Below are positions 1 through 64,000 of a stretch of 64,000 nt of DNA, piece after piece. Source of the stretch: Tubiluchus corallicola. Taxonomy: Eukaryota > Animalia > Priapulida. The stretch is taken from assembly GCA_030141605.1 (NCBI GenBank), contig JAQGDQ010000914.1, forward strand, positions 1 through 64,000, read 5' to 3'. How positions within the stretch are numbered: the stretch's first letter is position 1; each line of letters starts with the position of its first letter. A model generated the notes under the pieces. It ran no database searches. It was not told where the DNA came from and saw only the letters and a program-made list of their open reading frames with translations. Position numbers and translations under genes: made by a program.

Positions 1-1713
1 AAACTAATCCCAAACATAAATGGTCAGTGTAAAAAGAGATAAATCTTGAAAAACAAAATATTTGTTTTTTAACAAATGGCTTAGAATAACAAAAATTGAG
101 GAAGATGGTTGAAAAATGTATGCACGTCTCTCGTATTACGTGACAGCCTACATGCTATGAGCAGCCTGGAAGATGGGCGAATTTCAGACCAACATTGCTG
201 TACTTTTAAAACATTTTTTAAAAATAAGTTGCAAGATTAGTTGACTTTTAATAAAGAATCAAACCTTTATCATTTCATAAATCTATCAGTCATACCACAA
301 TCCTGGTACAGATTATGTAAAACAAGGCATCATTGATAAATCTTTAGAGCTGATGTTAACATAGCGCAATCTATTATCTTTCTTCCTACCATTTCCACTA
401 ATACATCCTTCTACCCTTTCTGTGTGATCTAACCTTTCTCCCTGTTCTTTTTTTGTTCACTCATCCATTCTTTTTTATCGGGTTCACATGACAGTGGGCT
501 TATACAAGCCTTTGCTTTTCTAGCCCACTGCAGTACAATTATTCTTTTATGATAACGATAGTGTATGAAACATAATAATTTATTACAGTAGATGTAATAA
601 TTTTGTTGTCACTGTGTGCTTAATGTCATTATATTGTACTGAATGTGATAATAATAATAAATAAAAAAAATTATAATTGAGCAAGAGCAATCATTCTCGT
701 AGATTTACGTGGCTGTATTGTTAATGGAATGATATAAATCCAATTTTATGAACATGAACAGGATTAACCAGAATTTGGAAAATAATTAGGGGTGGCTATA
801 CACTGCCAGAAATTGAAAAGATTTCTTGGCTTCAAACTCAAATCGAAACTGTGCAGCAAATCATGCGCAGTGCTTATTGCTCTAAGTCTTACTTACTTTG
901 TCTAGAACAAGAAATTCCAGATAAACTGTGATGATCGTACGTTTCAAATATTCTATTAAAAGTATTGAATCCATAATTTTGGGTTCTAATCGAATTCGAA
1001 ATCAAGAAAAATACAAACAAATTGATTAAATTCTCACAGGCAAACACAGGAAATAGCCACGAAAAAACAGTTTTGGTTAAGCACTTTCTGAACTGAGGCC
1101 TGCTCTGTCACTGCTGCGTGTTGCTTTGGTACTTTCAGTCATTTTACTCACAAAAATGTAACACACTACAAACAGTAGTAGTGGGAAGCTTTATATATTA
1201 TGTGTACTTTAGAGGAAAAACGTTTTCAGTGCGCTTAGAAAAATCTAGAGTAATTAAACAGTTATTGATTTTGTATAAATTGATTATTGGCGCTGACATC
1301 AAACACACAACAGCTGTTTCCTAAAAACTGACAGTCGCAAAAATTGACGCACAAATCAATATAAATATATTTATATCAATATAAATCAACACTAGTTTTT
1401 GTGCTGGCAGGTAAAATCAATTTTTTTCTCGTAAGTCACTACATTACACTTACAAAATGAGTTTTGAATGTTTACCCAGTATGAAAGGTCATTCGGATTG
1501 CATAAGGTTTTTGTATGCACCATATCTTTTGTGAATACTGTGATATTTTTCTATTAAATTGAACTTTTGTACACCAGTGAGCACACGGCTTTATTTACAC
1601 AAAGTTTTTTATATTGCTAATTGTCATATGAAATGACTCATTTGACATCATGCCTAATACTGCTGTTTCCAACAAACTGTTTCCCGGCTTGTTTAGTAAA
1701 AATATTGGTCTGC

Positions 1714-2925
1714 GCAGAGCCAAGAAATTGGTCCATGAATTTAAAACACGGGACCTGCAGAGCCAGGAAATTGGTCCATGAATTTAAAACACGGGGCCCG
1801 CAGAGCCAAGAAATTGGTCCATGAATTTAAAACACGGGACCTGCAGAGCCAAGAAATTGGTCCATGAATTTAAAACACGGGATCCGCAGAGCCAAGAAAT
1901 TGGCTCATGAATTTAAAACATGAGACCCGCAGAGCCAAGAAATTAGCCCATGAATTAAAACATGGGACCCGCAGAGCCAAGAAATTGGCTCATGAATTTA
2001 AAACATGAGACCCGCAGAGCCAAGAAATTGGCTCATGAATTTAAAACATGGGACCCGCAGAGCCAAGAAATTGGCTCATGAATTTAAAACACGGGATCCG
2101 CAGAGCCAAGAAATTAGCCCATGAATTTAAAACATGGGACCCGCAGAGCCAAGAAATTGGCTCATGAATTTAAAACATGAGACCCGCAGAGCCAAGAAAT
2201 TGGCTCATGAATTTAAAACATGAGACCCACAGAGCCAAGAAATTGGTTCATGAATTTAAAACACGAGACCCGGTGCCAATTGGCACATGAATTTAAAACA
2301 TGGGACCCGCACAGCCAAGAAATTTGCACGTGAATTTAAAACACATGACCTGCAGAGCCAATTGGCACATGAATTTAAAACACGAGACCCGCAGAGCCAA
2401 AAGAAATTAGCCCATGAATTTAAAACACGGGACCCGCAGAGCCAAGAAATTGGTTCATGAATTTAAAACACGAGACCCGCATAGCCAAGAAATTGGTTCA
2501 TGAATTTAAAACACGAGACCCGCAGAGCCAAGAGAAACTAGCCCATGAATTTAAAACATGGGACCCGCAGAGCCAAGAAATTGGTCCATGAATTTAAAAC
2601 ACGGGCCTGCAGAGCCAAGGAATTGGCACATGAATTTAAAACATGAGACCCGCAGAGCCAAGAAATTGGTTCATGAATTTAAAACACGGGACCCGCAGAG
2701 CCAAGAAATTGGCTCATGAATTTAAAACACGGGACCCGCACAGCCAAGAAATTGACACATGAATTTAAAACACGGGACCCGCAGAGCCAAGAAATTGGTC
2801 CATGAATTTAAAACAAAACAAGGGGCCCGCAGAGCCAAGGAATTGGCCCATGAATTTAAAACACGGGACTCGCAGAGCCTAGAAATGGGCCCATAAATTT
2901 AAAACACAGGACCAGCAGAGCCAAA
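1714..2925. repeat. 43-bp minisatellite, about 28 copies
   Basis: Unit gcagagccaagaaattggtccatgaatttaaaacacgggacc(c/t); copies start at 1714 and 1757, giving period 43. The last copy runs directly into a 5S-derived sequence. Confidence 0.95.
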
Positions 2926-3275
2926 TCACGTTGAAAACATCGGTTGTCGTCTGATTATCGAAGTTAAGCAATGTAGAGCCTAGTTAGTGAACACCCACGA
3001 ATACCAGGTGCTGTAGGCTCAGGATGCCCACACTGTATCTCGACACTAGGAGCTGCACAAGCAGCCAACAGCTAGAGGGCAGAGGAGGTCAAGTGACCCA
3101 ACGGCCATGTGTAGAGGAGTAAATCTTCCAAATCAGGAGACGTGCGCCCTGGAGACGCTCAAGGATCGCACTGCTCAGCCACAGTCGACGCTGCAGCTCC
3201 ATCAATGTGATCAATAACTGACTCTCTTGGCGCACACTCCATTGTCTTCCGAGACAGAAGGATGCCAACAACAAT
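2920..3275 (+). mobile_element. 5S rRNA-derived SINE (SINE3-type), near full length
   Basis: 2920-3020 is a degenerate 5S (atcacgttgaaaacatcggttgtcgtctgat...gaagttaagc...ataccaggtgctgtaggct, C-box region deleted). It is followed by a non-5S body shared with the copy at 25055-25256 and a 3' tail shared with 19668-19796, ending in caacaacaa. Confidence 0.85.
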
Positions 3276-3411
3276 CACCAGTTGTGCATCTGCAGGGGTC
3301 TTTGTTTCGTGTTGCAAAGTTTCTCTTAGAAGTCCTGTTGCCTTCCTCTCTGCTTCTCCTTTTAGTTTGTATGCCTTTGATGAGAGTCCTAAGGGCTGCC
3401 CGACTGAGGCA

Positions 3412-4451
3412 TTACCTGGGAGATATCGTACTTACTTGAGCTGAACGATGTGAGGCGCCACTTACGTAAACTTTGCTGCTACATTTCCGGAATGGTCCGC
3501 ACCATATCCGTTGGTAATTCTGTCGAAATCTTGGATTTGTTATGGCATACAGGTACGGATTAATGAGAGAGTTAATGTACACCAGCCAGTAGGTGAACAT
3601 GTAAATGTAATCGTTCTCCATTGATAAATAGTAGCTTATTAGTTGACGGTAAACGGCATAAGGACTCCATGTGATGATGTAAGCAATGACGAGCACGAAA
3701 AGTGAAGTGGCTGCCTTTCTGTCCTTTGACAATAACTTGCGCGAATTTGCCTCTTTATGGGAGACGACAAAGTCCGTTTTATAGTTAAATTTTTTCTTTC
3801 TGTCATGGATGTTCTTATAAATGGAAATACTGAAGAACACGATGAGCGTTACCGGAATGAAAAAATCCGTGACATTCGTCCATATGGTGTATGGATGATG
3901 GTACAGGAACTCCACGTCACAGTAATTTTCCTCCAGTTCGGAGTAGCCCACAAAGTGCTCCCAACCAAAAATGCTGGGTCCCCAAAGCGCAAACACGATC
4001 ATCCACGTGACGATGATGATGCAGCGAGCCATTCTGATAGTTTGGTTCTGGTTGTATCTAGCGCCTTGCGAAACAAGTCGATATCGGTCCCAGCTGATGA
4101 GCACCATGGCAAACACGGATCCGGTGCACAGACAGAAGTCGATGAAGAGCCACAAGTCACAAAATACCATGGGAGCTAGCCACACCCAGTTCGCATAGAT
4201 GTCCTTGAATGCGAGAGGAGCGTCAATGCACCCAACTAAGAAGTCATTCGCTGCAAGATTAAGAATGAACGTATTTTGTACATTGCGCAGTTTCTTGTCT
4301 ATGCCGTATGACACGATTGTGGTCAAGTTGCCAAAAGTTGTCAGCAAACACTGGATGGTCACGAAAACGATCAAAAATGATCTTACGCCAGGTGGGAAAT
4401 AGTCAATATCATCTGTGTGATCGATATCGTCACATGATGTGATATTTGAAC
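3412..4451 (-). CDS. Class A aminergic GPCR, histamine H3/H4-like (main coding exon; upstream exon with start codon not located)
   Basis: Seven hydrophobic segments with GN (TM1), NLAANDFLVG (TM2), CDLWLFIDF with Asp3.32, ISWDRY, WGPSIFGWE, DFFIP, LSKDRKAATSL, WSPY and NSLINPYLYA. The frame stays open upstream of 4374 (SNITSCDD...) to a tttcag acceptor at 4452-4453 (phase 1); no in-frame ATG before an upstream stop. Confidence 0.88.
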
Positions 4452-5859
4452 CTGAAACATTATCAGTAGAACATTAGAGAAAACAACATTTTTTCTAAAA
4501 TCTGGCAGTGAATTGATACAAAAAGTTCCCTGTTCGCTTAGCAATACATAATCTTGGAATTCTATATACATTTCTAAATTTTGCACGTACAAATTGAAAC
4601 TTAAATTTACATTAAATTACATTATAGTCTTGTATCCCATCCAAGTCTTTCCTAAAAACTATCCTTTCAAATATATATTACCTAATATTATGCTTACTCG
4701 TTTGAAAGACTTACGTAGTTGGAAGAGAAGATAATTTAAAATCAATCAATTTATTTCACTCCAGCAATACATATACAATACATCAACATATAATATTATT
4801 GAAACAAAAAGAAACAGTATAGGTAAAAAAACGTTGATGAAGTCAAATTAACCAAATAAAAGAGTTGCTGTATGACACCTTGAAAGCCTGGCTTGTTAAG
4901 GTGGCACAAATGAGTGAATGAAAGAATGGTTAGGGTTAGTAGACATAATGGAATGGAAAAAATAGTAAGATTAGGGATAGGAAGAAGGAAAAGAGGAGAA
5001 GAAACGACCACAGTGTACGTTTAATTTGCATAGATGTATATTAAAATAGCATTATAATTGATTGGAGGCCATATATTGCAACTGCATCAGACATGGAAGC
5101 ATTAAAATTGTATTATAAGTGTTTGTACGAACTGGTAAAAACGCCCCAGTTAGCACCACTGGCTAACCAAAAACGTGTCATTTAATTAAAGTCCCACATG
5201 GAATGCAATGAGACGAGCACGCAAAATTACGATAAATATTATTTCCCGACCCGGCAGTATCTTGTGTCTACAAGGTCTAATCTACCAATTATGGTTTTAA
5301 CACAATTCTGCACTTTGCAAGCCACGACCAGCACTCAATAGCAGTGAATATTAATATATAATGAAATGGCAGGACGGGTACCTATCACATTATCAAGAAT
5401 AAGACACTGATTTAGCAGCGGTGTCCCAGCCATGTTCAGATGTTTATATAAATGTCATGCTTCCTCATCAAAGTAATCAGCGACAGTCAGTATGGCATTC
5501 AATCTAGGACCGGAATCTATCTAACTGTCAAAGATAATTACCTAGTATAATCTAAAACAATTATCTAAGATAAGATATGAGGGTGTGCCGTAAATAGATG
5601 CCTGTCTCCATGAGCGATGTGACAAACCGCACACGGGAAATTTTAAACCCGGTCATCACCATCTAATTACTGACCGAGTTCAGTGTTGCTTGCACATCAA
5701 CTACTTGGTTATTCATGTCACCCACAAATATGGCAATTGTGTCGAAACAGTAATGCCACTAGCTCATACGTTTTTTCATTCATAAATTTTCATTCACATG
5801 ACAATAATATTTATTATACACGAATTGCTGCCAATAGATAGTAAGATTATAGTTTTACG

Positions 5860-7058
5860 AAAACATGTACAACAAAGATACATATGAACAAACATGTACA
5901 GCAAAGATACATATGAACAAACATGTACAGCAAAGATACATACGAACAAACATGTATAGCAAAGATACGAACAAACATGTACAACAAAGATACATATGAA
6001 CAAACATGTACAGCAAAGATACGAACAAACATGTACAGCAAAGATACATATGAACAAACATGTACAGCAAAGATACATATGAACAAACATGTACAGCAAA
6101 GATACATATGAACAAACATGTACAGCAAAGATACATATGAACAAACATGTACAGCAAAGATACATATGAACAAACATGTACAGCAAAGATACATACGAAC
6201 AAACATGTATAGCAAAGATACGAACAAACATGTACAACAAAGATACATATGAACAAACATGTACAGCAAAGATACATACGAACAAACATGTACAGCAAAG
6301 ATACATATGAACAAACATGTACAACAAAGATACATATGAACAAACATGTACAGCAAAGATACATATGAACAAACATGTACAACAAAGATACATATGAACA
6401 AACATGTACAACAAAGATACATTTGAACAAACATGTACAACAAAGATACATATGAACAAACATGTACAACAAAGATACATATGAACAAACATGTACAACA
6501 AAGATACATATGAACAAACATGTACAACAAAGATACATACGAACAAACATGTACAACAAAGATACATATGAACAAACATGTACAACAAAGACACATATGA
6601 ACAAACATGTACAACAAAGATACATATGAACAAACATGTACAACAAAGATACATACGAACAAACATGTACAGCAAAGATACATACGAACAAACATGTACA
6701 GCAAAGATACATACGAACAAACATGTACAGCAAAGATACATACGAACAAACATGTACAGCAAAGATACATATGAACAAACATGTACAGCAAAGATACATA
6801 CGAACAAACATGTACAGCAAAGATACGAACAAACATGTACAGCAAAGATACATATGAACAAACATGTACAACAAAGATACATATGAACAAACATGTACAG
6901 CAAAGATACGAACAAACATGTACAGCAAAGATACATACGAACAAACATGTACAGCAAAGATACATATGAACAAACATGTACAGCAAAGATACGAACAAAC
7001 ATGTACAGCAAAGATACATATGAACAAACATGTACAACAAAGATACATATGAACAAAC
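5860..7058. repeat. 29-bp minisatellite, about 42 copies (with 25-bp deletion variants)
   Basis: Unit aaacatgtacagcaaagatacatatgaac; explains the long Cys/hydrophobic ORFs in all three minus frames. Confidence 0.95.
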
Positions 7059-7363
7059 AATCTAAATGTAGTAACAAAAATTTTAGTTGATCTAGTCTAT
7101 TAGTAACTTAGCATACGAATTCCTGTGCCTGTGTGAAAGTTTTCACCGTAACCTGAGTGACCACTGACTTTGTTTGGAGAGATTTGTATATAAGTATTTT
7201 AAAATGTAGGAAACATGTATTATGAATTTCATTTTTAAAATCGTCAAAAATTTGCGCATAAAATTTCGCGAAATGTCATATGAAACGCAATTGTGTTCTT
7301 AGTAAGAAAAGATTTTATTGTGAAATATCTGCTTACAGTTATCGCCTAGTTTCATTTTTGTCG

Positions 7364-7600
7364 CAACTTTGAAACACTTTTCCACTGCAGCTTTGAAACT
7401 CTTCTCCTCTACAACTTTGAAACCCTTCTCCTCTGGAAGTTTGAAACCTTTCTTCACTGCAACATTCAAACTCTTCTGCACTGCAACTTTGAAGAACTTC
7501 TCCACTGCAGGTTTGAAGCCTTTCTCTACTACAACACTGAAGCCCTTCCCCACTGCAGCTTTGAAACCTTTGTTCACTGTAACTTTGAAACCCTTCCCCC
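7364..7600. repeat. Diverged 24-bp tandem repeat, about 10 copies
   Basis: Recurring tttgaaacccttctccactgcagc-like units; the minus strand reads as 8-aa repeats (EKGFKxAV). Confidence 0.85.
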
Positions 7601-7841
7601 ACTCTGCACGAGACAAGAGAGCAAATGTTTCGCCACGTATAAATACCTGCTGCAGGGATTCCTCTACGAGCATGCGCAGTGCGATTTGTGGAGTGATATC
7701 TGAAAATTGAAACCTGCTCATACACTTGCTACAATTCAAAATTGTTGGAGCCTCCTTCTTACTGCACACCTTTTTCTTCCGCTTCCTCTCTTTCTCTCCT
7801 TCCTCTGTCCGGCTTGAAGATAGTGGCGCAATAGATGACTT

Positions 7842-7874
<33 letters not shown>

Positions 7875-8559
7875 TGTCCTTTATGTCTTCGTTCTCCTTA
7901 TTTTTTTATCTCCCCTACTCTCTCTCTCCCATCTCTTTTCATCATCTCTCACTTTCTCCTTTCTGATTCAAACACATACTTACTTTTTCTTTCTCTTTCT
8001 TTCCTCTCTTTCCCCTCCTCTCTCCCTCCCCCTCTCTCTCTCCCTTCCCTCTCCCTTGCTATTTTACAGCCTCTCTTTTTCTCACATTAAGTAATTGCAT
8101 TGTTTGACACACTAATATTATCTATTATTCTGTATGGTGCGGCTGCTTTTGGTGGCTCGTAAACATGAGTTCTCTGACAACCTGATTTGTGACGTCGTGA
8201 AAACTACGACAGGTTATCGCTTCTACCCATCCCGTGACAAGTTGGAGTTAATATGCGAATTACCGCTTTTAGAGATTATGTGGAAATGCTTAACAACGAA
8301 ATTTATCGTAAAAACCTTGTCAATGCCGAACAGTGATCTAGTAAAATTAAATTTGTTTCGACTAAATAACAGTCCTCTACCTGTAAACAGGCACTTATTG
8401 GCGACTAATGAATTTTTAAGAATAACTAAAGATTTTACTGCCCGAAATTTAGATTTACGAGAAATCCCCAAGCAGTCATTAAATATAATGAAAGTGATAT
8501 CGATAATTATATATTAGCAATATGGAAATGTAAGTGTTGCAACAGATATCTTTGTGGGG

Positions 8560-8910
8560 CAGCTCCAGTTTATCCATATTCTTTAAGTACAGCTCCCTTG
8601 AATATTCCAGTACAGAGAGGTAATAGAGAACTTGAGTTTTTAGCCTGCACATTTCTAATAGGGAATTTTAATGATTTTTTCTTCAATATTGGCTATGCAG
8701 ACAATAATATGCGTCAGTGTTTAGAGGGGAGGCAAACCTCACATCATCTGCTATTTGAATGTAAATTTGTAAGTCGCATTAAACGAGAGAATTTTGCACA
8801 CGTTCTACAGCACCAGGATGTTAACTATACGTTAGCTTGTCGTGATAATCTGATTTTAACTAACTTTACTAATATTTTATTAGATAATTTTATTTTGTCA
8901 TTAACCTAAC
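8560..8910 (+). mobile_element. Degenerate non-LTR retrotransposon 3' end (C-terminal Zn-knuckle region)
   Basis: ORF 8598-8909 contains FNDFFFNIG...QC...QTSHHLLFEC, resembling the LINE ORF2 C-terminal CCHC motif. Confidence 0.5.
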
Positions 8911-9129
8911 AGGATTAATTAATTTTAGAAAATTGTTATCAATGTCAGTTAGGAAGCTAATGATAATACAATGCCAGCATAGCTATTGTAAGTTGTTAAA
9001 TATGATATGTAAGTACTGGTTACTGTTATAGTCTCACTGAGCTGTCAAAATATTAATATATGACCACTGTCGTGGCGAACACCACGAATTTTTTTTTGTA
9101 AAAAAGATTTCGGTTATTGAGAAAAAGAA

Positions 9130-9784
9130 ATGGCAGAAACACTGTTTGGTGATGAATCATGGCAAAGATGCAAGTATCTCGGTAGTCTGCTGGCAACAGA
9201 ACACCACATATCAAGACGGAAGATAATGGCATTATCAGCTTACTCAAAACTCACAAAAGTTTTTGAGAATAGGAAGATTTCTTTGGAAACAAAAATGAGA
9301 ATATTCTCAGCCTTAGTTGAAACTGTATTTCTGTGTAACTCAGAATTCTGGACATTAAAAGCAAATCATAAAGCTGAAATTGATGCGTTTCAAAGGCGAA
9401 ATTACAGAAACATTTTGAGTAATAGATGGCCCAAGAAAATTTCAAACTAAGATCTATATGAAAAAATAAAAGAAGAACCTTGGACAAGAAAAATAAAAAG
9501 ACGCCGTTTAAGATGGATTGGGCATATGCTTAGACTACCTGATGATATTCCAGTAAAGATAGCTCTCCAACAAGCCATAGAAACAGCTAAAAAACCTGCA
9601 GGAGGACAAATGTTAACATATTTAAATTTTGCACAGAAAGATTTAAACACTTCAGCATTGATCCTTAGAAATAAATCCACTTGGGGCATTGCGGAGAGCA
9701 GGGAGTCCTGGCATAGGGAGGTGAGCAGAATCATGTCACTGGACGTGTGATTCATTGGATGATGATGATGATGATGATGATGAT
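9130..9784 (+). mobile_element. RTE-clade LINE 3' remnant with (GAT)n tail
   Basis: KYLGS, KMRIFSALVETVFLCNSEFWTL, IDAFQRR and RRLRWIGHMLR motifs; internal stop at 9450; (gat)n tail at about 9758-9783. Confidence 0.85.
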
Positions 9785-10053
9785 AAGCACGTGTTCTTTA
9801 ACTTTTTGTTTGATTTTATCCTTCAGTTTTAAAAATTATTAGGCATTGCAAATAAAAGATGTCTATAACAACCGCGATGAACATTAAAGAAACAATTTAA
9901 ATCAGTAGGCATAAACTGGTAAACCGCACACTTATTAAAATCATTTAGGTGTGAAACCGCGACTATATGTTATGTGGACATTTATATGAGACACTTTATT
10001 ACTATTATGTATACGGGATTATGTGTGTAGAAATCTCATTAAAGAGACCCATG

Positions 10054-10592
<539 letters not shown>

Positions 10593-10984
10593 GACCCATG
10601 TAGCAGAAGATGTCATGCGGTAGTCAAAATGAATTTGCAACAGTTAACGAGGAATTCGTATGATCTATTCTGTTCTGCAGCCATATATGGAGGTTAATTT
10701 ATTCTGGCGATACTCCTGTACTTTGGAAGCGCCACGGCTTTTATCACATTTGCAGGTGTTACCCTGGAATCTCTGCCCATTCTTCTACGGTTTCCTATTT
10801 TCAATAATACGACAATAATGGAATTTAGGTGGCACTAATGCATCGGCTGCACGATGAAACCATTGCGTGCTGTAATACGAAAATTCGTGATTGCGAAGTA
10901 AAAAGGATAAAATCTGTTGTGTCATTTATAATCCGAAACACTTGTACATCTTTGATTCTATGTGTGAAGAAAATAATACGTTTA

Positions 10985-11828
10985 CATGACTCAAATTACA
11001 CTTGCTACATACCGGGGATTAGGACCTTTAGTCCATTGCTATCTCTGCTACTGCATGACTCAAATTACACTTGCTACATACCGGGGATTAGGACCTTTAG
11101 TCCATTGCTATCTCTGCTACTGCATGACTGAAATTACACTTGCTACATACCGGGGATTAGGACCTTTAGTCCATTGCTATCTCTGCTACTGCATGACTGA
11201 AATTACACTTGCTACAGACCGGGGATTAGGACCTTTAGTCCATTGCTATCTCTGCTACTGCATGACTGAAATTACACTTGCTACATACCGGGGATTAGAA
11301 CCTTTAGTCCATTGCTATCTCTGCTACTGCATGACTCAAATTACACTTGCTACAGACCGGGGATTAGGACCTTTAGTCCATTGCTATCTCTGCTACTGCA
11401 TGACTGAAATTACACTTGCTACAGACCGGGGATTAGGACCTTTAGTCCATTGCTATCTCTGCTACTGCATGACTCAAATTACACTTGCTACATACCGGGG
11501 ATTAGGACATTTAGTCCATTGCTATCTCTGCTACTGCATGACTCAAATTACACTTGCTACAGACCGGGGATTAGGACCTTTAATCTATTGCTATCTCTGC
11601 TACTGCATGACTCAAATTACATTTGCTACAAACCGGGGATTAGGACCTGTAGTCCATTGCTATCTCTGCTATTGCATGACTCAAATTACACTTGTTACGG
11701 ACCGGGGATTAGGACCTTTAGTCCATTGCTATCTCTGCTACTGCATGACTCAAATTACACTTGCTACGGACCGGGGATTAGGACCTTTAGTCCATTGCTA
11801 TCTCTGCTACGGTATGACTCAAATTACA
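10985..11828. repeat. 69-bp minisatellite, about 12 copies
   Basis: Unit catgactcaaattacacttgctacataccggggattaggacctttagtccattgctatctctgctactg; followed by a (CAA/GCA)n low-complexity tract to about 12005. Confidence 0.95.
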
Positions 11829-12849
11829 AAAGCAACAGCAACAACAACAACAACAGCAAGTGGAACAAAACAACAAGAACAACAGTAGCAACAACAATAA
11901 TAGCAGCAGCAGAGGCACCGGCAGCGGCGGCGACGACGACAACAACAACAAAGACAACGACAATGACAGTCACTCCCACCAGTAACGACGACGACGAACA
12001 ATAACAAAAAAGATTTATCAAAAAAGTTTGTGGAATAGGCGCTTTTAGCCTAACTTAAAAAATAAATGAATTTGATGCAAAATCCTAACCTAAAAACTGG
12101 GCTGTATCACCTAAGAAATTCTACTTATACGGAAAGAATGTGGTGTAATTTTTTTCGAAAAATTAATTATGATTTCTCTTTTGCACCCAACCTTCAATTT
12201 CAAAGATTGAGAATTACGCGCATGCGTACCAATACCTACACTGACAGCGTTACTAAAATTCAAATATGTGGGTTTCATAATCTGAGTTTACACATTTTAT
12301 GGTTTAATAAGTACTCCTACATTATTTACCTATTTGTCACTTTTAATGTTTAACGAGTAAATTACGTGTCATGGTGTTTACTATCCAGTGGGAAATTTCC
12401 CTAATAAAGGAAAAGTTAGACAGTAAGTAAAATTTTATTTTCGAACTAAAAGTTCACAGAACGCACGTAATACATATACACATAAAATTTACTTAAAAAA
12501 TAATTTACAACTAATTCGAATTTATACACATAATGAAATAGAAGGATTTATGGGAATTAAATAAAAAATAAAATAAAATGGTTATTGGTAAATATTCATG
12601 AATTATAATAGTTTGTATTGCAAAGAACGTGGCTCCATCTATTGTGACAGAATGAAAACATTAGAATTTAAAATACCATTACATATAAAATTATTGTTAC
12701 ATTTTTCGACTCTCATCATAAAAGAACAACATCTTTTTTCTTACTAAAACGTCAAAACATACAATATTCAAATCTAAGGACATTTGTCTGGCACTACAAT
12801 CGCAAGGCAGCGAAAATATCCTTCCTTATGCATTTATTATAAGGTACTT

Positions 12850-15520
12850 TAATATCATTATGCATGTACGAATAAAAATTTCTCCAAAGAGCAGCGTCAT
12901 ATATGACTACAGAGGTAACACATTCAAAGCAAAACCGATACGCTAGCCTATTTAACGCATGGTACTACGATTGTTCTGCATACATAGTGCACAAAAGGGA
13001 AGCGAATATGACATAAAAGTAGGAAAGGCTCTTTGGGTACATAAAAATATCTTAATTTAAATATGTGAAGGAAAAATATTGAGTCAATTATGCGGAGTTA
13101 TTTGAGTCTATTACCGACAGTTTTTATGTACATTTGAACAGAAGCGGCCAGTTCCAGGCGTTTTTGAGTCAATTAAGCGTATGAGTCTATTAACCGTGAG
13201 TCTATTAAACGGCGCCTACTGTAGTACAACAGCTTCTGAACAATTGTTATTTTAACTTTCTCGTTATAATTGTTAAAATTGTGAATAATCATTTACTCTA
13301 GTTGCCAAAAGACACTTTTGCAGTTTCATATCATCAAGATCAGTACCTTTTGCTGAGATAAGATGTCTAAGATATTTTTCAGAGTCTACAGGCATTTTAA
13401 TGTAATTTCCGCAATATACATCATAGAAAGGACTACTTTCAAATTGTTTGGCTTCATTGTCACAAGTTTTATTTTTCCTGAATTCAGCTCATCATCAAAT
13501 TCTTCAGCAAAGAACTGATTACTATTATTCAAAATATTCATGGATTTAACAGTAGTTGCCAATAGAGCTACGTCATCTGCATACATTAAATTATTCAATA
13601 TTTTATCGTTTAATCTACAACTAACTTGAGGAGCACTAAGGTGTACACTTAAGCCCTTAAAATAAAAGTTAAAGAACCGGGGAAATAGAATTCCACCCTG
13701 TCTGACAGTATTTCTGAATCCAAAATTTGCAGATACAAAGTTTCCACAACGTACACATAGTCTGATTAACATAAAAATATATTAAAATCCGTGTAATAAT
13801 TTTTGGCATGCTAGTTTTTGAATTGATCTTTATACTGCTTAAAACAGTTAACTTTATCGAAGCTATATCAGCAAGACACACATGTACTGACGTGCCCTTA
13901 ATAATACAGTAGAAATCAATTATATCTTTTAGCGTACAGTTAGTCCTCGCTTAACGACGCTAATGCGTTCCAGCAACACAAGCGACGTTAAACGAAGCCA
14001 AGACTTCCACAGAAAGCAATGTAAAAGAATTGGGATACGTTCCAGGGGAAAAAAATCAGTGCTGCTTAAATTATAGAAATTAAAGGTTTTATGAGTTTTA
14101 CTCATGTTTCTACTGATTATTTTTTCTGCTTCCTTGAAACCTTCCACACGCACACGCGCACGCGCGCACACACGCGCACACACGCGCACACACACGCACA
14201 CACACATGTATATATATATATATATATCTTACTTACCTAGCTAGCAGTTTCTCTTTGGTTAACATTTAACTCTAGGCAGGGGTTAAACAGTAAACACTGC
14301 AGCAGAGTCAAAACCAAGCACTGGACGACCTTGGGAATTCTATCTAGCTTGGTTACTATAGCAACAGGTTCCAGGCAAAATCCTGGCATAGAGTTTGCTC
14401 CCAGGTCTCGCTTGCCACAAAGGGTAGCATTCGGTGGTCAGTCGGGAAGCAAAAACTTATAAAATAATTAGACTATTTACGTTATTAGTACATTTTTAAA
14501 ACAGAATAATGCAATATGTACTGTCTTAAAGAATCAAATTAGGTGAGACAGTTGTTGATGAAAAAAATGGCGATGAGCAAACATGCGTCGTTACGTAAAA
14601 AAAAGATGTTAAATGTTCAGCATCATTAAAAACGAAACTTCGATAAACGGGGAGTCATTAGTATGTAGAGAGTCACAGTATCGAGTTCAAAAATTTTACT
14701 GCACACTGTACGCTAGGCAACGGGCCAGTAATTGCTGCTTTCAGTAATGGTCAGGTTTTGGTTTTTCACGACTGGTACAAACACTGAATGCATGAAGCAG
14801 ACAGGAATATAACCATGACTAGTCATGGCCGTTAATAACTGATAATAGGACACATACGTGTGAATATAGTTTAAATGTTCAGTAACTATTCCATCAGATC
14901 CTGTAGACTTATTATATCCGAGTTTTCTTTTAATGATTTGAAGCATCTCATCAGGAGTACTAGTAGGAACTTGTCCGTGCTCAATAATTGTGACTTTAGT
15001 ACCTCGTCGTTTTCAACAGAGTTAAATAAATGTGTGAAAGTTATTTGTGAAGTTGAAATTGAACACTTGTAGAAAACAACTAAACACCATATTACATGTT
15101 TGCACAAGAACTGAAACACCTTTATTCCACTAAATACACATGAGTAAAATGAAGATCACAACTGCTGCACAGCACTGAGTGTGTGACAGAGAGACAGTGT
15201 GTCCCATGAGTTGCACGACTGCACTGCCTGAGACAGAGAGTGACTAGCAGTGAAATCTAGCCAGTTTATATAGGTAGAGAAGTATGCAAGAACTTGGCTT
15301 CACATATCCCATTACAGTGAAAATAGGGGAGATCCAGTGAGTTTGCATATTCACTGGACCGAACAATTGTACTAAGGGTGAGTTGAACTAGTAAATGTTA
15401 AAGTAACTAATCAATAGATGGCAGCACCTAAAATATACAGTTACAACTTTCACAAAATGTCGTAATGTGATTTCCACATGTTACGTATTGTTGATGAAGG
15501 ATCAGAGGCATTATCTCATC
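12850..15520 (-). mobile_element. Fragmented non-LTR retrotransposon (CR1/L2-group RT) with nested insertions
   Basis: Minus-strand RT motifs VRQGGILFP, LMYADDVALL, KSTGSDGIVTEHL and NYWPVA; MWKSHYDILFNSV is restored when the solo LTR at 15033-15454 is removed. Confidence 0.8.
15033..15454 (-). mobile_element. Solo LTR, copy 1
   Basis: TG...CA ends (tgtgaaagtt...aactttcaca), exact 5-bp TSD aaatg, minus-strand TATA (cctatataa) and AATAAA; homologous to three other copies in the window. Confidence 0.85.
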
Positions 15521-17012
15521 CACTTTTGAAGAGAGTGGCAATTTAGAATGCGTGCGTACTGCTGACAAGAAAATTCTATTATAATTTTGTAAAAATTTGT
15601 ATGCCAGCTTATCCGATCGGATGGCTTCGCTGTGTCTTTTACACTCCCTTAACGCTTATTTAAATCGGGCTCGGCTAATTTTCATATTATCAGCATGTTT
15701 ACCTTACCTAGGTTTACCTTAATTAACCCACATAAGAAAACAAAAACGCGCTTCATCATTTTCATGTGCTACCATTTCATTCCACCCATGGATGACTTTA
15801 CAACGATCATGGGAACTGCCTTTGACTAACTTCCCTGGGCTAGTACTCTCGGCTGTTGCTAATAGGGCAAAACGCATATTGTATAGTTTGTCCAGGCGTT
15901 TTGTTTTACTACAGTGTATACAATAGACCGTTTCTAAAGGACTACTATTAACATACTATTAACAAATATATCATAAATATATAAATATTTATATCATCCC
16001 ATATATGAGCTTCATTCATTACATCATTTCATTTTAAGCACTAATGTTTTTTTTATCACGATTCACTATAAAATTTCTCTCCATTATTCCTCTCCACTAT
16101 AAGATTATCTCCATTATTTTTTTCTGTCACTGTGTGGGACAATCTAACAAGCCCTGCTTTTTGATTGCCCGCAACACATTTACCTTCGTGTATAAGTGAA
16201 CAGTGTTTGAGGCTTTTCCTGTGCAGTATTTCTTATTTGTATTATATCCATTGTAGGCCCTTTCACTAGATATTGTACATGAAACTAATGTAAATGTGTA
16301 ATGTGAAATAAATGACTAATGACTAATGAAGGAACGTTTATGTTAGCGAGTAATTCTTCACTTAGATCTCTGTGCTTAATTAAATTATCATTATTAGCCT
16401 TATCCCAGTAAAGCACCTCTTTTACATCCTGAAACTCCGGAGTGTTATGGTTAATATTCAACGTTTTTTCCAGAATCTGTCACCCTCAAGAATAAAAGAC
16501 GTATTAAATGACATAACCAAGGGCATATGATCATAGGAGCTTGATGATTAAAGTTCATCACCGTCGTTACACTAAAAATTTCATATTTGTCTGAAATAAA
16601 GTTATGCAACCAACCAACAACGCACATGCGCAGAAAAGACGTTGCACTTTGTGTAAAAGACGTCTGCGAAGTGAGTTTCAAGTGAAAATATCTTTCTCGG
16701 TGAAAGCTAGACGCAGAACGATTTAACTTGAAACATTTAACTACAACATAATTTCAGAATGGAATACTATTCCCGAAAAAAGTTGATTTGACTTGTTGAT
16801 ACTGATCACTCTGCTAATTGTGTGTCTTCGCGAAGTTTTTCCGCAACATTCTCAAAGGTCTAGTGCTACACTAAGCTACACTAAGCTACACTAGTGCTAC
16901 ACTAAGCCGTCTTGCTTACAACTGCGTGCTCTAGGTCTACGAAAGGCCCACAAATATTCAACTGAATTCTGTGTTGGTCTATTTGTCTTTAAGACCTACT
17001 AAGACGAGCATC

Positions 17013-18691
17013 ATGGTTTACCGAGAAGTAAAAGCAGTCATCCTCATTTCTTTATTAGCTTCAGTATTATATGGTAAGTAATGGACGAGTAATGGTTATG
17101 TTAAGAAGAATGGACGAATGAACGTCAGTTTTAATACAATTCTAGGACACTTAGTACCAGTCATTTGGGCACCAGACAGGTGGGCACCAGATGTCTTGCA
17201 ATATCTAAATGTACCAACTACAACCACCACAGAATAGCCCATTCAACCAGGTCGATTTATGGCAGATTAATATTTTCTCAAAATTCGGAGTACGTTTTTT
17301 TACAAAAAACGGCCATTTTGGCAGTTTTGTATAATATATCTAACGTTAAACAACAATTACTGATAATTATGATGTTGCTTATTATCAAGTACTTATAGTC
17401 CTTGATATAGTCCTTATGAAGAAAACTCTAATTAAAATGTTAGTATGTTAAAATAACCTAAAGCATAATGACAAAATAACATCTTTCATTCTAGCAGAAT
17501 ATTATTTTTGTCATTGGCTAGTTTTTAAAGGTTAAACTTAAAGAATTAATTTTTTGATTATATTTAGACTTACATCTCAGATTTTTCCTTTTCACTTAAA
17601 TTAAAAAATATCCGGGCACAGGTGATAAAATGGCTGCCTCTATATTTAAAACAGTTAAAAGGTCGTTTTTTGCAAGTTTGTTTAACTGATCAAACGAAAG
17701 CAAAGCTATTTCACCTTAGTAGAATTTCCTTCATTTAAAGCTACTGAACTGATTTATCTGGGGTTTTTTTGCTCTGTACCACATTAAGGTAAATCAAACG
17801 CAACTGTCAGCTTGGCTGACAGATCATCTGATTGCAGTGATGTATATTACCTATAATTATTCTGTTATCTTCAACTTAAAACTGTCTTTCCACTACAAAG
17901 TCAAGCTCATCCAAAATGGCCTGTCACTTGCGTCTTCTTCGAGGGCTTTCTTTTAGTTTTTAAGATTCTGCTTTATTTACCTCCGGTTTTTATGTATTTT
18001 TGTTTATCGCACACGTACAGGGCTAGGGTCACGAAATTCACAGGGCACACTCGGGAGGTAGGAGAATTTATGCTTATTCTCTCCGGGTCAAAAGTCATAG
18101 AGTGGAAGGAGCTTTTTTCATTAGGCTGGATCTCCGTCTTACAGATTTTGAGCTAAGGCCGCAATTTTGGGTGTCTAGGTGGCGTTGCGATCTTGTGTAT
18201 GGCCGAATACAGGCCATTTGCGTATGGGAAAGTTTATTCTAGGGGAGAAAAACCAAAAGTGGGGACACCAAGGCTCCCAGTGCCAGATAAGCGGTTTGTA
18301 GTACATCTGGTGAAAAGCCTTGGTGAGGCGATTGGTTGACCCCTGATCCCGCTAGTGGGTAAAAACGAAAATAAAGACAAAAGATTCCAGTGCCAAGCAA
18401 AAAGTAGGTTGTGGTGTATGAAATGAAAGACATCAATGAGACAAACTGAATGGCACTAGCTAAGTCTATGTTGGTTGGCCCCTTACCCCCAATAGGAGCA
18501 AAAACTGAAATTGGAGTCAGGGGTAATTAATTCATGTTTCTCTTAATCCTGATATCATTGTCCACAAACTCTTCCTTTATACTTAAGTGGAATGATGCAA
18601 GCTGAACAATTTAGCTACATCTTGTGTAACATGTAGGATTACACGAGTGATCCACCTTTCTGCATGTGTCACTTGGAAGATTATATGATAT

Positions 18692-18741
<50 letters not shown>

Positions 18742-18750
18742 GTGTGTGTG

Positions 18751-18782
<32 letters not shown>

Positions 18783-21700
18783 TGTGTGTTTATCTCCTGT
18801 TTTTGAGGTCCACACGTTGTAAGAAAAACCTCATGTTGACTTCTTCGGGAGAGTCCCTGAAATTCGGTGACAATTAAGAGTTTGAAAGTTTTATGTTCCT
18901 GTTCTCGATAAAGCCTATAGTTACCTACTTGGGATATTACTTAAGCTGGAATTATATCATCCGTAGTGCCAGTTAAGCTAGTAGTGCTAGCAAAAATACT
19001 ACTAGCACTAATGCTGTAGCCCTAGTAAAATGAAAACAAGAAGAACGGCCCGTTTAACTCAATTTGCCTAGGATGTAATTTAGGAGCTGAAAGGAGCTGT
19101 AATGTACTGTTTCTTTTGATAAGCATAGAATTATTCAGGAGTTATGACAACAACTTCCGGCTATTGTGACGTTCAGGTGGTAGTCCTACCCGACGTTTCT
19201 TTGATCTTTGTAATTCCACTACTATGTCACCACTCTCCACGCAAAAAAGCTCCAGAATTTTGTGCCAAACGATGAGGCGGACCTTATCATGCTTATCTCG
19301 TGCTGAGGACAGACTCACTAGTTTGCTTCATATACTGTCACGTCTGGAGCATCAGGATTAGCTTGTTATACTGGAGGAAGGTCAGCGTGCTTCTGAGACG
19401 ACTGCAGAAGAAATAAAGCTATTAAGAAGTGGCCAAATTTCAATAGATTTGAGAATGTCTTTACGGATTTCATTTCATTAACTCTGCCAACAAGAATACT
19501 CTAAGTACACCAGTTGTAAAGGAAAAGTTTGTAGAAATACGTTACTTACTTTATGACGGCAATACGATGTAAACGTATCACTCCGCTTTCCTCTGGACTA
19601 CACCAGCGAGGAAGAGAGGGGTTCCTGTTGTCTGGGAAACTCAGGATCTCCATACACCTTGCCCAGGCGTGCACCCTGGAGACGTTCAAGAATCGCACTA
19701 CTCATCCACAGTCGACGCTGCAGCTCCATCAATGCGATCAATCACTGACTCTCTTGGCGGACACTCCATTGTCTTCCGAGCCAGAAGGAAGCCAACCAAA
19801 CTAACGATATTTTGTACTTTGATTCTGACTCGGATTCATTTTTATTTTTTCAGCACAGTAATTCTTAATTATAATAAAGAATCTACATGATTTTCTGCCA
19901 AACTCATTAAATGTCAAACTTAATACAGAGAAGTTACTACACTACACAGGCTACGAAGACTGCTCTTTATCAATTCACATTCTGCTCATTGATACTGCTC
20001 AACTGTAACAGAATTTCGTGGATGTCATTTTTCAAAAGGTGCATCCTTCAAATTTTGCCATTTTTTAAAATTATAATTACTTTATAAAGTTTACACATAA
20101 CCTTTACATTCTGTCAGTAGATGGCACCACTGCATGCTTCTACATGTTTCTAGCACCACAACACAGCGACTCTTCTAACCTCCAATCTACATAATTTAAA
20201 TTAGCTAAGTTAAAAAAACAAGCTAAAAACATAAAATTGAATACAATTAAGAAACTACCTTACAAGTGCTGTTACATTTGCAAGGTAGAAAACCGAAGGC
20301 TTTAACTTGACTGTTGTGGAGATCGCTGGCATCTATGAGAATTAAATAGAATATTTATGAATGTTCCGTTAGAATAATCGTCTTACCTTGTAGAATGTTC
20401 TGGAAGAAAACGTCTAGAATGTTCCCTGGCACCCTATATAACGTGAAGCAGGCCGCTGAGAGAGAGACACGGACGCCACTTACACATTCTCTTGTATACT
20501 TACATTTTCAGATACACTCAAACATTTTCCAGATTTTCACGTTTAGTGTAATCATTTCGTTCGCGTTCCTTCATACTTTTGTGTTGTAGAATTCTCGCTT
20601 AATAAACTAGTTTAGTTTGACGAAGTGTTTTCTGCTTTTCTCTACGAGCCTTCCGAGAGAAACAAAACACAACATTAACACAGCCTCGTTTTATTGCAGG
20701 TTACCTATCACTACTATCATCGTCATCATCATCGTTCTTGTTATCCTCGCCGTTGCCGTCATTGTCACCATCTTCCAGATGTCCTGCTGGGTTTTTCCGC
20801 TTGAAAGGGATGCGAAACTGTTCAAAATGGCTGAACTGTGAGGACTTAAAGAAAGTCGAAATGAAGGAGAAACATTTTGTCAACGGAGGCTCTAAAATGG
20901 TATTTGTTAATTAACAACTTTTTACAAAACAAAAGGAGGTCTTGTTCTTTTCAACATCACTAGTGTCATCTTGCTCAATAGTTAACAGCTAATTACGTGG
21001 AATTCAAAGCAGACTGTGAAAGTTTTCTTAAACAGGTCTGACACTTAATTGTGAATTAGAAGAATCGAGCAACTTCTTGAAATGACTTAGGAGACATAAT
21101 TAATAACGTATTCTGATGTTTCTGAACCATGCTTCTATACTTCCCGTTAAACTTCTAGACTTTTTACAAAAACATGTCGTGAAAAGCAGGAACAGCAGCA
21201 ACAACAACAGCAGTAGTAGCAACAGCAGCAGTAGCAGCAGTAGCAACAACAAAAACAACAGTAGCAGCAGCAGCAGTAGCAGCAGCAGCAGTAGCAGCGA
21301 CAGCAACAGCAGCAGCAACATCAGTAGCAGCAACAGCAGCAGCAGCAGCGGAAATAGCAGCAACAACAACAGCAGTGGCAACAGAGCGGCATCAGTAGCA
21401 GCAACAGCAGCAGTAGCAGCAGCAGCAGTAGTAGTAGCAGCAGCAGCAACAACAACAAAAACAGCAGTAGCAGCAGCAGCAGCAGCAACATCAGTAGCAG
21501 CAGCAACAACAACAGCAGTAGCAACAGAGCAGCATCAGTAGCAGCAACAGCAGCAGTAGCAGCAGCAGCAGTAGTAGTAGTAGTAGCAGCAGCAGCAGTA
21601 GCAGCGACAGCAACAGCAACAGCAGCAGCATCATCAGTAGCAGCAGCAGCAGCGGAAGTAGCAGCAGCAACAACAACAGCAGTAGCAGCAACAGCAGCAG

Positions 21701-22545
21701 CAACAATAACAACAGCAGCAGCAGCGCTTATGATGATCACGTTCGCGTTTCTCTCTCATATGTAAGTTTTCTTTTTGCAGCTTGACCTTGTAACGTGGAA
21801 CAACCGGACAATCGTCATGGCCAAAATGAAAAGGAAACGCAAAGTGGACGGTAACTTGGCGGGAATGTTAGAAAACTACATCAAATTCCAAACCAAAACC
21901 AACGTTGTTCAACTCATTGGTTACTGCAACAAAACTTTAACAATTTGCACGGAATACCATAAACTAGGCAACGCAAAGACCGTTCATCAAGTTCTAGAAC
22001 AATCGTCAGTTCATGATACAGCGAGACGTCGTCTAAAGTTGTGTATAGACTATGCAAGAGTCGCTGATTTCTTAGACAAACAAAACCTTTATCAGTGCGA
22101 CGCACACAGATTGAAGAAACTGTTGTCACAGTACCTCCTCACGGATGACCACCAGCTAGTTCTCAATGACCTTGAAGATATTAAACCTCGGGAAGCCAGC
22201 TGCACGTATATGAATCTTACCCTACGTTCAGATCTGAACTTCGAAGCACCAGAATCGAGATTGTGGAACGACACTGAATGCACCACAGTTACATGTGCCA
22301 AGAAGCAGCGAGCCATCAAACACGCAAATGAAGTGTTTAGAATACCGGATGTTTGCTTGTCATTCTTCTTCGGGATTAAGGATAATTGGGACCAGAATAA
22401 AAGGGAAAGATTTGCTTTTGCTGTTGATACCCTAGCGCCCGTGCATCAGGCTTGTAAAGATGCGGATCCAAATAAGAGACCGTCAATAAACTCTGTTGTG
22501 AAATTTTATCGAAACGTTCTGGCAAAAAATTCGAAATTTAAATAG
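17013..22545 (+). CDS. POMK: POMK/SGK196-like protein O-mannose kinase, about 341 aa, 3 exons (17013-17073, 20700-20899, 21781-22545)
   Basis: Exon 1 encodes a signal anchor (MVYREVKAVILISLLASVLY). Exon 2 CPAGFFRLKGMRNCSKWLNCEDL matches the POMK CPxGxFRxxxMxNCSxWLxC motif. Exon 3 has VVQLIGYC, TEYHKLG, QCD...KLLSQYLLT...LNDLE, FEAPE, RIPDV and HQACKDADPNKRP. Phases 1/0 are consistent; total 1026 nt. It may be a paralogue rather than the orthologue. Confidence 0.82.
19150..19800 (+). mobile_element. Degenerate retroelement 3' end sharing its last ~130 bp with the 5S-SINE
   Basis: 19668-19796 aligns closely to 3141-3268. Upstream sequence is unrelated to the SINE body and has frameshifted traces (HILS...YT(W)R...VL) resembling a LINE CCHC region. 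Confidence 0.55.
21190..21726. repeat. Compound (CAG/CAA/TAG)n microsatellite in POMK-like intron 2
   Basis: About 530 bp of agc/aac/agt triplets; source of the poly-Leu/Ser/Ala ORFs. Confidence 0.95.
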
Positions 22546-23290
22546 TTTTTTAGGTTAGGTTTTGATCGTTTTGTACCAAACTTACTTGTACCAAACTTTC
22601 CTACATTCCCCACTGGGCTCGATCCGAAAAATAAACCATCAATTAACCATCATTAGACGAATTTAGTTCGAGACCTTTCGTTTGCTACACACACACACAC
22701 ACATATATATATATATGTATATATATGTTATATGTATTATATATATATATATATATTATAATATATATAATATAATAAGCCCATACCACCGAATAGTATC
22801 ATACAACATGTAATAATCTTGAATATCGCGCAGCAGTTTCAAAATTATCAGACAATGATTTCAAACATTCATATATTCGTTGTATTATTAATTTTATATT
22901 GTATTTAATATTATACATATATGTGTGCGTACTTGTGGGTTTATATAATATATAGTGAGTTTTATTATTTAACGTACCTTTGGTATATTGGTGAACTCTT
23001 GCTCTGCAAATGAAGAGTTCTGTTTTATTTTGAAAATAAACGAAATTTCATAAATGAATTCCACAACTGTGCAAAGTACTGATGACAGTCATGAGGGCAG
23101 AAGAACCCGCTATCACAAACAGAATTATATAGTACATACTTGATATTCGGATCACATTCCTTATTAGGTTGTTTCGTTTTGATCAGTTTTTCTAATCCTT
23201 ATCACTTTTTGTCCCAAGAAATCAAAGCTAAAGAAAGTTTTTAAACGATAGTCATGACACAAGTTTTTTGTAAGCTGCTGTGATAGTAGG

Positions 23291-23732
23291 CAGGGGCGGA
23301 TACAGGTTTCAGAACAACGGTGGGCCCAACAGAAAAGCAGTTAGGGGGTCTGGGGAAACAACGTAAGCTCCCCAGCGAGGTCCATCCGGACAACAATACA
23401 TTTTGCTGCATTTCAGACCATTTTCTGCCTTCCAGAAGCCATTTCCTCAAGGAAGCTCACTTGTTTGTAGCATGTGTCACCTCACTTTTGACTCAAAAAT
23501 CAAAAATGCATACACCAATATTTTGATATACACTATACAGCATACATGACGTACGTTACTTTCATCTGTTTTCTTGTGATACATGTTTTTTACAGATATA
23601 AGGCACCTTTAGGATCTAGCAAATTGTTCTAATGCTTATAACCCAGAAAAAATATTAATTTGGTGTTTTGTAACAGTTACTGTGAAAGGGAGGGCCCAGG
23701 CGCCTTGGGCTCACCCCTAAATCCGCCACTTG
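23291..23732. mobile_element. Probable MITE
   Basis: Imperfect TIRs caggggcggat ... atccgccacttg; no clear TSD. Confidence 0.5.
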
Positions 23733-23979
23733 GTACTTGCAGTAGGTACTTGTCTAAATGACACTCAGAAATACGAATGGCGATAATACGAGTTATTAAA
23801 ATAAGTGAATTCTATTCAAAATTAAAACGATTCTATGCTATTTCTCTTGGTTTTATCAGTTTTTTACATTTTTCGGTTTGTTTCCTACAGGGGAAGAGTC
23901 TTTCCTTGATGCCCTATATCATTTAATAAATAACTCACCATGTTACTAATAGTTAAAACGCAATTTTAAAGTTTGTCCC

Positions 23980-24447
23980 AAAAAACTTTCATACAAAAGT
24001 TATAACATTACGCTTACCTGCTTGAAAGACTTATGTACTAGAAAACAATTTGTTTATTAATTTAAAATGTTCTCGCCAACTGCGAAAACGTCACTGACTC
24101 ACCTTTCCAGTGTGCCCTAAAAACGTCACTGGCTCATCAGAAAAACGTATTGTTACTGTTACTGACGATATATAAAGTAATTTATAGTTTTGGTTATTTA
24201 GTGAAGAGTGCACCAGGAATGCTCTGATTATTTTCTCAAAGTTTATGGCAAATTTGTTTCAAATGTTATTTCTACCAGACACCGTTAAAATGGCTGCACC
24301 TAACGGACATCATAGGAGTTTACGTTTGCCAGCTTTATACAGCGTTATTGCTAGTACAAATTCTCTGCGCAAGATGGCAGCATGTAGGTGACACAAAATT
24401 TCAGCTTTTTAGCTTTAGGTAACTAAAGGGTTTTCTTGTGTTTTAAA
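23980..24447 (+). mobile_element. Partial copy of the Kolobok-like MITE family
   Basis: Aligns to 35005-35470 (cgcttacct..., aaaatggctgc(a/g)cctaacgg, gggttttcttgtg-tttaa end). Confidence 0.7.
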
Positions 24448-25054
24448 TTTCAAATTGCTTCCGTGAGGAAAGCATAACTAAGAACTGTACACTAGATTCA
24501 ATTAATGTTGTCGTGTATGTGCATGTATGTATAGTGTAACCCCTTTGCACTGTGCGTGTTATTATTAAAACATTACAACATCTTTAGTAACCACATTGAT
24601 TCATTTAGGCCTATTTCTAGTTTACAAGTTTACAATTTCAGTACACAAAGAAGTGAAAATCGATTATATACTCTATAACAGCAGAAGTGCTAAATTGATA
24701 CGATACTAAAATATAGTCAAAAATGTCGTTTACATCATTACATTACAAGCTCACAATTCTGTATAATTATTACAAAAAAAACGTATGGTTTTAGGGGAAA
24801 TTCAGAGTGGAATGTTCTTAATATATATGTACGTATTTACGATATTCACAATGTAAAAAAATACAATAATCATAGCAGCAAATAAATAGTTATGAGATCA
24901 AATACTTACAACACTGCATACTTCCAAATTGACTTAATGAATTTTATAATAAGCAGTTCAGAAAAGAAAAATCTGTGGACGAAGTTCCAGATTGCCAGTA
25001 GAGAGGCAGCTACATACACACTTTGCTATAACTACTGCAGAAACGATTAAACAA

Positions 25055-25256
25055 GTCACTTGACCGCCTCCGCCCTCTAGCTCTGGCTGCTTGTGCAGGT
25101 CCTCTGCCTAGTGTCAAGATACAGTGTGGGCACATCCCGCAAGCCTACAGCACCTGGTATTCCTAGGCGGTCACCAATCCAAGTACTAACCACTTCAGTG
25201 CTTAACTTCGGTGATCAGACGAAAACTGATGTTTTCAACGTGATATGGCCGTAGTC
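25055..25256 (-). mobile_element. 5S rRNA-derived SINE, 3'-truncated, abutting the STING-like stop codon
   Basis: Reverse complement reads gactacggccatatcacgttgaaaacatcagttttcgtctgatcaccgaagttaagc...ggttagtacttggattggtgaccgcctaggaataccaggtgctgtaggctt, then the same non-5S body as 3020-3096. There is no oligo-T terminator and there is an internal deletion. Confidence 0.9.
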
Positions 25257-28094
25257 ATTGTCCAATACTGTCGGCCATTTTACTCATGTCTTTCACAATT
25301 CGTATGCAATATTGTCCCTTGCAGTCGTCGTTATTTTCCAATAAACATCTCAACGTCTTGACGAACTCCTCAACTTCTCTCCTGAGGTCACCGCTATCCA
25401 CGTTCAAGTTATGATGATGGACCATTGCGTACATGGTTAGAAGGACTGCCGGACAATCGGCAACGAAATAAATATCCTAAAACAAAATGAAAAACGTTTT
25501 ATAAATCAGTTTGCAATTTAATTCCATTTTTGTAAATTTACAATTATTACAATCGTGTTATCATAACCTCTTAGGGAATACTAGACTGTCCAGACTTTGG
25601 TACGTGTTAGACAAACTACTGTAGAAGCTATTTTAACTTTATATTGTAATTCATGTATGATCTAGCAGAATCAATTTTCAAAAACAACTGTAAGCCTTCT
25701 TTTGTATTCACTGTTAAAACAGTAAAAATAATCTGATCCCATTTAACCTAAGTATAGCTGCTACTTAGAGCACTGGTTGGCTTGAATGAGTCAAAAAAAT
25801 GTTGAAAATAAAAGTATTCACGTCATATTTTTGCCATTGCACTTTTAAAGCTTGTACAAATGGAACCGTATCTGAAAACGTTACTCACTTTATTATTAGT
25901 TCTGCATTTGTACACTGTGTTGCGACCGTAGTTTCGACCAACATTTCCAGCTCGGTCAATTTTTCTGTCTCCAAGGTGACCAGCTTTCTGAACACGTCCA
26001 TCAGCTTCACTAAAACTTCCCGGACAATTGCAGTCTTCTGGAACTATTATCAGAAGAAATCCCTGTTGAATTTTTGTCCCAAATTCCGGCGAGGATGCCA
26101 CAAACTTGTTAAATTCTGTAAATATTGTGAATTAAAATAATAATTGAGTCAATCTTTGTACGTAACGTAACTATCTTAATTTCAAGATGATTTTAGTAGA
26201 TTTATACACTAAGGTTATTAAATTTTTGGAATCATGGTTAATCATTAAAAATTTAAAAAAACTCAAAATTGGAACTAATCTAGGAACTAGAATCAGTATT
26301 TTTGCGACGAGTCCAAATAATAATGTTAAAACTGATAATTTTCCATAATTACAGACAACTCCTGCTCAAACTCTTTGCACGTTTTTTATTCCAGAGCTTA
26401 GAAAATAAAAAAATCAAATCGCTATTTTTGGCAAAAGAAAATAACAAAGCCAAATAACTTTTGGCACTTCATATTCCTGATAACTGATATTTACATTTTG
26501 ATATCATCATGCAGCTATTTCTACTTCTGACACAGAGCTACATTATAAGACATCACTGTTTCTGAGATGCTTACCAGGCAAAATGATCCTCAAATACCCC
26601 AAGTAGTACGACCATGCCAAACCTGCACCTACATGGGTTGGGATAGACTGTAGTGAGGAAACAGTTTCCTCAAATTGCTCTTCGTCACTTTGTGAAATTC
26701 GTAGCGCTATCAAATCAGAAATGGTGGTCAGATCTTTGACTACAACGATGTCATACTGCCCTCTGAATGCTGGATTTGAAAAGAGGAGAAATTTAACAGT
26801 TCTGAGAAACTCTTGCATTTGCAACTGCAGCTCCTCTGGCAACATGTTAACGTCTCCACATTGTGACATCTCATAGAGATTCAGCAACGGTGTTGCAAAT
26901 TCACCAACAAAATAAGTCTCAACCTATAATGAACACCAGTAATTAAAAGATACATCCGACCAAAGAACAAATGAACGAATCAACAAATCAATTAATCTAC
27001 TATAACCATCCAGCCAGTCGGTAGTCGTGCCTTTACAGTATTTGCCTTTAGCAGTGTAAGTGTTTAGTAACTAATCATCTCTGTAAACTCTTATTTCAGT
27101 GATTATCAATGTTTTTAATGGCAAATAAAGATTATTAAACATATATTATGCGCATAGTTAGCATTTAGTTAGAAGGACAATGGTCAGTAAAACAGTCAGT
27201 GAATTGGTTGGTCACGTCAGTGAATTGAGACGGCCAGCCACTCAGCAAATCAGACAACATTCAGTTTGGAAAGTTAGTCCGCAATACTATGTTCGACTAT
27301 GATAAGTGTTTTAGTTTGTAAAAAAGTTATCTTTTAAGTCTTGTAATAGCCTGATTCTTTATGAATTTAGCAATTACAGAAGAATGCTTCGCCCCTGACG
27401 AAAAAATTGCAAAAAATATACGTGTAACAGATAAATTTCTCAATAAAAATATAAAATCATAAAATGATAAAGAAGTAAATAAAATACATTAGATATAGGC
27501 CTCTACTAGACAATGATATAATGACTCAATCAGCACTTACGTCATTTTGGGTGAATTTATATACGGAGTTTCGTCCATAATTACGTCGTACACTGCCTGC
27601 CCTATTGATAAACCGGTCCCCTAAATGGCCAGCGTGTTGAATTCGGCTGTCTGCCAAACCGAGGCTCTTGGGACAAAAGCAGTCTTCTGGCATTATGATA
27701 AAGAATTTTTTTGCTGATATTTTCTCTCCAAACTCTTCGGAGGATGCAACAAAAGTGCCAAAATCTGTAAATTCAAACCGTTTAATCAATGAAATAAATT
27801 AACGCCGGTTAATTGGCTAATGATTTTGTTGCAGAATAAACCCTAAAATGAATTGGACAAACCAGAAAATTAAAACAGAGATTACACTGTAAAGGTAGAC
27901 TGTATAATGCAAATAAAATTTAATATTGAAAAAGAGTTTTAGCTAAAGATATTTCATAGGCCTATAATAGTCTACTTCGATCACTTACCTTTTAATATAA
28001 TGTTTAGAAATCCATCGAAATACCCAAAAGCAAAGCCTTGCGCAGCATCTTTACTCACTTCACCAACGTTTAACGAACCACGTACATCAGACAT
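25255..28094 (-). CDS. Tandem double STING (TMEM173) ligand-binding-domain protein, 375 aa, no TM/TIR; 5 exons: 28094-27989, 27764-27541, 26923-26575, 26115-25889, 25476-25255
   Basis: All junctions are GT-AG with phases 1/0/1/0; 1128 nt open. Domain 1: AQGFAFGYFDGFLNIIL / FIIMPEDC / NRAGSVRRNYGRNSVY / VGEFATPLLNLYEMSQ. Domain 2: GAGLAWSYYLGYLRIILP / IIVPEDC / DRAGNVGRNYGRNTVY / VADCPAVLLTMYAM. These match human STING AHGLAWSYYIGYLRLILP, ILLPLDC, DRAGIKDRVYSNSIY and VLEYATPLQTLFAMSQ. Confidence 0.92.
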
Positions 28095-28189
28095 TTTAGT
28101 AGAACTTATATATTAGAAGATCGTTTCTGATATTATTCTGTCACAGTCGTAAGTTGACTTTAATTTGATCTCTACTGCGTTGCAGTCCC

Positions 28190-28482
28190 TACTTATATAT
28201 AGCATACTGTTTCGGGGATCCCCATGCAAGTTGTTGTCAAAATAGAGAACCGGGGAAAACCGGATTGCTATCCTTTGTGAAACTTGCGTGCGCAGATGTA
28301 TTTACAGATGTTGGTACTTTGACACGCCTACAGACACCCGTAGCCTTGCATAGAAGAACAGTTGGTTTGTAAGCAGCGTTTTGATTGGATACAAAAGATG
28401 ATGCACCCTGACGTCACATGATTAGCGTAACGGATACTACACTCCCCCTGGCACGAATCATCTGCTGCAGACGGTTTTCCCC
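28190..28482 (-). promoter_or_regulatory. Putative immune-inducible promoter of the STING-STING gene
   Basis: TATATAAG (28192-28199, minus); palindromic kB site GGGGATCCCC (28214-28223); GGGGAAAACC twice in inverted orientation (28252-28261, 28473-28482); CCAAT (28384-28388, minus); CRE TGACGTCA (28409-28416). Confidence 0.6.
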
Positions 28483-29471
28483 GTCATAATTTCGTCGAAG
28501 TATTCGTGTTTGCACTCCTTTCCTATTTGCTAAAGTGCGTCGAATCTAATGACAAATTTAGCAAATGCACGTAGCAACCACGCCAAATTAAAGTGTAAAT
28601 TCGTCTTAGCTACGATTAGTTTGGAGAAATCGGCGTAGTCATCAAAATCATGAGTTGATGACTAGGCAGATTCATCGCTGTATAATACATATTACCACAA
28701 TTCCTGAAAAAAATATTAGCTGTATTAGGAAATAATTAGTAATTTGTTAAACTTGTTGTTGTCTGAAAAAGTTGATTTGAATGATGATGTAACTGTAAAA
28801 AAATTCTAATGTAGCCTGTTAATTAAGTGCATATTTTATTTTTCACGGCAAGCTTGCAAATGAACTTCAACTTTCAATGAAATACTTCAGCCATATACCA
28901 TTTTTTAGATAAATATTTTAGCAATTAGCAGCCTTTACTAATTATAAGTGATGCAATCTTAACAAATATATTGTCAGTTTGTGAAATAAGAGTAATTTTC
29001 GTCGCAAGTGTAACAATAATAATGTATAATAATTCTAGACAAGCCCGGAATTAAGACATGAACAGTATAAGCGTGTTGCACTACAATCAATGACTGCCAT
29101 ATTCCAACAAAATATTGTAGTGTTTTATACGTCATTTCTATTAAAAAAATAAAAAGGCTATTTTACAAATTTGCATTAAATTCTGAAGTTCTTAACTTTA
29201 TTAAACACAAACATTAAATAAACCTAATTTGGTAATTTTACTAATTTATACGACGTTATATCGTTTATAAGATTGTAATTCATTAAACTAAAATGTTCAA
29301 AGCGATCAGTTCATAATAATTCCAAATAATACAAAATGATGTATTTACTTACATCGTATGTCTCCATAAAGCAAATCTAGTATTTACCAATATATCTGCC
29401 AAATTATGTCACTATCATACTGTGAAAAACTATTTTTAAAGAAGCCTGTTAACGTCTACCAACTAACTCAC

Positions 29472-29576
29472 TTGCCCAGGTAGAAACAGATTTGCACAGG
29501 TGAGTGACCGTGGTCACGTGACCAACGAGATACTTGGCGAAGTTCCCTAGGGCACCAAGGTCCCAGGGACGCCAAA
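29472..29576 (-). other. GC-rich, self-complementary candidate exon or structured RNA element
   Basis: Flanked by a ttttttgccag acceptor and a gtgagt donor; contains a long hairpin (TTGGCG-TCCCTGGG...CCTAGGGA-CGCCAA) and a second GTGACC/GGTCAC stem. Confidence 0.4.
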
Positions 29577-31974
29577 CTGGCAAAAAATTGAAAACAGATA
29601 TCATGTTAATAAAGTATTTTAAACAGCATAAAAAGCCTTACGATTCAAAATGTGAGGTAGAGGAACACAAGCGAATGTAAAATTTTTTGCTGTTGGCAGG
29701 GATCATACTTTTTCTGTAGCTGATTAACTTAATTAAAATTTGATTTTAAAGTCAATAAAGAATTCAAATGCCATTAATCCTATATAGAGCAATGGGATTT
29801 GCTTTATAACTACAATTTATGATTTATAATTACAACACTTTAATTAATCCGGCTTTGATTACAGTTGATTATGAGGATCATCAAGGATCTTATTCTTTCT
29901 TGCTAAATTTTATGAAAACTATATTTAGCCAAGGTCTTCTCTACTTTTTCTGCTCACCAAGAAGAACCGATATTGCTGTGATCTTTTCTATTCCCCTTTG
30001 CAATGATTTCCTAACCTGGGCATAAAATCGTGCAATTTTTGCTAATATTTGCTTAAGCAAACAAAGGCTCATACTTTGAATATCTGAATAATGATGTTTA
30101 CTGGAAATCGTGAAATATATTATCTCCTCTGTGACGTAACACACCTCGTGACAACAGCTCACACAGCGTGACAACAACTACCTTTAGTAAACAACATAAC
30201 AGCTAATGTTTAATCAGCAGGTAAACTGATTGTGCTTTTTCATAAAGACAAATTTGCAGGGCGGCAGTTATATTTGCACGGAGTTAAAACTTCAAGTACC
30301 CGAAAAATGACTTTTCAATTTAAACAGAATGTAGAGACGAAGTTTCAAAGCACTGCAAAATACAAAGACATAAGTATAATAAAGAAACTAAGCCAGTTAA
30401 CATTGCTTTAAGATAAATGAGCATTAAAAATCTCTCTAGCCTTTGAACATCAAGCCTGCGATGTATTTCTTCTATAATTAACTGATCATGTGCTCATCTG
30501 TAAGATTTATCCAGTTTTTGTATTTTTTTCGTTTGTTAGGTTACGGAAATGGAATAAATTTGATTGTTCCATTCAATAGACGACCCTTATATCGACTGCT
30601 CGAGTTACATAAGTCCCAATGGCATCTTTTAACCTTGATTATAACCACATAAATAGAGTAAAATTAGCTAATATTACATTGATGTATAATATAAATTTTG
30701 GCCACATTTGAGTAAATGTGGACCATGAAGATCTTATCGAGGTTTATAAAAGCTGACCAGAAAAGAAAATATTTTGCCTGAAAACATTTTGTCTGCATAT
30801 GGGGTTTCTACGAGTGTCCTCGGTTACTCATAATCATGACAGTTGTCACGGATTCTCGTGAATGAGTTCAACCAATACCGAATAGCTTATTCTCTACAAC
30901 TTACACAAACCTACTTAGAGTAATGTTATAACTAGTCGTTTAAAAATTCACATATTCTCATATATGAGCTTAATTCAATACACCTTTCCATTCTGTAGCA
31001 CTAATGTTTTCTTTATCATACGATTCACTTCATATTTTCAGATTATTTTCATTAATTTTTTTTACTTTTTTACTTTTTTTTCTTCACAGTGTGGGACAAT
31101 CTAACAAGCCCTGCTTTTTGATTGCCCGCAACACATTTACATTTGTATATGTAGCAAACCTAAACTATGGTATATCTAAACTAGTTATGTGCTCAAAGTA
31201 AACTGTATACGAATTTACTAAGCAACATACAACAGCGATAATTCTCTTGTTTATCTTTCAACCCCACAGTGTTTTGAGAGTCAAGTTAGTATATTTGCAA
31301 TGATGCTGTACATAACGTTGTTTAGACACCAGTATTAAAGGAAGTAGCGATATCACTATCTTTGTTTACCATAGGTTGACCTACGTCTAAAGACAATTTA
31401 AATCATTTTTTCCAAAATTTGCTTCCAATTATGTATCTTACTATTTGTTATTCATTGAATTATTGATAACTTTTTGTTTCTTTTAATGTATTAATTGTGT
31501 ATTTGTGTTGATGTGAAATAAATAAACAATAAGCAATAAATAAAAAATTAGTATTACATACCAACTAGTATTATAAAAGATAGTATAGTAATATAGTTAT
31601 GGGAATATATAATTATATAGAATTATATAATAGGAATATAGTAATATAATACTATATTCAGTGAGTGATAGCTTGATGTGTTTTAGAAGAAAGGTAGAAT
31701 GATATGTTTAGTTGTTTACAGGCTAACATATACTAGCCAATAATTCGAAAACAGCCAGAAAAATTCATGAGCCAAAACATTAATTTTTACACTAACTGCC
31801 GTTTGTCTTGTGAAAAGCGTGATACGTGTATATTATGGGTTCAGTAGTGATGCACTCACTTTACACTCGCTCTGCGTGTAATTAAAACTGGAAACTACAA
31901 CTATATTACAACTATAACTCAAAAGCTATTTTGATAAGGTAATTATTATTTCCTATTTTATGAACTCAATAAGA

Positions 31975-32031
31975 TTTAATAATAATAATAATAATAATAA
32001 CAATAATAATAATAACAACAACAACAACAAC

Positions 32032-32084
<53 letters not shown>

Positions 32085-32092
32085 TAATAAAA
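31975..32092. repeat. (AAT/AAC)n microsatellite
   Basis: Direct inspection. Confidence 0.95.
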
Positions 32093-33703
32093 ATATCGTT
32101 GATGAAAAACAATAAAATTTGCCCAAAATCTGGCTTTTTCATCCAGAAAATGCCTGTAAAAGAGTAAGTAAAGAGTGAGTAATAACCAATCAGGAGCTGA
32201 GACAAATTTGATATCATCATTACCACTGATAACATCAGCATGCACAACTTGACTTCAATGTTTAATCTATTGTAGTACAGTAGTATTGTATTCCTTCACC
32301 ACTATTATATCACACTGCCTAACGAAGCTAGAGTGCTAAATGAGCTGCTTTGTTAACTAACAACTTATTGTCCAGCTAGCGAGTTACACAAGACAGCACA
32401 AGGCAATACCTATGTACTGCATGCTGGCGTGAATTAAACATAAGGTCGTGCAAGTTTTCATGATGGCAACTCGGCCAACAAGCACAGTATTTAATAAAAT
32501 AAAGAAATTTTTACAGAATTTCTAAAAATACGGAGTAGTGCAACTGCGGTACATGAGTTAGTGAGTTACATGCCTTTACAACCCGTATTCAACAACTCCG
32601 CCATTTTAATTTGACGTCATCAACCTTTGCTGCAGATAGCTAGTCCACTACATTTTCAGCCTGTTGTAACATTTGTGTTTGTAGCAATAAATGCATTTAA
32701 AAATGAAGCCCATCTTTTTGATACACTTGTTTATTTTAAAAACTTCCTTTAGGCTTTGATGTTTTTTGTCTACTGTCTAGCTGTCTACTTAGATGTGCTG
32801 TCTACACAGGCTAGAGGTCTATAACTAAGAGACTAGTAGGCTATATTTTAGCTACGTATGTAATCACCATTGTTTACCAAACTTTATTTGCAGCTTTACG
32901 GTGCAGTGCAAAATTATTAATAATGACATTAGAAATAAATTAAAATAAGTTTATGCAGGCATTGTCATATCTTTTTATCCATCCTTACATACATATCCGA
33001 GGGCTGTGAATTAATAAACACCAATGCAGTTTTTGATTTTTTAATTATCACACTGCTTCATTAACTTTTTTACAAATATTTCAATGTGAATAATTGCTCA
33101 TAGTTCAGTATTATTTTCCTTGCATCCATTATAACAAATTACTGTCAGGCAAATTAGGTTTACCTGATAAGCGTTAATAGTTTCTGTAAGAGGTTTGCAC
33201 TATTTTTTGAAATATTTTTCACTAAATGGAATTCGTTGCATAAGGGAAGAGATAAATTATTTCAGCGGTCTTTGATCAGACCTACAGAGTTCGTGTGATT
33301 TCATACTGGTAAAAAACTGAAACTGAACTAATTTGCGAGATAACCCTCGGCGAGAGAGATAACCCATGTTTACAATTTTGAACTGGCATTGCCGCGTCAG
33401 CAAAACTCGTAATTATCAAATTAAAATTTACGATTACTAAATCAAGTTTATTGCAAGAGGATACTATCACGTTGGTACGCCTAAAATGTCCAGAAGTGAG
33501 GATTTCAGAAGATTATAGGGCCAGTAAAACTGTTACTATCGCTGAAGCTCGGTGCACTCCGTTATTATTGCCTCTGGCATTGGTAAGATAGTAAGGTACT
33601 TACCAACTGGGATCCAAATAATAATGAATCACGACGAATATTTCTACACGAAAATTATGATGATGTCAATTTCTTTCACCTTATTTCATTTCTGTAGAAT
33701 ATT

Positions 33704-36700
33704 ATGGAAGCATCAGGTAGAGGACGGGGCCTATGGAAAGGAACCAACAAACCTCCCATGACGTCTCCCGTTAGACCTGCAGCTACGTACTTTGGCGGTC
33801 GAGGAAGGCAGAAACCAGACACGAGAAGCGGTGCATGGACAAAACATCAAGCACCAGGTGTGATATTCATAAACTAGTACTTTTTAGTAGTAGTAGTGCT
33901 AAACTGTAATCACTACCGTCTGCGCCAGTTTGCAAGTTTTAACAAAGTAGACAGCTAACATCATTTCACACATTGAAGTACAGGGACAGAAGTACAAGGG
34001 GTGTGGCAGAGTGGGTAAACAGATTTCACTTCTGCACTTTACTCACTGTTTTGTAAAGTATGCTATTCTAAGTAAAATTGTACCTCAATCATCAAAATTG
34101 TACAAATATTATAAATCTTACAATTTATATGTATAAAATGCTTTGTTGTATTTCATGTGTGTTGTTTGCTTATTAGAAAAGCAAGAATTTTTCACCTGTT
34201 AATTAACGAGTTAACCATATTTAATTTTCGACCACATTGCTTGCTTTTTTGTTGTTGCATTCATGACTTAACTGCATCTTGTTTAGTTGTTGTTTTAATA
34301 TTTAACTGCATTATTTGCGTGCTTTTTTCCATTGGTATAATTATAATATAACTGCATTGCATTTTGTTTATTTGCTACACTTAAGACCTAACTACGTATT
34401 ATCCACGTAACCATGTGGTCTGCCGTGCTTTATAATATTTCTAAGTTATATAGGGGTGGCTGACTCGATGACCTCCTGCTCAGTCGCCGCCCCATCTATA
34501 CACACTTTACATAATTTGTTGTATTGCACTATAAATATTATATTAGAGATAAATAAACCCTTTGAATTGAATTGAACTGAATTTTGTATTATGATTTATT
34601 CCAGTATAATACCTTATTTGTCTGAATCCCACACAAATTAGTGTAACTACATAGTTACCTGACCTCTTCTTGTTAAACTTCTAAAAATAGTAAGAAAATT
34701 AAATTGCAGTTATTTGTCAGTCATTTAGAAACATGTGAATTTATCCATGCAAAACTTGGAAAAAATGAAAAGTCAAGAATGCTAGGAAGTTATTTAAAGG
34801 ACAAGAAAAGGGGTACCTGAAGTAGGTTTCAGACAAATCGCCTTAAAAAATTATATTACTCTAAAGCAATTTTATGCATATATCTTACTCGCACTGAAAG
34901 GAATTTTAGTTTGTTTTCATTTTAAATTTCCCGCAATACTATTACATGACGTCATGCACCAAACGTAAATGAAGGGAAGAGAAAGCCATGTTAAATTACG
35001 TCTCAAAAGACTTTCCCTGCAAATCTATATTACTTAGATTTTCGCTTACCTACTAGAAAGGCTCATGTAACTAGAAAAGAAAATTATTAATTATTTAAAA
35101 TGTTTTCACCAATTGGTAAAATGTTGCCGACTCACACTCCAGGGTGCACCACTCACTAACCAAAAAACGTATTTTTAATCTTATTGACAAGATACAGTAA
35201 TTTTAAATTTTATTTAGTAAGTGACTTGTGCGCTACAAATGCTCAGATTATTTTTTCAAACTTTACAAGATGTTTTCTAAACTTGTTTCAAATGACCTGT
35301 CGTGAAAATGGCTGCGCCTAACGGTCATCGCGGGAGTTTAAATTTACATGTTTTATACAGCTTGACTGCCGATTGAAGTCCTGCATGCAAAAAGCATGAT
35401 GTAAGTGATATAAAATTTCAAAACGAATTTTTCCAGCTTTACGTTTATGAAGGGTTTTCTTGTGCTTTAACTGTACATAAAGCAACTATGCGAGTTGACT
35501 TATGTTTCTGTCTTCCGGTTGTTTTCTTAAATTACTATTTTGCTTTGTTCCCTTGCAGGAGAGCTCCGGTCTAATTCTCGTTTTGAGGATGCCGCAGCAA
35601 AGATAAATGCATCTGTACAGAAGTTCTTGTCAGCAGCGGATGAAGAAAGCAACTCATCGGAAGAGGATTTGGAGGATGAAGAAATCGTGCGGAACATACT
35701 CTTCAGTTATGCCGGTATATATTTACCAAAATAGTTTCAGGGATGAGAATTTTCCGCGGATACGCGGAATTCCGAGCTTTTGGAAGACCAGTAGTGCCAT
35801 TTTTGTAAATCGCGTAAATTCGTTGAGAAAATTTTTACGGACCCAGTACATTATTTCACAAACTGACCGCTAGTTGGCAGGCCGTCACTTTGTTTACATC
35901 ACGTACATCAGTGTAACCACGTGTGTATCTCTATGTATAAAAATATAGAATCAATTGTGCAGAGTTATTTGAGTCAATTGCAAACAGTTTTTATATACTT
36001 TTGCATATTAGAGGCCAGTACTTAGGCGTTTTTGAGACAATTAGGTATCATATGTCCTTGATAGTTGGGTATTTGAAATTATGCATGAAACAAGGTAACT
36101 GATACTTTAAGTCCTCTTAGGGGCTCTGTATGGTCAAAAAATTGCAATTTGTTGCTGCCTACGCGGCCCCCAAACCCCCGACATGTTTCAGAGTTTTTTG
36201 CAATTTGTCAATCTCATCCCTGTAGTTTACTGCGAAACATTTTTTGAAACAAAATCTGACTTATGTCAGTCTCATCTGTCCGCTGACCGCTAGACCAGTG
36301 CTATTCAGCCTTTTTCAGACCGGTCCACCCTAAGAACCCTGAACTGGTCACGTGGCATAAAATTGAAACAAAAATGTCTTGCTTTACCTTATTATTATTT
36401 ATTTATTAAATAACATAATATTTATTAAACTATAATAATTATTAATAAGTCTTAAAATAAATCAAAACTAGGGATTCACATTAATTTAATTAGTTTAAGC
36501 ATTCAAATAACTTGATTGTTGGTAAAAAAAACCATAAGGCAGAATTATGTGGAGTCCAGAAAGAGTATTACTGTAATTAACTTTATAAAATTATAAAATG
36601 GCCGTGTCGCAGAATTATAGTACAGTGTTAGAGACAAAATTCATTTATGTACCATCACCATTGTCGTTGCTGTTGCCGTTGTCATTTGAATAAAAATATT

Positions 36701-39700
36701 ACAGTTTGACGGGGTCTTATCCTAGCATCCTAGTACCTCCATAGTTAAGCTCTTCTGCTTAAAAGCCAGATACACATGCGCATCCACAACTCTTAATTAT
36801 TAGTATTAATAAATTATCATATGTGAACAGTAGAAAATGATTTGCCAAATTGTAAGATAAGTGTTCTTTTCCAAAAACAACTTTCACGGCTGCTATGCAG
36901 TCATTTTTAATGCAAAAGCAACGTATTTCTTAACAAATCTTGTCTCATCTACAACAAACCATCAACGGTTGCCAAAGTGTTGTGTTTCTCTCAGAAGGCT
37001 CGTAGAGAAAACCAGAAAACACGCTGTTAAATATTATTACTTTATTGAGCGAGAATTCTTACAACACAAGTATGAAGGAACGAGAAATGATTATACTAAA
37101 CGTCAAAATCGGGAAAACGTGAAAGTAAGTATAAATGCGTAAGTATAAGTCTACGATGTTCTATGCAATTCTGCTTGACGTCAGCGATCTCCACAACACA
37201 AAGTAACGAAACGCCAAATGATAATTTTTTTACTTGCAACTTGCTTATTTTATGTTAGGGATGTTGTACCAGTCTATTCTTTCTCAATATTTGTTATTCT
37301 TCAACCAGTATGCAAGAAATAGTAGCTATATGAGTTACTATTGGAATTCTGCATTCCTGGTCCACCCCAATCCCCTGATCCACTCTTAGGTGGTCCGTCC
37401 ACCCCTTTTGAATAGCACTGCACTAGACCACGTTTCATCCCAACTCATTCAATGATTTGACTGGTCAGCTATAAGGAACAAACACATAACATGAACAAAT
37501 AAACACATTTGTTTTTAAGCAAGAGATTTCCTTTAATATTTTAGGTTCATCTTTGTTGTTTATTATACAACTTGCTTCTGCTATTGCAACTCGTATTGTT
37601 TACGCATGTGGAAGTCATGTTTAAGGTTGTAGTTGAACACTTTGTAGAAAAAGAATAAAACACTATACTACGTATCTGCACAAAACTGAAAGCGTTTATT
37701 AGACTACATACACATGTAGAATGACTGCTACACTGAGAACAAGAGTGTCCTGCACTGATCACTGAGAGTTAGACAGTAAGTAAAATGAGGATCACGACTG
37801 CTGCACTGCACTGAGAGTGAGAGTTAGACAGGTGTGTAGCACGACTAACATGACTTCTGCACTGCATTGAGAGTGAGACAGAGAGTGACTAGAAGTAGAA
37901 TCCAGTCAGTATATATAGGTATAGGTAATTATGCAAACTTGGCTTCACAAAAACCATTACAGTAAAATAGGGAGAGATCCAGTGAGTATGCATATTCACT
38001 GGACCGTACAATTATACTAGGGGTGAGTTTAACTAGTAAAATGTAAAGGGATTAGTTAATAGATGGCAGCATCTAAAAATATACAGTTACAATTTCCACA
38101 ACGCATGTTAATTTCAAATCGCTTATTTGCAGAGAGCGTCGGTAGTGGAGATCGTAGCATCTCAGCTGACAACGAGAGTTTGACTCGTACGAAGCAGCTA
38201 CTAGCGGATGCTTTCAAGTCCGGTTCGTCTATTTGCCTCATCTGCATAGAATCCATTAAGCGGATGGAAGCGGTCTGGTCGTGCGAGTCGTGTTCGTGCA
38301 TGCTGCACCTTCCCTGCATTCAGAAATGGGTGAAGGAGGGCGTACATCAGGCAACATCTCTGCTGTCGGAAGAGAATTTCCCTCAGCGTGACATCAATTG
38401 GCATTGGTAATTCAATTCTTCACAAAGTATGCTGTATTATTGAGTTGTACTTGCTCCCTTGTAGTTGTCTACCAATACAAATCATAGTCGTTCCCGGGTT
38501 CTTAAGTGTTGTTAATGACGTAGCTAAGTTAATCAGAAGACGTCACTAGAGTATCATGCTAATTTCTCTACTATAAAGAAACTTAGTGGATTATCTATGG
38601 TCTCATGTACCTTGGATTATCTATGGTCTCATGTACCTTGGATTATCTATGGTCTCATGTACCTACCTAAAATCTCAAGGGTTAAGTGATTCAATTACTT
38701 ACGTTACTTAGTTTTTCCAGGGGTGTACCTAGTATGCTTTATACTAACGTAAGAAATTGTAGGATATTTGCTGTTACTTAGATCATTCTCTCTGCTCACG
38801 TTCCGATCATTTATTGTCTGTCTTCTACTAGATGTGATCCATTTAAAGAAACTTAAATTGAATTTGTTGTTGGGGAGTGGTGGGGGGTTGTATGAGTGTT
38901 TGTCTCATTTTACCAATTAACCTTTTCCTGTTCAGTGAGCTTTTGATTTTCTCTGAACTTTAACAACTAATTGATAAATTCCTTTAAGCAACCTTTGCCA
39001 ACTAGGGTGCCATTTGGTTCATTTTCAAGCACGTTTGTCAAAATCGTGATTATGACTGCTGAGGTTAGCAGTTCGCTGCAGTATTGCAGTACCTAATTTT
39101 CTTACATTTCTTTGACTTTTTTTGAAACATTGTGTTGTTTTTAGTGGAACACTTGGGTTACATTTTTATTTTAGTCCTAAATGTCGAAAGGAGTACAAGC
39201 AGTCCGAATGTCCCTCGCGCTACTATTGCTTTTGCGGAAAGGTGCAGGATCCCAAGTTTGATCCTTGGCTAGTGCCGCACTCGTGTGGACAAAAATGTAA
39301 CAAACCACTCAGTTCAAAATGCGGACACAGTTGTCTACTGCTATGCCACCCAGGTAATTATTTTTATAACTTGGTTAGTAATTTCTTTCCATCTTTTTTT
39401 ACTTAAAGAAAAACCTGATGATTGTGTAAACACGAGTTCAGTATAAAGAATGCTCTAAAATATTGAAAACTACAATAGCTTAATTTTAAATCAAAGCTTA
39501 GATTAATTAATAATCACCTCCGATACTCAAATTTCATTAAACTTTCAAAGCTACGCGTGGCTCGGTGAATCTACTAAGATTGGCAGCGGTGCATTTTTGT
39601 CACATTTTGATAACCATGATCAAGAAATGCAGTGTTAGTTTCTGACGTCATGTGATGTAAAGCCCATTTTTCCTGACATCATGCATTTAAGCAGTACTGT

Positions 39701-42700
39701 AACACTTGTGCAAATTTGCTTGATGCACAAGGGAAAACGCCTGCCATTGCACAAACTGTGGTTAGTTTCTGACGTAAGCAATAGCTGTGTTCGTTTGGTC
39801 TTTAATTAAGTTTCTAAGCTAATTATTCAAATATAAGAATCAACTGTTAACTTTTGTAGGCAAGAAAATCTATATTTTGGACAGTAAATTAAAATGAGAT
39901 TGAGTCTAAACCGTCGTCTGGCCTTCCTTTAATGCACCACAAACAGTTTGTCCAAATTTAATTTTAAATTTGTTTTTATTGATCTTTTGTACCTTTTATT
40001 ATTATTATTATTTTTTTTTATTTAAGATTGTAATACCTGAATATCATCGTTTCTTGATATTTTTGTAGATAATTAGGAATTATCTGCATGTTCACTTCAT
40101 TTTACACTGAATTTGTTTTCAGTCGTCATGTTTTCTTTGTCACGGACAATAATAGTGGCGTTAAATAGAATTACGTTTGTTTTATCATTTTTAAAATTGC
40201 ATGAATTTGTGTTTTTTTCATTATTTAAAGACTTGTAGTTTCATAGTGAAAAAACGTATTTGTTATCATTGTATATCATTTACTGAATGTGACTCATATG
40301 AAGTGAGATTTAGCAACTCATGTAAATGAAACAACGATGGTTGAAATGAAGGTGACTGATGCATGTAGATTGAGCCCTTCTCACCTGGGCAACTCAACAC
40401 TCAGTGCTGATGGAACTTCAGCTACTGTCTGTTCCAACAGTTGCTCGAGTGAGAAGCTCGGTGTCGTGAAGTTTGGGCTTCACGATTCACCCGCCATAAA
40501 GAAGCCAATGTGAATTAATTTACGTATAGCTGTAGGAACTGGCTCGAGGAGTTAACTTAGTTAAAAGAAGTTAGCTAGTTGTTGAGTTGATATGGAACAG
40601 AAAACATGTATATTGCGCTTTCGAAAAAGGATTAAATTTAGCGTTATGGCAGAAGGAAAGTTCTCGTTTTTGTTTTACTATCGTCGCAAAAGTCACCACG
40701 ACACTCGGTAGCAACTTTGGAGTGTGTAAGCTGCTCATAAAAAATGCTGCCAAGTCTGTGTTTCATTCGGCACTAACATTGCTTGCTTTGAAAACTAGTC
40801 AACACTTTCGTACATACGTAAGCAACTCACTTGTTCATTTTCCTGCTGATAAATCCATGTAAAAGACAGAGACAGGCATCGTTTGGTGCAAGTCCTCTAT
40901 CAAATCAGGCTACATAGGTGATTGTGTTACGTTGAACATAATTCAGTGATATTGAACACAAATCACATAATGTTATTGTTTTCACACAGAAATGATATTC
41001 ATTGTATAGGACTTTTTTAATTAGTCTAGCTAATTAGCTAATGTACGTCTTATTATAAAATCAAACAAGAGCAGAAGCAATTAAACCATTAATTTGCCTC
41101 ACAATATTTTTGTTCGATTTTCATATTAAGACTATGATTGTTTAAAAATTTGTTACTGAATCAAAGTTTTGGTGATTATACTGTTAGAGCAATGAATTGT
41201 GGCTTGTATATCAACACTTAAACAGATCTTGAGCAGTAAAACTTGTGGTTTTTATGCAAGCCAGCCATAGTGAATTCGACACAAGTGCTTTATTCACATT
41301 TGAAATCGTTTTCGAAGCATTTATTAGAAATTTGTTTCTTTTTTTAAGCTGCGTCGACTGACATGCGTAATAATTTGAATATTTTTGTTTAGGTCCGTGT
41401 CCACCTTGTCCGCAAGTGGTCAAGAAACCTTGTTTCTGTGGACGCGGTCCAGTTCAACCTAAGCGTTGCAGCCAAGCTGAGTGGTCATGTGGCAAGCCTT
41501 GCAAGCAGTTGTTGACATGTAAACATCACAAATGCAGCTCTCCATGCCATAAAGGTAAGTTCACTTCTTTTCATGTACAATTTTGTAATTACTGTTATAT
41601 TGATATGCCAAAACTCTTACGTGTATGCAATACTTACGTGTATGCAATATGTTAATAATTGCTAGAAACACATTCGCTTATTTCTACATGAGCAAAAACT
41701 GCTTTTAAAAATTTCGCACTCTGTTGTCTTAATATACCATATGTGCTATAATAATGTTTACTGTTTTCCAAATTTGTGTTCTTTCTTTATATATACTGTT
41801 TTTCTCTTGCAGCTGTTGTCGTGTTATGCTTTGTTACATTTGGTTGTTTTAGGCGACTGTCCAGCATGTCCGATGACCAGCGTCCAGCCTTGCAAATGTG
41901 GCCGGCAGTCAGTCAGACGACCGTGTGCCAGTCCACAATGGCAGTGTGATAAGGTTGGCATAACAGTAAAAAGAAGCTTTTAGCAAGTTTGTGCAAGTTT
42001 TTTTTGCCATGGAATTTGACGAAAATGTTTTGTGGGAGCCGTTGTTATTTTTTGGCAGTGATAGAGGTTGGCAGATGTTTAAAGTTTTTAGATTGAGTCC
42101 TGAAATAGCTCTCGCTTGTAAACCTGGGGCATCGGTGTTGTTAAATGAAAGGTAGTATTGTTTCAAATATTTTCGTAATCTTCAATGACGTGCCTTGGTT
42201 TGGTCGAGACCTAGATGTTGTGTTCTATTGCAGGTGTGCGAAAAACCGTTGTCGTGTGGTCATCACGTCTGTGAGAAAGTTTGCCATGACGGAGACTGTG
42301 GACATTGTCCAAGGATGGGAGAAAGGACTTGTCCTTGCGGAAAGTCGAGTGAGTTTATATCATATGTTAAAGTTACTATTTTTTGTACAAATAGCTTGAA
42401 CTTTAACTATTACTTGTAAATTAGTAGTTATTTCCTGAGTTGTTCACAGAATAAATTTTTTATATACTAACTGGATAAAGTTTACAATTCCCCACACAAA
42501 AATATTTAGTTCGGGATTAGGTTAGGGTTAGGGTAAAGAGTAGCTGTAGGGTTAGGATTAGGATTAGGGTTAGGGTTAATGCTATGGATAAGATTAGGAT
42601 TAGGGTTAAGGTTAGGATTAGGATTAGGGTTAGGGTTAAGAGTAGGAGTAGGGTTAGGATTAGGATTAGGGTTAACAGTAGGATTAGGGTTAGGGGATTA

Positions 42701-45700
42701 GGATAAGGGTAAAGGTATTTAAATTGTACGGGGAATTGTAAACTCCTTACTAAAACGTAAACATTTAGTATGGGAGATAAATTCTCTCTTTTTACTATCG
42801 AAGAGTGTTGACGTTTTGTATGTAGTTTCATATCATGATGTGTTCTTATCTAGGACATATAATGCAGGCTTACAATATGGAGGAAACATTAATGCTTAAT
42901 GCTCCGTGTTGTTCGTGATGCTTAGTTTATCGCCTTTTACAGAAAGCAAACTGCCTTGTACGGAGGATGTACCAACATGTGGAGACACGTGTGAGAAGGT
43001 TTTGAGCTGCGCCATTCATTACTGCATTCAGATGTGTCATACAGGTCCTTGTGCAAAGGTCAAATTTTAGATTTTAAAATTCCTCTATGGTTACTTTCCT
43101 TGAATCACAAACTAGTTGTGCAACACCGATGGTCTAATTTTTGTTACTGTAGAAGACACAGGGCTTACTGTGTAGAAGATCCAGGGCTTACTGTGTAGAA
43201 GACCCAGGGCTTACTGTGTAGAAGACCCAGGGCTTACTGTGTAGAAGACAGGGCTTACTGTGTAGAAGACCCAGGGCTTACTGTGTAGAAGACCCAGGGC
43301 TTCCTGTGTAGAAGACCCAGGGCTTACTGTGTAGAAGACACAGGGCTTACTGTGTAGAAGACCCAGGGCTTACTGTGTAGAAGACCCAGGGCTTACTGTG
43401 TAGAAGACCCAGGGCTTACTGTGTAGAAGACCCAGGGCTTACTGTGTAGAAGACCCAGGGCTTACTGTGTAGAAGACCCAGGGCTTACTGTCGATGCACA
43501 CGTTTTCCAGACTGACCCAAATGACTGGGCTTTGATCTTTACCGTCGGCCACTTCATGTTTGTTATTGTTATGAAGCCACATCGCTAAATTTCAGCTTTG
43601 CGTCTTTAAAACTTTGGGAAGAAAAGCCCAACTGAGAAAACCAACAGAAATGTAGAAGATTGAATTTAATTAAATAATATGGAGCTTACCTTATAACCTA
43701 AAAGTTGTTGTTGATATAAGTGTGTTGCCATAACCGTGTTTCATAGTATAACTACGTATAAGTAAGTGAATTTCATTACTGAATGTGATTCAAGATATGG
43801 AGCAGCAAACAATCGTTTTATACTTTCGGAGGGAGGGAGCACTGTGCAAATCACATCCTGGGGCTCACTTAAGGCTAGTAGCACACCCCTCGGTTTTAGA
43901 TTTTCAAAATTAATCAGTGACGGCTGTTATTAATATTTGCATGAATGAGCGAAAGACAATCTCTCATTGTTTAGCACTTTATAAATGCAGACAAGAAACA
44001 TGATGCGTTCAGTTTACATCCGGTTTTGTTTAAACTGTTTTTATACAAACGTTTCAATTCTCTGGGCATTTTATTAATTCAAAACAAAAATTAGCTACTG
44101 ACTTTGAGTAACAGATAGCTTTTAGGTGCTAATCAATGAAAAGCATAACTTTCTGTACCTCAATAAACTGCTGAACAAAAACAGACTGTCTTGTTTAAGC
44201 AAGATGAGCGTACCGTTGCAATTGTTTTTGTTTTATAATTCATTTTTGTAAGTCTCATACACCGAGTCTTTGGCACTGTATTCATTTTGGCACATTTATT
44301 AAATTAGAGATGAATTTTGGTGCAAACTGCACATGTCACGTTACACATTTGAGAACTTTTCAGCAATGTGTGTTTAGAAAAAAGGAATCAGAAAATGCGA
44401 CTATGAAACCCTTTTTCATTTGTTTAACATTATTTGTTTAACATGTTCATGTTTTTCTTGGTTTGCAGTGCAGACAATTGGTTGAAAAGCGCTGTAGATG
44501 TGGTGCCAGGAAGAAGTCGGTGCTTTGCGGTGCAGAATATACATGCGAAACGAAATGTTCGCGTATGAAGAACTGCAGCAGACACGCATGTAAACGAAAA
44601 GTATGTTCAAGTGTTTGCTTCTGTTGTTTCTGCCGTAGATTTTTCTGTTTTGTATCCGTGCGGTCGATGCAAGTGTCTGCGCAATGTTGACTTTTTAGCT
44701 TTGCCTCATGTTGGTAATGGCAAAAGAGAGAATTTTTTTATGATTTTGCTGTGCATGATTTAGGTGCCTCTTTTGACAACTACTTGGTTTTTACATTCAG
44801 AGCTCTGAAATTGAAGCAGCAATGGAATCGAGTTGGCAACTTGTTTGATCATTTATAGAAAATAATCTATTTGTTATTTTACTGTTTTGACTGATTAGTT
44901 AAAAGCCTAATATCGTTCACTTCAACATCTAACGAGCCACCATTAATGTGTCTATGCGTAGAGCTTTGATTAACGTCACCTAAGTTTCGATCTTCCCCTG
45001 CAAGTATCTTGTCTGATAGCGGCTTCACTAAATTAGTGACACGTTCCATTATCATCGCCTATGTCATTTTTTCAAAATAATCGATGACTTAGTGCCCCAC
45101 TATTTAAGTGCAATTCTGCCGCCAAAGGTTAACGAAGTTACCCCGTATTATATGCGCAGTGGTACTAAATACAAAAATTTTAATTGCCGTTCTGTTAGCT
45201 GTGAAAAATCGTTTTTCATATCGACCATTAACATGTGGAACAACTTGCCACAGAACATTCGTGAAATTACATCCATTTCACAATTCAAACAAGAGCTCAA
45301 ATCACATTTAAGTTTTTCGTTGCGTAAGAAACATTTTTCGTTTGGTAAACCTCCAATATCAGTGCATCATACGCGCATGAGAATCGGATTTTCTCAGCTA
45401 AACTATGACCTTTTCTCTAAAGGCTGTATGTAAAGGTAATAACGGTCATCCAATATAGCCGAATTGTAACTGTGGATTTCGATTTGAGTCTGTTGAACAC
45501 TTTTTGTTGCACTGCCGATTGTATCAACTAGCTAGGGTTGCTATGCAATAAATTGAATGCAATACTTCTGCCCGAAAACCTTAATATAGCTGTCTTAGGA
45601 AATAATGATCTGTTGAAGTTGTTATTATTCGGTAAAGATGAATTTAACTATGTTACTAACTGTAAAATATTCCAATGTATACATGACTTTATATTATGTA

Positions 45701-48700
45701 CTAAACGCTTCCAGTAGTTTCTATCTGATATAAAATGCATCATTCTTAAATAATCGTACATTAATATTTACTAACCGTCATTTTCTACTAATGTCTAATG
45801 TATCACTGTAGTAAAACTTTAGTATACTAAAAACTAAGTATAGTCTATTTTTACTGTAAATGTTCTTGTAAATAGTGTATAACGTCTGTTGTGGTGAGGA
45901 TCCTAAATCATGTTGTACAAACTGTCTGATCCAATCCTAAATTATGTTTAAACAAATGTGTCTATGTGTAGAGCTTTGCGTCAGATTAGCGTCACAGTGG
46001 TAACACTGAGCTGTGGTTATGCACAGTTATTGTAACTCATTCATTTCCTGTTGATAAAGTGTTACAACTAATTGGGGCTGTTTCACTATCAGCTGCAGGT
46101 CTGTTGTAAACGCAATTGCTTGTATGCTGAAATCTCGATTGGGAACTGAATTTTTGTTCATTCACGAATGGAATTCAGTCGCTCATTCGCTGGATCAGCG
46201 TCTCAAAGCTAAGGAAATGGATTAGTAATAATCGTTTATCCACGTGCTGTAATTAGTTAAGTTAATTAACCATTTGCTGCCTCGTGTTTGTATACGTGCC
46301 CTTTTTTACAGTGTTGTGATGGTAATTGTCCCCCGTGTGAACAGGCTTGTGGACGGATGTTACCGTGTAGAAATCATAAATGTCCAAGTCCCTGCCATCC
46401 AGGTGCGGTGTTACTAGCATCTTAGTCTAGTGTAAATAATTTGATTATCTTGCGTGCGAGACGTTACAGACTGTTATTGAAGTTGTAGATAACTCACTTT
46501 GTAGAACAAGAATAAACAACTATACTACATATTTGCACAAAACTGAAAAGTGTTTATTAGACTGCACACACATATGTAGAATGACTGCTACACTGAACAC
46601 TGAGAACAAGAGTGTCCTGCACTGATCACTGAGAGTTAGACAGTAAGTAACATGACCATCACGACTGCTGCACTGCACTGAGAGTGAGACAGTGACTAGA
46701 AAGTAAATCCAGTCAGTATATATAGGCATAGGTGATTATGCAAACTTATCTTCAAAAAAACATTACTGTAAAATAGGGAGAGATCATATTCACTGGACCG
46801 TACAATTATACTAGGGGTGAGTTTAGCTAGTAAAATGTAAAAGGATTAGTTCATAGATGGCAGCACCTAAAAAAATATACAATTACAATTTCCACAGTCT
46901 GATCCATTATGAAGCCATTGCATAGCAGCTATAAGTAGCTAGTATGGAATGGCCTCGTTCGTTCATTCGGCAGACGGAAAGGTGCGTTTGCCACCTAAGC
47001 ACCTGTTCCGTAGTCACGATCAGTATGAGAAATGCAGGAACAGATTCTGGCTCATTTTCATCTTAATTTTTGCATTTAAATTTTTGTATTTTTTGTCTAT
47101 TTTCACTTCTACAACATTTGTCTGCAACTTGGTTTGGCTGATTCAGATTTGAACCCAGGACCTCTTGACCAGTGCCGCGACAATATTTTTTTAAAATTTA
47201 GAACTTTTTTCTGTTAATTTATTCTTTTTCTGCACTAAGAAAGATTTGCTGTATTTATTGATTACGCAGAAATAATGTGTTGAAAAAGGTCACATCACAC
47301 ATGAAGACATTGCATTTGTTTTTCTCTTATCCATCTAGGTTATAGTAACTAGATTATTGACACCAATATAAGTTGACTTGCTTAGGTTTTATTCTTTTAG
47401 GACCTTGCTATCCTTGTCCGCTCACCGTCAGTTTGACTTGCGCTTGTGGCGCCACCAAGGTGACCGTTCCGTGTGGTCGAGAGAAAACAACAAGACCGCC
47501 TCGTTGCAATGCACTTTGCAGGTATCTTTCATGCTTTATAATAGACGACTGAACATTTGCTTTACACAGTAGACACTGTGCGAGTGGAAATCCAGCACTT
47601 GGTGACAAAAAAGTATCAATACCATAATGACAAAAACTAGTTTTTTCAACACATTAATTATCGTTATCATAACATCCTTAATCTAGAGCAGACTATTCAT
47701 CATTTTTTATTATTTTATTATTTTTTAATATTTTATTTCAAACTTTACAAAGTTCACATACACATCACAAATTAATACAATAACTCATGACACGCAACAG
47801 TAACCCAAATAACAATTAACGATATAACAAACTACGCCAATGACGTCTAATTACATAAGAAAAGTTTACATCACTGTTTAAAATGTTCTTGCATATAAAA
47901 TTTTCACTGTTATTCAGCCAGACGTATAAACTGTATGCAGATTTTCTGTGAATCACATCAAAATAAATAATTTTAAGTCTAGCAGAAATATATCTGGCGC
48001 TCGTATCATATGAAAAGTTAAACAGCTTCCGTCTTGATACATTATATGCAACCTTGAGTTTGCTAAGATTGTAAGAATAAAAATGTTTCCAAGTGGATAT
48101 GCAATAAAAAGTAGTGCAGTAAGCATTAAACAATTGTTTCTTCACGTTAACTGAACAGTGAGTAAATTTCATGAGTAATTTATTTGCTCTACCATAGTAA
48201 ATTGAACATTGTCGTAATATGTCTAAATCATCTCTATTGTCATCTAATAAAATATGACCCAGATATTTTTCCTTTTTGCTAGGTAGCTTATATTATAGCT
48301 TTAGAGACTAAATGTTTGACGAACTCATAATCAGACACTTGCGCAATTACGACACTTTCTGGTGTCAGTAGAGGCACATTGTCCACTCCCCGCAAATATG
48401 AATTCTCATAAGTTATAATTCTTTTTAAGGCAAGAAGTTAGCATTGTATTTATATCCTTGCTAGCTGGCAGTAACGTGTTTCTTTCATGGTTTTCGATAC
48501 TTATAATGTGACCTTTGTCTTTTTGCTGTTTCATCAACCGTCGTAAATGTGGACTTTGTTCTTCCTTTTTTTGTTTTGTCCATCTTTCTTGACCGCATAT
48601 ATGTCACACATCTCATCATTAAGTTTATCGAACAATCTTTATTTGGGTCTCCCTTTTCTTCCCGCCATCTTGATCACTCTTCTGTCTTCTCTACTTAATC

Positions 48701-51700
48701 GGTTCTTCTCTCTTCTCTACCACGTTCGTTTCACGTCCGTTAGTGGCTTAGTCGAGTGACTTTCATCTTTTCCCACATCTAATCTATCATTCCTGGCAGC
48801 TCTAATGCAACCCCGTTCATTTCTGTTACCGCGAACGAGATTTCTCTTTTACTGCGATGCTCATTCTCTCAAGTTCGTAAAACGTGGCTGACCTCACTAC
48901 AGTGCCTGACCTCACTAGAGTAACCGACCTCACTACAGCAGCCAACCTCACTACAGCGGCCGACCTCACTACAGCGGCCAACCTCACTACAGTGGCTGAT
49001 CTCACTACAGTGGCTGACCTCGCTACAGTGACTGACCTCACTACAGCGGCTGATCTCACTACAGTGGCTGACCTCACTACAGTGGCCGACCTCACTACAG
49101 CGGCTGATCTCACTACAGTGGCTGATCTCACTACAGTGGCTGACGTTTCTACCGTTTCTTATACTTTCCTTTTCAGTTTCACACTTTTGCCATATAATAC
49201 AGCTTTGATTAGTAATTGCAGCATGAAAAGATAGCTGTCTGTTATCTGGCTAGAATTGACATTGTGATCCTGCATTGAGTTTGCTAATGAAAATATCTGT
49301 GTCTGTTCAGGAAGCCACCTATATGTCACCACAAGGTGCAGGAAAAGCATCGCTGTCACTCCGGGAAGTGTCCACCTTGTCGTCAGTGCTGCGATATTCA
49401 ACTGCCCTGTGGTCATCGATGTCCGAACACTTGTCACACGGCAGTATTGGTCAAGTTACAGGAAAAGGTAAAAAATTATTGAACTATTTGACAACATTAA
49501 TTGATAGGTGTGACATGGAATGGCTTTTGTGATAAGGGTTATTGTGATAATGAATTATATTATTGATAGTGTTTTTCAAATATTTAAGTTTTGTTGTATG
49601 TTTTTAAGTAAGAGATTTTCTCTAGTTCTTATTTAACCAGTTGAAGTGTTGTGTGTAAGTAAAATGAAATCAATATATTTTATTTTGTGAGCAAAATTAT
49701 TACACAACTTTGCAATATATATGAAATGACTTGAACTGTTTGTCTTTTATTTTGTGTTTCATAGTTGTTATAAGTAATTTTTCAAAGCAACATGTTGCTA
49801 TAATCCGTTGCACAAATTATGAACAACTGATCATACATGTTGCAGAAGCTGTGTTCCTTTTTTGCAGATGCATGTTGCTTGTATGCTGTCATGTGTTAGA
49901 TAATTTCTGCTTAGTTGCTCAATGATACATTGACTTTTTATATGTGTGGAAGTCATTATGCCTTACTATTTTAAGGGCACTGTTGTGAGGGCAGGCCCGT
50001 GGGAACCAGCGCCACAAGCTAGAGTTGAGTTGGTGAAGTATGATTGCAGACCGTGTATTGTTGCCGTACCCGTAACCTGCCACGGGAAGCATGAGGTAAT
50101 GATGACTGTTAGTGTCTCTGAGAGGCATTTATGACAACTTCAAAAGTCTCAGTTAAATTTACATGTAAACCACTGATCTTTATTTCTGCAATATTTAAAA
50201 ATTAAAATAGAAAGGCAAAGGTGACTGACATTGGCTAATTTTATGAAAAGTTACATAGTTTAGTTAGATTTACAGTCATTTAGTCCATTCAAAAATATCA
50301 ATGAATAAATCAAAATAAAAATTAATAGAAGTAAACTTACATCGTTGCGGCATATATCTAATGAAAAATTTCGCTAGCTTGTACAAGACACATGTTCACA
50401 TACACTACAGAACAGCATAATGAAAATATAACTTGGTCAATGCCCACACTTTAAACTTTCTAGCTAGATGGAGCCACCTTGGCTACAAAATTAAAATTTA
50501 TTAAGTCAGGTTCACACTGGCCTTAATAATGATGCACAGTGAGATCCAGCCTTTGTAATGCTATGGACCAACTGTGTTAGTTTTTTGTTTATATGCGATG
50601 GATTTTGTAGTTTTGACTGCCTTGACCACTGGGAGATGCGCATGCCTAGTGGTCTAAGGTGTCTGCAATGTAAGCAGACGGTCGCTAGATTTCCTATCAT
50701 TCTTGTTTGGCAGCAAAATTAAGTTAATTATGGGTTTTAAACATCACCAGAGAGCATGTTCATCACTCTGTCTGAAATTCCTCTTCAATTCGTCACTGAG
50801 AGTTTAACACCTCCCCAATTCTTCACTGAGAGTTAAACACTTCTCCAATTCGTCACTGAGAATTAAACACCTCTCCAATTCATCACTGAGAGTTAAACAC
50901 CTCCCCAATTCGTCACTGAGAATTAAACACCTCCCCAATTCGTCACTGAGAGTTAAACACCTCCCCAATTCGTCACTGAGAGTTAAACACCTCCCCAATT
51001 CGTCACTGAGAGTTAAACACCTCTCCAATTCGTCACTGAGAATTAAACACCTCCCCAATTTGTCACTGAGAGTTAAACACCTCCCCAATTCGTCACTGAG
51101 AGCTAAACACTTCCCCAATTTGTCACTGATAGTTAAACACCTGTCCAATTCATCACTGAGAATTAAACACCTCCCCAATTCGTCACTGAGAATTAAACAC
51201 CTCCCCAATTCGTCACTGAGAGTTAAACACCTCCCCAATTTGTCACTGAGAGTTAAACACCTCCTCAATTCGTCACTGAGACTTAAACACCTCCCCAATT
51301 CGTCAGTGAGAGTTAAACACCTCCCCAATTCGTCACTGAGAGTTAAACACCTCTCCTATTCGTCACTGAGAGTTAAACACCTCCCCAATTCGTCTCTGAG
51401 AGTTAAACACCTCCCTAATTCGTCACTGACAGTTAAACACCTCCCCAATTTGTCACTGAGAATTAAACACCTCACCAATTCGTCACTGAGAGTTAAACAC
51501 TTCCCCAATTCGTCACTGAGTGAATTAAACACCTCTCCAATTCATCACTGAGACTTAAACACCTCCCCAATTCGTCACTGAGAGTTAAACGCCTCCTCAA
51601 TTCGTCACCGAGAGTTAAACACCTCCCCAATTCGTCACCGAGAGTTAAACACCTCCCCAATTCGTCACCGAGAGTTAAACACTTCTCCAATTTGTCACTG

Positions 51701-54700
51701 AGAGTTAAACACCTCTCCAATTCGTCACCGAGAGTTAAACACCTCCCCAATTTGTCACTGAGAGTTAAACACTTCTCCAATTTGTCACTGAGAGTTAAAC
51801 ACCTCCCCAATTCGTCACCGAGAGTTAAACACTTCTCCAATTCGTCACCGAGAGTTAAACACCTCTCCAATTCATCACCGAGAGTTAAACACCTCCCCAA
51901 TTCGTCACCGAGAGTTAAACACCTCCCCAATTCGTCACCGAGAGTTAAACACTTCTCCAGTTCGTCACTGAGAGTTAAACACCTCCCCAATTTGTCACCA
52001 AGAGTTAAACACCTCTCCAATTCGTCACTGAGAGTTAAACACCTCCTCAATTCGTCACCGAGAGTTAAACACCTCTCCAATTCGTCACCGAGAGTTAAAC
52101 ACCTCTCCAATTCGTCACCGAGAGTTAAACACCTCCTCAATTCGTCACCGAGAGTTAAACACCTCTCCAATTCGTCACTGAGAGTTAAACACCTCCCCAA
52201 TTTGTCACCGAGAGTTAAACACCTCTCCAATTCGTCACCGAGCGTTAAACACTTCTCCAATTCGTCACTGAGAGTTAAACACCTCCCCAATTTGTCACCA
52301 AGAGTTAAACACCTCTCCAATTCGTCACCGAGAGTTAAACACTTCTCCAATTCGTCACTGAGAGTTAAACACCTCCCCAATTTGTCACCGAGAGTTAAAC
52401 ACCTCTCCAATTCGTCACCGAGAGTTAAACACCTCACCAATTCGTCACTGAGAGTTAAACACTTCTCCAATTCGTCACCGAGAGGTAAACACCTCCCCAA
52501 TTCGTCACTGAGAGTTAAACACCTCCCCAGTTCGTCACTGAGAGTTAAACACCTCCCGTTTGAGAATTATTGCTACAGCATAGCAGTATGCAAAGTAACA
52601 ACATGTTTCCAATTTTACTGTAAATTTTTTGCAAACGGTGAAAAAGATTGCAGTCCTTTGAAGACCCCAAATTTATGTAAATTGTTTTTGTAGCTAGAAT
52701 GATAACGAATTGAATTATAGTTAGTTTAATTCCTGTTTTTTCAGTAACATAAATTTTTGAGGCAGATCAATTTCGGCTTTGCGTGATATTCTGTATACAG
52801 AAAAATCGATTTCTTTTATTTAAATAATCGTTTAGCATGAGCTATTAGAGAATATATGCAGACTCACTTTCGACCAGACGGTTTAGTCTAGTGGTAATGC
52901 ATCTGCTTTCCGTCTGGGAGGTTGTGAGTTCGAACCAGCAGCCGGGTTATACCAAAGACTTTAAAAATGGTACCTGCTTTGCCCTGCCTGACGCGTGGTA
53001 TTTAGGGTAAAAGTGGGGTAATAATAGTCTCTGTTATGTAGTTGTAGGTTGTTATTTACAGTCGGCGATAATAGCTCTTTGAGCTAATGTTAATTGTTGA
53101 CCCAAAAGCCGACTTTAAATAAAGATTATTATTATTATTATTATTATTAGCTTTCTTCACAAGTGGTTGAAGTAACACAAGTAATTTATAGTTTTACTAT
53201 AGAAAGTTACTACTCGGTTTCACTGACTGGAGTTATTATAATTTTAGATCACTGACTTCGCATGCTCCGAAGCAGCCCCGTATTCGTGTGGAAGAAATTG
53301 TGGACAACCGCTAGCCTGTGGTAATCATAGATGTACGCTCGAGTGCCACGTGGTAAAAACTTCACACAACAGCGGATCTCAGGTTAATAGCAGTCATAAT
53401 TAAGATGAATAGAGTTCTTTCGTAGTCTTAGATGTTTCATTGATTACAGTAATTGAGGTGGGCACTGTGGGTACTAGTTCTTGCTACTGTTTCATTTCAC
53501 TTTGACTTCGAATTATCAACTCAAAAGTTGAACCATAGGGACACTGACTGTGAAAATCATTTTTGAAATTGTTGTTCAGTCACTTTGTTATGATTGAGTT
53601 TAGGCACAGAGAAGTATGGATAGGAACCAAAAATCTATAATAAATATTTGCACTGCACACAACAGAAAGTGTTTATTGAACTACAGAAAACATGAGTAGC
53701 AAAACTGCTGCACTGAACATTGAGCAAAAACTAGAAAGCAAAAACAGTCAGTAAAACCTGTTTCACAGCCAGTATACAGGTATAGAACTTGACCTATGCA
53801 GAGTTATACAGGCTTCACAACAACCATTAATTTTAGATAGGGAGAGGACCAGTGTGTATGTAGTCACTGGACCATACAATTATGCTGAAGGTAAGTCAGC
53901 TGGTAGAATGTAACAAGATTAGCACATAGATGGCAGCACCTAACTGCAATGTACAATTCCAACTTCCACACTGACATACTATTAATTAGCTATAGTTTTT
54001 ATGTTTTTTTGGCTGTAGATGGGAGAACCTTGTGAAGAGTGTGACTCTCAATGTGACAAGCCTCGGCCAGAGGGATGTACACATGCGTGCCTAGAAGCGT
54101 GCCACCCAGGTAAAAACACGTAGAACTCGTATTTGTATTTACCTTTGTTGACTTTTTAAGACTCGTTGTAGTTCTAGGAATATAAAGAAGTCTTTTTTGT
54201 TGCAGCACAGGAAAACCCTCCACTTAAAAATGCGTCTTGAAATTTTATGCCACTTCCATACTACCTTTTTGCATACAGGGCTTGCATCGGCAACAACGCT
54301 GTATAAAACATGTAAATTTAAACTCCCTCGATGACAGTTAGATGCAGCTATTTTGACGAGGAGTCATTTGAAACAAGTTTAGATAACACTGAGTAAAGTT
54401 CGAAAAACAATCAGAGCATTCGTCGTGCACACACCACTAATTAAGTAAAATTTTTAAATTACTGTAATGATGCTATGGGAGTGAAATGAGTACAAAAAAA
54501 TCTAACCTGTATCAAAAGAGATTTGAGTTAGGCCCTTTGGGGCTTCGTTTTCAATTCTGAAAATAGAAAAAAATCTTTTTTAAAAGAAATTAGTAAGTGA
54601 ATGTGCTTGTGAATTAATATTTTGTAGCAGCCCAGGATGTACGCAGAAACAAGATAGTCAAATAGCAGCAAAATGCAGATACGCGAAAATTTAATTCAAC

Positions 54701-57188
54701 TAAAATAAACTATTTTATAGTAATGTCAAAACACCATGCAAACTTTGAGCAAACTGTATTAACATGACTAGAACATGACACTGCAGTGTTAAAGCTCTCT
54801 GGTTCGCTTCGCATCTTCGCATTTCTTTTGCACTAAATGTCGGTCATGCAAGAACAATAAGATGTCTTTCAGTCTCGTAGAACTCACTCTCTCTATTACA
54901 TCACTGCAACATGAATTAAACATGAATTTATTCCACAGCAAATCACAAAAACACAACAAAACCCACAAACACAAAAACACCACAACCACACAAACACCCA
55001 GCAAATGTACATATAAACTGACATACAAATTGTTATTCTACAGCAAATCGTACATATAAACTGACATACAAATTGTTATTCCACAGCAAATCGTACATAT
55101 AAACTGACATACAAATTGTTATTACATTATAAAATAAAATAAAAGAGTCACTGTGAGGAGGAAGGAGCATTATGCTTTTCAGTCCTCCTCCATTATAACT
55201 TTTTGTACAACTTTTAAGCAAGATATTTTTGTAAGCAGTTACTTTATGTATGCAGGTGACTGTCCTCCGTGTACACAAATGCTACGTTGCCGTTGCCACT
55301 GTCAGCTAGTGGTGTTGCACAATGAGTGCAGTAAGTGGAATTCTGCCGACGATGAAGAGCGCGAGCTGATGCAGTCTTGCAAGAATCAGTGCCCTAGAGA
55401 GGTGAATTTATTCTGCTACGTAGTTAGCTGTTTTTAACTTACTTATTTGGAATAAATTGTGAGATTACGTGTAAATGCATGGAATAAGTTGTGAGATTAC
55501 GTGTAAATGCATGGAATAAGTTGTGAGATTACGTGTAAATGCATGGAATAAGTTGTGAGATTACGTATAAATGCATGGAATAAGTTGTGAGATTACGTGT
55601 AAATGCATGGAAGCCTATAGGGATTTTATGGCTTCTAGGATTCAAAAGAAAATCTGTTGTAATACGATTCCTGTTTGTGTGGATTTTGTTGTTTTGAATT
55701 TGGTGGATATATGTCTCATATTGTATGCACTATTGTATGCACTATATTGTATGACTATTGTATGCACTATATTGTATGCACTATAATTAGCGATTACTTT
55801 TGGACGGTGACATAAATTACCTGCTCTGCTTTGCTTTTACGTTTCTTTTTTCTGTTATATAATCATATACACAGTATTTTTTCTCATCGAGAATTTTGTA
55901 AACAACTGTACATATATCATCATTTTATTTAATTCGTAACTAATTATTGTGATACTTATTCATCATCTTCATTTATTATTATTCTTTTTTTCACTTATGC
56001 CATTGTTGTTATGTTTGTTTTTATATTTTTCTTTTTGTTATTGCTTTATTTTGATTAGTTTATTTAAGTAATTAACAATAATTGCATCCTATGTCATTCA
56101 TCAATTCTTTTTTCTGTCATCAATATTAAATTATAAGGGGTGAGTGACTAGATAACCTACGGTCTTTCCTCGCCCCATCTCCACGGATAAAGTTATTTTT
56201 TCGTAAAATGGAAATTTGTGACACATTTGGAGAAAATAAATGTCTACGTCTATATGTCATAGTAATACTTTAAAGTTCATGGATAATCTATTCAGTATTT
56301 TATCTGTACATAGCAGGAAAAACACAACAAAACAGAAATATAAATTTGGCACAGAATTATGCACATTTCCTTGTATATTAATGTAATCCTTCTCATGATA
56401 ATGAAGCACGGTAAACATTTGTTACACCAGACCATATAACAGTGGACTGTTTCCCGTTGTAGGGGAAAGTATATTTGAAGGATGGCACGTATCTGGATAG
56501 GTGCCTTTGTTTGACGAGTGACATCCATTTTGGAAACGTAATGTCGTTACCATACGTGTTGTGTGTGATAAAGTAAAGTGTAACAATGGAACCAATGTAA
56601 AACCGTAACATGTAACAATGTTTCTGGCATGCCGACTACATTGTTCCACAGATTTTGACATCAATTTTGTGCCTATTTTTTAGCTGACCTGTAAACATCG
56701 CTGTCCTAAGCAGTGTCACAGTGGCCCTTGCTTGGACGTCGTACTGTGTACGCAGAAGAAGATCATTCGTTGTCCTTGCAAGCGACGCAAGACGGAAGCA
56801 CTGTGCCGCGAAGTGCAGGCTGGCGATCGTTGCATAGAATGTGACGATGGCTGCAAGAAAGCCGTGGAAAATAAAAGACGGGTAATTTATGCTGGCTAAA
56901 TTATGTAGAGCTGAAAAAATGAATAAAATAACAGGTGATACGTTTAACTTTTTGCTAGTGAATTTGTGCCATATGAAATTTTTAAAGAAGCTTTCCCTAT
57001 GTTTCAACCTGGTAGATTTGTAGAACATTGAGTGTCTTACGAAGCTGCATAAACTATTCAAGCATTCTCAATAGTCGAATATTAGACCACTAACGTATCA
57101 CAAACAGAGCCTATTTCAGGGGGGGGGATACTTCCCCGGGGCCTCGCGCCAAGGTAACATTTTTTTTTGCTTTATGCAAACATACTGG

Positions 57189-57232
<44 letters not shown>

Positions 57233-57911
57233 CACGCGCGCCGTTTGCCAGTATTGACAAGTATTAAGGACTGGTCTTGAGAATAAAGCAGTTTTTCTTT
57301 CAATTGTTCTTTCCTTTAACAACTGTATAACTCCATATTTTCTCTTCGAAAATGCGTCTCCGGCGTGCTAGCAGTTCAAAAATTTTCTGGGCGCGAACCA
57401 TGGTGTGTGTGTCCGTCCCCCGGCGCTTTGCGACCCCCTCCGAGGGGGCCTCACACGCCCCACTTCCCCGGGCCTCGCTTAAGCTGAAATAGGCCCTGAT
57501 CACAAAAGTAAATTACATGTAGTATTAATTCTGAATTTTATATGAGTTTTGTCTGTACAATGTACAGTATGTGTATTTTAGCGACACATTTTGACTAAAA
57601 TAACTTGAAATCTTTTGTAACTGTCGTGAACGGACTGTTGCCAGAATTTAATACTTACTACTACTACTACTACTACTACTACTATTGTTGTTTAGGAAGA
57701 GGAGGAGAAAAAGAGGCTTGAAGCTGCACAAGAAGAAGAGAAAGCAAGGGCAGAGTTGGAGAAATTTGAGCGCATGATGAGTGGACCAAAGCGGAAGCCT
57801 CGCAAGAGAAAAGAGGTCGTGGAGAGCATCAGTTTTTGGAGGCGGTACTGGATCAGTATTGTTTTGTCTTGCTTTGTAGCTGTGGTTGCCTATTACGTCT
57901 TTCTTGTCTGA
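33704..57911 (+). CDS. NFXL1: NF-X1-type zinc finger protein NFXL1, about 887 aa, 18 coding exons
   Basis: Exons 33704-33857, 35559-35714, 38133-38406, 39175-39353, 41393-41554, 41853-41953, 42234-42348, 42943-43058, 44469-44600, 46312-46402, 47401-47521, 49311-49467, 49976-50095, 53248-53382, 54019-54109, 55256-55401, 56684-56881, 57696-57911. All GT-AG and phase-consistent (2664 nt). MEASGRGRG start, RING/PHD ([31 protein letters not shown]), [14 protein letters not shown], repeated CHxGxCPPC fingers, AGPWE, a coiled coil and a C-terminal TM helix typical of NFXL1. Confidence 0.93.
34798..35466 (+). mobile_element. Kolobok-like MITE (TTAA flanks)
   Basis: ttaa|aggacaagaaaa ... ttttcttgtgct|ttaa; partial copies at 23980-24447, 54203-54460 (inverted) and about 4650-4740. 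Confidence 0.7.
35738..36222 (+). mobile_element. MITE with CAGGGATGAG TIRs, copy A
   Basis: cagggatgag ... ctcatccctg; a highly similar inverted copy lies at 58693-59185; TSD not exact. Confidence 0.85.
36296..37420. mobile_element. hAT (Charlie-like) non-autonomous element
   Basis: TIRs cagtgctattca / tgaatagcactg; 8-bp TSD cgctagac / cactagac (7 of 8 match). Confidence 0.8.
37607..38100 (-). mobile_element. Solo LTR, copy 2
   Basis: tgtggaa...ttccaca with exact 5-bp TSD acgca; ends 32 bp before NFXL1 exon 3. Confidence 0.88.
42480..42743. mobile_element. Short inverted-repeat element filled with degenerate TTAGGG/TTAGGA repeats
   Basis: gtttacaattcccc ... ggggaattgtaaac inverted ends around about 200 bp of telomere-like hexamers. 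Confidence 0.7.
43144..43491. repeat. 23-bp minisatellite, about 15 copies
   Basis: Unit ttactgtgtagaagacccagggc. Confidence 0.95.
44980..45954 (+). mobile_element. 5'-truncated LINE (CR1/L2-group) 3' end
   Basis: [27 protein letters not shown] and [14 protein letters not shown] motifs; flanked by a long direct duplication. Confidence 0.8.
46470..46896 (-). mobile_element. Solo LTR, copy 3 (left boundary uncertain)
   Basis: Aligns closely with 37607-38100 and ends ttccaca; TSD not resolved. Confidence 0.8.
47780..48300 (-). mobile_element. LINE 3' remnant (CR1/L2-group)
   Basis: ORF 47816-48172 ([20 protein letters not shown]....LSKLKVAYN) preceded by a KYLGH-like motif. Confidence 0.75.
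48884..49143. repeat. 18-bp minisatellite, about 14 copies
   Basis: Unit gacctcactacagtggct; lies at the edge of a degenerate minus-strand RTE-like remnant (about 48560-48880). Confidence 0.92.
50786..52557. repeat. 30-bp minisatellite, about 59 copies
   Basis: Unit ttcgtcac(t/c)gagagttaaacacctccccaa; source of the 10-aa-repeat ORFs; lies in NFXL1 intron 13. Confidence 0.95.
52872..53149 (+). mobile_element. tRNA-derived SINE
   Basis: A box tagtctagtgg, B box gagttcgaacc, central ataccaaagactttaaaaatggtacc block (resembles the MetaSINE core as I remember it), (tta)n tail. Confidence 0.8.
53549..53970 (-). mobile_element. Solo LTR, copy 4 (more diverged)
   Basis: tgtgaaa...ttccaca with exact 5-bp TSD ctgac; shares tagggagag..ccagtg, cactggacc and tagatggcagcacc blocks. 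Confidence 0.8.
55449..55612. repeat. 32-bp minisatellite, 5 copies
   Basis: Unit ggaataagttgtgagattacgtgtaaatgcat. Confidence 0.9.
57105..57498 (+). mobile_element. hAT-type MITE, second copy, short (CT)n
   Basis: cagagcctatttcag ... ctgaaataggccctg; exact 8-bp TSD atcacaaa. Confidence 0.92.
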
Positions 57912-58259
57912 ATTCGTTTAGCACTGATGACTGGTCAGTTATTTCAGTACTTGACTGGCTTACTGTCTGAATTCGTTTAGCACTGATGACTGGTCAGTTA
58001 TTCTAGTACTTGACTGGCTTACTGTCTGAATTCGTTTAGCACTGATGGCTGGTCAGTTATTCTAGTACTTGACTGGCTTACTGTCTGAATTCGTTTAGCT
58101 CTGATGGCTGGTCAGTTATTTCAGTACTTGACTGGCTTACTGTCTGAATTCGTTTAGCTCTGATGACTGGTCAGTTATTCTAGTACTTGACTGGCTTACT
58201 GTCTAAATTCGTTTAGCACTGATGACTGGTCAGTTATTTCAGTACTTGACTGGCTTACT
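57905..58259. repeat. 59-bp minisatellite, 6 copies, starting at the NFXL1 stop codon
   Basis: Unit tgtctgaattcgtttagcactgatgactggtcagttatttcagtacttgactggcttac; copies start at 57905 and 57964. Confidence 0.93.
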
Positions 58260-58692
58260 TGTTAAACTGATGTGGCAGCGTATTGTTTAGAACTGCTCCA
58301 ATTCGTTAAACTGATTTCATTTTTTACGTTAGTATTTCATCGCTTAATGATGCTAATGTTTTCCAGTAAAATGCAACATTAACCGAATCGTCGTTAAATG
58401 AACCATTTCTTCTGTGGACAAAAATGCAAAAGTTAAAGATGTGTTCTAAGGGTGAAAGTTGATAATTCATAGCAATAAGAATTTTTCTTTTATTTGCTTG
58501 TCGTTATACTAAAGGCTTTTTTACAACTTGCGTCAAAGTGGCTGCTAATGATTTCTTCTGCTATTTTACCTATAAAGTTCACGGAAAAATACAGCGGAAA
58601 AATACAGAGTTGTTTTTCAATAGCGTAGATACAAATGGAGTGACTGGCGAATAGAACCCCAACCCAACAAGTAGGTGTGTATCATGGAATAT

Positions 58693-59185
58693 CAGGGATG
58701 AGAATGACAAATTGCAAAAAACTCTGAAACAAGCCGGGGTTTGGGGGCCGTGTAGGCCCCCGTGGGGGTTCAAATTGCAATTTTGTGACCATAGAGAGCC
58801 TCTAAGTGGACTTAAAATATCAATTACCTTGTTTCATGCATAATTTAAAATACCCAACTATCAAGGATACATGGACACCTACTTGTCTCAAAAACGCCTA
58901 AGTACTGGCCGCTCCTATGCAAAAGTATATAAAAACTGTCTGCAATTGACTCAAATAACTCTGCACAATTGATTCTATATTTTTATACATAGAGATATAC
59001 ACGTGGTTACACTGATGTACGTGATGTAAACAAAGTGATGGCCCGCCAACTAGCGGTCAGTTTGTGAAATAATGTACTGGGTCCGTAAAAATTTTCTCAA
59101 CGAATTTATGCGATTTACAAAAATAGCACTACTGGTCTTCCAAAAACTCGGAATTCCACGTATCCGCGGAAAATTCTCATCCCTG
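58693..59185 (-). mobile_element. MITE with CAGGGATGAG TIRs, copy B (inverted relative to copy A)
   Basis: Reverse complement aligns along the full length of 35738-36222. Confidence 0.85.
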
Positions 59186-59615
59186 TAATATAAGAGGCTT
59201 ATATCACACAAGGCAGACTTACCATAATGTAGGCAACACATAAATCATGGATGTTTACCAGTGTCTGACAAACTGCTATACACACAGTGATTTGGGTTAG
59301 TAGTGGCTTCTTTATAGATAGCAATAAATCATATTTGCATAAGCACTTGGATAGGTAGCAACTTCGTTATTGAGTGTCAGCTTAACAAATAGGTTGTAAT
59401 GCTTAAGTATGGTCACAAACTTGTCGGTAAAGTGAAGTTTACTTCATCAAGTGAGAAATACGTGATAAAAGCTTGTTGTTGGTAAAACGATTCATTGGAA
59501 AATCGGGAGTCGTTTAGTGGGGATGTATTTTAGGTGACCTACCCTATCGCTTCTGGTTGGTTTGAAGCATTGTTTAATTTTGTTCTCAAGTCTGTCATAA
59601 AAATTTTTTAAGGTA

Positions 59616-60086
59616 CAGTCAACCTCGGGTATAAGGTACTCGCTTATAAGGGACCACCAACACCAGTCCCGCTTTTTCGTAACGTTTTTCCTATGTAAAA
59701 AACTTCGTATGTAAAGTATGCGGATATAAGTGACTTTCGGTTATAAGGGACGATATCTTCAGGTCCCGCGTAATAAAAACCCAGATAAATTTCCTCGCAT
59801 ATAAGGGACCCTACAATCAAAGCAAAATTGATTGATTTTTAACCTCAATTTTTCGCCTCAGCCTTCAAACAGCTCGGTTTCCGCAGTCACATACATCTCG
59901 CATCACTGAAGGAGCTTCCTACATACCGTTTGCAATAAATGTGTAGCAATAATCCATAAAATTATTGGTAAAAGTACAGGTCTAGATTACACCCTTGGTC
60001 TGATTCAACTTCGGCTATAAGGGACATCGGATATAAGGAACGGTTTTTTCCGGTCCCGAGGTGTCCCTTATATCCGAGGTTGACTG
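59616..60086. mobile_element. Tc1/mariner-pogo (Tigger-like) MITE
   Basis: ta|cagtcaacctcgggtataagg ... ccttatatccgaggttgactg|ta; TA TSD; internal repeated tataagggac motifs. Confidence 0.88.
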
Positions 60087-61344
60087 TAGCAGTTGGTGAG
60101 CCATGTTTGTAATTGTGCAAACATCTTATTTGGAATGTCACGAGTCTCGCGCTTGAACATTTAAAAATGGTTTATCAGAGAATTTTGATGATTTAACTAA
60201 TTAAAGTTTTTCAACTGAATTTCAAATTATTAGGTCAGCCATGTTTAGAGACTAAACTTTTCTGTGATATTGTGACAGGCCTTTTATGTACTATAACTAT
60301 GTAAAGTGTCAAAAAGAGATGTCACTATTGACTTGAAACATCATTAGCAATGTTGAAACGCCACTGTAACGTGTTTTTATATTTCTGCTCCTGACGAGGC
60401 AGACAGTAACTGAGGAAGATAATATGATGCATTTATGAGAGGAGGTGTCGTGGTTAATTAGCAGAATACACCAGGTGGTTCAACTCAAAGGCAGCGTGCT
60501 CACTTCCCACCCGGGAGGTCACGGTTTAAATTCCGACCAAAACGGTGCCGCCGGTTCTTCGACCAAGAACACGGGCTTATCGAAGTAACATGCGGTTTAT
60601 AATAATCGGGACCACCTTTGGGAATATGTATCGAGTTACTTAAGGTGTCATTCTTAGACTATCTCCTAAATGAAGTTATTGCTATTGTTAAAAGTCATTC
60701 GCATAGTAAACTCTTGTTTTTTCATAAACTTTTTATATTTGAACGTGTTCAGCATTTTTCTAAACAGCATTGAGTATTGTTACGTTCAGTATGTTGTTCA
60801 AGGCGTTTAAAAATTGAAATTGCAAGTTTTGCAAACGTTTCACTTGTTTATTTAAATTTGTTGTTGTTGTTAATACAATTATAAATGACAATTTCAGTTG
60901 TTTGTATTGTTATTTTGTACGTATTTGTAAAGTTCACCTAATTCTGCTCGACTAGTTCCTAGCTAAGTTGAATTTGTTGGTCTACTATACTCATACATGT
61001 AAATAGGCTTTGCTCATTATAGCAATGTCAGCATGTAGCAATGTCCCCAGAGCTAAGTATACAGGCTACAGTTATAAGTTCAGCAAAGTTGACTAGAATT
61101 ATAATGAAAATTGTTGCAAAGATATTGTAGTTTGTACGTATTGGAGTTTCTGTTAAACTGTTTGTATTAATTTGCAATCTGCAAAGAATTTAATACAGTT
61201 TTATAATGGTTTTTGTAAAAACAAAGTTTCAGTATTTATTTCAGTGACCTGTAATTGTTTGATTGTAATAGTGATAATTATACGTCTCCACTTTAACGTG
61301 GTAAACAGCCATCGATGGTATGGCAAATGAAACAGCCAGAACAC

Positions 61345-61420
61345 GTATTGATCCCAGTTGTCGCCCATCCGTTTACTGACCAGGTGTGATGTTACTCAAC
61401 TTCAGTGTATAAGCAGACAC
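61345..61420 (-). pseudogene. Highly degenerate 5S-like fragment
   Basis: Reverse complement ctgaagttgagtaacatcacacctggtcagtaaacggatgggcgacaactggga follows the 5S A-box/C-box pattern. Confidence 0.45.
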
Positions 61421-61724
61421 AATGACCAGTTGGCTCTTTAGCCTGGCCCAGAATGCAAGACAGAGAGAGAGAGAGAGAGAAGGGTTTTATACGTCTTCAT
61501 CTCTGCTTTCAATAAAATATGGATAGCTTTTAAATAATCTCACTACATACAAGTCAGTTTATGTTGATTAATAAATAATACATTATTCTTAGTGCAGCAA
61601 AAAACAAACAATTCTTACTAAACGGCACAAAATTGTAGGTGTGTCATAAAAATCTTGATTTTATCTTAAATTTTTTTACATAGTTATGCTTATTTACATG
61701 AACATTACAACAAATTTTTCGTGG

Positions 61725-64000
61725 TTACCTTCTATATCTGTACCGCTTGAAGTGAAACCACAACTGAAAAATGCCATTGTGAAACTGACAGCGGAAGCCG
61801 CGCTTGTAGGAGTACTCCCATTCTCGATTGACAACCTTAAATGCAATGTCTTCGTACGGCGGCCCTGCGCGAAATCTCAACATGGCAAAATCCTTGTTTT
61901 CCGGAAGAGGAGTCAGAAAATATTCGGGCGTTGAAGATTTGTCTATTATGTCCGGGTAGAAAATGTTGAATTTATACCCCTGTACGATTTTAGGTGGCGG
62001 GTTATCAAAATCGTAGTGGGTCTGGTTATATTTGTTCCACTCAAATCCGGTGTGAACGCGATTGAAGAAGCGCGGCTTTCTCGGCCGGTATTTATCCTGC
62101 CACAGGTAAGAGGTGTTGTCAAGCGGAACCTCGACACTGAATTGAGCCTCTTCGCCACTCATGCCTTTCCTGGCTTCTCGCTCAAAAGCGGCATCTTCTG
62201 CAGACATGACTCGACCTCTTTCGGAAATTTCCCGTCTCTTGAATTGCAACCTTTCCAAGTCTAACATGGCATCCATAATGACAGTGCCAAGATCTAGATC
62301 CTTTTCCTTAGTTAGTTTTGGGCTATATCTGCCGGCTTCGTATTCTTCGTAATAGTAATTATTAACAATATCTTCAGTTTCTTCTTTTCCTGAACTTTGA
62401 TCACCGTCTGCCTCTTCAGAAATCTTGATAAATTCGGCTGTGCTGTCTTCATCCCGTTCTTCTTTCACAGTAACATCCATAACACTGGGTACTTCAACCG
62501 GTTGTTCCTCCGAGCTAATAGTAATGTCACGTTCACCTCGCAATTCTTCTGCTTCTCGCTTTACTATGAGGTCAGCAATAGCTTCTGACTGCTTGAAAGA
62601 TTTCGCTGTGGCCTTTGGTGAATTTGTCACACTTCTGGGCAAACTTGGTCCAGGGGAGGGTTGACTAGTGCTGCCCTCCTGTGCTATTATTGGAAACAAT
62701 GGCATACTTTCCACACCTTGTTCTTGCTTTAGCTGGAATAATTTTTTCCGCAACAAATCCTGATGTCGATCGCGGAGTCGTGCTTTTGCCATGTACGCTT
62801 GCAACTGCTGTAGTAAAGACTCCCAATATCCTATATCAATACCTTCTTCTCCACTCCGGATTTTACTAATAATCTGCTGCTGTAGTATTGCGAGCTGATT
62901 TGATGTCTTTCCCCGGAATACTTTACTAATGTCTTGTCGAACAGCGTCATTAATGCCTTCCCGCCTGGTGCCCACATGTTCCTTATTCAGAGGATCAATT
63001 TTCCGTAACTTATTTAGTTCATCTTCTGTAACAATTGTCATGTCTTTCCAATAATCGAGATTGTGAGCATCATCTAAGTCCATATAAACTTTAATATCCT
63101 CCAAAAGATCTTCTAGATCGCCAATTGTTAATCCAGTGAGATAAGTGTACGGCTCGTTCATTTCAACTGCTTCAGTTTCTTCGTCCGCAGTTATGTATTT
63201 GGCAAGTAAGTCAATGGGCTTTGCTCTTCCATCTTGAATACGGATTTTTGATCTAAGTTTTGCTTGCTGTAGATGAAATTTCTCTTCTTGTTGAGACCAG
63301 CCGGCAAACTGTTCAGATTCCTTTGTCCGTTGTAATAACTGCAGTTCCTCTTCTCTCTGCAAGCGCTCGTGTTCTCTTTGTAAGCGAGCTTGCTTCACCT
63401 TTTCCAATTCCCTTCTATTTTCCTCTAGGTTTTTCATGTTCATTTTGGCAATCTCTTGATTTGTCAATTCTTGAAGACCCTCGTGCTCTAGTTTCTTTTT
63501 CCACACAAATGTATCAAGTAACGTCGCATCTCCAAATGGGTTATCGGTGTTGGTGTATCCGAGGTAGTCTTTGTCCCAGCCCATTTTCATACGTCGTTGT
63601 CGCTCTTTTGCTTCCTTTTTGGCTAGCCGCCTTGCTCGTTTTTCTTCTGGTGTTTCATTAAGCTTCATTAGTTCCTTTTGTTTTAGTTTCTCTTCTTTCG
63701 TAAGTGGTTTACTTTCCGGAATTCTACGCTCGCTTCCGTCGTCTAGTTCCTGTTCACTAGACGCCGAGTCACTATTATTCGATGACGTTTGTCGTTTAGT
63801 AGGTTTCTTTTCCTTGCGTCGTATTGACTCCGAACGCGACCGTGACCTCCTTTTCCTGTGGTTCATCTCTTGTTCACTAGACTCGTTACTGTCGGACGAA
63901 CTTCGTGGTCTCGCACGTTTGGTCTTTTTCTTGTGCTGCTTTGGCAGTGGACTATGTCTTGATCGTTTCTTACGATATTCTCGTGATCTTGATCGGCTCT
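61725..64000 (-). CDS. CACTIN: Cactin (spliceosome C complex / Cactus interactor); 5' end outside the window
   Basis: ETPEEKRARRLAKKE, GYTNTDNPFGD, FHLQQAKLRSKIRIQDGRAKPIDLLAKY, DKYRPRKPRFFNRVHTGFEWNKYNQTHYD and FQLWFHFKRYRYRR*. The frame is open upstream of 63866 to the window edge (RS-rich). Confidence 0.97.
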   Translation of the reverse strand, partial: SRSRSREYRKKRSRHSPLPKQHKKKTKRARPRSSSDSNESSEQEMNHRKRRSRSRSESIRRKEKKPTKRQTSSNNSDSASSEQELDDGSERRIPESKPLTKEEKLKQKELMKLNETPEEKRARRLAKKEAKERQRRMKMGWDKDYLGYTNTDNPFGDATLLDTFVWKKKLEHEGLQELTNQEIAKMNMKNLEENRRELEKVKQARLQREHERLQREEELQLLQRTKESEQFAGWSQQEEKFHLQQAKLRSKIRIQDGRAKPIDLLAKYITADEETEAVEMNEPYTYLTGLTIGDLEDLLEDIKVYMDLDDAHNLDYWKDMTIVTEDELNKLRKIDPLNKEHVGTRREGINDAVRQDISKVFRGKTSNQLAILQQQIISKIRSGEEGIDIGYWESLLQQLQAYMAKARLRDRHQDLLRKKLFQLKQEQGVESMPLFPIIAQEGSTSQPSPGPSLPRSVTNSPKATAKSFKQSEAIADLIVKREAEELRGERDITISSEEQPVEVPSVMDVTVKEERDEDSTAEFIKISEEADGDQSSGKEETEDIVNNYYYEEYEAGRYSPKLTKEKDLDLGTVIMDAMLDLERLQFKRREISERGRVMSAEDAAFEREARKGMSGEEAQFSVEVPLDNTSYLWQDKYRPRKPRFFNRVHTGFEWNKYNQTHYDFDNPPPKIVQGYKFNIFYPDIIDKSSTPEYFLTPLPENKDFAMLRFRAGPPYEDIAFKVVNREWEYSYKRGFRCQFHNGIFQLWFHFKRYRYRR

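Follow-up and report, generated by a model that had tools for sequence, protein, structure and literature searches.

A gene on the minus strand of the 64-kb window (the whole stretch of DNA analysed) encodes a 375-residue protein made up of two STING ligand-binding domains joined by a linker of 20 residues. The spliced protein contains no transmembrane (TM) segment (its highest 19-residue hydropathy window is 1.45), no TIR domain and no C-terminal tail. This is a new architecture of a known domain, and it is conserved. We give an even chance to the view that the protein is a soluble, likely immune-inducible cyclic-dinucleotide sponge that damps ordinary STING signalling.

The gene consists of five exons, whose joined coding sequence of 1128 nt comprises 375 codons and a TGA stop:

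27989..28094, minus strand: exon 1, the ATG and the dimer-stem helix of STING domain 1 (gene model; covered by the spliced X2 contig described below)
27541..27764, minus strand: exon 2, core and lid of domain 1 (Pfam STING_LBD, E 1.4e-10; X2 contig)
26575..26923, minus strand: exon 3, C-terminal half of domain 1, linker and stem helix of domain 2 (Pfam STING_LBD in two stretches, E 6.6e-18)
26642..26701, minus strand: inter-domain linker within exon 3, residues ~185–204 (gap between the two profile envelopes)
25889..26115, minus strand: exon 4, core and lid of domain 2 (Pfam STING_LBD, E 8.8e-11; X2 contig)
25255..25476, minus strand: exon 5, C-terminal half of domain 2 and the TGA stop (Pfam STING_LBD, E 3.2e-06)

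A preliminary description of this DNA had proposed an intact five-exon, 375-residue reading frame, two ligand-binding domains with a linker of about 20 residues, and an internal duplication. All three proposals were borne out, and the five-exon double-STING gene is confirmed as real. Its four introns are all GT–AG, with phases 1, 0, 1 and 0. Of 16 acceptor combinations compared for exons 3 and 5, only the chosen one gives AG at both exons and zero internal stops. The Pfam profile STING_LBD (PF15009) matches four of the five exon frames with 27.1–65.1 bits (cut-off 27). Exon 1 has no Pfam match but is matched by a STING profile built from the hits (E 0.001), which finds all five exons and nothing else significant among the window's 1972 six-frame segments. 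The domains span about residues 14–184 and 205–375, and the two halves are 46% identical (78/171; E 3e-55). In each domain, the stem helix is followed by an intron of phase 1 and the lid by one of phase 0; this common placement identifies the gene as an internal duplication, the junction of which sits inside exon 3.

The region upstream of the ATG contains the following features:

28095..28168, minus strand: 5′ untranslated leader, contiguous with exon 1 (X2 contig aligned without a joint)
28192..28201, minus strand: TATA box, ~25–30 nt above the start of the X2 alignment (motif scan)
28214..28223, no strand assigned: palindromic NF-κB-like site, one of two strict-consensus matches in 64 kb
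28252..28261, plus strand: NF-κB-like site of the insect-type consensus, a 10-mer
28409..28416, no strand assigned: CRE-like palindrome (motif scan), weak alone, being one of five such palindromes in the window
28473..28482, minus strand: second copy of the NF-κB-like 10-mer (motif count)

The in-frame TAA 21 nt above the ATG (28115–28113) and the TATA box (28201–28192) were found as previously described, and the leader at 28095..28168 contains no upstream ATG. The accompanying claim that no credible acceptor lies near the ATG needs correction. An AG at 28106, between the TAA and the ATG, occurs as AAG 10 nt above the ATG, and its pyrimidine content of 0.53 falls inside the range of true acceptors (0.47–0.74), so its composition is acceptor-like. 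A contig of 1241 nt from run X2 crosses this AAG unspliced. Run X2 is RNA by guess; among the RNA runs listed, none carried the window's own sequence, a blank to which we attach no weight. The contig differs from the window at 126 letters over about 1130 aligned (89% identity) and skips 224, 617, 459 and 412 bases, exactly the four predicted introns when unaligned letters at two joints are allowed for. It represents a close homologue and not the window's allele, as it lacks a SINE that run X1 shares with the window. The contig aligns unbroken from 28168 to the first donor and shows no upstream exon; 28168 is the position where the TATA box predicts the start, although a contig end cannot prove a start site. 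The gene is likely expressed, although the X2 contig may be a retrocopy instead of a transcript.

Three NF-κB-like sites lie within 390 nt upstream. The palindromic site stands 13 nt above the TATA box, and the 10-mer of 28252..28261 occurs twice in 64 kb, both times within 390 nt of the ATG. The consensus patterns used are those we take to be correct for NF-κB, one of them chosen after the sequence was seen. From these motifs, the gene may be inducible by NF-κB.

None of 102 N-terminal regions of related STINGs (TM, TIR and others) matches the upstream 10 kb or the window, and a hydrophobic frame at 31969–32295 has no Pfam match. Upstream TM or TIR exons were rejected on these grounds and on the absence of an upstream exon from the X2 contig. 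The earlier judgement that such an N-terminal exon is unlikely therefore stands, given the start of the contig at the TATA-predicted site and the lack of TM or TIR homology upstream. An alternative transcript of a full-length STING gene does not describe the locus either, since the gene has its own TATA promoter and no TM exons in the 10 kb upstream. The same evidence bears on the reading in which the frame would be either the 3′ portion of some longer STING with TM or TIR exons or a functionless duplicate in decay. Such a reading would be helped by the AAG below the in-frame stop, by the roughly 10 kb of upstream DNA without an assigned gene and by a SINE inserted at the stop codon. Against it stand the unspliced X2 sequence through the AAG, its beginning at the predicted start and the missing upstream homology, together with the relatives of the protein.

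Three relatives were found by word-indexed searches. P0001 (373 aa, complete, on a 1280-nt contig) is identical to the window protein at 315 of 375 positions (84%), P0002 is a partial relative of 229 aa, and P0003, which has 303 aa and is 62% identical to P0001, breaks off past the second lid. The starts of P0001 and P0003 coincide with that of the window protein, which speaks against a truncated gene. Over the 97 codons of exon 3, dS is 0.335 and dN 0.082, giving a dN/dS of 0.24 (computed from 35/40 differences; Fisher p 1.4e-4). Exon 3 is under purifying selection, and the neutral ratio that the preliminary description had named as counting against its interpretation was not seen. Conservation is uneven along the chain. 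The segments of the stem, lid and 260-helix are identical to those of P0001 at 87 of 88 positions, the loop after the 260-helix at 17 of 26, and the termini and the linker are the least conserved parts of the protein. The variation of this loop says little, because the lateral loop varies in all STINGs.

The 3′ end of the gene coincides with a mobile element:

25055..25256, minus strand: 5S-rRNA-derived, SINE-like insertion (Rfam RF00001, E 2.8e-12 at 25256–25142)

Its first two bases are the last two bases of the TGA stop codon. The element consists of a 5S head and about 85 nt of unrelated tail, and a second copy near 2911–3097 on the plus strand is 80% identical over 196 nt. With a contig depth near 19,000 in run X1, the SINE-like family is apparently very abundant; the element is absent from the X2 contig. 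Loss of a C-terminal tail through this insertion was considered and rejected, as X2 without the SINE stops one codon earlier. The stops of P0001 and P0002 also lie no more than two codons away from that of the window protein. With a stop position common to relatives without the SINE and a dN/dS of 0.24, a fragment or relic is, in our estimate, very improbable.

AlphaFold2 was run on P0001 in place of the window protein, with a 25-row alignment of double-STING proteins. The model has a pLDDT of 90 and a pTM of 0.89; both lid hairpins are ordered, and only the N-terminus and the linker, a coil with a pLDDT of 56–79, are uncertain. In a Foldseek search, the best matches were ligand-bound coral STING chains, with rmsd values of 1.5–2.1 Å per domain and an E of 3e-13. 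The TM-score by target was 0.85–0.92 for the top coral chains, as expected of a STING fold, and all listed matches were STING. A double-STING protein of a tick was also modelled as one unit (pTM 0.87). The covalent pseudo-dimer suggested in the preliminary description is thus feasible, in that the single-chain model of P0001 is a confident two-domain unit. An intramolecular pairing in the usual V-shaped geometry is what we infer from these scores. So high a pTM requires a defined arrangement of the two domains, but, given the known dimerisation of STING, any linked pair of STING domains would be expected to reach it.

Pairing between chains (1+1, 2+2 or swapped) would instead yield ligand-dependent chains or networks. 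Each half retains a full stem helix, and STING normally dimerises between chains, according to the accessible text of PMC9980059. Set against this are linkers of 17–34 residues, which fit intramolecular pairing in the two models (pTM 0.89 and 0.87, from single-chain predictions that cannot weigh pairing between chains), and local concentration, which would favour the linked partner. We regard inter-chain pairing as improbable.

The ligand pocket appears complete in both halves. In human numbering, the equivalents of R232, R238 and Y240 and an aromatic residue at position 167 (F in half 1 and Y in half 2 of the window protein) are found in both halves of the window protein, P0001 and P0003. The lid arginine and two stacking aromatics typical of the STING family are therefore present twice. 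Our assignment of the human-numbered positions 163, 166, 264 and 267 is presumptive; positions 162, 167, 232, 238, 240, 260 and 263 were taken from the literature. The aromatics and the lid arginine are universal ligand contacts of STING, whereas positions 162 and 263 set linkage specificity, with S162 contacting the guanosine 3′-OH and T263 the guanine base (PMC9980059, accessible text). At the pocket base, half 1 has G162, E260 and T263, and half 2 has S162, D260 and A263. The state of half 1 is common to the window protein, P0001 and P0003, and that of half 2 to the window protein, P0001 and P0002. Of 132 rows with a single domain, 123 have E260 and 96 have T263. Each half thus retains one of the two contacts, T263 in half 1 and S162 in half 2, from which we would expect an asymmetric ligand to be held in one orientation. 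A symmetric homodimer cannot differ between its sides at the pocket base, but a fused pair can.

Of the roles raised in the preliminary description, namely sponge, filament cap and soluble sensor, the indirect evidence favours the sponge. In the sponge reading, the two domains would pair within one chain to give a pre-formed, asymmetric cyclic-dinucleotide pocket, and each chain would bind one cyclic dinucleotide in a fixed orientation. NF-κB would drive induction of the gene, and the product would compete with membrane or TIR STING for ligand while being unable to signal by itself. An ordinary STING pathway to be damped is assumed. With its two dimer faces engaged in pairing within the chain, the protein would act on the ligand and not through heterodimerisation with ordinary STING.

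A functional precedent by analogy is provided by human STING-β and STING-ΔN, which, like the window protein, are TM-reduced forms of STING ligand-binding domains. Both bind and sequester cGAMP; STING-ΔN, which sequesters 2′3′-cGAMP, rises late in infection and is described as inhibitory and without reporter-activating activity in the accessible part of PMC12181837. Differences exist as well. The human forms are single-domain isoforms of one STING gene that retain the tail and have STING and TBK1 as further binding partners; the window protein is a fused, diverged pair encoded by a gene of its own, under its own promoter. The phage sponges Acb2, Tad1, Tad2 and Acb4 resemble the window protein in the proposed sequestering of nucleotide immune signals, as far as the accessible accounts go. 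They are virus-encoded, with folds unrelated as far as compared, whereas the window gene belongs to the host and has spliceosomal introns.

The complete pocket and lid in both halves would also serve a soluble sensor, in which the chain closes on a cyclic dinucleotide and signals via a kinase, an adaptor or a TM- or TIR-STING filament that it joins or seeds. Filament formation depends chiefly on STING–STING contacts that ligand binding exposes (PMC9402430, accessible text), and NF-κB sites also fit positive feedback. A tail may be dispensable for signalling, because tail-less oyster STING is reported to interact with TBK1 in the accessible text of PMC5869526. On the other side, no effector, tail or conserved extra surface was found in the protein, the termini and linker being its least conserved parts; conservation is lower in the putative lateral loop than in the pocket, and the analogous human STING-ΔN is inhibitory in the account quoted above. 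A sensor role is judged rather unlikely.

In another reading, the asymmetric pseudo-dimer would join the end of a STING filament by one face while the other blocks growth. We take the loop after the 260-helix to be the lateral filament face. The halves have diverged to 46% identity and differ in this loop, which would suit such a cap. Neither lateral loop is strongly conserved, though, with 10/13 and 7/13 positions of the two halves identical to P0001 and 5/13 to P0003, and the assignment of the loop is presumptive. No ordinary STING or cGLR, and hence no partner STING, was seen within the 64-kb window. In the accessible text of PMC9402430, dimeric units stack laterally in filaments, as a cap would require. 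A filament cap is, on balance, decidedly unlikely.

Comparison with known STING systems sets the window protein apart. TM-STINGs, including those of human and Stylophora pistillata (Sp-STING1/3, PDB 8EFM, 8EFN, 8GJZ), share their ligand-binding fold with the P0001 model and their lid and stacking residues with the window protein. Unlike them, the window protein lacks the N-terminal transmembrane domain and the tail, and it carries two non-identical domains per chain, with pocket-base residues that are unlike on each side, where TM-STING forms a homodimer. The lophotrochozoan TIR-STING and TIR-STING-TIR-STING proteins (oyster, PDB 6WT6/6WT7; Ylistrum and Lingula models) are also soluble STINGs, and two STING domains per chain have been reported in oyster (PMC11103948, accessible text). 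In contrast, the window protein has no TIR fused to STING, its domains are joined directly by 20 residues, and the halves of its family make up a clade of their own, separate from the TIR-STING domains in the tree. The profile search proposed in the preliminary description had the expected outcome on the homologue: P0001 has only STING-type domains above the Pfam cut-off (232 bits, two stretches), with no STING_TM or TIR match, whereas P0006, P0009 and P0017 do score for TIR.

The distribution of the architecture was surveyed from the best 150 of 345 matches, with 152 proteins classified. Among these 152, five consist of STING-STING only, 20 combine several STING domains with other regions, 32 have a single STING with a short N-terminus (many of them probably fragments) and 95 have a single STING with a long N-terminus. 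The five, among the matches listed, are P0001, P0003, Ornithodoros turicata XP_064457177.1, Capitella teleta ELT98160.1 and P0126; their linkers range over 17–34 residues. P0005 (Paramuricea, partial; two near-identical STING domains and a 108-residue leader) was left out of the count and may be a fused gene model. The proteome search suggested earlier thus shows the form also in tick and annelid gene models, namely Ornithodoros turicata and Capitella teleta. The architecture is therefore present in public databases, apparently unremarked. No description of an effector-less double STING was found in the literature searched, whose supplementary architecture tables may contain such a form, and the sole match to "tandem STING" was an optogenetic tail construct.

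The tick (XP_064457177.1/XP_064457176.1), Capitella and P0126 proteins resemble the window family in having two STING_LBD matches, a short N-terminus and, as in P0001, no other Pfam domain. They are only 23–28% identical to P0001 and derive from separate duplications, as judged from a tree of 61 of 188 domains, comprising the domains of the focal proteins plus the 36 others closest to them. The seven window-family domains come together in a single clade (99/99), within which first halves separate from second halves. In the tick, the halves group with ordinary tick STINGs of Amblyomma and Ixodes (97/90), the tick pair itself receiving only 92/43; the two halves of the Capitella protein are paired with 99/96 support, to which a long-branch warning applies, and the placement of the P0126 halves is unresolved. 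The test rejects a single ancient duplication common to this family, the tick and Capitella (AU p 2e-9 against the grouping of all first halves; long branches apply). Provided that the tick and Capitella proteins, which are predictions known from gene models alone, are real fusions, the architecture probably has three or more origins. The pockets of the Capitella protein (P0059) and P0126 are degenerate, unlike those of the window family, with the R232 equivalents lost in both halves, so not every double STING need bind ligand.

Related forms were met in the same survey. P0006 (Ylistrum balloti XP_060080375.1) has 1422 aa, four STING domains and TIR domains. P0007, P0008, P0154, P0131 and P0132 are double STINGs with spacers of 150–250 residues, which may be another or a diverged domain; P0007, P0008, P0131 and P0132 have no TIR match in Pfam at E 0.001. 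Short single-domain STINGs without an N-terminal region include the P0023 cluster (five JGI/Logan members, 198 aa) and the models Priapulus XP_014670249.1 and Lingula XP_013421964.1. Some of these may be genuine soluble STINGs and a possible precursor state.

The STING receptors described in the accessible literature are homodimers with a symmetric pocket, while their ligands are often asymmetric. A natural fused pair with conserved, unlike sides is thus a direct test of how ligand specificity is encoded. A wider reading, offered tentatively, is that animals repeatedly built dedicated single-chain STING pseudo-dimers out of their own STING genes, and that the halves, released from two-fold symmetry, would read different ends of an asymmetric cyclic dinucleotide, making a host-encoded, ligand-selective sponge. 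It takes together the window lineage, soft ticks and Capitella. Such genes would be the animal equivalent of the anti-CBASS sponges of phages and would be dedicated to switching off cGLR–STING signalling. If the protein is a sponge, animals evolved a dedicated gene that buffers cyclic-dinucleotide signals, apparently more than once, and the protein would serve as a natural scaffold on which to build cGAMP biosensors or dampers of excessive STING activity. The double STING is small, soluble and easy to assay, and the proposed mechanism is concrete and easily tested.

Other features of the window were recorded. Next downstream of the STING gene, and encoded on the other strand, comes a kinase-like frame at 21766–22545 (+) with a weak PK_Tyr_Ser-Thr match (E 2e-05), which we take to be POMK/PKDCC-like. 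A multi-exon, cysteine-rich gene from 38063 onward (+), presumably NFXL1, is transcribed away from the STING gene and has only a sub-threshold Pfam C1_2 match. At 3412–4473 (−) lies a single-frame rhodopsin-family GPCR (Pfam 7tm_1, E 7e-44), which presumably belongs near the aminergic receptors. Long tandem-repeat arrays occupy 1713–2924, 5856–7059, 10985–11828, 43148–43491 and 50759–52560. An uninterrupted frame of 757 codons at 61725–63998 (−), open at the window edge, encodes the splicing factor Cactin; its long branch falls outside the sampled molluscs, arthropods and vertebrates, which marks the host as an animal lacking close annotated relatives, and it is at most 65% identical to any sampled homologue.
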